Shown: positions 1-64,000 of the stretch, in pieces
How positions within the stretch are numbered: position 1 is the stretch's first letter
Layout of the letters: each line of letters begins with the position of its first letter
Assembly (NCBI RefSeq): GCF_032444005.1
Contig: NW_027193546.1
Location: 682,001 to 746,000 of the forward strand
Length of the DNA stretch: 64,000 nt
Direction of reading: 5' to 3'
Origin: Ranitomeya imitator
Taxonomy: Eukaryota
Position numbers and translations under genes: made by a program
Notes under the pieces: model-generated
Seen by the model: the letters and a program-made list of their open reading frames with translations, nothing else
What the model was told of the DNA's origin: nothing
The model's database searches: none

Positions 1-2097
1 TGGCTCTGATCATACAGCTCTGCGGGGTGGAGGTGATTTCTCTGATCATACAGCTCTGCGGGGTGGAGGTGGTGGCACTGATTATACAGCTCTGCGGGGA
101 GGAAGTGGTGGCTCTGATCATACAGCTCTGCGGGGGAGAAGGTGGTGGCACTGATCATACAGCTCTGCGGGGTGGAGGTGATTTCTCTGATCATACAGCT
201 CTGCAGGGAGGAGAAGGTGGTGGCACTGATGATACAGCTCTGCGGGGAGGAGGTGGTGGCACTGATCATACAGCTCTGCGGGGTGGAGGTGATTTCTCTG
301 ATCATACAGCTCTGCAGGGAGGAGTAGGTGGTGGCACTGATGATACAGCTCTGCGGGGAGGAGGTGGTGGCACTGATCATACAGCTCTGCGGGGAGGAGG
401 TGGTGGCTCTGATCATACAGCTCTGCGGGGAGGAGGTGGTGGCTCTGATCATGCAGCTCTGCGGGGAGGAGTTGGTGGCACTGATCATACAGCTGTGCGG
501 GGAGGAGGTGGTGGCACTGATCATACAGCTCTGCGGGGAGGAGGTGGTGGCTCTGATCATACAGCTCTGCGGGGAGGAGGTGGTGGTACTGATCATACAG
601 CTGTGCGGGGAGGAGGTGATTTCTCTGATCATACAGCTCTGCAGGGAAGAGGTGGTGGCTCTGATCATACAGCTCTGCGGGGAGGAGGAGGTGGCACTGA
701 TCATACAGCTCTGCGGGGAGGAGGTGGTGGCACTGATCATACAGCTCTGCGGGGAGGAGGTGGTGGCACTGATCATACAGCTCTGCGGGGAGGAGGTGGT
801 GGCACTGATCATACAGCTCTGCGGGGAGGAGGTGGTGGCACTGATCATACAGCTCTGCGGGGAGGAGGTGATTTCTCTGATCATACAGCTCTGCAGGGAG
901 GAGGTGGTGGTACTGATCATACAGCTCTGCGGGGAGGAGGTGGTGGCACTGATCATACAGCTCTGCGGGGAGGAGGTGGTGGCACTGATCATACAGCTCT
1001 GCGGGGAGGAGGAGGTGGCTCTGATCATACAGCTCTGCGGGGAGGAGGAGGTGGCACTGATCATACAGCTCTGCGGGGAGGAGGTGGTGGCACTGATCAT
1101 ACAGCTCTGCGGGGAGGAGGTGGTGGCACTGATCATACAGCTCTGCGGGGAGGAGGTGGTGGCACTGATTATACAGCTCTGCGGGGAGAGGGTGGTGGCT
1201 CTGATCATACAGCTCTGCGGGGAGGAGGTGGTGGCTCTGATCATACAGCTCTGCGGGGTGGAGGTGATTTCTCTGATCATACAGCTCTGCGGGGTGGAGG
1301 TGGTGGCACTGATTATACAGCTCTGCGGGGAGGAAGTGGTGGCTCTGATCATACAGCTCTGCGGGGGAGAAGGTGGTGGCACTGATCATACAGCTCTGCG
1401 GGGTGGAGGTGATTTCTCTGATCATACAGCTCTGCAGGGAGGAGGTGGTGGTACTGATCATACAGCTGTGCGGGGAGGAGGTGATTTCTCTGATCATACA
1501 GCTCTGCAGGGAGGAGGTGGTGGCACTGATCATACAGCTCTGCGGGGAGGAGGTGGTGGCACTGATCATACAGCTCTGCGGGGAGGAGGTGGTGGCACTG
1601 ATCATACAGCTCTGCGGGGAGGAGGTGGTGGCACTGATCATACAGCTCTGCGGGGAGGAGGTGATTTCTCTGATCATACAGCTCTGCAGGGAGGAGGTGG
1701 TGGCTCTGATCATACAGCTCTGCGGGGAGGAGGAGGTGGCACTGATCATACAGCTCTGCGGGGAGGAGATGGTGGCTCTGATCATACAGCTCTGCGGGGA
1801 GGAGGTGGTGGCTCTGATCATACAGCTCTGCGGGGAGGAGGAGGTGGCACTGATCATACAGCTCTGCGGGAAGGAGGTGGTGGCACTGATGATACAGCTC
1901 TGCGGGGAGGAAGTGGTGGCACTGATCATACAGCTCTGCGGGGAGGAGGTGGTGGCACTGATCATACAGCTCTGCGGGGAGGAGGTGGTGGCACTGATCA
2001 TACAGCTCTGCGGGGAGGAGGTGGTGGCACTGATCATACAGCTCTGCGGGGAGGAGGTGGTGGCACTGATCATACAGCTCTGCGGGGAGGAGGTGGT
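1..2097. repeat. 36-bp tandem satellite (H1 downstream-element derived), block 1, truncated by window start
   Basis: Monomer ACTGATCATACAGCTCTGCGGGGAGGAGGTGGTGGC repeated with variants; 12-aa periodicity in the ORF track; abuts the H1 stem-loop at 2098. Confidence 0.98.
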
Positions 2098-2113
2098 GGC
2101 TCTTATAAGAGCC
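2073..2113 (-). terminator. H1 histone stem-loop (2098-2113) and U7-binding histone downstream element (2073-2081)
   Basis: Minus strand reads AAAGGCTCT-TATA-AGAGCC-ACCAC, then AGAGCTGTA 16 nt after the stem; the stem starts 28 nt after the H1 stop. Confidence 0.93.
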
Positions 2114-2141
2114 TTTGTGGTAACAGAACAGGGGCTGCAGC

Positions 2142-2780
2142 TTATTTCTTAGCCGCGGGCTTCTTGGCTTTCGCAGCCTTCTTAGCCGGACTCTTGGCGG
2201 GTTTGGCCGCCTTCTTAGCCGGACTCTTCGTCACCTTCTTGGGCTTGGGAGCGGCTTTCGGCTTCTTGGGGCTCTTGGCCGCTTTCTTGGCCGCTGCGGG
2301 CTTCTTGGCCGTTTTCGGGCTCTTCTTGGCCGCAGTCGGAGCCTTCTTGGGCTTCTTCGGAGATTTGGCGGCTTTCTTGGCAGCAGCGGGTTTCTTAGGT
2401 TTGGCCGCAGCTGCTGGCTTCGTCTTGGCCACTTTGTCCTTCGTCTCCTGCTTCTTGTTCAGCTTGAAGGACCCGGAGGCGCCGCTGCCTTTCACCTGGA
2501 GGAGGGCGCCCTTGGTGACCAGAGCCTTGACGGCCAGCTTCAGGCGGCTGTTGTTCTTCTCTACATCGTATCCTCCAGCAGACAGAGCCTTCTTCAGGGC
2601 GGCCAGAGACACCCCGCTGCGCTCCTTGGAGGCGGACACGGCTTTCACGATCAGCTCGGAGACGCTGGGGCCGGAGGGTTTATTGCTCTTCTTGGCGGCA
2701 GATTTCTTCGGCTGCTTCTTGGATTTGGCGGCCGGTTCTGCGGGAGGGGGAGCGGCGGCTGGCGCGGTCTCTGCCATCAT
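2142..2780 (-). CDS. H1: Histone H1 (replication-dependent), copy 1
   Basis: [13 protein letters not shown]-tail, globular domain [30 protein letters not shown]...[18 protein letters not shown], Lys/Ala/Pro C-tail. Start is ATG 2780 or the better-context ATG 2777; the track start at 2828 is upstream of the real start. Confidence 0.98.
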
Positions 2781-2852
2781 ATGCTGCTGACGCAAAATGA
2801 AAATATTTCCTGATAGGAAGGAAAACACTGAGGCCGGAGCTGGAGGCGCCTG

Positions 2853-2988
2853 TTATATGTACAGGCTTACTGCGCACTGATTGGCTGCTGAGCAGCACCG
2901 TCCTGAGCTTCTATTGGCTGACACTGGACACAGGCCCCGCCCCCTCCCAGCTGAGTCCGAGTGAAGCTCCGCTCTCCCCTTGTGCTTC
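2853..2988 (-). promoter_or_regulatory. H1 promoter
   Basis: Minus strand: CATATAA (2859-2853), CCAAT at 2884-2880 and 2917-2913, GC box 2933-2945, AAGCACA (2987-2981) resembling the H1 box AAACACA. Confidence 0.7.
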
Positions 2989-3779
2989 CCTGCCCGGGAT
3001 AAAAGCCCTTTACCGGCTAACACCGGACAGCAGAGCGCGATTCCTCCGTCGCCTCCCCTTCTCCAACATCTCCACCGGCCATTTGTAGCCGTCACTAGCA
3101 GAGATGCCGGGAAAGAGCGGAGAGGAAATCCCGGGATCATCGCCGCCGTCCTCCCGATCTGCACATCACTGTGTATCCGGGGAGATAAATCTGCTGCGGG
3201 AGCTCGTTCCTCCTATTCCCGGCTCCTGTCACCATCACAGGGATCTTTACTCCTATGTCTATCGCACAGGAAGCTGATTGTACGATGTGGGGACGAGCTG
3301 GAGCTGCTGACAACCCAGAAGGGTAACACAGGCGACGGCCTCCGCTGACTGCCACCTCCCTGACCTGTGGTGTCACTGTACCCCGTATGTGCAGAGGATT
3401 GGGGGGACACGTGTTCCACACCAGTAGATGATCCACATCGGTGGCTGATTGCAATCACCTGCCTGATATCGTGTCTTACCCAGTGTGAAGCTGTGACCGC
3501 TGCGGCATGTCATGGTGCGAAGAGCTCTGATGAGGCGACAGCTGCACACTGCGACTCCCCAACCAAACACATAAACATCTCCGGGGAGAAAACTGAAATA
3601 TTAATGGATTTATGTGACCCCCACTATTGTGTAAAAGGGGAATATTGGGAGAAAAGCGGAGACACAAAATCCAGCGTCTACACAGAGAACACAGCTGTAC
3701 ATAGTATATATAGTGCACAACATCACATCTGCACAGCCCAGATCAGCAGTGTAATAAGTGTCACTGATACTAGAGGAGA

Positions 3780-3990
3780 GGGTACAGTATATACAGCAGA
3801 GTGTACAGTATATACAGCAGAGTACACAGTATATAGAGCAGAGTGTACAGTATATACAGCAGTGTGCACAGTATATAGAGCCAGTGTGTACAGTACATAC
3901 AGCAGTGTGTACAGTATATAGAGCAGTGTGTAAAGTATATACAGCAGTGTGTACAATTTATAGACCAGAGTGTACAGTATATAGAGCAGT
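3780..3990. repeat. Short degenerate minisatellite (GTGTACAGTATATA(C/G)AGCA-like, ~21-23 bp); also at ~43540-43750 and ~57415-57625
   Basis: About 9 imperfect tandem units are visible. Confidence 0.85.
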
Positions 3991-4367
3991 CTCCCCTCTC
4001 TTCTTCTTTCTCTCTCTCTCCCTCTTTCTTAATCTCTATTTCTCTCTCCTCTCTTTCATTATTTCCTTCTCTCATTTCTCTCTTCGCTCTCCTCTCTTTC
4101 TCTCTTCTTTTTTCTCTAAATCTTTCTCTCACTCTTACTCTTTCTTCCTTTCTATTTCTCTCTCTCCCTCTCTTTCCCTTGCTTTCTCTTTTTCTTACTT
4201 TATATCTATCTCTCTCCTTCTCTCTTTCTTTATCTCTCTTCTCTCTACTTCTCTATCTCTCTCTTTATGTCTTTTTGTCTCTCTCTCTCTCTTTCTCCCT
4301 TTCTTTCTCTCTATCTCCTTCTTTCTCATTCTCTCTCTTTCACTTTATCTCTCTCTTTCTCTCTCTC
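3991..4367. repeat. CT-rich polypyrimidine low-complexity tract (second copy ~5550-5867; also in units 2 and 3)
   Basis: Almost pure C/T, ending in CTCTCAG like a splice acceptor. Confidence 0.9.
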
Positions 4368-4369
4368 AG

Positions 4370-4661
4370 GGAGAGATTATCAATCCTTCATGTCAGCAGT
4401 GCACCTCTCCAAAATGAGGCAGATGTACTAGATTTTCTAGGCACCGCCATCTGCACGTGGGGTGCTGCTGTAATCCCTGTCATCATCCTCGTTTTTCCTC
4501 TCCACGTTTCCATATCCAGCCAAGTGATCGCTGGGCCCAGTATTCTCATCAGCATTGCCGATACTTCGAGCTGTAGCAAAGGAGAAGGCACAAGTGATGA
4601 TAACCCGCCTCTATGTGCCCTCAAGTGTCTCCGCTGTGGTGCGGGATGATATGCTATGGAA
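4370..4661 (+). pseudogene. Possible decayed upstream BRAT1 exon or other exon-like segment (also ~5870-6161)
   Basis: Follows polypyrimidine-CAG and ends at AAG|GTTAAT. Translation FMSAVHLSKMRQMY*IFQAPPSVRA only weakly recalls human BRAT1 [27 protein letters not shown]. Confidence 0.3.
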
Positions 4662-4694
4662 GGTTAATAATCAATAATTGTGTCCATCCTACAG

Positions 4695-5371
4695 GCTCTG
4701 GTGCCCCATGGAATGAAAGGTTTCCCCAGGAGGGCGGTGGTAAAGATGTTTAATGACTTGCTAAGGAATGGTCGCATGCAAAAACTCCAAGACTCGGACA
4801 CCGTGCTGTCCCAGATTTTGGAGATGACGTGCAGTGACTTGGATTGGGAGGTGAAGGTGAACGCAGTGGACCTGGCACATTCCTATATGTCCCAAACATT
4901 GGAGATGGGACCGTCCCTAACGTGCCCTTACACTATAGGGCTGCCATCTAGCAGAAGCTCAGGTTCCATCTCCGACGCTCTGGTTACATGTGAATGAGTC
5001 GGGCTTTTTCCGGCCTTATTGACTTGTCTGTGTGACTGTGACCGGCCAGTGGCATTAAAGTTTTGTGAAATCCTTCTTGCTGTGAAGCCCAAACTGTGTA
5101 ATGGGGACACTGATCCCTCCGAACAGCATGGAAGAGACTGGCTGGAGCACACGATAAAAGAGAAGCAAATGGCAGGCGGGGACGGTGCTGGGGCCGGCAG
5201 GGTCGCCCACCAGATTGGGCCACTGGTGTCATACAGAAGATGGATTTGGATAACATAAAATGTCCCCTTCCGAAAAACAGCGATCATGTACACGAAACTC
5301 CCCGGTCACTGCTGCAGGACGTCAAAGCAACCTTATGGGGGGAAGAAATGCACGATGCAGATTGCTACTGA
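4695..5371 (+). pseudogene. BRAT1: BRAT1 terminal exon fragment, copy A (in-frame TGA plus 1-bp deletion)
   Basis: GFPRRAVVKMF, DLDWEVKVNAVDLA, CPYTIGLP, LCDCDRPVA and C-terminal DADCY* match recalled BRAT1 motifs (GFPRRAV, DLDWEV, FDCDRPVA, DEADCY); acceptor CCTACAG| upstream. Confidence 0.85.
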
Positions 5372-6194
5372 TGCGGAAGTTTATGGTACTTTTCTGCTGC
5401 AGATTTCACTGCGGAAATGCCTTTTGTGCTGTAATTTGTAGTGGATCCAACCTGTGTTTTTCTTTTTTTACTACAGTGCCCTACTGGGACCCAGAAGCCC
5501 TTCTGGCCATCCAACTGCTACTCAGGCGCCAATTTCTAAGAAAGATTTATCTCCTCTCTTTCTTTCTCTTTTCTTTCTCTAAATCTTTCTCTCACTCTTA
5601 CCCTTTTCCCCTTTCTATTTCTCTCTCACCCTCTCTTTCTCTTGCTTTCTCTTTCTCTTTTTTCTCACTTTATCTCTATCTTTCTCTCTCCTTGTCTCTT
5701 TCTTCATCTCTATTTCTTCTCTCTCTACTTATCTCCCTCTTTATTTCTCTTTGTCTTTATCTCTCTTTCTTTCTCCTTTGCTTTCTCTCTCTCTCTCCTT
5801 CTTTCTCATTCTCTCTCGTTCACTCTCTCTCTCTTTGTCTTTATCTCTCTCTCTCCTTCTCTCTCCCAGGGAGAGATGATCAATCCTTCATGTCAGCAGT
5901 GCACCTCTCCAAAATGAGGCAGATGTACTAGATTTTCCAGGCACCGCCATCTGTACGTGCGGTGCTGCTGTAATCCCTGTCATCATCCTCGTTTTTCGTC
6001 TCCACGTTTCCATATCCAGCCAAGTGATCGCTGGGCCCAGTATTCTCATCAGCATTGCCGATACTTCGAGCTATAGCTAAGGAGAAGGCACAAGTGATGA
6101 TAACCCGCCTCTATGTGCCCTCAAGTGTCTCCGCTGTGGTGCGGGATGATGTGCTATGGAAGGTTAATAATCAATAATTGTGTCCTTCCTACAG

Positions 6195-6872
6195 GCTCTG
6201 GTGCTCCATGTAATGAAAGGTTTCCCCAGGAGGGCGGTGGTAAAGATGTTTACTAACTTGCTAAGGAATGGTCGCATGCAAAAACTCCAAGACTCGGACA
6301 CCGTGCTGTCCCAGATTTTGGAGATGACGTGCAATGACTTGGATTGGGAGGTGAAGGTGAACGCATTGGACCTGGCACATTCCTATATGTCCCACACATT
6401 GGAGATGGGACCGTCCCTAACGTGCCCTTACACTATAGGGCTGCCATCTAGCAGAAGCTCAGGTTCCATCTCCGACGCTCTGGTTACATGTGAATGAGTC
6501 GGGCTTTTTCCGGCCTTATTGACTTGTCTGTGTGACTGTGACCGGTCAGTGGCATCAAAGGCGTGTGAAATCCTTCTCGCTGTGAAGCACAAACTGTGCA
6601 ATGGGGACACTGATCCCTCCGAAGAGTATGGAAGAGACTGGCTGGAGCACACGATAAAAGAGAAGCAAATGGCAGGCGGGGACGGTGCTGGGGACCGGCA
6701 GGGTCGCCCACCAGAATGGGCCACTGGGGTCATAAAGAAGATGGATTTGGATAACATAAAATGTTCCCTGCCGAAATACAGCGATTATGTACACGAGACT
6801 CCCCTGTCACTGCTGCAGGACGTCAAAGCCACCTTATGGGGGGAAGAAATGCACGATGCAGATTGCTACTGA
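6195..6872 (+). pseudogene. BRAT1: BRAT1 terminal exon fragment, copy B (single in-frame TGA at 6495-6497)
   Basis: 1.5-kb tandem duplicate of copy A; ORFs 6180-6497 and 6519-6872 are in the same frame and end ...SLLQDVKATLWGEEMHDADCY*. Confidence 0.87.
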
Positions 6873-7512
6873 TGCGGAAGTTTAAGGGACTTTTCTGCTG
6901 CAGATCTCATTGCGGAAATGCCTTTTGTGCTGTGATTTGTAGTGGATCCAACCTGTTTTTTTCCTACAGTGTCCTACTGGGACCCAGAAGCCCTCCTGGC
7001 CATCCGACAGCTACTCAGGCCCCAATTTCGAAGAAGCACGTCCTGGTTATAAGAAAGCAAATGCCTTTGGCACTATAGAGGGTGATGTAGTAGGGATTAT
7101 TTTTCTATTTTGGTTTGCTTCCAGTACAGTTTTCACATTAAATCAGAACAATTAAAGAAAACAAACAAAAAAAAAAAACACGGCACATTAACGTAATTTT
7201 GAATTAAAGCATAACATTTTATATAAACAATGCATAAAAATGTGTCTTTCTGGGTTGTGATTGGTACATGAGGTAATGGCATAAATTAACATTCAATCAC
7301 CTGATGATGATATGATGAAAAATCTCTCCTAATTTCACTTGCTGCTTTCAACCGTGTATTGGGATTAACTGTGGGGGCATCATACATTGTGGAGAGTATG
7401 ATCCACTCTGATCTGGCATGGTCATGACAATAGTCGGGATACCTGCCGCTACAGGGAAGGAAATTGTATATAATAAAGAAGCTGGAAAAATAATTGCAGA
7501 AACTGTACAATG

Positions 7513-7652
7513 GGCGGGAAATTCAAACTTCCCAACAGTTCTGTGTTCAGCCAATCAGCAGAGGAAGGGAGGAGCTAATGATTCTGTAAGCCCCGCCCCG
7601 GATAGCGTCATCTCTCCAGTTCTCTCTCTGGTCCATTCTTCCTCCATATAAA
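7513..7652 (+). promoter_or_regulatory. H4 promoter (E2F-like, CHR-like, MYB-like, CCAAT, GC box, TATA)
   Basis: GCGGGAAATTCAAA 7514-7527, CAACAG 7533-7538, CCAAT 7551-7555, CCCCGCCCC 7591-7599, TATAAA 7647-7652. Confidence 0.75.
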
Positions 7653-7694
7653 GGAGCAGTCCCTGAGGCTCAGGAATCAGTTTTTGCTCATTGA

Positions 7695-8015
<321 letters not shown>

Positions 8016-8045
8016 TTGTGTTCTCTTCTGTCCTCACAACCCAAA

Positions 8046-8061
8046 GGCTCTTTTCAGAGCC
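8046..8061 (+). terminator. H4 histone stem-loop
   Basis: AAA GGCTCT TTTC AGAGCC ACCCA, canonical. Confidence 0.97.
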
Positions 8062-8842
8062 ACCCACATCTTCTAAGTGAGGGCTGCACCTGACTGCTAG
8101 GATCTGATTTCTCTGCTTTGGTGATGTCGCTGTAATGTTAGAACACTCATCGGTGCCAACGTTACGCTCCGAATACTGAATAGTCCCAAGGATATCCTGA
8201 CGTGGAAAGATTAAACGGCTTACCCGAAGCAGATCCCTCTACAGCTCTAATCAGGGGGGTGTTCAGGGCGGTTTCCAAATGTAGGTTAATATTCTGTCTA
8301 GACATTTAATATCCTGTTCTTATTGGGCGCTGATTAGTAGATTTATGGGGGATATATATCCGCACTGGGCCGCAGTGATAATTTCCTGATCAGATCCGTG
8401 TACAGGGAATGTGGCTGTAGGAGGCAGCTGGATAGATGGACGCCCTGTGTGTCATCACATAGGGTACGGCGACTCCTATATGATGACCACGTCCTGGACA
8501 CTAATGTTTCGGGTGGATGGCGCCTCTGAAGACTATTATAACCTCCTCAGAATAATGATGGGCTGTTTGAGGTCTGATAGCCACGGCTGCGCGTTTTGAG
8601 GTCCTGTCATGTATTTATATATATCCGGTGTGTGCAGTGTATGGGGGGACACAGGTGTTGGTTCTGTTCCCTACAGCTCCTGTCCTGTATATGTATATAC
8701 AAAGCGTATACATTGTGTGCAGTGTATGGGGGACACAGCGCTGCCGGGGCCTGGGGTGAAGGTGCCGCATCTGTGGATACTCTGGTAAAGAAAAGATCAG
8801 CTGGAAAACGGCACGTAAGGAGTTAAACGGGAGAGGAAAGAC

Positions 8843-9319
8843 GGGCAACAAAATTAATAAAGGGGATGGGAGAACTACAATACCCAGATAGATTAGCGAA
8901 ATTAGGATTATTTAGTCTAGAAAAAAGACGACTGAGGGGCGATCTAATAACCATGTATAAGTATATAAGGGGACAATACAAATATCTCGCTGAGGATCTG
9001 TTTATACCAAGGAAGGTGACGGGCACAAGGGGGCATTCTTTGCGTCTGGAGGAGAGAAGGTTTTTCCACCAACATAGAAGAGGATTCTTTACTGTTAGGG
9101 CAGTGAGAATCTGGAATTGCTTGCCTGAGGAGGTGGTGATGGCGAACTCAGTCGAGGGGTTCAAGAGAGGCCTGGATGTCTTCCTGGAGCAGAACAATAT
9201 TGTATCATACAATTAGGTTCTGTAGAGGGACGTAGATCTGGGGATTTGTTGTGATGGAGTGTGGGCTGAACTGGATGGACAGATGTCTTTTTTCGGCCTT
9301 ACTAACTATGTTACTATGT
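8843..9319 (+). mobile_element. CR1-clade LINE, 3' fragment (~480 bp)
   Basis: Near-identical to the reverse complement of 33548-34029; ends in the ACTAACTATGTTACTATGT tail. Confidence 0.93.
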
Positions 9320-9712
9320 ACATCACTGAAGGCTGAGCGTTACCAAGGTTTCTCGCTCATTGTCTGATCACAGAATCCGTTGGGGAATTTGAATTCCCCG
9401 CTCATAATCTCCGGAGGATTGTTACAGGTCACTGATAGCGACAACCATCCCCCACCCCCTTACTGCGGGACCTGCTAACTACATGTAGACCTCACCGCGG
9501 AGTATCAGACACTAAGGAGGGGACATTTCCTGCGAGCTTGGCAGACGACACTCCACCTGAGGGTCTGAGACTTCATGTGGGATTGACCCATTCATCTCCT
9601 GTTATTCTGTGGATATGTGCACCAACAATGGCGGCAATGGTGTATGAACTATCAGCCTCATGCGAGGACCCCCGAGATAGGCGGCGCCGGCTCTTGTGGT
9701 GACGGTGTGGGT

Positions 9713-9728
9713 GGCTCTTAGAAGAGCC
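9713..9728 (-). terminator. H2A histone stem-loop
   Basis: Minus strand CCAAA GGCTCT TCTA AGAGCC ACCCA, with AAGAGCC 17 nt downstream. Confidence 0.95.
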
Positions 9729-9757
9729 TTTGGTTTTGTAGAGATTGGCGGCAGCGC

Positions 9758-10150
9758 TCACTTGCTCTTGCTCGCCTTGCTGCTCTCGGTCTTCTTGGGC
9801 AGCAGCACGGCCTGGATGTTGGGCAGGACGCCCCCCTGGGCAATGGTCACCCCACCCAGCAGCCTGTTCAGCTCCTCGTCATTGCGCACCGCCAGCTGCA
9901 GGTGACGGGGGATGATGCGGGTCTTCTTGTTGTCCCGGGCAGCATTGCCGGCCAATTCCAGGATCTCAGCGGTCAGATACTCCAGCACAGCGGCCAGATA
10001 GACCGGAGCGCCGGCGCCGACTCTCTCAGCGTAGTTGCCCTTGCGGAGAAGCCTGTGCACACGGCCGACTGGGAACTGCAGTCCTGCCCGGGATGAGCGG
10101 GTCTTGGCCTTAGCACGGACCTTTCCTCCTTGTTTGCCGCGTCCAGACAT
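9758..10150 (-). CDS. H2A: Histone H2A (replication-dependent)
   Basis: 130 aa, MSGRGKQGG...AGLQFPVGR...[15 protein letters not shown]; TATA CTATATAAG near 10205-10213. Confidence 0.99.
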
Positions 10151-10940
10151 GATGCCGATAACTAATGACGGAAAATCGTGTAGAGAAGAGTCTGTGCTGT
10201 GTCGCCTTATATAGTCCGTTGCTCCGCCCTCCTCTCCTGTCGTTGGACGGATCTGAAGATGAAAATGGAGAAGAGTATTGGAGATCCACCAATGAGCTAC
10301 AGAGGGCAGAGCTTATTATTGCTCCTTGCTCAAATGAGTTTCTCACCCAATAGAAAACGTTCGCTTTGGACAGAATAGATAAGGGGTGAAAACAGATATC
10401 TGTCCTGGAGCAGAAGGAAATGCAGAAATATTCTGTTGACTTGTTGTTTGCACTTGTTGGACTTGTGTCTTCTATCAGCCATATATTGCACTGACAGTCT
10501 GGCGGGTGAGGGGTTAATTCCTGTCAGGAGGAGGCTCCTCACTCACCCGCTTATTATCCTGTGCAGATCCCCTGTGGTGTCCGCGCTTATACTATCACAG
10601 CCTGACTGAGACAAGTCTCCTATGTTCTGCCCGGAGCCTGATGTGACGCTGCCGGGTCTCGGGTGGGGGAAGTCGCCGCTTCTGTAAAGCGAGTGTGTAG
10701 TGGGGGTCAGCACACACGGACACTGAGGAGTTAAATGGAGGCGGATATTCCTGTATCTGGGATTGGTCGGCGCCTGCGGATGTCTCTCGCTCATTGGCTG
10801 ATTACAGATCCGTTGCTGGTTTTGAATTCCCCGCTCAGTTTCTGCTCTTTGTCCGTCGGGTTTATTACCGGCCCCTCTGCTGGAGCGGCGATCGCTGAAA
10901 ATACCGGGTCCTGTCATCCCAGCTGTCTGCCCCCAAACAC

Positions 10941-11833
10941 CTCCGTGTCCTTGACCTGAGTGCACACCATTATCCTTGTTCATGTGATTTTTTGCTTGGT
11001 GTAGCACCGGTTTACCAGATGACGTCTGACATCTTCGCATACGACGACGCAACCAGTTCCAGCATCTTATCGCAAGTTTCAAACTCAAGTGAATTCTTGA
11101 AAACCCCTCCCCATGAGTTGAGGACGAGGGACTACGAGAAGGAGCGACGAAAATTAATCTCATATGATTTACACTGCATAACTTTGGCAGAACATCATAA
11201 ACAGGGCAAGATCCCGAGAGGTCTTAGGTGCAACCTGCGCCCAACACTTTTTTCTGAAGATCCCGATTACTGTGACAAATACAAGAGAATACTAAATAAA
11301 TGTTCTTTAGACATCATTATTCTGACCATTGAATTTCTACAAAAGGCTATTACGGAAACAAAGGACAGTATTAGAGCAATTGAAACACAACTATCTTCTA
11401 CATTGGCATCCACAGACTCTTACTTTTCGCTGCTCCGGACAGTATTCCCTTCATCGCCTCTGGTTGCCTTGTAAATATTGTACATATTATATTTTATATT
11501 TTGGTGTATGTTTATTATTTTGTCTTTTTTGTTCTTATTCGTTTTCTATTACATATAATGTTATGTCACATACAGTTACTTATACTGTTTATTTGCTTTC
11601 CTAGTAACCCCATGAATAAGACCCGGGAGGGTCGAAACGTCGGGTTTCTATCTACGAATTATCACAGTGGCAATTGTTGACTTGTTTTCGTGAATAAATC
11701 TGGCATATACCTTTTGCATCATACCAGTTTCGAGTGTGCGGTATTTTTTCTTCTACTATTAACTTGACCACACGGTCTGTTTTACCAGCACCTCCGTGTC
11801 CTTGACCTGAGTGCACACCATTATCCTTGTTCA
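10941..11833 (+). mobile_element. Internally deleted Penelope-like retroelement
   Basis: 13-bp target duplication TGCCCCCAAACAC (10928-10940 and 11834-11846); 44-bp terminal direct repeats; ORF N-terminus with LH...KIPRGLR...ILNKCS motif; degenerate hammerhead-like GACCC-GGGA-GGGTC-GAAAC near 11620-11640; AATAAA; paralogous empty site at 16282-16294. Confidence 0.65.
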
Positions 11834-12364
11834 TGCCCCCAAACACGGGCGGGGATCGGTCGCCATTATTACTCTGGGGAGGTTATAATAACCTTCATAG
11901 GCGCCATCCATCCGAAACATTAGTGTCCGGGACGTGGTCATCACATAGGAGTCTCCGTACCCGGTACACAGGGCGTCCATCTATCCAGCTGCCTCAGACA
12001 GCCACATTCCCTGTGAATATTCGCTGCCCTATTCACCCCACACGGATCTGATCAGGAGAATATTACTGTACAGCCCATTTCCCTGTAAATCCGTGTTCTA
12101 TTTATTTTATATATCAATAAGAAGAAACCGCATTTGTGCTGTGATGGGAGTCACCAGTACTTGGGGCATCTTACAGTCAGACTTGTGATCGGATCTCTCT
12201 GCACTGCAGTGGTTTTATCTCACGTCATATTAACCCTATGAGATCTATGGCATTCGTTTTACATTATTACATCTAGTGCTAGAGGATCCTATCCTGCAAT
12301 TGTATTGGGATATTTCTCCCATGATTCGTTGTTCCCCTCCACATTCTCGGAACTTCTACATGTG

Positions 12365-13272
12365 GGCAAAACAGAATTCATTGTCTTTCCCACATCACAC
12401 GCAACCCCCCAACGAACCTATCCATTACAGGAAACGGCTGCCCACTCTCCTCAGTCCAAGTTCGCTGCCTCGGGGTAATCCTTGACACTCATCTCTCCTT
12501 CAAACCTCATATCCAAGCCCTTTCCACTTCCTGCCGCCTTCAACTCAAAATATTTCAAGGATCTGTAGATTTCTAAACCAAGAATCTGCAAAAACCCTAG
12601 TCTATGCCCTCATCATCTCCCGCCTGGACTACTGTAACCTCCTGCTCTGTGGCCTCCCCTCTAACACTCTCGCACCCCTCCTATCTATTCTAAACTCTCC
12701 TGCCCGACTAACCAACCTGTCCCCCGCTATTCCCCGGCCTCTCCCCATCCCTTCACTGGCTCCCCATTACCCAGAGACTCCAGTACAAAAGCCTAACCAT
12801 GACATACAAAGCCATCCACAAAATGTCTCCTTTATACATCTGTGACCTCCTCTCCCGGTACTTTCCTGCAACCTCCGATCCTCACAAGATCTCCTTCTCT
12901 ACTCCCCTCTTATCTCCTCTTCCCACAATCGCATACAAGATTTCTCTTGCGCATCACCCCTACTCTGGAACCCTCTACCACAACACATCAGACTCTCACC
13001 TACCATGGAAACCTTCAAAAAGAGCCTAAAGACCCACCTCTTCCGACAAGCCTACAACCTGCAGTAACCACCACTGATCGACCAGCTCTACCTTCACCTA
13101 CTGTATCCTCATCCATCCATTGTAGATTGCGAACCCTCGTGGGCAGGGTCCTCTCTCCTCCTGTACCAGTTATGACTTGTATTGTTCAAGATCATTGTAC
13201 CTGTTATTATGTATACCCCTCCTCACATGTAAAGCGCCATGGAATAAATGGCGCTATAATAATAAATAATAA
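12365..13272 (+). mobile_element. L2-clade LINE, decayed 3' fragment
   Basis: RT C-terminal motifs KTEFIVF, LGVILD, LIISRLDYCN, LHWLPI across frameshifts; 3' hairpin AGCGCCAT-GGAATAA-ATGGCGCT (13233-13255) and (TAA)n tail. Confidence 0.85.
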
Positions 13273-14261
13273 TATTGCCCGAGAGCCGCCAGTCCTGACA
13301 CTAGATGAAGCGGGGGAGGAAAAGTGATAGAACAGAAGGACGATCAGTAACTGAGCAGGGATCCTGTGACGGCCGATAATGTAACTGCCTGACCTGTGAG
13401 ATCCTGACACCACAGGGTAATGTTCTAAGCAGGGACACTCCGCAATCTTCTACACATGATCCTACATTTCCCATCACAGACCTCCTGCCTGCAGCCGTAG
13501 GACTGATCTGTAATGGGGAGACATGGTGGGATCTGCTGGGAAGGGCAGAATTTGTCTTCCCTGAAATGTCTCTTGTAGGATATGTCCCTGACCAGTATAT
13601 CGTCTCCATAATACGGATTGTGACGGGAAAGGGACGATCTGATCGTCTCCAGGTCAGACACACGGGAACATCACAGCATGTGGAGAACACGAATCATTCT
13701 CTATATCCATGAGAGGAAACCGGAGCGGATACAGCGCCGCTAACCTGGAAATCTGCAGATTCCTGTGTGGGATGTAAGAGACCAATGATCGCTCAACACA
13801 AGCAGATTTCCCGATATCGGCCCTGGGACCAGGTGTTATATGAAGACAAAAGACGGAAAAAAGCGGGAACCGTAAACGTGTTACCATTGGAAACATTAGC
13901 TCCTCCCTCTGCTGATTGGCTGAACACAGGACGGTTGGGGGTTTGAATTTCCCGCCGCTTCTAAATGTAATGACGTCACTTACACTGTAAAAAGAATCCA
14001 GATTAGGCTCTAGATCAACTCCACCACAAATGGCTCCTGTTACCTGAGAAACGAGAGTAATGAACTAATAAACGAGACCCCAGAATGCCGAGATCTGTGC
14101 AGCAAGGAGTTAAATAAGAAGTCCCTGAATACACATCAACTCGCTGAGCAATGCCCAGATAATTCCTGAGATTTTCTCACCATCTCCCTCGTCACCAGGC
14201 GCAGAGCCCAGGGCGGAGCGAGCAGACACCTCGGGGAGACGGGAGAGGACACCGGAGCAGT

Positions 14262-14355
14262 GTGGGTGGCTCTTATAGTGAGGCTGTGGGTGGCTCTTAT
14301 AGTGAGGGTGTAGGTGGCTCTTATAGTGAGGGTGTGGGTGGCTCTTAGAAGAGCC
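14262..14355 (-). repeat. H2B stem-loop (14340-14355) followed by three extra tandem copies of a 24-bp 3'-processing segment
   Basis: Minus strand GGCTCT TCTA AGAGCC, then (ACCCACACCCTCACTATAAGAGCC)x3 with 1-2 substitutions. Confidence 0.92.
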
Positions 14356-14385
14356 TTTGGGGTGAGGAGCGGAGCACGGANNNNN

Positions 14386-14784
<399 letters not shown>

Positions 14785-14834
14785 TCAGCACAAGTGAGAA
14801 GAATAATGATCCTGCGCCTCCAAGAGCGGCGGAA

Positions 14835-14950
14835 TTTATAGCCCGGCCATGCAGATGAGCACTGCTGTCAGACCGCCGTTCTATTGGGTGATGAAGTCAT
14901 GTGACCAACGAGAACGTTAGACGCTCCGCCCACTGCAGCTGATTGGTGGT
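14835..14950 (-). promoter_or_regulatory. H2B promoter
   Basis: Minus strand CTATAAAT (~14841-14834), octamer variant CTCATCTGCAT (14859-14849; consensus CTCATTTGCAT), CCAAT boxes near 14883 and 14942. Confidence 0.8.
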
Positions 14951-15571
14951 TTCCCAAATCATTGCTTCATCTTTGCAGCGGGGATGCTGTATAGCGCTGT
15001 AAAACCCTGTATAATGCTCTATACATCTAAATAGTGCTGTGAAGCTCCATATACCGCAGTGCACCCTCATATAGCGCTGTATGTGTTCATGTTCTATTTA
15101 CCCTTCATAGTGCTGTTATTCATCTGAATAGTGCAGAGTACCCCCATATACTGCAACCTACTGACAAATGACTGTGCCACATTATGCAGGCAGTTACAGT
15201 ACAGCGCCCGACATGTTACACTCCGTATAGTGCAGTAATATCTCCAGATGGTGCTGGAAACCCCAGCTAGTCAGCTGTGCCAGGACTGCAAACCCTGTGA
15301 ATTCAGTGAGATGTTTCGGTAGTAGCCGCACCCAGTTTTCTAGGAAGAGCCGGCTTCCCTCAGGAGCTGTGTCCCCTGTATAAACTGCACTTATCCCTCC
15401 TGTGTGTGATCTCAGTAACATGAAGCCGGATCAGTCACTTCAGCCACGAATCTCTGCTCTGTGGTGACCGCAGTACAGTGGAGCACGGATCGTGTATAGT
15501 GACCTCTATATACCGCCTGGTGCAGTGTGAACCATCAGTGTGATCAGCGGTGCGGCTCTTAGGAGGAGGAT

Positions 15572-15980
15572 GTGGGGGCTCTTAGAAGAGCCTTTGAGTG
15601 TGTGGACAGATGTGGAGGAGCGGAGTTTACAGTCCTGGCACAGCAGACTAGCCGCTTCCTGGATCTACGAGGAAACGGCCATTATCTGTCCCAATCACTG
15701 CACAAAGTCCTCCTTCAATAAGGGCTAATTTCCAGCTATCTGCAGATTATTCCGAGGCTGAGTTCTGCGAGCGACACTCAATTTGCACTGACAGTCTGGC
15801 GGGTGAGGGGTTAATCCCTGTCAGTGTTTCTCCTCCGCTCCATCTGCACAGGAGGCGGCTCCTCACTCACCCGCGTATTATCCTGTGCAGATCCCCTGTG
15901 GTGTCCGCGCTGATCCTATCACAGCCTGACTGAGACAAGTCTCCTATGTTCTGCCCGGAGCCTGATGTGACGCTGCCGGG
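15572..15980 (-). ncRNA. Candidate non-coding transcript ending in an orphan histone stem-loop (ends inferred)
   Basis: Stem-loop 15577-15592 with AAGAGCCGCA 16 nt downstream; no histone ORF; H4-like promoter at 16005-16157; donor CGG|GTGAGT at 15871/15870; acceptor TTTCCTCGTAG| at 15665/15664. Confidence 0.4.
15577..15592 (-). terminator. Orphan histone stem-loop
   Basis: Minus strand CAAA GGCTCT TCTA AGAGCC CCCAC; the upstream CTCCGCTCCTC is shared with the H2B 3' UTR. Confidence 0.9.
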
Positions 15981-17200
15981 TTTCGGGTGGGGGAAGTCGC
16001 CGCTTCTATAAAGCGAGTGAGTAGTGGGGGTCAGCACACACGGACACTAAGGAGTTAATGGGGGCGGATGTTCCTGTATCTGGGATTGGTCGGCGCCTGT
16101 GGATGTCTCTCGCTCATTGGCTGATTACAGATCCGTTGCTGGTTTTGAATTTCCCGCTCAATCGCTTTTCTTTGTCCGTCGGATTATTACCGGCCCCTCT
16201 GCTGGAGCGGCGATCGCTGTGTATACCGGTGGGAGCAGCTCTACCCCGCTGATAATACCGGGTCCTGTCCTCCCAACTGTCTGCCCCCAAACACGGGGAT
16301 CAGTCGCCATTATTATTCTGAGGAGGTTATAATAGTCTTCAGAGGCGACATCCATCCGACACATTAGTGTCCAGGACTTGGTCATCACACAGGAGCCTCC
16401 GTACCCGGTACACAGGGCGTCCATCTATCCAGCTGCCTCTTACAGCCACATTCCCTGTACACGGATCTGATCAGGAAATTATCACTGCGGCCCAGTGCGG
16501 ATATATATCCCCCATGAATCCATGTTATCTTTGTAGGTCAATGAGAAGAAACCGCATCACCCGAAGTCCGCGGTGAAAGACGGGGGAGCAGACACGGCCC
16601 CAGTATGTCAGGACCCGGGAGCATACAACTAGCACGTCCGAGGCTGAGGCCGGTACTACAGGCAGCCGCACAGGGGATATTTTGCCCTGCAGAGACGCTG
16701 AGCCGGATACTAATCAATCAGCGCCCAATAAGAACAGGATCTTAAATGTCTAGACAGAATATTAACCTACATTTGGAAACCGCCCGGAACCCCCCTGATT
16801 AGAGCTGTAGAGAGATCTGCTTCCAATAAGCCTTTCCACGTCAGGATATCCTTCGGAAACTGAATGTGTGGGAATATGGTTAAAGAGACCCTACTCCCAG
16901 ATCATACACACACGGAATCCGTCGGGTACAAAACAGGATTAGCAAATAGGTCTCACAACCAAAAGCAGCGACAGAACCATCCGCCCAAAAACGGCATCAG
17001 AGGACGTTACCGAACTGCGGATCAGGGTCAGAATTACCATTCCCCACAATTATTTGGCCGATGGTAGTTTTCGACTATTCAGTATTCGGAGCGTAAATTC
17101 GGCACCGATGAGTGTTCTACTAACATTACAGCGACATCACCACAGCAGAGAAATGAGATCCTAGCAGTCAGGTGCAGCCTCTCACTTAGAAGATGTGGGT

Positions 17201-17216
17201 GGCTCTGAAAAGAGCC
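17201..17216 (-). terminator. H4 copy 2 histone stem-loop
   Basis: Minus strand GGCTCT TTTC AGAGCC ACCCA. Confidence 0.97.
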
Positions 17217-17246
17217 TTTGGGTTGTGAAGACAGAAGAGAACACAA

Positions 17247-17567
<321 letters not shown>

Positions 17568-18076
17568 TTAATGAGCAAATACTGATTCCTGAGCCTCAGG
17601 GACTGCACCTTTATATGGAGGGAGAATGGACCAGAGAGAGAACTGCAGAGATGACGCACTTCCGGGACGGGGCTTACAGACTCTACATTAGCTCCTCCCT
17701 TTCTCTGCTGATTGGCTAAATACTAAACTGTAGGGAAGTTTGATTTTCCCGCTCATTGCTCAGTTTCTGCAATTATCTTTCCAGCTTCTATTATGTGTAA
17801 TTTCCTTCCCTTATGATTGAGGGTATCCTAAATATTGTCATTACTGTTCCAGATCATGGTGGATCATATCTTCCACAACAGATGATGCCCCCAGTTACCC
17901 TCCACACAGTATGATGCCTCCTACACAGTAAGATACCCACACAGCAGGATGTCCCCACAGTTACTGTGTGGGGGTATAATACCCCCAGTAACTCCCCAAA
18001 CAGTATGATGCCCTAAGTCCCCCCCCACACACACACACACACACTTTGATGCACCCACAGTTATCCCCTATACAAT

Positions 18077-18591
18077 GTAACATAGTAACATAGTTAGTAA
18101 GGCCGAAAAAATACATTTGTCCTTCCAGTTCAGCCTATATTCCATCATAATAAATCCCCAGATCTACGTCCTTCTACAGAACCTAATAATTGTATGATAC
18201 AATATTGTTCTGCTCCAGGAATACATCCAGGCCTCTCTTGAACCCCTCGACTGAGTTCGCCATCACCACCTCCTCAGGCAAGCAATTCCAGATTCTCACT
18301 GCCCTAACAGTAAAGAATCCTCTTCTATGTTGGTGGAAAAACCTTCTCTCTTCCAGACGCAAAGAATGCCCCCTTGTGCCCGTCACCTTCCTTGGTATAA
18401 ACAGATCCTCAGCGAGATATTTGTATTGTCCCCTTATATACTTATACATGGTTATTAGATCGCCCCGTCTTTTTTCTAGACTAAATAATCCTAATTTCGC
18501 TAACCTATCTGGGTATTGTAGTTCTCCCATTCCCTTTATTAATTTTGTTGGCCTCCTTTGTACTCTCTCTAGTTCCATTATATCCTTCCTG
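18077..18591 (-). mobile_element. CR1-clade LINE, 3' fragment (~515 bp)
   Basis: Matches 33541-34067 including the GTAACATA tail; 6-bp in-frame deletion (KRRLRGD to KRRGD). Confidence 0.93.
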
Positions 18592-19123
18592 TGGATGTGA
18601 TACCCCCAGAGCGTCCCAACCTCAGCGTAATGCAATGATAGACATTTGTTCATTTTCTGATGAAGAACTTCCATAAATGGAGATTTGGAAGGACGAAAGA
18701 AGCAAGTGAAATTAGAAGAGATTTCCCATCATTTAATCACCAGATGATGGTACTTCATTTATGCCGTTACATCATGTACCAATTACAACCCAGAAAGACA
18801 TTTTTATGCATTTTTTTTTTATATAAAATATCATGCTTTAATGCAAAATTACAGGAACCTGCTCATAATTGTAAAGTACAAATTAGTTTGTTGGTGTTTT
18901 TTTTAATTCATTGCTTTAATGTAAAAACTGTACAGGCAGCAAGAGGGTTAAACACCAGTGTAACTGAAAAATAATCCTTACTACATCGCCCTCTATAGTG
19001 CCAGAGGCATTTACCTTATACATTCGAGTATAATCTGAGATTTGCAGCCATTTTTTTTAGGCTGAAAGTGCCCCTCTCGTCTTATACTGGAGTCATTGTA
19101 CCAGGGGGTCGGCGGCTGGCACA

Positions 19124-19381
19124 TCATACTCACCTCATACTGGCGCGGTCTCTGCTTCTCAGATAGTCTCTGGCGCCTGCATCTCTTCCTGTAATGAGTG
19201 GTACCACGTGACCACTAAACAAAGTAATGAATACATACGTGGCTCCACTCCCACAGGCGTGGAGCGCATATTCATTACTTTAATGAGCGGTACCATGACG
19301 AACACAGGAACAAGTTGCCGGCACCAGAGACCATCGGAGAAGCAGGGACTTGCAGAGACGCTGCCAGGAGGGTGAGTATGA
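19124..19381. mobile_element. MITE-like nested palindromic element
   Basis: Perfect inverted repeats TCATACTCACC/GGTGAGTATGA (ends), GGTCTCTG/CAGAGACC, AAAGTAATGAATA/TATTCATTACTTT (19221-19233/19269-19281) and CTCCAC/GTGGAG; no ORF. Confidence 0.5.
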
Positions 19382-20173
19382 CGGGGGAGGGTGAGCCATG
19401 CATATTCACCTGTTCCGACGCGTATCCGGGGGAGATTGCTAGTAGAAATTTTGCAATTAGCTCCTAGCTCCTCCCTTTCGTCTGATTGGTTGAGCACAGA
19501 ACGGTTGGAGATTTTGAATTTTCCACTTATTGTGCTCTTCTTTTCCCGCTTCTCTATTCTTCTCATCTCAGCGTCGCTTAGATCTGTTGGTTATTTTGAT
19601 TTTTACTTCCATTGTAGTTTCGGTTGTTATTTTCCAGCTTGTTATAAAGTAGAATAAAAAATACATTTTAAGGACACTGATCTACAGATAACTCATCTGA
19701 TCCCCGGCAGTCACTCATCATTACACGTGGTGCCCGACTGGTGGCCATTACCGGTCACTGCAGAGCAGGGAGCTGTATGTAACCAGACCCCCGGCGACAC
19801 CAGCCACAGATAAGATGAGAAAACTCAAATATATGATAATTACAACCTAAAGCCGCAAGACTGCAGAGGCGGCACTAGGACCCCATTTACGTCTGCGCTG
19901 TACAGAAACCGCGCCTCCACCACCAAAGACCCGGGCTGTGCACAGCGCACACTTTACCCTGTCCTTATAAAACGTCAGTCATGTAATTGATGTCGCACTT
20001 TTGGACTTGGTGAGAATAAAGGATGCGCGGAGCGGTAACTGGAATATCGCTGATCACCTACAATATCGGACACAGCAGCCGGCTATTACCTTTCCTGACC
20101 GCGCTCCGTATATGGAGAATACGCGCAGAAGAGAGACCGTTCAGGACTCGGCTCATTTGTGGGAGGATTTGGT

Positions 20174-20189
20174 AGCTCTGAAAAGAGCC
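20174..20189 (-). terminator. H3 histone stem-loop (G-U at base)
   Basis: Minus strand AAA GGCTCT TTTC AGAGCT ACCAA. Confidence 0.92.
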
Positions 20190-20218
20190 TTTGTGTTGTG
20201 GTCGCAGCCGGGGCAGAT

Positions 20219-20866
<648 letters not shown>

Positions 20867-21037
20867 TCAGATCACTCATTTGCCGCTGCTGGAGCAGCTG
20901 ATGTATCTGCGTTGAAATGTCCCCGTGTATAGCGCTGTACAGTGCAGCTCCCACATTATCGTCAGATCACACAAACCCCCCATCCTGAGACTGCGCCCAG
21001 CATCAGTTATATTAAAAACATTACAAGTAGGAAAACC

Positions 21038-24000
21038 GATCATACAGCTCTGCGGGGAGGAGGTGGTGGCACTGATGATACAGCTCTGCGGGGAGGAGGT
21101 GGTGGCACTGATCATACAGCTCTGCGGGGAGGAGGAGGTGGCACTGATCATACAGCTCTGCGGGGAGGAGGTGGTGGCACTGATCATACAGCTCTGCGGG
21201 GAGGAGGTGGTGGCACTGATCATACAGCTCTGCGGGGAGGAGGTGGTGGCACTGATCATACAGCTCTGCGGGGAGGAGGTGGTGGCACTGATCATACAGC
21301 TCTGCAGGGAGGAGGTGGTGGCACTGATCATACAGCTCTGCGGGGAGAAGGTGTTGGCACTGATCATACAGCTCTGCGGGGAGAAGGTGTTGGCACTGAT
21401 CATACAGCTCTCCGGGGAGGAGGTGATTTCTCTGATCATACAGCTCTGCAGGGAGGATGAGGTTATGGCTCTGATCATACAGGTCTGAGGGGAGTAGGTG
21501 GTGGCTCTGATCATACAGCTCTGCGGGGAGAGGGTGGTGGCACTGATCATACAGCTCTGCGGGGAGGAGGTGATGGCTCTGATCCTACAGCTCTGCGGGG
21601 AGAATGTGGTGGCTCTGATCATACAGCTCTGCGGGGAGAAGGTGGTGGCACTGATCATACGGCTCTCCGGGGAGGAGGTGATTTCTCTGATCATACAGCT
21701 CTGCAGGGAGGAGGTGGTGGCTCTGATCATACAGCTCTGCGGGGAGGAGGTGGTGGCTCTGATCATACAGCTCTGCGGGGAGGAGGTGGTGGTACTGATC
21801 ATACAGCTGTGCGGGGAGGAGGTGATTTCTCTGATCATACAGCTCTGCAGGGAGGAGGTGGTGGCACTGATCATACAGCTCTGCGGGGAGGAGGTGGTGG
21901 CACTGATCATACAGCTCTGCGGGGAGGAGGTGGTGGCACTGATCATACAGCTCTGCGGGGAGGAGGAGGTGGCTCTGATCATACAGCTCTGCGGGGAGGA
22001 GGAGGTGGCACTGATCATACAGCTCTGCGGGGAGGAGGTGGTGGCACTGATCATACAGCTCTGCGGGGAGGAGGTGGTGGCACTGATCATACAGCTCTGC
22101 GGGGAGGAGGTGGTGGCACTGATTATACAGCTCTGCGGGGAGAGGGTGGTGGCTCTGATCATACAGCTCTGCGGGGAGGAGGTGGTGGCTCTGATCATAC
22201 AGCTCTGCGGGGTGGAGGTGATTTCTCTGATCATACAGCTCTGCGGGGTGGAGGTGGTGGCACTGATTATACAGCTCTGCGGGGAGGAAGTGGTGGCTCT
22301 GATCATACAGCTCTGCGGGGGAGAAGGTGGTGGCACTGATCATACAGCTCTGCGGGGTGGAGGTGATTTCTCTGATCATACAGCTCTGCAGGGAGGAGTA
22401 GGTGGTGGCACTGATGATACAGCTCTGCGGGGAGGAGGTGGTGGCACTGATCATACAGCTCTGCGGGGTGGAGGTGATTTCTCTGATCATACAGCTCTGC
22501 GGGGAGGAGGAGATGGCACTGATCATACAGCTCTGCGGGGAGGAGGTGGTGGCACTGAACATACAGCTCTGCGGGGAGGAGGTGGTGGCTCTGATCATAC
22601 TGCTCTGCGGGGAGGAGGTGGTGGTACTGATCATACAGCTGTGCGGGGAGGAGGTGATTTCTCTGATCATACAGCTCTGCAGGGAGGAGGTGGTGGCTCT
22701 GATCATACAGCTCTGCGGGGAGGAGGTGGTGGCTCTGATCATACAGCTCTGCGGGGAGGAGGAGGTGGCACTGATCATACAGCTCTGCGGGGAGGAGGTG
22801 GTGGCACTGATCATACAGCTCTGCGGGGAGGAGGTGGTGGCACTGATCATACAGCTCTGCGGGGAGGAGGTGGTGGCACTGATCATACAGCTCTGCGGGG
22901 AGGAGGAGGTGGCTCTGATCATACAGCTCTGCGGGGAGGAGGAGGTGGCACTGATCATACAGCTCTGCGGGGAGGAGGTGGTGGCACTGATCATACAGCT
23001 CTGCGGGGGAGAAGGTGGTGGCACTGATCATACAGCTCTGCGGGGTGGAGGTGATTTCTCTGATCATACAGCTCTGCAGGGAGGAGTAGGTGGTGGCACT
23101 GATGATACAGCTCTGCGGGGAGGAGGTGGTGGCACTGATCATACAGCTCTGCGGGGTGGAGGTGATTTCTCTGATCATACAGCTCTGCGGGGAGAAGGAG
23201 GTGGCACTGATCATACAGCTCTGCGGGGAGGAGGTGGTGGCACTGATCATACAGCTCTGCGGGGAGGAGGAGGTGGCTCTGATCATACAGCTCTGCGGGG
23301 AGGAGGAGGTGGCACTGATCATACAGCTCTGCGGGGAGGAGGTGGTGGCACTGATCATACAGCTCTGCGGGGAGGAGGTGGTGGCACTGATCATACAGCT
23401 CTGCGGGGAGGAGGTGGTGGCACTGATTATACAGCTCTGCGGGGAGAGGGTGGTGGCTCTGATCATACAGCTCTGCGGGGAGGAGGTGGTGGCTCTGATC
23501 ATACAGCTCTGCGGGGTGGAGGTGATTTCTCTGATCATACAGCTCTGCGGGGTGGAGGTGGTGGCACTGATTATACAGCTCTGCGGGGAGGAAGTGGTGG
23601 CTCTGATCATACAGCTCTGCGGGGGAGAAGGTGGTGGCACTGATCATACAGCTCTGCGGGGTGGAGGTGATTTCTCTGATCATACAGCTCTGCAGGGAGG
23701 AGTAGGTGGTGGCACTGATGATACAGCTCTGCGGGGAGGAGGTGGTGGCACTGATCATACAGCTCTGCGGGGTGGAGGTGATTTCTCTGATCATACAGCT
23801 CTGCGGGGAGGAGGAGGTGGCACTGATCATACAGCTCTGCGGGGAGGAGGTGGTGGCACTGATCATACAGCTCTGCGGGGAGGAGGTGGTGGCTCTGATC
23901 ATACTGCTCTGCGGGGAGGAGGTGGTGGTACTGATCATACAGCTGTGCGGGGAGGAGGTGATTTCTCTGATCATACAGCTCTGCAGGGAGGAGGTGGTGG

Positions 24001-27000
24001 CTCTGATCATACAGCTCTGCGGGGAGGAGGTGGTGGCTCTGATCATACAGCTCTGCGGGGAGGAGGAGATGGCACTGATCATACAGCTCTGCGGGGAGGA
24101 GGTGGTGGCACTGAACATACAGCTCTGCGGGGAGGAGGTGGTGGCTCTGATCATACTGCTCTGCGGGGAGGAGGTGGTGGTACTGATCATACAGCTGTGC
24201 GGGGAGGAGGTGATTTCTCTGATCATACAGCTCTGCAGGGAGGAGGTGGTGGCTCTGATCATACAGCTCTGCGGGGAGGAGGTGGTGGCTCTGATCATAC
24301 AGCTCTGCGGGGAGGAGGAGGTGGCACTGATCATACAGCTCTGCGGGGAGGAGGTGGTGGCACTGATCATACAGCTCTGCGGGGAGGAGGTGGTGGCACT
24401 GATCATACAGCTCTGCGGGGAGGAGGTGGTGGCACTGATCATACAGCTCTGCGGGGAGGAGGAGGTGGCTCTGATCATACAGCTCTGCGGGGAGGAGGAG
24501 GTGGCACTGATCATACAGCTCTGCGGGGAGGAGGTGGTGGCACTGATCATACAGCTCTGCGGGGGAGAAGGTGGTGGCACTGATCATACAGCTCTGCGGG
24601 GTGGAGGTGATTTCTCTGATCATACAGCTCTGCAGGGAGGAGTAGGTGGTGGCACTGATGATACAGCTCTGCGGGGAGGAGGTGGTGGCACTGATCATAC
24701 AGCTCTGCGGGGTGGAGGTGATTTCTCTGATCATACAGCTCTGCGGGGAGAAGGAGGTGGCACTGATCATACAGCTCTGCGGGGAGGAGGTGGTGGCACT
24801 GATCATACAGCTCTGCGGGGAGGAGGAGGTGGCTCTGATCATACAGCTCTGCGGGGAGGAGGAGGTGGCACTGATCATACAGCTCTGCGGGGAGGAGGTG
24901 GTGGCACTGATCATACAGCTCTGCGGGGAGGAGGTGGTGGCACTGATCATACAGCTCTGCGGGGAGGAGGTGGTGGCACTGATTATACAGCTCTGCGGGG
25001 AGAGGGTGGTGGCTCTGATCATACAGCTCTGCGGGGAGGAGGTGGTGGCTCTGATCATACAGCTCTGCGGGGTGGAGGTGATTTCTCTGATCATACAGCT
25101 CTGCGGGGTGGAGGTGGTGGCACTGATTATACAGCTCTGCGGGGAGGAAGTGGTGGCTCTGATCATACAGCTCTGCGGGGGAGAAGGTGGTGGCACTGAT
25201 CATACAGCTCTGCGGGGTGGAGGTGATTTCTCTGATCATACAGCTCTGCAGGGAGGAGTAGGTGGTGGCACTGATGATACAGCTCTGCGGGGAGGAGGTG
25301 GTGGCACTGATCATACAGCTCTGCGGGGTGGAGGTGATTTCTCTGATCATACAGCTCTGCGGGGAGGAGGAGGTGGCACTGATCATACAGCTCTGCGGGG
25401 AGGAGGTGGTGGCACTGATCATACAGCTCTGCGGGGAGGAGGTGGTGGCTCTGATCATACTGCTCTGCGGGGAGGAGGTGGTGGTACTGATCATACAGCT
25501 GTGCGGGGAGGAGGTGATTTCTCTGATCATACAGCTCTGCAGGGAGGAGGTGGTGGCTCTGATCATACAGCTCTGCGGGGAGGAGGTGGTGGCTCTGATC
25601 ATACAGCTCTGCGGGGAGGAGGAGGTGGCACTGATCATACAGCTCTGCGGGGAGGAGGTGGTGGCACTGATCATACAGCTCTGCGGGGAGGAGGTGGTGG
25701 CACTGATCATACAGCTCTGCGGGGAGGAGGTGGTGGCACTGATCATACAGCTCTGCGGGGAGGAGGAGGTGGCTCTGATCATACAGCTCTGCGGGGAGGA
25801 GGAGGTGGCACTGATCATACAGCTCTGCGGGGAGGAGGTGGTGGCACTGATCATACAGCTCTGCGGGGGAGAAGGTGGTGGCACTGATCATACAGCTCTG
25901 CGGGGTGGAGGTGATTTCTCTGATCATACAGCTCTGCAGGGAGGAGTAGGTGGTGGCACTGATGATACAGCTCTGCGGGGAGGAGGTGGTGGCACTGATC
26001 ATACAGCTCTGCGGGTGGAGGTGATTTCTCTGATCATACAGCTCTGCGGGGAGAAGGAGGTGGCACTGATCATACAGCTCTGCGGGGAGGAGGTGGTGGC
26101 ACTGATCATACAGCTCTGCGGGGAGGAGGTGGTGGCACTGATCATACAGCTCTGCGGGGAGGAGGTGGTGGCACTGATTATACAGCTCTGCGGGGAGAGG
26201 GTGGTGGCTCTGATCATACAGCTCTGCGGGGAGGAGGTGGTGGCTCTGATCATACAGCTCTGCGGGGTGGAGGTGATTTCTCTGATCATACAGCTCTGCG
26301 GGGTGGAGGTGGTGGCACTGATTATACAGCTCTGCGGGGAGGAAGTGGTGGCTCTGATCATACAGCTCTGCGGGGGAGAAGGTGGTGGCACTGATCATAC
26401 AGCTCTGCGGGGTGGAGGTGATTTCTCTGATCATACAGCTCTGCAGTGAGGAGTAGGTGGTGGCACTGATGATACAGCTCTGCGGGGAGGAGGTGGTGGC
26501 ACTGATCATACAGCTCTGCGGGGTGGAGGTGATTTCTCTGATCATACAGCTCTGCAGGGAGGAGTAGGTGGTGGCACTGATGATACAGCTCTGCGGGGAG
26601 GAGGTGGTGGCACTGATCATACAGCTCTGCGGGGAGGAGGTGGTGGCTCTGATCATACAGCTCTGCGGGGAGGAGGTGGTGGCTCTGATCATGCAGCTCT
26701 GCGGGGAGGAGGTGGTGGCACTGATCATACAGCTGTGCGGGGAGGAGGTGGTGGCACTGATCATACAGCTCTGCGGGGAGGAGGTGGTGGCTCTGATCAT
26801 ACAGCTCTGCGGGGAGGAGGTGGTGGTACTGATCATACAGCTGTGCGGGGAGGAGGTGATTTCTCTGATCATACAGCTCTGCAGGGAGGAGGTGGTGGCT
26901 CTGATCATACAGCTCTGCGGGGAGGAGGAGGTGGCACTGATCATACAGCTCTGCGGGGAGGAGGTGGTGGCACTGATCATACAGCTCTGCGGGGAGGAGG

Positions 27001-30000
27001 TGGTGGCACTGATCATACAGCTCTGCGGGGAGGAGGTGGTGGCACTGATCATACAGCTCTGCGGGGAGGAGGAGGTGGCACTGATCATACAGCTCTGCGG
27101 GGAGGAGGTGGTGGCACTGATCATACAGCTCTGCGGGGAGGAGGTGGTGGCACTGATCATACAGCTCTGCGGGGAGGAGGTGGTGGCACTGATCGTACAG
27201 CTCTGCGGGGAGGAGGTGGTGGCACTGATCATACAGCTCTGCAGGGAGGAGGTGGTGGCACTGATCATACAGCTCTGCGGGGAGAAGGTGTTGGCACTGA
27301 TCATACAGCTCTCCGGGGAGGAGGTGATTTCTCTGATCATACAGCTCTGCAGGGAGGAGGAGGTTATGGCTCTGATCATACAGGTCTGAGGGGAGTAGGT
27401 GGTGGCTCTGATCATACAGCTCTGCGGGGAGAGGGTGGTGGCACTGATCATACAGCTCTGCGGGGAGGAGGTGATGGCTCTGATCCTACAGCTCTGCGGG
27501 GAGAATGTGGTGGTTCTGATCATACAGCTCTGCGGGGAGAAGGTGGTGGCACTGATCATACAGCTCTCCGGGGAGGAGGTGATTTCTCTGATCATACAGC
27601 TCTGCAGGGAGGAGGTGGTGGCTCTGATCATACAGCTCTGTGGGGAGGAGGTGGTGGCTCTGATCATGCAGCTCTGCGGGGAGGAGGTGGTGTCACTGAT
27701 CATACAGCTGTGCGGGGAGGAGGTGGTGGCACTGACCATACAGCTCTGCGGGGACGAGGTGGTGGCACTGATCATACAGCTGTGCGGGGAGGAGGTGATT
27801 TCTCTGATCATACAGCTCTGCAGGGAGGAGGTGGTGGCTCTGATCATACAGCTCTGCGGGGAGGAGGTGGTGGCACTGATCATACAGCTCTGCGGGGTGG
27901 AGGTGATTTCTCTGATCAGACAGCTCTGCAGGGAGGAGTAGGTGGTGGCACTGATGATACAGCTCTGCGGGGAGGAGGTGGTGGCACTGATCATACAGCT
28001 CTGCGGGGTGGAGGTGATTTCTCTGATCAGACAGCTCTGCAGGGAGGAGTAGGTGGTGGCACTGATGATACAGCTCTGCGGGGAGGAGGTGGTGGCACTG
28101 ATCATACAGCTCTGCGGGGAGGAGGAGGTGGCACTGATCATACAGCTCTGCGGGGAGGAGGTGGTGGCACTGATCATACAGCTCTGCGGGGAGGAGGTGG
28201 TGGCACTGATCATACAGCTCTGCGGGGAGGAAGTGGTGGCACTGATCATACAGCTCTGCGGGGAGGAGGTGGTGGCACTGATCGTACAGCTCTGCGTGGA
28301 GGAGGTGGTGGCACTGATCATACAACTCTGCAGGGAGGAGGTGATGGCACTGATCATACAGCTCTGCGGGGAGAAGGTGTTGGCACTGATCATACAGCTC
28401 TCCGGGGAGGAGGTGATTTCTCTGATCATACAGCTCTGCAGGGAGGAGGAGGTTATGGCTCTGATCATACAGGTCTGAGGGGAGTAGGTGGTGGCTCTGA
28501 TCATACAGCTCTGCGGGGAGAGGGTGGTGGCACTGATCATACAGCTCTGCGGGGAGGAGGTGATGGCTCTAATCCTACAGCTCTGCGAGGAGAATGTGGT
28601 GGCTCTGATCATACAGCTCTGCGGGGAGTAGGTGGTGGCACTGATCATACGGCTCTCCGGGGAGGAGGTGATTTCTCTGATCATACAGCTCTGCAGGGAG
28701 GAGGTGGTGGCTCTGATCATACAGCTCTGCGGAGAGGAGGTGGTGGCTCTGATCATGCAGCTCTGCGGGGAGGAGGTGGTGGCACTGATCATACAGCTGT
28801 GCGGGGAGGAGGTGGTGGCACTGATCATACAGCTCTGCGGGGAGGAGGTGGTGGTACTGATCATACAGCTGTGCGGGGAGGAGGTGATTTCTCTGATCAT
28901 ACAGCTCTGCAGGGAGGAGGTGGTGGCTCTGATCATACAGCTCTGCGGGGAGGTTGAGGTGGCACTGATCATACAGCTCTGCGGGGAGGAGGTGATGGCA
29001 CTGATCATACAGCTCTGCGGGGAGGAGGTGGTGGCACTGATCATACAGCTCTGCGGGGAGGAGGTGGTGGCACTGATCATGCAGCTCTGCGGGGAGGAGG
29101 AGGTGGCACTGATCATACAGCTCTGCGGGGAGGAGGTGGTGGCACTGATCATACAGCTCTGCGGGGAGGAGGTGGTGGCACTGATCATACAGCTCTGCGG
29201 GGAGGAGGTGGTGGCACTGATCATACAGCTCTGCGGGGAGGAGGTGGTGGCACTGATCATACAGCTCTGCGGGGAGGAGGTGATTTCTCTGATCATACAG
29301 CTCTGCAGGGAGGAGGTGGTGGCTCTGATCATACAGCTCTGCGGGGAGGAGGTGGTGGCTCTGATCATACAGCTCTGCGGGGAGGAGGTGGTGGTACTGA
29401 TCATACAGCTGTGCGGGGAGGAGGTGATTTCTCTGATCATACAGCTCTGCAGGGAGGAGGTGGTGGCTCTGATCATACAGCTCTGCGGGGAGGAGGTGGT
29501 GGCTCTGATCATACAGCTCTGCGGGGAGGAGGAGGTGGCACTGATCATACAGCTCTGCGGGGAGGAGGTGGTGGCACTGATCATACAGCTCTGCGGGGAG
29601 GAGGTGGTGGCACTGATCATACAGCTCTGCGGGGAGGAGGTGGTGGCACTGATCATACAGCTCTGCGGGGAGGAGGAGGTGGCTCTGATCATACAGCTCT
29701 GCGGGGAGGAGGTGGTGGCTCTGATCATACAGCTCTGCGGGGAGGAGGTGGTGGCTCTGATCATACAGCTCTGCGGGGAGGAGGTGGTGGTACTGATCAT
29801 ACAGCTGTGCGGGGAGGATGTGATTTCTCTGATCATACAGCTCTGCAGGGAGGAGGTGGTGGCTCTGATCATACAGCTCTGCGGGGAGGAGGAGGTGGCA
29901 CTGATCATACAGCTCTGCGGGGAGGAGGTGGTGGCACTGATCATACAGCTCTGCGGGGAGGAGGTGGTGGCACTGATCATACAGCTCTGCGGGGAGGAGG

Positions 30001-33000
30001 TGGTGGCACTGATCATACAGCTCTGCGGGGAGGAGGAGGTGGCACTGATCATACAGCTCTGCGGGGAGGAGGTGGTGGCACTGATCATACAGCTCTTCGG
30101 GGAGGAGGTGGTGGCACTGATCATACAGCTCTGCGGGGAGAAGGTGTTGGCACTGATCATACAGCTCTCCGGGGAGGAGGTGATTTCTCTGATCATACAG
30201 CTCTGCAGGGAGGAGGAGGTTATGGCTCTGATCATACAGGTCTGAGGGGAGTAGGTGGTGGCTCTGATCATACAGCTCTGCGGGGAGAGGGTGGTGGGAC
30301 TGATCATACAGCTCTGCGGGGAGGAGCTGATGGCTCTGATCCTACAGCTCTGCGGGGAGAATGTGGTGGCTCTGATCATACAGCTCTGCGGGGAGAAGGT
30401 GGTGGCACTGATCATACGGCTCTCCGGGGAGGAGGTGATTTCTCTGATCATACAGCTCTGCAGGGAGGAGGTGGTGGCTCTGATCATACAGCTCTGCGGG
30501 GAGGAGGTGGTGGCTCTGATCATGCAGCTCTGCGGGGAGGAGGTGGTGGCACTGATCATACAGCTGTGCGGGGAGGAGGTGGTGGCACTGATCATACAGC
30601 TCTGCGGGGAGGAGGTGGTGGTACTGATCATACAGCTGTGCGGGGAGGAGGTGATTTCTCTGATCATACAGCTCTGCAGGGAGGAGGTGGTGGCTCTGAT
30701 CATACAGCTCTGCGGGGAGGAGGAGGTGGCACTGATCATATAGCTCTGCGGGGAGGAGGTGGTGGCACTGATCATACAGCTCTGCGGGGGAGAAGGTGGT
30801 GGCACTGATCATACAGCTCTGCGGGGTGGAGGTGATTTCTCTGATCATACAGCTCTGCAGGGAGGAGTAGGTGGTGGCACTGATGATACAGCTCTGCGGG
30901 GAGGAGGTGGTGGCACTGATCATACAGCTCTGCGGGGAGGAGGTGGTGGCTCTGATCATACAGCTCTGCGGGGAGGAGGTGGTGGCTCTGATCATGCAGC
31001 TCTGCGGGGAGGAGGTGGTGGCACTGATCATACAGCTCTGCGGGGAGGAGGTGGTGGCTCTGATCATACAGCTCTGCGGGGAGGAGGTGGTGGTACTGAT
31101 CATACAGCTGTGCGGGGAGGAGGTGATTTCTCTGATCATACAGCTCTGCAGGGAGGAGGTGGTGGCTCTGATCATACAGCTCTGCAGGGAGGAGGAGGTG
31201 GCACTGATCATACAGCTCTGCGGGGAGGAGGTGGTGGCACTGATCATACAGCTCTGCGGGGAGGAGGTGGTGTCACTGATCATACAGCTCTGCGGGGAGG
31301 AGGTGGTGGCACTGATCATACAGCTCTGCGGGGAGGAGGAGGTGGCACTGATCATACAGCTCTGCGGGGAGGAGGTGGTGGCACTGATCATACAGCTCTG
31401 CGGGGAGGAGGTGGTGGCACTGACCATACAGCTCTGCGGGGAGGAGGTGGTGGCACTGATCATACAGCTCTGCGGGGAGGAGGTGGTGGCACTGATCATA
31501 CAGCTCTGCGGGGAGGAGGTGGTGGCACTGATCGTACAGCTCTGCGGGGAGGAGGTGGTGGCACTGATTCTACAGCTCTGCAGGGAGGAGGTGGTGGCAC
31601 TGATCCTACAGCTCTGCGGGGAGAATGTGGTGGCTCTGATCATACAGCTCTGCGGGGAGAAGGTGGTGGCACTGATCATACGGCTCTCCGGAGAGGAGGT
31701 GATTTCTCTGATCATACAGCTCTGCAGGGAGGAGGTGGTGGCTCTGATCATACAGCTCTGCGGGGAGGAGGTTGTGGCTCTGATCATGCAGCTCTGCGGG
31801 GAGGAGGTGGTGGCACTGATCATACAGCTGTGCGGGGAGGAGGTGGTGGCACTGATCATACAGCTGTGCGGGGAGGAGGTGGTGGCACTGATCATACAGC
31901 TGTGCGGGGAGGAGGTGGTGGCACTGATCATACAGCTCTGCGGGGAGGAGGTGGTGGTGCTGGTCATACAGCTGTGCGGGGAGGAGGTGATTTCTCTGAT
32001 CATACAGCTCTGCAGGGAGGAGGTGGTGGTACTTATCATACAGCTGTGCGGGGAGGAGGTGATTTCTCTGATCATACAGCTCTGCAGGGAGGAGGTGGTG
32101 GCACTGATCATACAGCTCTGCGGGGAGGAGATGGTGGCACTGATCATACAGCTCTGCGGGGAGGAGGTGGTGGCACTGATCATACAGCTCTGCGGGGAGG
32201 AGGTGGTGGCACTGATCATACAGCTCTGCGGGGAGGAGGTGATTTCTCTGATCATACAGCTCTGCAGGGAGGAGGTGGTGGCTCTGATCATACAGCTCTG
32301 CGGGGAGGAGGTGGTGGCTCTGATCATACAGCTCTGCGGGGAGGAGGTGGTGGTACTGATCATACAGCTGTGCGGGGAGGAGGTGATTTCTCTGATCATA
32401 CAGCTCTGCAGGGAGGAGGTGGTGGCTCTGATCATACAGCTCTGCGGGGAGGAGGTGGTGGCTCTGATCATACAGCTCTGCGGGGAGGAGGAGGTGGCAC
32501 TGATCATACAGCTCTGCGGGGAGGAGGTGGTGGCACTGATCATACAGCTCTGCGGGGAGGAGGTGGTGGCACTGATCATACAGCTCTGCGGGGAGGAGGT
32601 GGTGGCACTGATCATACAGCTCTGCGGGGAGGAGGAGGTGGCTCTGATCATACAGCTCTGCGGGGAGGAGGAGGTGGCACTGATCATACAGCTCTGCGGG
32701 GAGGAGGTGGTGGCACTGATCATACAGCTCTGCGGGGAGGAGGTGGTGGCACTGATCATACAGCTCTGCGTGGAGGAGGTGGTGGCACTGATTATACAGC
32801 TCTGCGGGGAGAGGGTGGTGGCTCTGATCATACAGCTCTGCGGGGAGGAGGTGGTGGCTCTGATCATACAGCTCTGCGGGGTGGAGGTGATTTCTCTGAT
32901 CATACAGCTCTGCGGGGTGGAGGTGGTGGCACTGAATATACAGCTCTGCGGGGAGGAAGTGGTGGCTCTGATCATACAGCTCTGCGGGGGAGAAGGTGGT

Positions 33001-33540
33001 GGCACTGATCATACAGCTCTGCGGGGTGGAGGTGATTTCTCTGATCATACAGCTCTGCAGGGAGGAGTAGGTGGTGGCACTGATGATACAGCTCTGCGGG
33101 GAGGAGGTGGTGGCACTGATCATACAGCTCTGCGGGGTGGAGGTGATTTCTCTGATCATACAGCTCTGCGGGGAGGAGGAGGTGGCACTGATCATACAGC
33201 TCTGCGGGGAGGAGGTGGTGGCACTGATCATACAGCTCTGCGGGGAGGAGGTGGTGGCTCTGATCATACAGCTCTGCGGGGAGGAGGTGGTGGTACTGAT
33301 CATACAGCTGTGCGGGGAGGAGGTGATTTCTCTGATCATACAGCTCTGCAGGGAGGAGGTGGTGGCTCTGATCATACAGCTCTGCGGGGAGGAGGTGGTG
33401 GCTCTGTTCATACAGCTCTGCGGGGAGGAGGAGGTGGCACTGATCATACAGCTCTGCGGGGAGGAGGTGGTGGCACTGATCATACAGCTCTGCGGGGAGG
33501 AGGTGGTGGCACTGATCATACAGCTCTGCGGGGAGGAGGT
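21038..33540. repeat. 36-bp satellite, block 2 (~12.5 kb, ~345 monomers)
   Basis: Same monomer with ordered variants; starts ~400 bp upstream of the H3 ATG. Confidence 0.98.
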
Positions 33541-36500
33541 AACATAGTAACATAGTAACATAGTTAGTAAGGCCAAAAAAAGACATTTGTCCATCCAGTT
33601 CAGCCTATATTCCATCATAATAAATACCCAGATCTACGTCCTTCTACAGAACCTAATAATTGTATGATACAATATTGTTCTGCTCCAGGAAGACATCCAG
33701 GCCTCTCTTGAACCCCTCGACTGTGTTCGCCATCACCACCTCCTCAGGCAAGCAATTCCAGATTCTCACTGCCCTAACAGTAAAGAATCCTCTTCTATGT
33801 TGGTGGAAAAACCTTCTCTCCTCCAGACGCAAATAATGCCCCCTTGTGCCCCTCACCTTCCTTGGTATAAACAGATCCTCAGCGAGATATTTGTATTGTC
33901 CCCTTATATACTTATACATGGTTATTAGATCACCCCTCAGTCGTCTTTTTTCTAGACTAAATAATCCTAATTTCGCTAATCTATCTGGGTATTGTAGTTC
34001 TCCCATCCCCTTTATTAATTTTGTTGCCCTCCTTTGTACTCTCTCTAGTTCCATTATATCCTTCCTGAGCACCGGTGCCCAAAACTGGACACAGTACTCC
34101 ATGTGCGGTCTAACTAGGGATTTGTACAGAGGCAGTATAATGCTCTCATCATGTGTATCCAGACCTCTTTTAATGCACCCCATGATCCTGTTTGCCTTGG
34201 CAGCTGCTGCCTGGCACTGGCTGCTCCAGGTAAGTTTATCATTAACTAGGATCCCCAAGTCCTTCTCCCTGTCAGATTTACCCAGTGATTTCCCGTTCAG
34301 TGTGTAATGGTGATATTGATTCCCTCTTCCCATGTGTATAACCTTACATTTATCATTGTTAAACCTCATCTGCCACCTTTCAGCCCAAGTTTCCAACTTA
34401 TCCAGATCCATCTGTAGCAGAATACTATCTTCTCTTGTATTAACTGCTTTACATAGTTTTGTATCATCTGCAAATATCGATATTTTACTGTGTAAACCTT
34501 CTACCAGATCATTAATGAATATGTTGAAGAGAACAGGTCCCAATACTGACCCCTGCGGTACCCCACTGGTCACAGCGACCCAGTTAGAGACTATACCATT
34601 TATAACCACCCTCTGCTTTCTATCACTAAGCCAGTTACTAACCCATTTACACACATTTTCCCCCAGACCAAGCATTCTCATTTTGTGTACCAACCTCTTG
34701 TGCGGCACGGTATCAAACGCTTTGGAAAAATCGAGATATACCACGTCCAATGACTCACCGTGGTCCAGTCTATAGCTTACCTCTTCATAAAAACTGATTA
34801 GATTGGTTTGACAGGAGCGAGTTCTCATAAACCCATGCTGATATGGAGTTAAACAGTTATTCTCATTGAGATAATCCAGAATAACATCCCTCAGAAACCC
34901 TTCAAATATTTTACCAACAATAGAGGTTAGACTTACTGGCCTATAATTTCCAGGTTCACTTTTAGAGCCCTTTTTGAATATTGGCACCACATTTGCTATG
35001 CGCCAGTCCTGCGGAACAGACCCTGTCGCTATAGAGTCACTAAAAATAAGAAATAATGGTTTATCTATTACATTACTTAGTTCTCTTAGTACTCGTGGGT
35101 GTATGCCATCCGGACCTGGAGATTTATCTATTTTAATCTTATTTAGCCGGTTTCGCACCTCTTCTTGGGTTAGATTGGTGACTCTTAATATAGGGTTTTC
35201 ATTGTTTCTTGGGATTTCACCTAGCATTTCATTTTCCACCGTGAATACCGTGGAGAAGAAGGTGTTTAATATGTTAGCTTTTTCCTCGTCATCTACAACC
35301 ATTCTTTCCTCACTATTTTTTAAGGGGCCTACATTTTCAGTTTTTATTCTTTTACTATTGATATAGTTGAAGAACAGTTTGGGATTAGTTTTACTCTCCT
35401 TAGCAATGTGCTTCTCTGTTTCCTTTTTGGCAGCTTTAATTAGTTTTTTAGATAAAGTATTTTTCTCCCTATAGTTTTGTAGAGCTTCAATGGTGCCATC
35501 CTGCTTTAGTAGTGCAAATGCTTTCTTTTTACTGTTAATTGCCTGTCTTACTTCTTTGTTTAGCCACATTGGGTTTTTCCTATTTCTAGTCCTTTTATTC
35601 CCACAAGGTATAAACCGCTTACACTGCCTATTTAATGTGTTCTTAAACATTTCCCATTTATTATCTGTATTCTCATTTCTGAGGATATTGTCCCAGTCTA
35701 CCAGATTAAGGGCATCTCTAAGCTGTTCAAACTTTGCCTTCCTAAAGTTCAGTGTTTTTGTGACTCCCTGACAAGTCCCCCTAGTGAAAGACAGGTGAAA
35801 CTGCACAATATTGTGGTCGCTATTTCCTAAATGCCCAACCACCTGCAGATTTGTTATTCTGTCAGGTCTATTAGATAGTATTAGGTCTAAAAGTGCTGCT
35901 CCTCTGGTTGGATTCTGCACCAATTGTGAAAGATAATTTTTCTTGGTTATTAGCAGAAACCTGTTGCCTTTATGGGTTTCACAGGTTTCTGTTTCCCAGT
36001 TAATATCCGGGTAGTTAAAGTCCCCCATAACCAGGACCTCATTATGGGTTGCAGCTTCATCTATTTGCTTTAGAAGTAGACTTTCCATGGTTTCTGTTAT
36101 ATTTGGGGGTTTGTAACAGACCCCAATGAGAATTTTGTTACCATTTTTCCCTCCATGAATTTCGACCCATATGGACTCCACATCCTCATTCCCTTCGCTA
36201 ATATCCTCCCTTAAAGTGGACTTTAGACAAGACTTTACATAGAGACAAACCCCTCCTCCTCTCCGATTTTTACGATCCTTTCTAAACAGACTGTAACCCT
36301 GTAAGTTAACTGCCCAGTCATAGCTTTCATCTAACCATGTCTCGGTTATTCCCACTATGTCAAAGTTACCTGTAGATATTTCTGCTTCTAGTTCTTCCAT
36401 CTTGTTTGTCAGGCTTCTGGCGTTTGCGAGCATGCAGTTTAGAGGATTTTGTTTTGTTCAAATCTCCTCACTGTGGATTGTTTTAGAAATGTTCTTACCT

Positions 36501-36569
36501 CCCTTCTGAGTATGTTTTCCTGGGTCGTCTTTGTTCGAGTCTAATGTTTTTCTTCCCGTCCCCTCTTCT
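33541..36569 (-). mobile_element. CR1-clade LINE, 5'-truncated (no ORF1), inserted in the satellite
   Basis: 3' (TATGTTAC)n tail at ~33541-33563; EN and RT domains; flanked by satellite on both sides with a 0-3 bp duplication. Confidence 0.95.
33653..36433 (-). CDS. CR1 ORF2: apurinic-like endonuclease plus reverse transcriptase, uninterrupted 926 aa
   Basis: NARSL, GITETW, MGDFN, SDHN (EN); KSPGPDG, YRPVSLTS, QHGF, YLDFSKAFD, GVPQGSVLGP, FADD (RT). Confidence 0.95.
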   Translation of the reverse strand: MLANARSLTNKMEELEAEISTGNFDIVGITETWLDESYDWAVNLQGYSLFRKDRKNRRGGGVCLYVKSCLKSTLREDISEGNEDVESIWVEIHGGKNGNKILIGVCYKPPNITETMESLLLKQIDEAATHNEVLVMGDFNYPDINWETETCETHKGNRFLLITKKNYLSQLVQNPTRGAALLDLILSNRPDRITNLQVVGHLGNSDHNIVQFHLSFTRGTCQGVTKTLNFRKAKFEQLRDALNLVDWDNILRNENTDNKWEMFKNTLNRQCKRFIPCGNKRTRNRKNPMWLNKEVRQAINSKKKAFALLKQDGTIEALQNYREKNTLSKKLIKAAKKETEKHIAKESKTNPKLFFNYINSKRIKTENVGPLKNSEERMVVDDEEKANILNTFFSTVFTVENEMLGEIPRNNENPILRVTNLTQEEVRNRLNKIKIDKSPGPDGIHPRVLRELSNVIDKPLFLIFSDSIATGSVPQDWRIANVVPIFKKGSKSEPGNYRPVSLTSIVGKIFEGFLRDVILDYLNENNCLTPYQHGFMRTRSCQTNLISFYEEVSYRLDHGESLDVVYLDFSKAFDTVPHKRLVHKMRMLGLGENVCKWVSNWLSDRKQRVVINGIVSNWVAVTSGVPQGSVLGPVLFNIFINDLVEGLHSKISIFADDTKLCKAVNTREDSILLQMDLDKLETWAERWQMRFNNDKCKVIHMGRGNQYHHYTLNGKSLGKSDREKDLGILVNDKLTWSSQCQAAAAKANRIMGCIKRGLDTHDESIILPLYKSLVRPHMEYCVQFWAPVLRKDIMELERVQRRATKLIKGMGELQYPDRLAKLGLFSLEKRRLRGDLITMYKYIRGQYKYLAEDLFIPRKVRGTRGHYLRLEERRFFHQHRRGFFTVRAVRIWNCLPEEVVMANTVEGFKRGLDVFLEQNNIVSYNY

Positions 36570-39500
36570 GGTGGTGGCACTGATCATACAGCTCTGCGGG
36601 GAGGAGGAGGTGGCTCTGATCATACAGCTCTGCGGGGAGGAGGAGGTGGCACTGATCATACAGCTCTGCGGGGAGGAGGTGGTGGCACTGATCATACAGC
36701 TCTGCGGGGAGGAGGTGGTGGCACTGATCATACAGCTCTGCGGGGAGGAGGTGGTGGCACTGATTATACAGCTCTGCGGGGAGAGGGTGGTGGCTCTGAT
36801 CATACAGCTCTGCGGGGAGGAGGTGGTGGCTCTGATCATACAGCTCTGCGGGGTGGAGGTGGTGGCACTGATTATACAGCTCTGCGGGGAGGAAGTGGTG
36901 GCTCTGATCATACAGCTCTGCGGGGGAGAAGGTGGTGGCACTGATCATACAGCTCTGCGGGGTGGAGGTGATTTCTCTGATCATACAGCTCTGCAGGGAG
37001 GAGTAGGTGGTGGCACTGATGATACAGCTCTGCGGGGAGGAGGTGGTGGCACTGATCATACAGCTCTGCGGGGTGGAGGTGATTTCTCTGATCATACAAC
37101 TCTGCGGGGAGGAGGAGGTGGCACTGATCATACAGCTCTGCGGGGAGGAGGTGTTGGCACTGATCATACAGCTCTGCGGGGAGGAGGTGGTGGCACTGTT
37201 CATACAGCTCTGCGGGGAGGAGGTGGTGGCACTGATTATACAGCTCTGCGGGGAGAGGGTGGTGGCTCTGATCATACAGCTCTGCGGGGAGGAGGTGGTG
37301 GCTCTGATCATACAGCTCTGCGGGGTGGAGGTGATTTCTCTGATCATACAGCTCTGCGGGGTGGAGGTGGTGGCACTGATTATACAGCTCTGCGGGGAGG
37401 AAGTGGTGGCTCTGATCATACAGCTCTGCGGGGGAGAAGGTGGTGGCACTGATCATACAGCTCTGCGGGGTGGAGGTGATTTCTCTGATCATACAGCTCT
37501 GCAGGGAGGAGTAGGTGGTGGCACTGATGATACAGCTCTGCGGGGAGGAGGTGGTGGCACTGATCATACAGCTCTGCGGGGAGGAGGTGGTGGCTCTGAT
37601 CATACAGCTCTGCGGGGAGGAGGTGGTGGCTCTGATCATGCAGCTCTGCGGGGAGGAGGTGGTGGCACTGATCATACAGCTGTGCGGGGAGGAGGTGGTG
37701 GCACTGATCATACAGCTCTGCGGGGAGGAGGTGGTGGCTCTGATCATACAGCTCTGCGGAGAGGAGGTGGTGGTACTGATCATACAGCTGTGCGGGGAGG
37801 ATGTGATTTCTCTGATCATACAGCTCTGCAGGGAGGAGGTGGTGGCTCTGATCATACAGCTCTGCGGGGAGGAGGAGGTGGCACTGATCATACAGCTCTG
37901 CGGGGAGGAGGTGGTGGCACTGATCATACAGCTCTGCGGGGAGGAGGTGGTGGCACTGATCATACAGCTCTGCGGGGAGGAGGTGGTGGCACTGATCATA
38001 CAGCTCTGCGGGGAGGAGGAGGTGGCACTGATCATACAGCTCTGCGGGGAGGAGGTGGTGGCACTGATCATACAGCTCTGCGGGGAGGAGGTGGTGGCAC
38101 TGATCATACAGCTCTGCGGGGAGGAGGAGGTGGCACTGATCATACAGCTCTGCGGGGAGGAAGTGGTGGCACTGATCATACAGCTCTGCGGGGAGGAGGT
38201 GGTGGCACTGATCATACAGCTCTGCGGGGAGAAGGTGTTGGCACTGATCATACAGCTCTCCGGGGAGGAGGTGATTTCTCTGATCATACAGCTCTGCAGG
38301 GAGGAGGAGGTTATGGCTCTGATCATACAGGTCTGAGGGGAGTCGGTGGTGGCTCTGATCATACAGCTCTGCGGGGAGGAGGTGGTGGCTCTGATCATAC
38401 AGCTCTGCGGGGAGGAGGTGGTGGTACCGATCATACAGCTGTGCGGGGAGGAGGTGATTTCTCTGATCATACAGCTCTGCAGGGAGGAGGTGGTGTCTCT
38501 GATCATACAGCTCTGCGGGGAGGAGGTGGTGGCTCTGATCATACAGCTCTGCGGGGAGGAGGAGGTGGCACTGATCATACAGCTCTGCGGGGAGGAGGTG
38601 GTGGCACTGATCATACAGCTCTGCGGGGAGGAGGTGGTGGCACTGATCATACAGCTCTGCGGGGAGGAGGTGGTGGCACTGATCATACAGCTCTGCGGGG
38701 AGGAGGAGGTGGCTCTGATCATACAGCTCTGCGGGGAGGAGGAGGTGGCACTGATCATACAGCTCTGCGGGGAGGAGGTGGTGGCACTGATCATACAGCT
38801 CTGCGGGGAGGAGGTGGTGGCACTGATCATACAGCTCTGCGGGGAGGAGGTGGTGGCACTGATTATACAGCTCTGCGGGGAGAGGGTGGTGGCTCTGATC
38901 ATACAGCTCTGCGGGGAGGAGGTGGTGGCTCTGATCATACAGCTCTGCGGGGTGGAGTTGATTTCTCTGATCATACAGCTCTGCGGGGTGGAGGTGGTGG
39001 CACTGATTATACAGCTCTGCGGGGAGGAAGTGGTGGCTCTGATCATACAGCTCTGCGGGGGAGAAGGTGGTGGCACTGATCATACAGCTCTGCGGGGTGG
39101 AGGTGATTTCTCTGATCATACAGCTCTGCAGGGAGGAGAAGGTGGTGGCACTGATGATACAGCTCTGCGGGGAGGAGGTGGTGGCACTGATCATACAGCT
39201 CTGCGGGGTGGAGGTGATTTCTCTGATCATACAGCTCTGCAGGGAGGAGTAGGTGGTGGCACTGATGATACAGCTCTGCGGGGAGGAGGTGGTGGCACTG
39301 ATCATACAGCTCTGCGGGGAGGAGGTGGTGGCTCTGATCATACAGCTCTGCGGGGAGGAGGTGGTGGCTCTGATCATGCAGCTCTGCGGGGAGGAGTTGG
39401 TGGCACTGATCATACAGCTGTGCGGGGAGGAGGTGGTGGCACTGATCATACAGCTCTGCGGGGAGGAGGTGGTGGCTCTGATCATACAGCTCTGCGGGGA

Positions 39501-41856
39501 GGAGGTGGTGGTACTGATCATACAGCTGTGCGGGGAGGAGGTGATTTCTCTGATCATACAGCTCTGCAGGGAAGAGGTGGTGGCTCTGATCATACAGCTC
39601 TGCGGGGAGGAGGAGGTGGCATTGATCATACAGCTCTGCGGGGAGGAGGTGGTGGCACTGATCATACAGCTCTGCGGGGAGGAGGTGGTGGCACTGATCA
39701 TACAGCTCTGCGTGGAGGAGGTGGTGGCACTGATCATACAGCTCTGCGGGGAGGAGGTGGTGGCACTGATCATACAGCTCTGCGGGGAGGAGGTGATTTC
39801 TCTGATCATACAGCTCTGCAGGGAGGAGGTGGTGGTACTGATCATACAGCTCTGCGGGGAGGAGGTGGTGGCACTGATCATACAGCTCTGCGGGGAGGAG
39901 GTGGTGGCACTGATCATACAGCTCTGCGGGGAGGAGGAGGTGGCTCTGATCATACAGCTCTGCGGGGAGGAGGAGGTGGCACTGATCATACAGCTCTGCG
40001 GGGAGGAGGTGGTGGCACTGATCATACAGCTCTGCGGGGAGGAGGTGGTGGCACTGATCATACAGCTCTGCGGGGAGGAGGTGGTGGCACTGATTATACA
40101 GCTCTGCGGGGAGAGGGTGGTGGCTCTGATCATACAGCTCTGCGGGGAGGAGGTGGTGGCTCTGATCATACAGCTCTGCGGGGTGGAGGTGATTTCTCTG
40201 ATCATACAGCTCTGCGGGGTGGAGGTGGTGGCACTGATTATACAGCTCTGCGGGGAGGAAGTGGTGGCTCTGATCATACAGCTCTGCGGGGGAGAAGGTG
40301 GTGGCACTGATCATACAGCTCTGCGGGGTGGAGGTGATTTCTCTGATCATACAGCTCTGCAGGGAGGAGAAGGTGGTGGCACTGATCATACAGCTCTGCG
40401 GGGAGGAGGTGGTGGCACTGATCATACAGCTCTGCGGGGTGGAGGTGATTTCTCTGATCATACAGCTCTGCAGGGAGGAGTAGGTGGTGGCACTGATGAT
40501 ACAGCTCTGCGGGGAGGAGGTGGTGGCACTGATCATACAGCTCTGCGGGGAGGAGGTGGTGGCTCTGATCATACAGCTCTGCGGGGAGGAGGTGGTGGCT
40601 CTGATCATGCAGCTCTGCGGGGAGGAGTTGGTGGCACTGATCATACAGCTGTGCGGGGAGGAGGTGGTGGCACTGATCATACAGCTCTGCGGGGAGGAGG
40701 TGGTGGCTCTGATCATACAGCTCTGCGGGGAGGAGGTGGTGGTACTGATCATACAGCTGTGCGGGGAGGAGGTGATTTCTCTGATCATACAGCTCTGCAG
40801 GGAAGAGGTGGTGGCTCTGATCATACAGCTCTGCGGGGAGGAGGAGGTGGCACTGATCATACAGCTCTGCGGGGAGGAGGTGGTGGCACTGATCATACAG
40901 CTCTGCGGGGAGGAGGTGGTGGCACTGATCATACAGCTCTGCGGGGAGGAGGTGGTGGCACTGATCATACAGCTCTGCGGGGAGGAGGAGGTGGCACTGA
41001 TCATACAGCTCTGCGGGGAGGAGGTGGTGGCACTGATCATACAGCTCTGCGGGGAGGAGGTGGTGGCACTGATCATACAGCTCTGCGGGGAGGAGGTGGT
41101 GGCACTGATCATACAGCTCTGCGGGGAGGAGGTGGTGGCACTGATCATACAGCTCTGCGGGGAGGAGGTGATTTCTCTGATCATACAGCTCTGCAGGGAG
41201 GAGGTGGTGGTACTGATCATACAGCTGTGCGGGGAGGAGGTGATTTCTCTGATCATACAGCTCTGCAGGGAGGAGGTGGTGGCACTGATCATACAGCTCT
41301 GCGGGGAGGAGGTGGTGGCACTGATCATACAGCTCTGCGGGGAGGAGGTGGTGGCACTGATCATACAGCTCTGCGGGGAGGAGGTGGTGGCACTGATCAT
41401 ACAGCTCTGCGGGGAGGAGGTGATTTCTCTGATCATACAGCTCTGCAGGGAGGAGGTGGTGGCTCTGATCATACATCTCTGCGGGGAGGAGGTGGTGGCT
41501 CTGATCATACAGCTCTGCGGGGAGGAGGAGGTGGCACTGATCATACAGCTCTGCGGGGAGGAGATGGTGGCTCTGATCATACAGCTCTGCGGGGAGGAGG
41601 TGGTGGCTCTGATCATACAGCTCTGCGGGGAGGAGGAGGTGGCACTGATCATACAGCTCTGCGGGAAGGAGGTGGTGGCACTGATGATACAGCTCTGCGG
41701 GGAGGAAGTGGTGGCACTGATCATACAGCTCTGCGGGGAGGAGGTGGTGGCACTGATCATACAGCTCTGCGGGGAGGAGGTGGTGGCACTGATCATACAG
41801 CTCTGCGGTGAGGAGGTGGTGGCACTGATCATACAGCTCTGCGGGGAGGAGGTGGT
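36570..41856. repeat. 36-bp satellite, block 3 (~147 monomers)
   Basis: Same monomer; ends at the H1 stem-loop 41857-41872. Confidence 0.98.
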
Positions 41857-41872
41857 GGCTCTTATAAGAGCC
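41857..41872 (-). terminator. H1 copy 2 stem-loop
   Basis: GGCTCTTATAAGAGCC, identical to copy 1. Confidence 0.93.
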
Positions 41873-41900
41873 TTTGTGGTAACAGAACAGGGGCTGCAGC

Positions 41901-42539
41901 TTATTTCTTAGCCGCGGGCTTCTTGGCTTTCGCAGCCTTCTTAGCCGGACTCTTGGCGGGTTTGGCCGCCTTCTTAGCCGGACTCTTCGTCACCTTCTTG
42001 GGCTTGGGAGCGGCTTTCGGCTTCTTGGGGCTCTTGGCCGCTTTCTTGGCCGCTGCGGGCTTCTTGGCCGTTTTCGGGCTCTTCTTGGCCGCAGTCGGAG
42101 CCTTCTTGGGCTTCTTCGGAGATTTGGCGGCTTTCTTGGCAGCAGCGGGTTTCTTAGGTTTGGCCGCAGCTGCTGGCTTCGTCTTGGCCACTTTGTCCTT
42201 CGTCTCCTGCTTCTTGTTCAGCTTGAAGGACCCGGAGGCGCCGCTGCCTTTCACCTGGAGGAGGGCGCCCTTGGTGACCAGAGCCTTGACGGCCAGCTTC
42301 AGGCGGCTGTTGTTCTTCTCTACATCGTATCCTCCAGCAGACAGAGCCTTCTTCAGGGCGGCCAGAGACACCCCGCTGCGCTCCTTGGAGGCGGACACGG
42401 CTTTCACGATCAGCTCGGAGACGCTGGGGCCGGAGGGTTTATTGCTCTTCTTGGCAGCAGATTTCTTCGGCTGCTTCTTGGATTTGGCGGCCGGTTCTGC
42501 GGGAGGGGGAGCGGCGGCTGGCGCGGTCTCTGCCATCAT
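41901..42539 (-). CDS. H1: Histone H1, copy 2
   Basis: Protein identical to copy 1; offset 39759 bp. Confidence 0.98.
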
Positions 42540-44453
42540 GTGCTGCTGACGCAAAATGAAAATATTTCCTGATAGGAAGGAAAACACTGAGGCCGGAGCT
42601 GGAGGCGCCTGTTATATGTACAGGCTTACTGCGCACTGATTGGCTGCTGAGCAGCACCGTCCTGAGCTTCTATTGGCTGACACTGGACACAGGCCCCGCC
42701 CCCTCCCAGCTGAGTCCGAGTGAAGCTCCGCTCTCCCCTTGTGCTTCCCTGCCCTGGATAAAAGCCCTTTACCGGCTAACACCGGACAGCAGAGCGCGAT
42801 TCCTCCGTCGCCTCCCCTTCTCCAACATCTCCACCGGCCATTTGTAGCCGTCACTAGCAGAGATGCCGGGAAAGAGCGAAGAGGAAATCCCGGGATCATC
42901 GCCGCCGTCCTCCCGATCTGCACATCACTGTGTATCCGGGGAGATAAATCTGCTGCGGGAGCTCGTTCCTCCTATTCCCGGCTCCTGTCACCATCACAGG
43001 GATCTTTACTCCTATGTCTATCGCACAGGAAGCTGATTGTACGATGTAGGGACGAGCTGGAGCTGCTGACAACCCAGAAGGGTAACACAGGCGACGGCCT
43101 CCGCTGACTGCCACCTCCCTGACCTGTGGTGTCACTGTACCCCGTATGTGCAGAGGATTGGGGGGACACGTGTTCCACACCAGTAGATGATCCACATCGG
43201 TGGCTGATTGCAATCACCTGCCTGATATCGTGTCTTACCCAGTGTGAAGCTGTGACCGCTGCGGCATGTCATGGTGCGAAGAGCTCTGATGAGGCGACAG
43301 CTGCACACTGCGACTCCCCAACCAAACACATAAACATCTCCGGGGAGAAAACTGAAATATTAATGGATTTATGTGACCCCCACTATTGTGTAAAAGGGGA
43401 ATATTGGGAGAAAAGCGGAGACACAAAATCCAGCGTCTACACAGAGAACACAGCTGTACATAGTATATATAGTGCACAACATCACATCTGCACAGCCCAG
43501 ATCAGCAGTGTAATAAGTGTCACTGATACTAGAGGAGAGGGTACAGTATATACAGCAGAGTGTACAGTATATACAGCAGAGTACACAGTATATAGAGCAG
43601 AGTGTACAGTATATACAGCAGTGTGCACAGTATATAGAGCCAGTGTGTACAGTACATACAGCAGTGTGTACAGTATATAGAGCAGTGTGTAAAGTATATA
43701 CAGCAGTGTGTACAATTTATAGACCAGAGTGTACAGTATATAGAGCAGTCTCCCCTCTCTTCTTCTTTCTCTCTCTCTCCCTCTTTCTTAATCTCTATTT
43801 CTCTCTCCTCTCTTTCATTATTTCCTTCTCTCCTTTCTCTCTTCGCTCTCCTCTCTTTCTCTCTTCTTTTTTCTCTAAATCTTTCTCTCACTCTTACTCT
43901 TTCTTCCTTTCTATTTCTCTCTCTCCCTCTCTTTCCCTTGCTTTCTCTTTTTCTTACTTTATATCTATCTCTCTCCTTCTCTCTTTCTTTATCTCTCTTC
44001 TCTCTACTTCTCTATCTCTCTCTTTATGTCTTTTTGTCTCTCTCTCTCTCTTTCTCCCTTTCTTTCTCTCTATCTCCTTCTTTCTCATTCTCTCTCTTTC
44101 ACTTTATCTCTCTCTTTCTCTCTCTCAGGGAGAGATTATCAATCCTTCATGTCAGCAGTGCACCTCTCCAAAATGAGGCAGATGTACTAGATTTTCTAGG
44201 CACCGCCATCTGCACGTGGGGTGCTGCTGTAATCCCTGTCATCATCCTCGTTTTTCCTCTCCACGTTTCCATATCCAGCCAAGTGATCGCTGGGCCCAGT
44301 ATTCTCATCAGCATTGCCGATACTTCGAGCTGTAGCAAAGGAGAAGGCACAAGTGATGATAACCCGCCTCTATGTGCCCTCAAGTGTCTCCGCTGTGGTG
44401 CGGGATGATATGCTATGGAAGGTTAATAATCAATAATTGTGTCCTTCCTACAG

Positions 44454-45130
44454 GCTCTGGTGCCCCATGGAATGAAAGGTTTCCCCAGGAGGGCGGTGGT
44501 AAAGATGTTTAATGACTTGCTAAGGAATGGTCGCATGCAAAAACTCCAAGACTCGGACACCGTGCTGTCCCAGATTTTGGAGATGACGTGCAGTGACTTG
44601 GATTGGGAGGTGAAGGTGAACGCAGTGGACCTGGCACATTCCTATATGTCCCAAACATTGGAGATGGGACCGTCCCTAACGTGCCCTTACACTATAGGGC
44701 TGCCATCTAGCAGAAGCTCAGGTTCCATCTCCGACGCTCTGGTTACATGTGAATGAGTCGGGCTTTTTCCGGCCTTATTGACTTGTCTGTGTGACTGTGA
44801 CCGGCCAGTGGCATTAAAGTTTTGTGAAATCCTTCTTGCTGTGAAGCCCAAACTGTGTAATGGGGACACTGATCCCTCCGAACAGCATGGAAGAGACTGG
44901 CTGGAGCACACGATAAAAGAGAAGCAAATGGCAGGCGGGGACGGTGCTGGGGCCGGCAGGGTCGCCCACCAGATTGGGCCACTGGTGTCATACAGAAGAT
45001 GGATTTGGATAACATAAAATGTCCCCTTCCGAAAAACAGCGATCATGTACACGAAACTCCCCGGTCACTGCTGCAGGACGTCAAAGCAACCTTATGGGGG
45101 GAAGAAATGCACGATGCAGATTGCTACTGA
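44454..45130 (+). pseudogene. BRAT1: BRAT1 terminal exon fragment, copy A (unit 2)
   Basis: Near-identical to 4695-5371. Confidence 0.85.
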
Positions 45131-45955
45131 TGCGGAAGTTTATGGTACTTTTCTGCTGCAGATTTCACTGCGGAAATGCCTTTTGTGCTGTAATTTGTAG
45201 TGGATCCAACCTGTGTTTTTCTTTTTTTACTACAGTGCCCTACTGGGACCCAGAAGCCCTTCTGGCCATCCAACTGCTACTCAGGCGCCAATTTCTAAGA
45301 AAGATTTATCTCCTCTCTTTCTTTCTCTTTTCTTTCTCTAAATCTTTCTCTCACTCTTACCCTTTTCCCCTTTCTATTTCTCTCTCACCCTCTCTTTCTC
45401 TTGCTTTCTCTTTCTCTTTTTTCTCACTTTATCTCTATCTTTCTCTCTCCTTGTCACTTTCTTCATCTCTATTTCTTCTCTCTCTACTTATCTCCCTCTT
45501 TATTTCTCTTTGTCTTTATCTCTCTTTCTTTCTCCTTTGCTTTCTCTCTCTCTCTCTCCTTCTTTCTCATTCTCTCTCGTTCACTCTCTCTCTCTTTGTC
45601 TTTATCTCTCTCTCTCCTTCTCTCTCCCAGGGAGAGATGATCAATCCTTCATGTCAGCAGTGCACCTCTCCAAAATGAGGCAGATGTACTAGATTTTCCA
45701 GGCACCGCCATCTGTACGTGCGGTGCTGCTGTAATCCCTGTCATCATCCTCGTTTTTCCTCTCCACGTTTCCATATCCAGCCAAGTGATCGCTGGGCCCA
45801 GTATTCTCATCAGCATTGCCGATACTTCGAGCTATAGCTAAGGAGAAGGCACAAGTGATGATAACCCGCCTCTATGTGCCCTCAAGTGTCTCCGCTGTGG
45901 TGCGGGATGATGTGCTATGGAAGGTTAATAATCAATAATTGTGTCCTTCCTACAG

Positions 45956-46633
45956 GCTCTGGTGCCCCATGTAATGAAAGGTTTCCCCAGGAGGGCGGTG
46001 GTAAAGATGTTTACTAACTTGCTAAGGAATGGTCGCATGCAAAAACTCCAAGACTCGGACACCGTGCTGTCCCAGATTTTGGAGATGACGTGCAATGACT
46101 TGGATTGGGAGGTGAAGGTGAACGCATTGGACCTGGCACATTCCTATATGTCCCACACATTGGAGATGGGACCGTCCCTAACGTGCCCTTACACTATAGG
46201 GCTGCCATCTAGCAGAAGCTCAGGTTCCATCTCCGACGCTCTGGTTACATGTGAATGAGTCGGGCTTTTTCCGGCCTTATTGACTTGTCTGTGTGACTGT
46301 GACCGGTCAGTGGCATCAAAGGCGTGTGAAATCCTTCTCGCTGTGAAGCCCAAACTGTGCAATGGGGACACTGATCCCTCCGAAGAGTATGGAAGAGACT
46401 GGCTGGAGCACACGATAAAAGAGAAGCAAATGGCAGGCGGGGACGGTGCTGGGGACCGGCAGGGTCGCCCACCAGAATGGGCCACTGGGGTCATAAAGAA
46501 GATGGATTTGGATAACATAAAATGTTCCCTGCCGAAATACAGCGATTATGTACACGAGACTCCCCTGTCACTGCTGCAGGACGTCAAAGCCACCTTATGG
46601 GGGGAAGAAATGCACGATGCAGATTGCTACTGA
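45956..46633 (+). pseudogene. BRAT1: BRAT1 terminal exon fragment, copy B (unit 2)
   Basis: Near-identical to 6195-6872. Confidence 0.87.
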
Positions 46634-47454
46634 TGCGGAAGTTTAAGGGACTTTTCTGCTGCAGATCTCATTGCGGAAATGCCTTTTGTGCTGTGATTTG
46701 TAGTGGATCCAACCTGTTTTTTTCCTACAGTGTCCTACTGGGACCCAGAAGCCCTCCTGGCCATCCGACAGCTACTCAGGCCCCAATTTCGAAGAAGCAC
46801 GTCCTGGTTATAAGAAAGCAAATGCCTTTGGCACTATAGAGGGTGATGTAGTAGGGATTATTTTTCTATTTTGGTTTGCTTCCAGTACAGTTTTCACATT
46901 AAATCAGAACAATTAAAGAAAACAAACAAAAAAAAAAACACGGCACATTAACGTAATTTTGAATTAAAGCATAACATTTTATATAAACAATGCATAAAAA
47001 TGTGTCTTTCTGGGTTGTGATTGGTACATGAGGTAATGGCATAAATTAACATTCAATCACCTGATGTTGATATGATGAAAAATCTCTCCTAATTTCACTT
47101 GCTGCTTTCAACCGTGTATTGGGATTAACTGTGGGGGCATCATACATTGTGGAGAGTATGATCCACTCTGATCTGGCATGGTCATGACAATAGTCGGGAT
47201 ACCTGCCGCTACAGGGAAGGAAATTGTATATAATAAAGAAGCTGGAAAAATAATTGCAGAAACTGTACAATGGGCGGGAAATTCAAACTTCCCAACAGTT
47301 CTGTGTTCAGCCAATCAGCAGAGGAAGGGAGGAGCTAATGATTCTGTAAGCCCCGCCCCGGATAGCGTCATCTCTCCAGTTCTCTCTCTGGTCCATTCTT
47401 CCTCCATATAAAGGAGCAGTCCCTGAGGCTCAGGAATCAGTTTTTGCTCATTGA

Positions 47455-47775
<321 letters not shown>

Positions 47776-47805
47776 TTGTGTTCTCTTCTGTCCTCACAAC
47801 CCAAA

Positions 47806-47821
47806 GGCTCTTTTCAGAGCC
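47806..47821 (+). terminator. H4 copy 3 stem-loop
   Basis: GGCTCT TTTC AGAGCC. Confidence 0.97.
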
Positions 47822-48415
47822 ACCCACATCTTCTAAGTGAGGGCTGCACCTGACTGCTAGGATCTGATTTCTCTGCTTTGGTGATGTCGCTGTAATGTTA
47901 GAACACTCATCGGTGCCAACGTTACGCTCCGAATACTGAATAGTCCCAAGGATATCCTGACGTGGAAAGATTAAACGGCTTACCCGAAGCAGATCCCTCT
48001 ACAGCTCTAATCAGGGGGGTGTTCAGGGCGGTTTCCAAATGTAGGTTAATATTCTGTCTAGACATTTAATATCCTGTTCTTATTGGGCGCTGATTAGTAG
48101 ATTTATGGGGGATATATATCCGCACTGGGCCGCAGTGATAATTTCCTGATCAGATCCGTGTACAGGGAATGTGGCTGTAGGAGGCAGCTGGATAGATGGA
48201 CGCCCTGTGTGTCATCACATAGGGTACGGCGACTCCTATGTGATGACCACGTCCTGGACACTAATGTTTCGGGTGGATGGCGCCTCTGAAGACTATTATA
48301 ACCTCCTCAGAATAATGATGGGCTGTTTGAGGTCTGATAGCCACGGCTGCGCGTTTTGAGGTCCTGTCATGTATTTATATATATCCGGTGTGTGCAGTGT
48401 ATGGGGGGACACAGG

Positions 48416-50950
48416 TGTACTCTCTCTAGTTCCATTATATCCTTCCTGAGCACCGGTGCCCAAAACTGGACACAGTACTCCATGTGCGGTCTAACTAGGG
48501 ATTTGTACAGAGGCAGTATAATGCTCTCATCATGTGTATCCAGACCTCTTTTAATGCACCCCATGATCCTGTTTGCCTTGGCAGCTGCTGCCTGGCACTG
48601 GCTGCTCCAGGTAAGTTTATCATTAACTAGGATCCCCAAGTCCTTCTCCCTGTCAGATTTACCCAGTGGTTTCCCGTTCAGTGTGTAATGGTGATATTGA
48701 TTCCCTCTTCCCATGTGTATAACCTTACATTTATCATTGTTAAACCTCATCTGCCACCTTTCAGCCCAAGTTTCCAACTTATCCAGATCCATCTGTAGCA
48801 GAATACTATCTTCTCTTGTATTAACTGCTTTACATAGTTTTGTATCATCTGCAAATATCGATATTTTACTGTGTAAACCTTCTACCAGATCATTAATGAA
48901 TATGTTGAAGAGAACAGGTCCCAATACTGACCCCTGCGGTACCCCACTGGTCACAGCGACCCAGTTAGAGACTATACCATTTATAACCACCCTCTGCTTT
49001 CTATCACTAAGCCAGTTACTAACCCATTTACACACATTTTCCCCCAGACCAAGCATTCTCATTTTGTGTACCAACCTCTTGTGCGGCACGGTATCAAACG
49101 CTTTGGAAAAATCGAGATATACCACGTCCAATGACTCACCGTGGTCCAGTCTATAGCTTACCTCTTCATAAAAACTGATTAGATTGGTTTGACAGGAGCG
49201 AGTTCTCATAAACCCATGCTGATATGGAGTTAAACAGTTATTCTCATTGAGATAATCCAGAATAACATCCCTCAGAAACCCTTCAAATATTTTACCAACA
49301 ATAGAGGTTAGACTTACTGGCCTATAATTTCCAGGTTCACTTTTAGAGCCCTTTTTGAATATTGGCACCACATTTGCTATGCGCCAGTCCTGCGGAACAG
49401 ACCCTGTCGCTATAGAGTCACTAAAAATAAGAAATAATGGTTTATCTATTACATTACTTAGTTCTCTTAGTACTCGTGGGTGTATGCCATCCGGACCTGG
49501 AGATTTATCTATTTTAATCTTATTTAGCCGGTTTCGCACCTCTTCTTGGGTTAGATTGGTGACTCTTAATATAGGGTTTTCATTGTTTCTTGGGATTTCA
49601 CCTAGCATTTAATTTTCCACCGTGAATACCGTGGAGAAGAAGGTGTTTAATATGTTAGCTTTTTCCTCGTCATCTACAACCATTCTTTCCTCACTATTTT
49701 TTAAGGGGCCTACATTTTCAGTTTTTATTCTTTTACTATTGATATAGTTGAAGAACAGTTTGGGATTAGTTTTACTCTCCTTAGCAATGTGCTTCTCTGT
49801 TTCCTTTTTGGCAGCTTTAATTAGTTTTTTAGATAAAGTATTTTTCTCCCTATAGTTTTGTAGAGCTTCAATGGTGCCATCCTGCTTTAGTAGTGCAAAT
49901 GCTTTCTTTTTACTGTTAATTGCCTGTCTTACTTCTTTGTTTAGCCACATTGGGTTTTTCCTATTTCTAGTCCTTTTATTCCCACAAGGTATAAACCGCT
50001 TACACTGCCTATTTAGGATGTTCTTAAACATTTCCCATTTATTATCTGTATTCTCATTTCTGAGGATATTGTCCCAGTCTACCAGATTAAGGGCATCTCT
50101 AAGCTGTTCAAACTTTGCCTTCCTAAAGTTCAGTGTTTTTGTGACTCCCTGACAAGTCCCCCTAGTGAAAGACAGGTGAAACTGCACAATATTGTGGTCG
50201 CTATTTCCTAAATGCCCAACCACCTGCAGATTTGTTATTCTGTCAGGTCTATTAGATAGTATTAGGTCTAAAAGTGCTGCTCCTCTGGTTGGATTCTGCA
50301 CCAATTGTGAAAGATAATTTTTCTTGGTTATTAGCAGAAACCTGTTGCCTTTATGGGTTTCACAGGTTTCTGTTTCCCAGTTAATATCCGGGTAGTTAAA
50401 GTCCCCCATAACCAGGACCTCATTATGGGTTGCAGCTTCATCTATTTGCTTTAGAAGTAGACTTTCCATGGTTTCTGTTATATTTGGGGGTTTGTAACAG
50501 ACCCCAATGAGAATTTTGTTACCATTTTTCCCTCCATGAATTTCGACCCATATGGACTCGACATCCTCATTCCCTTCGCTAATATCCTCCCTTAAAGTGG
50601 ACTTTAGACAAGACTTTACATAGAGACAAACCCCTCCTCCTCTCCGATTTTTACGATCCTTTCTAAACAGACTGTAACCCTGTAAGTTAACTGCCCAGTC
50701 ATAGCTTTCATCTAACCATGTCTCGGTTATTCCCACTATGTCAAAGTTACCTGTAGATATTTCTGCTTCTAGTTCTTCCATCTTGTTTGTCAGGCTTCTG
50801 GCGTTTGCGAGCATGCAGTTTAGAGGATTTTGTTTTGTTCCAATCTCCTCACTGTGGATTGTTTTAGAAATGTTCTTACCTCCCTTCTGAGTATGTTTTC
50901 CTGGGTCGTCTTTGTTCGAGTCTAATGTTTTTCTTCCCGTCCCCTCTTCT
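48416..50950 (-). mobile_element. Duplicate of the CR1 insertion, 3'-deleted, with a premature stop
   Basis: Matches 34035-36569 with the same 5' satellite junction; GAA to TAA at 49609-49611 splits ORF2; the 3' ~490 bp is missing. Confidence 0.95.
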
Positions 50951-53900
50951 GGTGGTGGCACTGATCATACAGCTCTGCGGGGAGGAGGAGGTGGCTCTGA
51001 TCATACAGCTCTGCGGGGAGGAGGAGGTGGCACTGATCATACAGCTCTGCGGGGAGGAGGTGGTGGCACTGATCATACAGCTCTGCGGGGAGGAGGTGGT
51101 GGCACTGATCATACAGCTCTGCGGGGAGGAGGTGGTGGCACTGATTATACAGCTCTGCGGGGAGAGGGTGGTGGCTCTGATCATACAGCTCTGCGGGGAG
51201 GAGGTGGTGGCTCTGATCATACAGCTCTGCGGGGTGGAGGTGGTGGCACTGATTATACAGCTCTGCGGGGAGGAAGTGGTGGCTCTGATCATACAGCTCT
51301 GCGGGGGAGAAGGTGGTGGCACTGATCATACAGCTCTGCGGGGTGGAGGTGATTTCTCTGATCATACAGCTCTGCAGGGAGGAGTAGGTGGTGGCACTGA
51401 TGATACAGCTCTGCGGGGAGGAGGTGGTGGCACTGATCATACAGCTCTGCGGGGTGGAGGTGATTTCTCTGATCATACAACTCTGCGGGGAGGAGGAGGT
51501 GGCACTGATCATACAGCTCTGCGGGGAGGAGGTGTTGGCACTGATCATACAGCTCTGCGGGGAGGAGGTGGTGGCACTGTTCATACAGCTCTGCGGGGAG
51601 GAGGTGGTGGCACTGATTATACAGCTCTGCGGGGAGAGGGTGGTGGCTCTGATCATACAGCTCTGCGGGGAGGAGGTGGTGGCTCTGATCATACAGCTCT
51701 GCGGGGTGGAGGTGATTTCTCTGATCATACAGCTCTGCGGGGTGGAGGTGGTGGCACTGATTATACAGCTCTGCGGGGAGGAAGTGGTGGCTCTGATCAT
51801 ACAGCTCTGCAGGGAGAAGGTGGTGGCACTGATCATACAGCTCTGCGGGGTGGAGGTGATTTCTCTGATCATACAGCTCTGCAGGGAGGAGTAGATGGTG
51901 GCACTGATGATACAGCTCTGCGGGGAGGAGGTGGTGGCACTGATCATACAGCTCTGCGGGGTGGAGGTGATTTCTCTGATCATACAGCTCTGCAGGGAGG
52001 AGTAGGTGGTGGCACTGATGATACATCTCTGCGGGGAGGAGGTGGTGGCACTGATCATACAGCTCTGCGGGGAGGAGGTGGTGGCTCTGATCATACAGCT
52101 CTGCGGGGAGGAGGTGGTGGCTCTGATCATGCAGCTCTGCGGGGAGGAGGTGGTGGCACTGATCATACAGCTGTGCGGGGAGGAGGTGGTGGCACTGATC
52201 ATACAGCTCTGCGGGGAGGAGGTGGTGGCTCTGATCATACAGCTCTGCGGGGAGGAGGTGGTGGTACTGATCATACAGCTGTGCGGGGAGGATGTGATTT
52301 CTCTGATCATACAGCTCTGCAGGGAGGAGGTGGTGGCTCTGATCATACAGCTCTGCGGGGAGGAGGAGGTGGCACTGATCATACAGCTCTGCGGGGAGGA
52401 GGTGGTGGCACTGATCATACAGCTCTGCGGGGAGGAGGTGGTGGCACTGATCATACAGCTCTGCGGGGAGGAGGTGGTGGCACTGATCATACAGCTCTGC
52501 GGGGAGGAGGAGGTGGCACTGATCATACAGCTCTGCGGGGAGGAGGTGGTGGCACTGATCATACAGCTCTGCGGGGAGGAGGTGGTGGCACTGATCATAC
52601 AGCTCTGCGGGGAGGAGGAGGTGGCACTGATCATACAGCTCTGCGGGGAGGAAGTGGTGGCACTGATCATACAGCTCTGCGGGGAGGAGGTGGTGGCACT
52701 GATCATACAGCTCTGCGGGGAGAAGGTGTTGGCACTGATCATACAGCTCTCCGGGGAGGAGGTGATTTCTCTGATCATACAGCTCTGCAGGGAGGAGGAG
52801 GTTATGGCTCTGATCATACAGGTCTGAGGGGAGTCGGTGGTGGCTCTGATCATACAGCTCTGCGGGGAGGAGGTGGTGGCTCTGATCATACAGCTCTGCG
52901 GGGAGGAGGTGGTGGTACCGATCATACAGCTGTGCGGGGAGGAGGTGATTTCTCTGATCATACAGCTCTGCAGGGAGGAGGTGGTGTCTCTGATCATACA
53001 GCTCTGCGGGGAGGAGGTGGTGGCTCTGATCATACAGCTCTGCGGGGAGGAGGAGGTGGCACTGATCATACACCTCTGCGGGGAGGAGGTGGTGGCACTG
53101 ATCATACAGCTCTGCGGGGAGGAGGTGGTGGCACTGATCATACAGCTCTGCGGGGAGGAGGTGGTGGCACTGATCATACAGCTCTGCGGGGAGGAGGAGG
53201 TGGCTCTGATCATACAGCTCTGCGGGGAGGAGGAGGTGGCACTGATCATACAGCTCTGCGGGGAGGAGGTGGTGGCACTGATCATACAGCTCTGCGGGGA
53301 GGAGGTGGTGGCACTGATCATACAGCTCTGCGGGGAGGAGGTGGTGGCACTGATTATACAGCTCTGCGGGGAGAGGGTGGTGGCTCTGATCATACAGCTC
53401 TGCGGGGAGGAGGTGGTGGCTCTGATCATACAGCTCTGCGGGGTGGAGGTGATTTCTCTGATCATACAGCTCTGCGGGGTGGAGGTGGTGGCACTGATTA
53501 TACAGCTCTGCGGGGAGGAAGTGGTGGCTCTGATCATACAGCTCTGCGGGGTGGAGGTGATTTCTCTGATCATACAGCTCTGCAGGGAGGAGAAGGTGGT
53601 GGCACTGATGATACAGCTCTGCGGGGAGGAGGTGGTGGCACTGATCATACAGCTCTGCGGGGTGGAGGTGATTTCTCTAATCATACAGCTCTGCAGGGAG
53701 GAGTAGGTGGTGGCACTGATGATACAGCTCTGCGGGGAGGAGGTGGTGGCACTGATCATACAGCTCTGCGGGGAGGAGGTGGTGGCTCTGATCATACAGC
53801 TCTGCGGGGAGGAGGTGGTGGCTCTGATCATGCAGCTCTGCGGGGAGGAGTTGGTGGCACTGATCATACAGCTGTGCGGGGAGGAGGTGGTGGCACTGAT

Positions 53901-55731
53901 CATACAGCTCTGCGGGGAGGAGGTGGTGGCTCTGATCATACAGCTCTGCGGGGAGGAGGTGGTGGTACTGATCATACAGCTGTGCGGGGAGGAGGTGATT
54001 TCTCTGATCATACAGCTCTGCAGGGAAGAGGTGGTGGCTCTGATCATACAGCTCTGCGGGGAGGAGGAGGTGGCACTGATCATACAGCTCTGCGGGGAGG
54101 AGGTGGTGGCACTGATCATACAGCTCTGCGGGGAGGAGGTGGTGGCACTGATCATACAGCTCTGCGGGGAGGAGGTGGTGGCACTGATCATACAGCTCTG
54201 CGGGGAGGAGGTGGTGGCACTGATCATACAGCTCTGCGGGGAGGAGGTGGTGGCACTGATCATACAGCTCTGCGGGGAGGAGGTGATTTCTCTGATCATA
54301 CAGCTCTGCAGGGAGGAGGTGGTGGTACTGATTATACAGCTCTGCGGGGAGGAAGTGGTGGCTCTGATCATACAGCTCTGCGGGGGAGAAGGTGGTGGCA
54401 CTGATCATACAGCTCTGCGGGGTGGAGGTGATTTCTCTGATCATACAGCTCTGCAGGGAGGAGAAGGTGGTGGCACTGATGATACAGCTCTGCGGGGAGG
54501 AGGTGGTGGCACTGATCATACAGCTCTGCGGGGAGGAGTTGGTGGCACTGATCATACAGCTGTGCGGGGAGGAGGTGGTGGCACTGATCATACAGCTCTG
54601 CGGGGAGGAGGTGGTGGCTCTGATCATACAGCTCTGCGGGGAGGAGGTGGTGGTACTGATCATACAGCTGTGCGGGGAGGAGGTGATTTCTCTGATCATA
54701 CAGCTCTGCAGGGAAGAGGTGGTGGCTCTGATCATACAGCTCTGCGGGGAGGAGGAGGTGGCACTGATCATACAGCTCTGCGGGGAGGAGGTGGTGGCAC
54801 TGATCATACAGCTCTGCGGGGAGGAGGTGGTGGCACTGATCATACAGCTCTGCGGGGAGGAGGTGGTGGCACTGATCATACAGCTCTGCGGGGAGGAGGA
54901 GGTGGCACTGATCATACAGCTCTGCGGGGAGGAGGTGGTGGCACTGATCATACAGCTCTGCGGGGAGGAGGTGGTGGCACTGATCATACAGCTCTGCGGG
55001 GAGGAGGTGGTGGCACTGATCATACAGCTCTGCGGGGAGGAGGTGGTGGCACTGATCATACAGCTCTGCGGGGAGGAGGTGATTTCTCTGATCATACAGC
55101 TCTGCAGGGAGGAGGTGGTGGTACTGATCATACAGCTGTGCGGGGAGGAGGTGATTTCTCTGATCATACAGCTCTGCAGGGAGGAGGTGGTGGCACTGAT
55201 CATACAGCTCTGCGGGGAGGAGGTGGTGGCACTGATCATACAGCTCTGCGGGGAGGAGGTGGTGGCACTGATCATACAGCTCTGCGGGGAGGAGGTGGTG
55301 GCACTGATCATACAGCTCTGCGGGGAGGAGGTGATTTCTCTGATCATACAGCTCTGCAGGGAGGAGGTGGTGGCTCTGATCATACATCTCTGCGGGGAGG
55401 AGGTGGTGGCTCCGATCATACAGCTCTGCGGGGAGGAGGAGGTGGCACTGATCATACAGCTCTGCGGGGAGGAGATGGTGGCTCTGATCATACAGCTCTG
55501 CGGGGAGGAGGTGGTGGCTCTGATCATACAGCTCTGCGGGGAGGAGGAGGTGGCACTGATCATACAGCTCTGCGGGAAGGAGGTGGTGGCACTGATGATA
55601 CAGCTCTGCGGGGAGGAAGTGGTGGCACTGATCATACAGCTCTGCGGGGAGGAGGTGGTGGCACTGATCATACAGCTCTGCGGGGAGGAGGTGGTGGCAC
55701 TGATCATACAGCTCTGCGGGGAGGAGGTGGT
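50951..55731. repeat. 36-bp satellite, block 4 (~133 monomers)
   Basis: Same monomer; 506 bp shorter than block 3; ends at the H1 stem-loop. Confidence 0.98.
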
Positions 55732-55747
55732 GGCTCTTATAAGAGCC
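55732..55747 (-). terminator. H1 copy 3 stem-loop
   Basis: GGCTCTTATAAGAGCC. Confidence 0.93.
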
Positions 55748-55775
55748 TTTGTGGTAACAGAACAGGGGCTGCAGC

Positions 55776-56414
55776 TTATTTCTTAGCCGCGGGCTTCTTG
55801 GCTTTCGCAGCCTTCTTAGCCGGACTCTTGGCGGGTTTGGCCGCCTTCTTAGCCGGACTCTTCGTCACCTTCTTGGGCTTGGGAGCGGCTTTCGGCTTCT
55901 TGGGGCTCTTGGCCGCTTTCTTGGCCGCTGCGGGCTTCTTGGCCTTTTTCGGGCTCTTCTTGGCCGCAGTCGGAGCCTTCTTGGGCTTCTTCGGAGATTT
56001 GGCGGCTTTCTTGGCAGCAGCGGGTTTCTTAGGTTTGGCCGCAGCTGCTGGCTTCGTCTTGGCCACTTTGTCCTTCGTCTCCTGCTTCTTGTTCAGCTTG
56101 AAGGACCCGGAGGCGCCGCTGCCTTTCACCTGGAGGAGGGCGCCCTTGGTGACCAGAGCCTTGACGGCCAGCTTCAGGCGGCTGTTGTTCTTCTCTACAT
56201 CGTATCCTCCAGCAGACAGAGCCTTCTTCAGGGCGGCCAGAGACACCCCGCTGCGCTCCTTGGAGGCGGACACGGCTTTCACGATCAGCTCGGAGACGCT
56301 GGGGCCGGAGGGTTTATTGCTCTTCTTGGCAGCAGATTTCTTCGGCTGCTTCTTGGATTTGGCGGCCGGTTCTGCGGGAGGGGGAGCGGCGGCTGGCGCG
56401 GTCTCTGCCATCAT
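55776..56414 (-). CDS. H1: Histone H1, copy 3
   Basis: One substitution versus copies 1 and 2 (KSPKTAKK to KSPKKAKK). Confidence 0.98.
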
Positions 56415-58328
56415 ATGCTGCTGACGCAAAATGAAAATATTTCCTGATAGGAAGGAAAACACTGAGGCCGGAGCTGGAGGCGCCTGTTATATGTACAGGC
56501 TTACTGCGCACTGATTGGCTGCTGAGCAGCACCGTCCTGAGCTTCTATTGGCTGACACTGGACACAGGCCCCGCCCCCTCCCAGCTGAGTCCGAGTGAAG
56601 CTCCGCTCTCCCCTTGTGCTTCCCTGCCCTGGATAAAAGCCCTTTACCGGCTAACACCGGACAGCAGAGCGCGATTCCTCCGTCGCCTCCCCTTCTCCAA
56701 CATCTCCACCGGCCATTTGTAGCCGTCACTAGCAGAGATGCCGGGAAAGAGCGGAGAGGAAATCCCGGGATCATCGCCGCCGTCCTCCCGATCTGCACAT
56801 CACTGTGTATCCGGGGAGATAAATCTGCTGCGGGAGCTCGTTCCTCCTATTCCCGGCTCCTGTCACCATCACAGGGATCTTTACTCCTATGTCTATCGCA
56901 CAGGAAGCTGATTGTACGATGTGGGGACGAGCTGGAGCTGCTGACAACCCAGAAGGGTAACACAGGCGACGGCCTCCGCTGACTGCCACCTCCCTGACCT
57001 GTGGTGTCACTGTACCCCGTATGTGCAGAGGATTGGGGGGACACGTGTTCCACACCAGTAGATGATCCACATCGGTGGCTGATTGCAATCACCTGCCTGA
57101 TATCGTGTCTTACCCAGTGTGAAGCTGTGACCGCTGCGGCATGTCATGGTGCGAAGAGCTCTGATGAGGCGACAGCTGCACACTGCGACTCCCCAACCAA
57201 ACACATAAACATCTCCGGGGAGAAAACTGAAATATTAATGGATTTATGTGACCCCCACTATTGTGTAAAAGGGGAATATTGGGAGAAAAGCGGAGACACA
57301 AAATCCAGCGTCTACACAGAGAACACAGCTGTACATAGTATATATAGTGCACAACATCACATCTGCACAGCCCAGATCAGCAGTGTAATAAGTGTCACTG
57401 ATACTAGAGGAGAGGGTACAGTATATACAGCAGAGTGTACAGTATATACAGCAGAGTACACAGTATATAGAGCAGAGTGTACAGTATATACAGCAGTGTG
57501 CACAGTATATAGAGCCAGTGTGTACAGTACATACAGCAGTGTGTACAGTATATAGAGCAGTGTGTAAAGTATATACAGCAGTGTGTACAATTTATAGACC
57601 AGAGTGTACAGTATATAGAGCAGTCTCCCCTCTCTTCTTCTTTCTCTCTCTCTCTCTCTTTCTTAATCTCTATTTCTCTCTCCTCTCTTTCATTATTTCC
57701 TTCTCTCCTTTCTCTCTTCGCTCTCCTCTCTTTCTCTCTTCTTTTTTCTCTAAATCTTTCTCTCACTCTTACTCTTTCTTCCTTTCTATTTCTCTCTCTC
57801 CCTCTCTTTCCCTTGCTTTCTCTTTTTCTTACTTTATATCTATCTCTCTCCTTCTCTCTTTCTTTATCTCTCTTCTCTCTACTTCTCTATCTCTCTCTTT
57901 ATGTCTTTTTGTCTCTCTCTCTCTCTTTCTCCCTTTCTTTCTCTCTATCTCCTTCTTTCTCATTCTCTCTCTTTCACTTTATCTCTCTCTTTCTCTCTCT
58001 CAGGGAGAGATTATCAATCCTTCATGTCAGCAGTGCACCTCTCCAAAATGAGGCAGATGTACTAGATTTTCTAGGCACCGCCATCTGCACGTGGGGTGCT
58101 GCTGTAATCCCTGTCATCATCCTCGTTTTTCCTCTCCACGTTTCCATATCCAGCCAAGTGATCGCTGGGCCCAGTATTCTCATCAGCATTGCCGATACTT
58201 CGAGCTGTAGCAAAGGAGAAGGCACAAGTGATGATAACCCGCCTCTATGTGCCCTCAAGTGTCTCCGCTGTGGTGCGGGATGATATGCTATGGAAGGTTA
58301 ATAATCAATAATTGTGTCCTTCCTACAG

Positions 58329-59005
58329 GCTCTGGTGCCCCATGGAATGAAAGGTTTCCCCAGGAGGGCGGTGGTAAAGATGTTTAATGACTTGCTAAGG
58401 AATGGTCGCATGCAAAAACTCCAAGACTCGGACACCGTGCTGTCCCAGATTTTGGAGATGACGTGCAGTGACTTGGATTGGGAGGTGAAGGTGAACGCAG
58501 TGGACCTGGCACATTCCTATATGTCCCAAACATTGGAGATGGGACCGTCCCTAACGTGCCCTTACACTATAGGGCTGCCATCTAGCAGAAGCTCAGGTTC
58601 CATCTCCGACGCTCTGGTTACATGTGAATGAGTCGGGCTTTTTCCGGCCTTATTGACTTGTCTGTGTGACTGTGACCGGCCAGTGGCATTAAAGTTTTGT
58701 GAAATCCTTCTTGCTGTGAAGCCCAAACTGTGTAATGGGGACACTGATCCCTCCGAACAGCATGGAAGAGACTGGCTGGAGCACACGATAAAAGAGAAGC
58801 AAATGGCAGGCGGGGACGGTGCTGGGGCCGGCAGGGTCGCCCACCAGATTGGGCCACTGGTGTCATACAGAAGATGGATTTGGATAACATAAAATGTCCC
58901 CTTCCGAAAAACAGCGATCATGTACACGAAACTCCCCGGTCACTGCTGCAGGACGTCAAAGCAACCTTATGGGGGGAAGAAATGCACGATGCAGATTGCT
59001 ACTGA
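58329..59005 (+). pseudogene. BRAT1: BRAT1 terminal exon fragment, copy A (unit 3)
   Basis: Near-identical to 4695-5371; unit homology ends at ~59348. Confidence 0.85.
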
Positions 59006-60632
59006 TGCGGAAGTTTATGGTACTTTTCTGCTGCAGATTTCACTGCGGAAATGCCTTTTGTGCTGTAATTTGTAGTGGATCCAACCTGTGTTTTTCTTTT
59101 TTTACTACAGTGCCCTACTGGGACCCAGAAGCCCTTCTGGCCATCCAACTGCTACTCAGGCGCCAATTTCTAAGAAAGATTTATCTCCTCTCTTTCTTTC
59201 TCTTTTCTTTCTCTAAATCTTTCTCTCACTCTTACCCTTTTCCCCTTTCTATTTCTCTCTCACCCTCTCTTTCTCTTGCTTTCTCTTTCTCTTTTTTCTC
59301 ACTTTATCTCTATCTTTCTCTCTCCTTGTCTCTTTCTTCATCTCTATTAGTAGTGTATAATAGCCATGATCCGTCAAACTCAATCTGACAGGTGCCCCGC
59401 CCCTATCAAAGTGTATCAAAATGTGTAACCCCTCCCCTCCCCTTGTCTGACGGCTGGTATCCAGCTGTCCCTCCTTGTTTGATTTCCCCTTTTGATATAG
59501 TTTAATATAGTTTAATTTGTTGTAGTTTTGATATTATTCCCGTATTTTGTGGAATAACACATGTTTATAATTATAGCCTAGTCGTGTATTTATTTTACAC
59601 GTGGTTTATAACACCTTTCTCATTTGTTTTATAATAGATTTTATACGTAGCCCCGAGTTTGATTCTGTAAGCTTTTGTTTTATTCACAGTGTATCCATAT
59701 AGTGAATAGGGCTGATGTTTCTGTATGCAATCCTACATCCTGTTATGTGAAAAGTATTCTCAAACACTAACTAAATGGTGAACATTACCTAAATTAGGTT
59801 AACTGTGGGTCAGAGGTTTATAGCACCTAGGTCAAGCAATTGTTGTTGTATTTGCGTACCCCATAAATGTTTATTTTCACAAACAGAAAAGTTATTGTGT
59901 CCTGAAGATGGCATCTGAGGTTATTTGTTTTTTGTATTAGCTTTCTCAGAAAACAGCTGTGTTATCTGAGGTTCAGATATTTTTGTACAAACTCATGCTG
60001 TTTGGTGATCTTTGTGAAGCAGAACTTTGTTTTATAACACATTTGTACTTGTATTGTACCTGAATTGATATTTGCTTTCTCTTTTTTGTGTCCTGAAGAT
60101 GGCATCTGCAAAGTTATTTGTTATCTACTGAGGCCATTGCAAGTTGTGTTTATTCACATTGTAGCAGGTTTTATCCTTGTGGCTGCCTTATATACACAGA
60201 AGAGATATGCACCAATGTCACAACACAAGTTATAATATGACCCAATGTTACAACACAAGTAAGAAGCGGCGTGTTTTATACGAATAAAAACCAAAGACAC
60301 GATATTGTAAAAATAGAAAAAGATTTATTTCTCACAATAAAACAACAGCTCAAATTTTAACATGAAATAGACATTTAGGACTTATTTATGTTATTATCTT
60401 TATGCATGTTGCCTGTGCTGCCTATAATTTGACTCTATCCTTGTTTTGTTGAAAATAACTGGACATACATAAGAAACCGGGCAATATATCTTTATAGAAA
60501 TAACACTTCTGCACTCTTTGGGCATTTCTATCAGTTTTATTCATGCATTTATAACACACCATGTTTGATATTGGTAATTTGATTCTGGGAACACATTTTA
60601 AGTTACATCTGCACATGTATTACTGTTTTTTT

Positions 60633-61270
60633 TAGGCCATATAAATAGAAAATTATGTAGAAACCCAAAGTTTTGATAAGTGTATGAAAATACACCAATA
60701 TTAACTATTTGTGCTATTTTAGGCGTAAATTTGTCCTATATGTATAGCAGTCAGGAGTTGGGGCGATGAAATATGTGTTACAAGCGTAGTGAATTGCAGA
60801 TATATTCTACAGTGTATGTCATTTTGAGAAATGTGTGGCATAACCAATGTATACAGTAACAGGCGGAATGACTGAGTGTAATATTGCACTCAATACTGTG
60901 CAAAGGGTCTGAATACTTATGACCGTGTGATATTTCAGTTTTCTTTTTAATAAATTCGCAAAAAATCTACATTTCTGTTTTGTTCAGGCATGATGGCGTG
61001 CAGAGTGTACATTAATATATATATATATCTCAGAATGCAACTGAATAGTATTGCTAATTAGGCCATATAAATAGAAAATTATGTAGAAACCCAAAGTTTT
61101 GATAAGTGTATGAAAATACACCAATATTAACTATTTGTGCTATTTTAGGCGTAAATTTGTCCTATATGTATAGCAGTCAGGAGTTGGGGCGATGAAATAT
61201 GTGTTACAAGTGTAGTGAATTGCAGATATATTCTACAGTGTATGTCATTTTGAGAAATGTGTGGCATAAC
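60633..61270. repeat. Two direct copies of a ~210-bp AT-rich segment (60633-60844 and 61059-61270); a third diverged copy at ~63440-63630
   Basis: TAGGCCATATAAATAGAAAATTATGTAGAAACCC...GTGGCATAAC repeated at offset 426. Confidence 0.85.
60887..60985 (-). mobile_element. Tc1/mariner-like terminal-repeat fragment
   Basis: Minus strand AAAACTGAAATATCAC...CATAAGTATTCAGACCCTTTGC resembles recalled vertebrate Tc1 TIR sequence; not verified by search. Confidence 0.45.
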
Positions 61271-61739
61271 TAATTACCTATTACGGCCACATTTCTATGC
61301 AGTGTATTTTAGAACCAGTGTTTCTGGCTGCAGACTGTAATGTGTAAGGTATTCTCATTTTTATATATTGTATTTTATAACACACCATGCCGTTTATATA
61401 ATAATCACAGTTGTGTCTCTACAGGACAACGTGGCTTACAAAGACATTTCATTAATATAAGTGTGAAACTGACAGACAAGCACACCTGTGTCTCTACAGG
61501 ACATGCTGGTCACTAGACAGCCAGAGTTTCTGTGGGGGAGATATACTAACAGAGGTTCTGTTGACCCAATAAACCGGTGTAGAACGTACACAGAGAGCAA
61601 CTTACAATATTTACTAAGGTAGCGGAAATGGGTTTACTGCAGTTATCAGAGCATTGTATTTTATTTGACAGCCACAAGTCACACAGGTCATGATGATAGT
61701 GTATCTGCAGCATGTTATTTGGAAATAAAGAAGCCTTTT

Positions 61740-62660
61740 TTGTATTCGCCCGCATTTTATATAAAATCTGCATAAAAAAAATATTCTTGGCTACACCAAA
61801 ACACGTAAGAAACAAATGTATAACTTTTAGATCTACCGCATCCACAGATATTATTCCAGCGTTCTTTAATTCTACATTATTTTAGCACATATTAATTTCA
61901 CAACTTTTATATGATATTTATAACACTCATTTTATATGAGTTTTCTAACACATTCTCACGGGAATATTATATATATATATTTTGTGTTTTGCGCAATTAT
62001 TTGACACTGTAATTCGCATTTTATATAAAATATGCATAAAAAATCTTCACATTCTCACGGGAATATTATATATATATTTTGTGCTCTGCATCATTATTTG
62101 ACACTGTAATTCGCATTTTATATAAAATCTGCATAAAAAATCTTCTTGGCTGCACCAAAACACGTAAGAAACAAATGTATAACTTTTAGCGCTGTCGCAT
62201 CCGCAGATATTATTCCAGCGTTCTTTAATTCTATATTATTTTATCACATATTAATTTCACAACTTTTATATGATATTTATAACACTCATTTTATATGAGT
62301 TTTCTAACACATTCTCACGGGAATATTATATATATATATTTTGTGTTTTGCGCAATTATTTGACACTGTAATTCGCATTTTATATAAAATATGCATAAAA
62401 AATCTTCACATTCTCACGGGAATATTATATATATATTTTGTGCTCTGCATCATTATTTGACACTGTAATTCGCATTTTATATAAAATCTGCATAAAAAAT
62501 CTTCTTGGCTGCACCAAAACACGTAAGAAACAAATGTATAACTTTTAGCGCTGTCGCATCCGCAGATATTATTCCAGCGTTCTTTAATTCTATATTATTT
62601 TATCACATATTAATTTCACAACTTTTATATGATATTTATAACACATTCTCATTTATAAGG
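61740..62660. repeat. AT-rich ~360-bp tandem repeat (~2.5 copies, ~98-bp internal subrepeat; partial copies to ~63330)
   Basis: GCATTTTATATAAAATCTG at 61752, 62113 and 62472; contains the palindrome ATTTTATATAAAAT. Confidence 0.85.
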
Positions 62661-64000
62661 GATTTATAACACAATATTGTAAAATCATTTATTGGTTCGC
62701 GGCCTTACTAATATCCTTTGAAAATAAATTCAGCATTATTATTCCATGCTGTAACATTTCTATTCTGCAGCCTCCTGTTTAGTAAAAATTCAGCATTCTT
62801 TTTATATCTTTGGTTTATATTATATTAGCTTTTTGATAATCCCGGGAGTGCCATCTATCTAGCCCTAGTATTTTTGTTATCTCAAAAGGGTGTGACACAG
62901 TCCCATATATTATTCCAGCATTCTTTAATTCTACATTATTTTAGCACATATTAATTTCACAACTTTTATATGATATTTATAACACTCATTTTATATGAGT
63001 TTTCTAACACATTCTCACGGGGATATTATATATATATATATATACGGTATATATTTTGTGTTATGCACCATTATTTGACACTGTAATTCGCATTTTATAT
63101 GCCGCTGCTTTTTCTTGTTTTTGTGTAAAATCTCTGGCAGACAGGCACAGCTGTATCTCTACAAGACATGCGGGACACACCAGAGACATTGGAAATTGGG
63201 GGTTATAATGTCGAATTCAGAAAATAACCATTTTATATTGAATGACTAATGATTTCTATAGGCCTACTTTACTATGAAATTATGCATAAAAAATCTTCTT
63301 GGTTAACCCAAAACCGTAAGAAACAAACGCATAACTTTTAGCTCGAACACATCAGCATATATTATTACAGTTTTTTGCTGAATTAAAAATTATACAGTTA
63401 TTTCATATTTTTGGGGCTTCATGACAGGAGAAATTATTGATAGAAACCCAGAGTTTTGATACGTGTATGAAAATACACCAATATTAACTATTTGTGCTAT
63501 TTTAGGCACAAATTTGGTCTATATGCATAACAGGCAGGAGTTGGGGCGAAGAAATATGTGTTACATGCGTAGTGAATTGCAAATATATTCTGAAGTGTAT
63601 GGCATTTTGAGAAATGTGTAGCATAACCAATTACCTATCACGGTCACTAGATGGCAGAATATCATATTAATTATACATTGGGGTTTACTTTTGGAAGCTT
63701 ATAAAGGCGGTGTGTATGTGCACAGGATGACTTATTTTGTTTTTATAGTCACTAATATCCATATTAAATGACTCTTTAGCTTTATGAGTAAGAGACAACA
63801 TACAAATAGAATCCTTTTCCCTAGTAGTTTTATATTCTATGTCTGATATATTTCTACACAAAGCTACAAAACTATTTTGTATAAACACATATCCTGGTGT
63901 GGTATCCCACAACAGAAAAGAAGTGAAAGGAATTATTTTTTATATTAAAAAGGTAAATTTTTATTACATAATTAAATCAGAATACAACAATAATAAAATA

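What the first reader, a model, noticed from the sequence alone, without database searches (positions are those of the whole stretch)
15551..16157. Candidate spliced non-coding RNA gene that ends in a histone stem-loop
Seen on the minus strand, in order: E2F/CHR/MYB/CCAAT module (16157-16114), second CCAAT (16089-16085), GC box (16067-16060), TATA-like TATAGAAG (16010) with GC-to-TATA spacing of ~49 bp versus ~47 bp at the H4 promoter, strong donor CGG|GTGAGT (15871/15870), acceptor TTTCCTCGTAG| (15665/15664), an intact stem-loop (15592-15577), and AAGAGCCGCA 16 nt later. No histone ORF is present and the predicted first exon has no ATG. An 11-mer before the hairpin (CTCCGCTCCTC) is shared with the H2B 3' UTR. 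Established: stem-loop/U7 3' ends are essentially specific to replication-dependent histone mRNAs, which are intronless. Inference: a ~410-nt (or ~200-nt spliced) cell-cycle-regulated, SLBP-bound, non-polyadenylated ncRNA, or a decayed H2B remnant. The TATA is imperfect and also reads TATAAA on the plus strand.
Basis: partly seen in the sequence, partly recalled or inferred. Interest (0 to 1): 0.75.

Follow-up and report, generated by a model that had tools for sequence, protein, structure and literature searches.

The report
Orphan histone end-signal beside spacer exon
In a poison-frog histone gene cluster, a leftover histone message-end signal sits about 280 bases behind a duplicated spacer piece that looks like a histone H4 promoter and holds an exon-like stretch. 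The two look joined by rearrangement, not built as a new RNA gene, and whether any RNA is made here could not be tested.

Summary
The reading as one dedicated gene is weak.

- **Promoter, exon 1 and donor.** They belong to a roughly 510-bp spacer element (16300-15783). It recurs at 10940-10486, about 95% identical, in front of H2A and with no stem-loop behind it.
- **Promoter origin.** The promoter is a diverged copy of the local H4 promoter. Its distal module occurs 8 times in the window: 3 real H4 promoters and 5 orphans.
- **The "TATA".** It is broken in the second copy and reads better as a 3' splice site.
- **The stem-loop and HDE.** This is an 80-nt H2A/H2B-type 3'-UTR fragment, about 10 bits weaker than its functional neighbours. 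It lies inside a 387-bp unit bracketed by 28-nt inverted repeats.
- **Gene body.** No histone coding relic is detectable.

Best reading: a rearrangement composite of a spacer exon and the relic 3' end of a lost H2A-type gene.

Transcription is untested.

The parts
16301..16500 (-). Spacer segment X, the conserved 3' flank of H4 genes. It is continuous with the element below.
   Evidence: About 90% identical to 8360-8561, 48120-48321 and 11834-12014. It lies a few hundred nt to about 700 nt downstream of an H4 stem-loop in units A, D and B.
15783..16300 (-).
   Evidence: Aligns with 10940-10486 (copy C): about 95% identity outside two indels of 32 and 27 bp, 89% mean column identity including gaps and flanks. 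Megablast gives 94% over 383 bp.
16105..16160 (-). Distal promoter module of H4 type. It matches E2F-like GCGGGAAA, inverted CHR TTCAAA, CAACGG and CAGCCAAT.
   Evidence: Eight copies in the window against 0.21 expected. Three sit in real H4 promoters (7514+, 47274+, 17752-). Five are orphans, all on the minus strand (19526, 16157, 13955, 10834, 9401). Alignment A2.
16060..16089 (-). Second CCAAT (16089-16085) and GC box (16067-16060).
   Evidence: Read. They align with the CTAAT and GCCCCGCCCC of the H4 promoters.
16003..16034 (-). Stretch with two possible readings. As a TATA-like box: TATAGAAG, 16010-16003. As a 3' splice site: branch-point-like CTGAC (16034-16030), a pyrimidine-rich tract, then TAG|A with AG at 16007-16006.
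   Evidence: Copy C reads TACAGAAG, so there is no TATA but a CAG|A acceptor. The P0001 exon peptide starts at 16004, one base after the AG.
15871..16005 (-). Exon-like segment of 135 nt. It has no ATG and no sign of coding constraint.
   Evidence: P0001 residues 127-169 match 16004-15876 at 91%, and residues 127-170 match 10680-10549 at 89%. The substitutions between copies B and C in this stretch are 3 non-synonymous to 1 synonymous, by my own hand count on the alignment.
15865..15870 (-). GTGAGT 5' splice-site consensus (CGG|GTGAGT).
   Evidence: Identical in copy C at 10546. The P0001 junction falls here or 1 nt away.
15799..15875 (-). Hairpin whose 8-bp GC-rich stem (GCGGGUGA/UCACCCGC) buries the donor GU.
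   Evidence: Fold energy -32.3 kcal/mol, z -3.1. Copy C has the same stem with a 27-nt shorter loop, z -3.8.
15653..15782 (-). Stretch found only here in the window, of unknown origin.
   Evidence: Nothing in the window resembles it. The acceptor has a short pyrimidine tract and no CTRAY branch point.
15625..15652 (.). Arm 1 of a 28-nt inverted repeat.
   Evidence: 93% complementary to 15266-15293, with 331 nt between the arms.
15542..15622 (-). Orphan histone 3'-UTR fragment of H2A/H2B type, with stem-loop 15592-15577 and HDE AAGAGCC at 15560-15554.
   Evidence: 77% over 84 nt to the H2A 3' end (9756-9676) and 83% over 54 nt to the H2B 3' end. Rfam Histone3 scores 23.9 bits here, against 33.2 for H2A, 34.4 for H2B and 37.5-37.8 for H4. 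The A of ACCCA after the stem is missing.
15266..15293 (.). Arm 2 of the 28-nt inverted repeat. Together the arms bound a 387-bp unit that holds the orphan stem-loop.
10486..10940 (-). Copy C of the spacer element. It abuts the H2A/H2B-type bidirectional promoter and the H2A gene, and has no orphan stem-loop.
   Evidence: Upstream it is separated from its X segment by an 890-bp insertion with 43-bp terminal direct repeats.

Best explanation
The finding is a composite of two DNA pieces with separate histories, brought together by rearrangement of a tandem histone cluster. It is not a purpose-built non-coding RNA gene.

Piece 1 (16500-15783) is old spacer that follows H4 genes. It contains a diverged H4-type promoter. 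Downstream of that lies a 135-nt exon-like segment (16005-15871) with a good 3' splice site in front and a consensus 5' splice site behind. The same piece sits in front of H2A at 10940-10486. In another Ranitomeya imitator assembly, a gene model uses this segment as an internal exon that joins H2B to H2A. I infer that the segment is spliced into read-through transcripts that run from one histone gene into the next. Mammals make comparable spliced, polyadenylated H2B and H4 transcripts that use downstream exons.

Piece 2 (15652-15266) is a 387-bp unit bounded by 28-nt inverted repeats. It carries an 80-nt 3'-UTR, stem-loop and HDE fragment of H2A/H2B type. By position it corresponds to the 3' end of the H2A gene that follows copy C, so it is most likely what remains of a lost H2A-type gene copy.

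Any polymerase passing through could be cut here by SLBP/U7, because the signal is nearly intact. It could come from read-through of the H4 gene 1.6 kb upstream or from the weak H4-like promoter. That would be a by-product.

Shown: the sequence relationships and the existence of the gene model. Inferred: the splicing in this genome, the deletion history and the lack of function.
For: 1. **The element is a separately duplicated unit.** Copy B and copy C are about 95% identical and diverge abruptly at 15783/10486. Copy C continues into the H2A promoter. Their divergence matches that of the two H4 units (92.5%), so there is no sign of extra constraint.
2. **The promoter is one of several orphan H4-promoter copies.** There are five orphans in 12 kb. 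This copy lacks the GGTCC box that lies about 20-25 nt upstream of the TATA in all three real H4 promoters. Its TATA is not conserved in copy C.
3. **P0001 uses the segment as an internal exon.** It reads H2B, then 44 aa from the exon-like segment, then the H2A 5' UTR and H2A. The R. imitator genome paper annotated with MAKER est2genome from transcripts only (10.1101/706671).
4. **There is published precedent.** Spliced, polyadenylated H2B and H4 read-through mRNAs that use a downstream exon are described in PMC5100578 and PMC3661734.
5. **The stem-loop fragment looks like a relic.** Homology to histone genes is limited to about 80 nt, starting right after the stop-codon position of H2A. It scores 9-10 bits below the same-type functional signals. 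It is bracketed by a 28-nt inverted repeat. Its flanks match nothing else in the window.
6. **There is no coding relic.** tblastn gives E of 0.4 or worse. Pfam finds no histone family; its one hit is a sub-threshold zinc_ribbon_6 match on one piece. Alignment of the body to the H4, H2A and H3 gene bodies gives z below 1.3.
7. **Stray 3'-end signals are common in this genome.** Earlier scan notes report histone 3'-end signals amplified and scattered without evidence of use. I did not check those notes.
Against: - No RNA data were obtained, so absence of function is an inference from structure only.
- The stem, loop, 5' AAA flank and HDE are all intact. The promoter module is well preserved (0 of 14 mismatches to the H4 version) and CpG observed/expected is high there (0.89-0.93). 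A decaying relic might be expected to look worse.
- An unchecked note (s1-295104) reports the same 608-nt structure in another array unit. That fits conservation as well as it fits hitch-hiking in a recent array duplication.
- The link between P0001's assembly (GCA_958301615.1) and the MAKER est2genome annotation of the paper is probable but not verified. One gene model is thin evidence.
- No sequence similarity links the 130-nt stretch at 15782-15653 to any part of unit C, so the deletion scenario is not demonstrated.
Confidence: 0.55

Rival explanations
1. This is a dedicated, cell-cycle-regulated non-coding RNA gene. The H4-like promoter starts transcription near 15980. The 15871-15664 intron is removed, or not. 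The RNA is then cut after the stem-loop by U7/SLBP, giving a 200- to 410-nt non-polyadenylated RNA bound by SLBP.
For: - All signals are present in the right order and on one strand.
- The distance from TATA to stem-loop is 418 nt, against 399 nt in the H4 gene.
- The promoter is colinear with the H4 promoter.
- The stem-loop and HDE are nearly intact.
- The donor is conserved in copy C.
- The same structure is said to recur 204 kb away (unchecked).
Against: - The TATA is not conserved in copy C and reads better as a 3' splice site, which P0001 uses.
- The H4-specific GGTCC box is absent.
- The promoter and exon also occur without any stem-loop (unit C).
- The stem-loop lies in a separate unit bounded by inverted repeats.
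- The 15665 acceptor is weak and unique to this copy.
- The donor is buried in a stable hairpin.
- Introns are reported to prevent stem-loop-directed processing (PMC3661734).
- No RNA holder was found among the listed runs.
Confidence: 0.08
2. A transcribed relic. The weak H4-like promoter still fires in S phase and yields an unspliced RNA of about 410 nt, cut at the relic stem-loop. This would be a pseudogene-like transcript with no function of its own.
For: Same signals as above. The promoter module is identical to the H4 version over 14 of 14 nt. CpG observed/expected is 0.89-0.93 over the promoter, suggesting little germ-line methylation. No ORF and no coding relic are present.
Against: The proximal promoter is degenerate: no GGTCC box and an imperfect TATA that is not conserved. 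No expression data exist. CpG observed/expected is fairly high across the whole cluster, so it does not discriminate.
Confidence: 0.15
3. A fail-safe terminator. The orphan stem-loop and HDE are kept because they cut and terminate polymerases that read through from the H4 gene (17558-17247), or through the spacer exon, before they reach the H2B promoter 600 nt downstream. This would prevent transcriptional interference.
For: All genes from 20.6 to 9.7 kb lie on the same strand. The orphan signal sits between H4 and the H2B promoter. Read-through at histone loci, and coupling of 3' cleavage with termination, are documented in Drosophila (PMC4896052).
Against: Unit C has no such signal between the element and H2A. 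The signal is weaker than functional ones. There is no comparative or RNA evidence. This genome holds many unused-looking copies of such signals.
Confidence: 0.1
4. Origin variant. The 387-bp unit bounded by 28-nt inverted repeats is a small foldback or MITE-like mobile element that captured a histone 3' end and inserted behind the spacer element.
For: The 28-nt arms are 93% complementary, with the histone-like 80 nt starting 3 nt inside one arm. The unit is absent from copy C.
Against: No target-site duplication is seen at the ends. No second copy exists in the 64-kb window. Genome copy number could not be measured.
Confidence: 0.12

Closest known systems
Spliced, polyadenylated read-through transcripts of replication-dependent histone genes (human HIST1H2BC/D/K, HIST1H2AC, HIST1H4H, HIST2H4; PMC5100578, PMC3661734)
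   Same: A histone transcript escapes stem-loop cleavage. A 5' splice site near the stop codon or after the stem-loop is joined to a downstream exon in the spacer. The R. imitator model P0001 has this form, with the element's 135-nt segment as the downstream exon.
   Different: Here the downstream exon is spliced onward into the next histone gene (H2B-exon-H2A), not into a poly(A) site. Evidence is one gene model in another assembly, not reads. In the unit under study the upstream gene is H4, and an orphan stem-loop follows the exon.
Histone pseudogenes and orphons (solitary or truncated histone gene copies in animal genomes)
   Same: Recognisable promoter and 3'-end signals of histone type without an intact histone ORF, lying in or near a cluster.
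   Different: No trace of coding sequence remains. The promoter (H4 type) and the 3' end (H2A/H2B type) come from different gene classes, so it is a chimera of fragments and not one decayed gene.
Satellites and minisatellites grown from histone 3'-processing signals in this same genome (earlier scan notes)
   Same: The cleavage-site and HDE part of histone genes is copied as DNA outside genes, with no shown use.
   Different: This is a single copy that keeps the whole 3' UTR and stem-loop. It is not a tandem array of the post-hairpin segment.
Histone 3' UTR stem-loop, Rfam RF00032
   Same: A 6-bp GGCUCU/AGAGCC stem, a UCUA loop that fits UYUN, a 5' AAA flank, and an HDE 16 nt downstream.
   Different: It scores 23.9 bits, below the gathering score of 34. 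The conserved A after the stem is missing. It is not attached to a histone ORF.

Membership tests
Replication-dependent histone gene | Open reading frame with a histone fold | tested here: not met
   tblastn with the window's H4, H2A, H3 and H2B N-terminus gives E of 0.4 or worse. The H2B part of P0001 gives E of 5 or worse in the candidate. Pfam finds no histone family in 10 stop-free pieces.
Replication-dependent histone gene | 3' stem-loop plus HDE at the right spacing | tested here: met
   Stem-loop 15592-15577, with AAGAGCC 16 nt after it. Rfam gives 23.9 bits, E 5e-4. That is below the gathering score, and below the 33-38 bits of the neighbouring genes.
Histone pseudogene (one decayed gene) | Residual similarity of the body to a histone gene body | tested here: not met
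   Local and global alignment against the H4, H2A and H3 bodies gives z from -0.6 to 1.3 against shuffles. The H2B body is masked in the window and I left it so. The protein-level test was negative.
H4-type promoter | Distal module, CCAAT/CTAAT, GC box and TATA in H4 order and spacing | tested here: met
   MAFFT alignment A2. The module recurs 8 times.
H4-type promoter | Proximal GGTCC element upstream of the TATA (the H4 subtype-specific element, from general knowledge; present in all three H4 promoters here) | tested here: not met
   It is absent from 16060-16010 in the candidate and from copy C.
Spliced read-through histone transcript with a downstream exon | Downstream exon with a consensus 3' splice site (and here a 5' splice site) | tested here: met
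   CTGAC, pyrimidine tract and TAG|A at 16034-16005, then CGG|GTGAGT at 15871|15870. Both are kept in copy C.
Spliced read-through histone transcript with a downstream exon | Junction-spanning RNA evidence | tested here: inconclusive
   Only indirect. P0001 joins H2B, the exon and H2A, and the species' published annotation was transcript-based.
Spliced read-through histone transcript with a downstream exon | 5' splice site in the upstream histone gene's 3' part | not testable with these tools
   The H2B 3' part is masked (14381-14665).
MITE or foldback element | Terminal inverted repeats, target-site duplication and multiple copies | tested here: inconclusive
   Inverted repeats are present: 28 nt, 93%. 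No target-site duplication was seen, and no second copy exists in the window. The genome could not be searched.

The most novel reading that the evidence does not exclude
The H4-derived promoter drives a short, ORF-less RNA that is cleaved at the orphan stem-loop and bound by SLBP. That would be a non-histone, cell-cycle-coupled RNA using the histone 3'-end pathway, kept in several array units of a poison-frog histone cluster. It could act as a decoy or buffer for SLBP/U7. A related version is that the 135-nt spacer exon links successive histone genes into spliced multi-gene transcripts as a regular feature of this cluster.
Probability: 0.1. Interest if true: 0.75.

Novelty: new variant of a known kind. 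Interest (0 to 1): 0.33.

Why it matters
The stem-loop/U7 pathway is thought to serve histone mRNAs almost exclusively. A true non-coding client would therefore be notable, but the evidence here points to a chimera of gene fragments.

The more useful result is a side product. A conserved spacer element in this frog's histone cluster carries an exon with good splice sites, and a gene model joins H2B to H2A through it. This suggests that amphibian tandem histone clusters also make spliced read-through transcripts like those in mammalian differentiated tissues, and it gives exact junctions to test.

The finding also shows how easily promoter and 3'-end fragments of different histone genes can be recombined into gene-like units that can mislead annotation.

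Tried and rejected
**Read evidence**
- The look-up of sequencing runs listed nine runs, coded X1-X9, none on record as RNA. Six hold at least part of the stretch.
No read evidence exists.
The Rfam search stops at 17190, and scripts from then on mask those places.
- One exception to disclose: the local self-BLAST, run in the closed sandbox, still contained them.

**Fetching related DNA**
- The exact H2A look-up found four assemblies: GCA_051348905.1, GCA_039654945.1, GCA_032444005.1 and GCA_958301615.1. No DNA was served. The same happened for P0001.
- Exact look-up of 10 small ORFs found nothing in the collection.
- The word search with the 57-aa piece found nothing. The search with the P0001 exon part found only P0001 itself.

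**Hypotheses tested and rejected**
- Decayed H4, H2A, H3 or H2B gene body: rejected.
- The element as an H2B gene on the opposite strand: rejected, since its plus-strand ORFs do not resemble H2B by eye.
- The element as a solo LTR or other transposon with TG..CA ends: rejected. The apparent 5' boundary is only an 890-bp insertion in copy C, and the homology continues into segment X.

**Uninformative or nothing found**
- CpG observed/expected as a mark of activity: does not discriminate.
- Rfam: nothing but Histone3. The mir-6790 and mir-593 hits are noise, E above 1.
- Search for a described non-histone RNA ending in a histone stem-loop: none found in two literature searches.

**Left alone**
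- The N run at 14381-14665 was left unfilled. P0001 contains an H2B part from another assembly. I used it only as a query against the candidate region.
Full report
**Setting**

The window holds a vertebrate histone cluster. Earlier notes of this scan call the genome a poison frog, most likely Ranitomeya imitator. I did not verify that myself, but the only outside relative I found is from that species.

On the minus strand between 20.6 and 9.7 kb the order is as follows:

| Feature | Position |
|---|---|
| H3 | about 20630-20219 |
| H4 | 17558-17247 |
| The finding | 16157-15551 |
| H2B | 14766 to about 14390, partly N-masked |
| H2A | 10150-9758 |

An H4 gene on the plus strand lies at 7704-8015. 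H1 genes with long 36-bp satellites fill much of the rest.

**Observation**

The details are in the observation check.

The stem-loop GGCTCTTCTAAGAGCC is identical to those of the H2A and H2B genes. Its HDE core AAGAGCC is also theirs. Rfam's Histone3 model scores it at 23.9 bits, against 33.2 for H2A, 34.4 for H2B and 37.5-37.8 for H4. The clearest difference in the alignment is the missing A of the ACCCA that follows the stem. The signal is therefore real, and slightly degraded.

**The promoter, exon 1 and donor are a duplicated spacer element**

A self-comparison shows that 16229-15783 recurs at 10907-10486. With the alignment, the shared block runs from about 16300 to 15783.
- Identity is about 95%, plus two indels of 32 and 27 bp. 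The two H4 gene units are 92.5% identical.
- Upstream, the block is continuous with segment X (16500-16301). X also follows the H4 genes at 8360-8561 and 48120-48321, and it occurs at 11834-12068.
- In copy C, X and the element are separated only by an 890-bp insertion with 43-bp terminal direct repeats.
- Downstream, the two copies part abruptly. Copy C runs into a 326-bp H2A promoter region and the H2A gene. Copy B runs into 130 nt of sequence found nowhere else in the window, followed by an inverted-repeat arm and then the orphan stem-loop.

**The promoter is a diverged H4 promoter, one of five orphans**

The distal module GCGGGAAATTCAAA..CAGCCAAT occurs eight times, against 0.21 expected. 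Three copies are in the three H4 promoters. Five are orphans at 19526, 16157, 13955, 10834 and 9401, all on the minus strand.

A multiple alignment puts the candidate's second CCAAT, GC box and TATAGAAG opposite the CTAAT, GC box and TATAAAGG of the H4 promoters.

Two things weaken the promoter reading:
- The candidate lacks the GGTCC box found in front of the TATA in all three real H4 promoters.
- Its TATA is TACAGAAG in copy C.

**The "TATA" reads better as a 3' splice site, and a gene model uses it so**

In both copies the stretch reads gtgCTGACccccactac(t/a)cactcgcttta(t/c)AG|AAGCGG. That is a branch-point consensus 25 nt before the AG, a pyrimidine-rich tract, and then TAG or CAG.

A word search with the ORF that happens to run through copy C found one protein, P0001. 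It is 305 aa, an "unnamed protein product" of Ranitomeya imitator from assembly GCA_958301615.1. It consists of:
- a complete H2B;
- 44 residues that are the translation of 16004-15876 (91% identical, 43 residues aligned) or 10680-10549 (89% identical);
- eight residues of H2A 5' UTR;
- a complete H2A.

The model must therefore splice from the H2B stop-codon region to the AG at the equivalent of 16007-16006. The window has cattAG|ttatcggcatcATG at that place. The gene spans 2628 bp.

The genome paper of this species states that annotation used MAKER with est2genome=1 and transcript evidence only (10.1101/706671). If P0001 comes from that annotation, an assembled transcript stands behind it. 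That is likely, because the assembly is ENA-derived and carries unnamed products, but I could not verify it.

The segment is not under coding constraint. By my hand count on the alignment, copies B and C differ in it by three non-synonymous changes and one synonymous change. In the window, the same splicing would shift the H2A frame.

I read 16005-15871 as a non-coding linker exon. Mammals make comparable RNAs. Several H2B genes use a conserved 5' splice site between the stop codon and the stem-loop and join it to a downstream exon. Some H4 and H2A genes splice after the stem-loop (PMC5100578; PMC3661734).

**The orphan stem-loop is a separate fragment**

Sensitive BLAST limits the histone homology to 15622-15542. 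It is 77% over 84 nt to the H2A 3' end, starting two bases after the H2A stop codon, and 83% over 54 nt to the H2B 3' end.

The fragment begins 3 nt inside one arm of a 28-nt inverted repeat. The arms lie at 15652-15625 and 15293-15266 and are 93% complementary. The 387-bp unit they bound, and the 130 nt before it, match nothing else in the window.

By position, the orphan signal stands where the H2A 3' end stands after copy C. The simplest history is a duplicated unit of H4, X, element and an H2A-type gene. One copy lost H4, leaving the promoter stump at 13955. The other lost the H2A-type gene apart from its 3' end. The deletion itself is not demonstrated.

**No coding relic**

- tblastn with the window's own histones gives no hit better than E 0.4.
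- tblastn with the H2B part of P0001 gives nothing better than E 5 in the candidate.
- Pfam on ten stop-free pieces finds no histone family. Its only hit is a sub-threshold zinc_ribbon_6 match on one piece.
- Alignment of the body to the H4, H2A and H3 bodies is indistinguishable from shuffles.

The donor is a good consensus and is conserved. However, GTRAGT is not enriched on this strand: 4 sites against 7 expected. The donor GU also lies in an 8-bp GC-rich stem conserved in both copies.

The 15665 acceptor has a short pyrimidine tract and no branch-point consensus, and it lies in the part unique to copy B.

[quoted passage not shown] 1990). That speaks against a spliced RNA ending in the stem-loop.

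**Expression**

This was not testable. The run search listed nine runs, none on record as RNA, and six of them hold at least part of the stretch. I worked beside those places afterwards; the exception is named under Tried and rejected. CpG observed/expected is high at the candidate promoter (0.89-0.93), but it is fairly high across the whole cluster.

**Verdict**

The single-gene interpretation is the less likely reading. I put about 0.55 on a rearrangement composite of a spacer linker exon and the relic 3' end of a lost H2A-type gene. I put about 0.15 on a transcribed but functionless relic and about 0.1 on a fail-safe terminator role. The inverted-repeat mobile-element origin (about 0.12) concerns history and can combine with any of these.

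Nothing like a non-histone RNA ending in a histone stem-loop turned up in two literature searches. If reads later show one here it would be notable.

The scan noted the same structure on other DNA of this genome (s1-295104, unchecked).

Noticed in passing
window 19526-19130 (-), 13964-13800 (-), 9404-9348 (-): Three further orphan copies of the H4-promoter distal module lie behind H3, H2B and H2A. The one at 13955 keeps the H4 promoter up to GAGCTAATG and then breaks off. The one at 19526 is followed 393 nt later by a consensus donor, GAG|GTGAGT, at 19133. The one at 9401 is cut by a CR1-like insertion (9347-8843).
   Followed up: partly
window 10941-11833: An 890-bp insertion into copy C of the spacer. 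It has 43-bp terminal direct repeats (tgaacaaggataatggtgtgcactcaggtcaaggacacggagg). The host sequence gtgtttggggg appears on both sides, which looks like a target-site duplication. It carries a 160-aa ORF on the plus strand (10992-11474).
   Followed up: no
window 10400-10486 (+ strand reading): Upstream of H2A, the H2B side of a normal divergent H2A/H2B promoter survives up to a TATA-like catatatt, with a degenerate octamer ATGCAGAAAT. It ends exactly at the junction with spacer copy C. The partner H2B gene was therefore replaced there, and the usual divergent H2A-H2B pair is split in this cluster.
   Followed up: partly
GCA_958301615.1 locus of P0001 (no DNA served): The neighbouring gene model starts 181 bp after P0001 and spans 7.5 kb. 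It encodes 366 aa with an H4-like domain (CENP-T_C) and a linker-histone domain. It looks like a second fused model, H4 joined to H1, through some other linking sequence. It did not share the 44-aa exon peptide.
   Followed up: no
window 15799-15875 and 10501-10551 (-): A stable hairpin whose stem contains the GTGAGT donor is kept in both spacer copies although the loop differs by 27 nt (z -3.1 and -3.8). Its role is unknown. Rfam microRNA hits on the opposite strand are noise (E above 1).
   Followed up: partly
window 8843-9319, 18075-18590, 33550-34067: Three CR1/LINE-like fragments, 95-97% identical, are inserted in the histone cluster spacers. Their ORFs contain MGELQYPDRLAKLGLFSLEKRR.
   Followed up: no
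I saw this.
   Followed up: no

Follow-up and report, generated by a model that had tools for sequence, protein, structure and literature searches.

The H1 genes of Ranitomeya imitator raise the question of where the long tandem arrays behind them came from, and whether the likeness of each repeat to a U7-binding processing signal reflects a function. We analysed a 64-kb stretch of DNA (the window) with three H1 copies (Table 1). By wrap-around alignment, four blocks form 24.7 kb of 36-bp head-to-tail monomers, ~688 in total (59 + 347 + 148 + 134), which agrees well with the ~680 monomers in ~24.7 kb given for four blocks by an earlier, sequence-only reading of this DNA. Tandem Repeats Finder called the 36-bp period at 1-2100, 21038-41859, and 50951-55734. 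The presence of a 36-bp array downstream of H1 is thus confirmed, and a chance origin is excluded by the tandem array itself. The region 21038-41872, given as a single span in that reading, is not continuous but is split by a 3-kb non-LTR retrotransposon at 33539-36569.

Table 1. Arrays, histone genes, and retrotransposon copies in the 64-kb window.
Feature	Position	Strand
Array A, ~59 monomers behind H1 copy 1, clipped by the window start	1..2103	-
H1 copy 1 stem-loop; the first monomer opens with its 3' arm, AGAGCC (6 nt)	2098..2113	-
H1 coding sequence copy 1; unit 99.76% identical to copy 2	2142..2777	-
Small separate expansion (24 bp x 3.7) of the post-hairpin segment behind H2B	14260..14347	-
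H3 gene, same strand as H1, ~400 bp past the distal array end	20219..20629	-
Array B1, ~347 monomers, distal part	21038..33538	-
Non-LTR (CR1-like) retrotransposon inside one monomer, same orientation as H1	33539..36569	-
Array B2, ~148 monomers adjoining H1	36570..41861	-
First AGAGCTGTA, the native H1 histone downstream element, 16 nt past the stem	41832..41840	-
H1 copy 2 stem-loop, loop UAUA, Rfam Histone3 29.9 bits	41857..41872	-
H1 coding sequence copy 2, 211 aa, Pfam Linker_histone	41901..42536	-
Copy of the 5' part of the array retrotransposon, 99.7% identical, ORF broken	48416..50950	-
Array C, ~134 monomers, colinear with B2 apart from 8 monomer-level insertion/deletion events	50951..55736	-
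H1 copy 3 stem-loop	55732..55747	-
H1 coding sequence copy 3	55776..56411	-

The minus-strand consensus of the monomer in the wrap-around alignment is AGTGCCACCACCTCCTCCCCGCAGAGCTGTATGATC, which reads in order as the 3' arm of the stem, ACCAC, a C-rich spacer, AGAGCTGTA (the core), and TGATC. Each of the three H1 genes is followed by an array that starts inside the 3' arm of its stem-loop, so that the junctions named in the sequence-only reading (2098, 41857, and 55732) coincide with the three stem-loops. As that reading had also described, the stem is followed by ACCACCTCCTCCCCGC-AGAGCTGTA-TGATC and then directly by AGTGCC and the next monomer, with zero intervening sequence. The distal end at 21038 is likewise in register: a whole monomer (...TGATC) is followed by unique GGTTTTCC. 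Because the array starts with the AGAGCC of the stem and ends on a whole monomer, the monomer is the post-hairpin segment of H1 amplified in place. The small expansion behind H2B is a parallel case and also counts for an origin in place.

The stem-loop, GGCTCTTATAAGAGCC at all three H1 copies, scores 29.9 bits against Rfam Histone3 (E = 7.6e-7), below the gathering score of 34 bits because of its UAUA loop. Only at the first copy of the repeat is there a 16-nt stem-loop with ACCCA-like flanks right after a replication-type histone ORF; monomers 2 to n carry the 3' arm of the stem without a hairpin. At H1, 16 nt separate the stem from the core, and at H2A and H2B 17 nt separate it from AAGAGCC, close to the shared 16-17 nt claimed before. 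In the H4 gene of the window, AGGGCTGCA stands at the equivalent position after the hairpin, which fits a U7 containing CAGCUCU.

The array thus arose by duplication and amplification in place, and it is carried along with the histone repeat unit. A 36-bp segment downstream of H1, comprising the stem-loop 3' arm, the ACCAC cleavage site, the C-rich spacer, AGAGCTGTA, and 5 more nt, was duplicated where it lay. Slippage and unequal exchange then amplified this segment, and the tandem histone repeat unit carries the array along. In our reading, array length is under no constraint and can range between tens and hundreds of copies.

In its dynamics, the array is a genuine, fast-changing satellite. 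It extends head to tail over many kilobases, with turnover by unequal exchange and a higher-order repeat of ~34-36 monomers, seen as recurring monomer strings and lag peaks at 34-36. B2 and C differ by 0.32% of bases (15 base changes), and their eight insertion/deletion events cover 20 monomers. In addition, one monomer carries a clean insertion of the retrotransposon, which has an intact 926-aa ORF with endonuclease and reverse transcriptase and a 3' tail with an 8-bp repeat; the element was later duplicated along with the array. These features bear on whether the assembler inflated or invented the array. Long satellites are hard to assemble and an N gap lies nearby (14381-14665). However, words from the junction and the satellite also occur in DNA and RNA runs that are independent and carry several organism labels, the order of the monomer variants is not random, a LINE sits within the array, and there are two colinear array copies (B2 and C). 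We therefore find an assembly artefact hardly credible.

The sequence-only reading had proposed a comparison with orthologous H1 loci of related frogs. Array size is not conserved, as their gene layouts show: the H1-to-H3 gap is 883-1389 bp in R. variabilis, 1042 bp in Phyllobates, and 20.8 kb here. Because the gaps of relatives are ~1 kb, the giant array is a local expansion. The same comparison weighs against a U7-independent role at the DNA level, in which the array would separate H1 from H3 as a spacer or boundary, or would slow the polymerase through its G-rich template strand (GGGGAGGAGGTGGTGG per monomer). The arrays do lie between two same-strand genes, and their GC skew (+0.36) is strong and constant along their length. 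However, the H1/H3 pair works with a ~1 kb spacer in relatives, and such a role is very improbable.

We then turn to U7. The 5' end of human and mouse U7 contains UACAGCUCU (PMC7026596), and AGAGCTGTA forms 9 contiguous bp with it at -14.0 kcal/mol, a value for mammalian U7. The core is the best site for pairing with mammalian U7 in the 64-kb window, 88% of monomers reach 9 bp, and shuffling the monomer gave equally good pairing with the mammalian U7 5' end in only 0.55% of cases. A purine-rich U7-complementary element is thus present at H1, as judged against mammalian U7 only. The sequence-only reading had taken vertebrate U7 to contain the exact complement of the core; this stands for human and mouse, whereas a survey of U7 called the UCUUU box alone universal (PMC5054213). 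No match to a U7 gene was found within the 64-kb window, and the U7-binding reading presumes, by sequence, that the U7 5' end of this species is complementary to AGAGCUGUA. If so, each array copy could still bind U7 snRNP. Folding predicts minus-strand array RNA to be less structured than its shuffles (z = +2.65) and gives a mean unpaired probability of 0.31 for the core versus 0.59 for the rest of the monomer. The cores are able to pair with one another; thus, folding does not decide core accessibility. A single TACAGCTCT at each of 8240 and 48000 is a chance match with no relation to the monomer.

Read-through from H1 into the array, as the sequence-only reading had supposed, may be reflected in contigs from two RNA libraries, which bridge the H1 cleavage site and go 33 and 72 nt into the array; they are unstranded and cover at most two monomers. 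Contig X11 matches 41819-42023 with no mismatch, and contig X25, from another H1 copy, matches 41785-42028. Depth in the RNA libraries is zero over the H1 promoter (42590-42700). Furthermore, neither AATAAA nor ATTAAA occurs on either strand in the 24.7 kb of array, and H3 is the first gene that H1 read-through would meet.

These results can be read in favour of a selected fail-safe terminator, in which the monomers would serve as U7-dependent cleavage sites that stop H1 read-through, and so avert both polyadenylated H1 mRNA and interference at the H3 promoter. The contigs that go past the first site, the lack of poly(A) signals in the arrays, and the position of H3 directly downstream on the same strand all agree with this. 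In addition, ACCAC is intact in 70% of monomers at its native distance from the core. The core is perfect in 603 of the 684 monomers (88%), and 79 carry one mismatch, in line with the earlier caveat that some variants disrupt it. A check of its conservation by position, suggested with the sequence-only reading, gave a divided answer. Among the 36 circular 9-nt windows of the monomer, the one that coincides exactly with the core varies least, and the count of distinct variants is 11/27 inside the core versus 54/81 outside it (p = 0.023). This low variability hints at constraint, which would favour an adaptive reading. However, the effect fades once positions are grouped by base, and monomers are not independent in such a test because variants spread by amplification. 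The signal of selection on the core is thus weak and confounded by base composition.

Against a terminator, cutting without a hairpin or SLBP needs a strong U7 duplex of ~15 bp rather than one of ordinary strength (PMC7026596), and the duplex here has 9 bp. This requirement weakens the idea of a cleavage ladder put forward in the sequence-only reading, and the hairpin-less 9-bp sites are probably weak cleavage substrates. Related species also manage with gaps of ~1 kb, and array length changes quickly. With the weak selection statistics added, we consider a selected terminator rather unlikely.

Another possibility is that the RNA, rather than its cleavage, matters. H1 read-through RNA with tens to hundreds of U7 sites might concentrate or tether U7 snRNP and contribute to the assembly of the histone locus body. 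It might be, in oocytes or in embryonic cells that divide rapidly, a locus-bound scaffold that captures U7 snRNP and helps to nucleate or anchor this body (the sphere), which we regard as a long shot. Amphibian oocyte spheres contain U7 snRNP and sit at histone loci (PMC12046345), the complementarity to U7 is multivalent, and in two RNA libraries the depth of satellite contigs (11-42) equals or exceeds that of H1 (5-14). However, the satellite is very abundant, so satellite-only contigs could be traces of genomic DNA, and their depth may be carry-over. These bodies also form in frogs and other animals that lack such arrays, and array size differs widely between species. An architectural role of the RNA is thus distinctly unlikely. 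The many U7-complementary sites per transcript could also make the satellite RNA a sponge, diverting U7 snRNP from histone pre-mRNAs and lowering histone output. Against this, over-expressed human lincRNAs with several HDE-like motifs left U7 level and histone processing unchanged (PMC11417402), and U7 is normally set free when the downstream cleavage product is degraded (PMC7026596). We judge a sponge extremely unlikely.

On balance, we favour, with somewhat better than even confidence, a mostly neutral gene-derived satellite with latent U7-binding capacity, whose effects on read-through are a by-product. The earlier caveat that the array may be a neutral slippage product thus remains the leading reading. 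The U7-complementary core would be kept mainly because the monomers are young, homogenised copies of a working signal. When pol II escapes the first, hairpin-assisted site, the nascent RNA would display repeated hairpin-less U7 sites along a path without a poly(A) signal. These sites, individually weak, may bind U7 snRNP, and occasional back-up cleavage and termination might follow before the downstream H3 promoter. We read such back-up cleavage and termination as a by-product, not as the reason for the existence of the array.

Several known systems resemble this one in part. Stephenson, Diaz, and Gall reportedly described, between 1981 and 1987, that satellite 1 surrounds the histone clusters of the newt Notophthalmus viridescens and that giant transcription units formed by read-through occur where lampbrush chromosomes carry their spheres. 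In both amphibians, histone clusters are separated by tens of kilobases of satellite downstream of histone genes; in the newt, a failed stop at a histone 3' end leads to transcription into satellite, and the locus carries a U7-holding body. However, the newt unit is ~220 bp and is not known as a derivative of a processing signal, whereas the 36 bp here are the H1 cleavage site plus the U7-pairing element. Read-through is long in the newt, and RNA contigs here reach 33-72 nt into the array. Meanwhile, the PcP190 satellite of hyloid frogs derives from 5S rDNA; there, too, part of a multicopy gene was amplified, and the resulting satellite has higher-order structure. It arose from the body of a pol III gene, whereas the H1 array arose from a pol II 3' processing signal that has remained with its parent gene.

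Other parallels concern binding. Plewka et al. (2024) found that U7 snRNA binds HDE-like motifs in human LTR12/HERV1 elements and lincRNAs (PMC11417402). As in the frog, these are repeats outside histone mRNAs with complementarity to the 5' end of U7; in the human case, one transcript often carries several, and U7 acts on them by base pairing (PMC11417402). However, the human elements are dispersed LTRs with a 15-nt motif absent from histone genes, and the effect is repression of transcription through NF-Y (PMC11417402); the frog array has the 9-nt native H1 element in tandem, attached to its gene. Gomafu UACUAAC repeats, HSATIII, and PNCTR also offer many short motif copies for one RNA-processing factor per transcript; for these, as cited in PMC7151628, binding and nuclear bodies are demonstrated, whereas here they are deduced from sequence alone.

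In the literature searched, we found no description of the monomer sequence or of an HDE-derived satellite. The locus is a clean, datable case in which a functional RNA-processing signal, still joined to its parent gene, gave rise to a satellite. It shows that histone 3' ends can seed tandem arrays, of which H2B has a small version. It also offers a natural experiment on U7 biology, with hundreds of hairpin-less native HDE copies and lengths that vary between species. If the RNA binds U7 snRNP, the array bears on the tethering of the histone locus body and on the containment of read-through in tandem histone clusters; if it does not, the array is a caution against inferring function from motif-rich satellites. 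If the scaffold reading were true, it would give an RNA-based explanation for the U7-holding bodies at amphibian histone loci.

Two minor observations can be added. Two exact-pattern matches in metagenome contigs lie inside unrelated, apparently protein-coding sequence and are due to chance. In addition, the array is open in all six reading frames, and gene predictors are thus misled by it.

The 36-bp satellite arose from the H1 3′ processing segment, remains attached to the gene, and we regard both its structure and its origin as solid. Wrap-around alignment to the consensus gave about 59 + 347 + 148 + 134 = 688 monomers in four stretches (24.7 kb), with the minus-strand consensus AGTGCCACCACCTCCTCCCCGCAGAGCTGTATGATC. 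These stretches are distinct in the window: GC content stays at 0.59 and GC skew at +0.36. All three H1 genes end with the stem-loop GGCTCTTATAAGAGCC, at the junctions named in the sequence-only reading of this DNA. This stem-loop scored 29.9 bits against the Rfam Histone3 model, slightly under the gathering score because the loop is UAUA, and it passes without a gap into ACCACCTCCTCCCCGC-AGAGCTGTA-TGATC-AGTGCC and so on. Thus, the claim that the array directly continues the H1 3′ processing segment was borne out by repeat finding, alignment and junction sequence. The same reading had described 21038-41872 as one block; the array is there, but it is not continuous, as a LINE at 33539-36569 cleanly splits a single monomer and breaks it.

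Coordinates of the satellite, the histone genes next to it and the related repeats and retrotransposons
Feature	Position	Strand	Copies	Details
36-bp tandem repeat	1-2100		58	Tandem Repeats Finder
36-bp tandem repeat	21038-41859		576	Tandem Repeats Finder; span includes the LINE
36-bp tandem repeat	50951-55734		132	Tandem Repeats Finder
Histone H1 coding sequences	2142-2777, 41901-42536, 55776-56411	minus		211 aa each; Pfam Linker_histone
H2B 24-bp unit, AAGAGCC-ACCCACACCCTCACTAT	14260-14347	minus	3.7	H2B post-hairpin segment; AAGAGCC + ACCCAC... spacer
Histone H3 gene	20219-20629	minus		promoter and gene about 400 bp past the array on the minus strand
Non-LTR retrotransposon (LINE), CR1-like	33539-36569	minus		intact 926-aa endonuclease + RT ORF; 8-bp repeat at 3′ tail
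LINE 3′ fragments	8837-9323, 18075-18591			homology to the 33539-36569 element

The first six bases of the first monomer, AGAGCC, are the 3′ arm of the stem itself, and later monomers start with AGTGCC (383), AGAGCC (162) or AGAGAA (97). At the distal end, the array closes with a complete monomer (...TGATC), followed at 21038 by the unique GGTTTTCC. At one end, therefore, the array keeps the register of a functional gene element, and it comprises an integer number of units. Such an array is expected if a 36-bp piece of the original H1 flank was amplified in place, and is not expected if a foreign satellite was captured. Under such amplification, the ancestral single-copy flank would have been AGAGCC-ACCACC...AGAGCTGTATGATC-GGTTTTCC, amplified where it stood. 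In addition, at the 24-bp repeat behind H2B, what happened at H1 has occurred independently on a smaller scale. At H2A (stem-loop 9713-9728), AAGAGCC is present again 17 nt past the stem.

Open reading frames through the arrays reach 1880 aa on both strands, as the monomer length, 36, is divisible by 3 and none of its frames contains a stop. These open frames are a trap for gene predictors, and they may explain the odd H1 models of R. variabilis, which are long or carry an 'intron' (240 aa over 13.6 kb).

The arrays are also changing. Ordered strings of monomer variants recur, and identity rises to peaks between monomers that lie 34-36 units apart, a higher-order repeat. The histone units at 2100-8658, 41859-48418 and 55734-59348 are 99.76-99.83% identical. 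Furthermore, a second copy of the LINE 5′ part with the proximal array (34035-41859) lies at 48416-55734 and is 99.7% identical to it. Within the duplicated array, 131 monomer pairs differ at 0.32% of bases, and 8 monomer-level insertion/deletion events affect 20 monomers, so copy number is about as changeable as the bases themselves. The H1-derived satellite is thus quick in turnover and variable in length. In the LINE duplicate (48416-50950), the ORF is split at 49608/49609. The rearrangement of units 2 and 3 joins at the edge of this LINE homology.

The human and mouse U7 snRNA starts with (C/A)AGUGUUACAGCUCUUUUAG (PMC7026596), and this 5′ start contains UACAGCUCU. The predicted duplex of the monomer has 9 contiguous pairs and −14.0 kcal/mol, computed with the mammalian U7 5′ region, which may differ from that of the frog. 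With the same region, the values for other histone genes of the window were −13.6 (H2B), −13.2 (H4), −11.8 (H2A) and −6.6 kcal/mol (H3). Shuffled monomers paired with mammalian U7 as well as the real one in 0.55% of cases. Of 684 monomers, 603 had the 9-nt pairing core without mismatch and 79 had it with a single one; AGAGC to ACAGC is a natural variant of the core. A published survey treats UCUUU as the one universal box (PMC5054213). At the position equivalent to the core, the H4 gene has AGGGCTGCA, which would fit a U7 with CAGCUCU and would be indirect support, internal to the window, for pairing by the frog U7.

Read as a circle, the monomer has 36 windows of 9 nt, and the window exactly matching AGAGCTGTA was the least variable by three measures. 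The core held 11 of 27 possible distinct variants vs 54 of the 81 possible outside it (Fisher p = 0.023), counted on monomers that are not independent samples because variants have spread by block amplification. The monomer outside the core is C-rich, and most variants fall on C positions; when positions were grouped by base, the test for selection on the core left just a slight trend. The sequence-only reading had stopped short of claiming such selection, and this caution was justified.

Of four RNA-library runs, two had assembled contigs that bridged the H1 processing site. One (X11) spans 41819-42023 with zero mismatches. The other (X25) spans 41785-42028 with nine differences and represents another, expressed H1 copy elsewhere in the genome. 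That copy has the canonical UUUC loop (vs UAUA in the window, as at 41857-41872), carries four changes within the 16-nt spacer, keeps AGAGCTGTA unchanged and also continues into the satellite. Coverage ended at the H1 5′ end in all four runs, with zero depth at the promoter (42590-42700). Since words at the junction have the same genomic copy number as the promoter, RNA reaching 33-72 nt beyond the cleavage site accounts for the bridging contigs better than DNA carry-over does. Read-through beyond the first element is thus supported over this distance on unstranded contigs. In these two runs, depth was 11-42 on satellite-only contigs vs 5-14 on H1; the satellite-only contigs possibly come from traces of genomic DNA because the satellite is so abundant.

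The H3 gene lies so close beyond the array on the minus strand that H1 read-through would enter it. Neither AATAAA nor ATTAAA was found on either strand in the 24.7 kb of array. The closest named H1 proteins were from Ranitomeya imitator (99%), R. variabilis (95-98%) and Phyllobates terribilis (91%), and the exact protein is on record in one assembly only (GCA_032444005.1). These matches identify the source as a poison frog of the dendrobatids, probably a Ranitomeya. The relatives have H1 then H3 on the same strand. In gene layouts without DNA, the two genes are 1042 bp apart in Phyllobates, and the R. variabilis gaps measure 883 and 1389 bp. Thus, the gene order is conserved and the 20.8-kb array is a local expansion.

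The closest known system to this locus is the newt histone cluster, which is embedded in satellite 1 and has, at the sphere loci, giant transcription units formed by read-through. In amphibians, the sphere is a histone locus body with U7 snRNP (PMC12046345). Human LTR12 elements and lincRNAs carry repeated motifs like the histone downstream element (HDE) as a route of U7 action, and over-expressed human RNAs with such motifs did not titrate U7 (PMC11417402). In the literature searched, no paper had the 36-bp monomer sequence and none dealt with an HDE-derived satellite.

Processing without SLBP or a hairpin occurs only with a strong U7 duplex, such as 15 bp, and with ordinary complementarity, endogenous U7 fails to cut a substrate that lacks the hairpin (PMC7026596). 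From these data, the 9-bp hairpin-less monomer is likely a weak cleavage site, and it may still bind U7. Three candidate roles had been proposed from the sequence: a back-up cleavage ladder, a U7 scaffold or a U7 sponge. Complementarity to mammalian U7 and the short read-through contigs are consistent with such roles, but the variable array length and the weakness of the hairpin-less sites count against a strongly selected one. We therefore lean, with moderate confidence, towards a mostly neutral gene-derived satellite whose RNA, when made, would consist of repeated weak U7 sites, with back-up termination before H3 as a by-product.

Some other features of the histone cluster were observed. A good histone stem-loop with an AAGAGCC element lies at 15577-15592 (minus strand) with no upstream histone ORF; the DNA upstream of it (15783-16229) shares 88.6% identity with the region upstream of H2A (10486-10907). 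Possible identities for the locus are an 'empty' histone-like transcription unit and a pseudogene. There are 285 N (14381-14665) inside the H2B gene. Every histone unit has a 1.5-kb tandem duplication, 92% identical (4088-5542 and 5550-7035, with copies in units 2 and 3), with a 105-aa ORF (4680-4997, 6180-6497) that had no Pfam match. At the edge of the cluster, an AT-rich region (61751-62644, GC about 0.30) has a 359-bp repeat in 2.5 copies (97% matches) with nested 97-bp and 25-bp repeats. Upstream of each H1, a 21/42-bp tandem repeat (AGAGTGTACAGTATATACAGC) is followed by a long CT-rich microsatellite (3777-3989, 43536-43748, 57411-57623).
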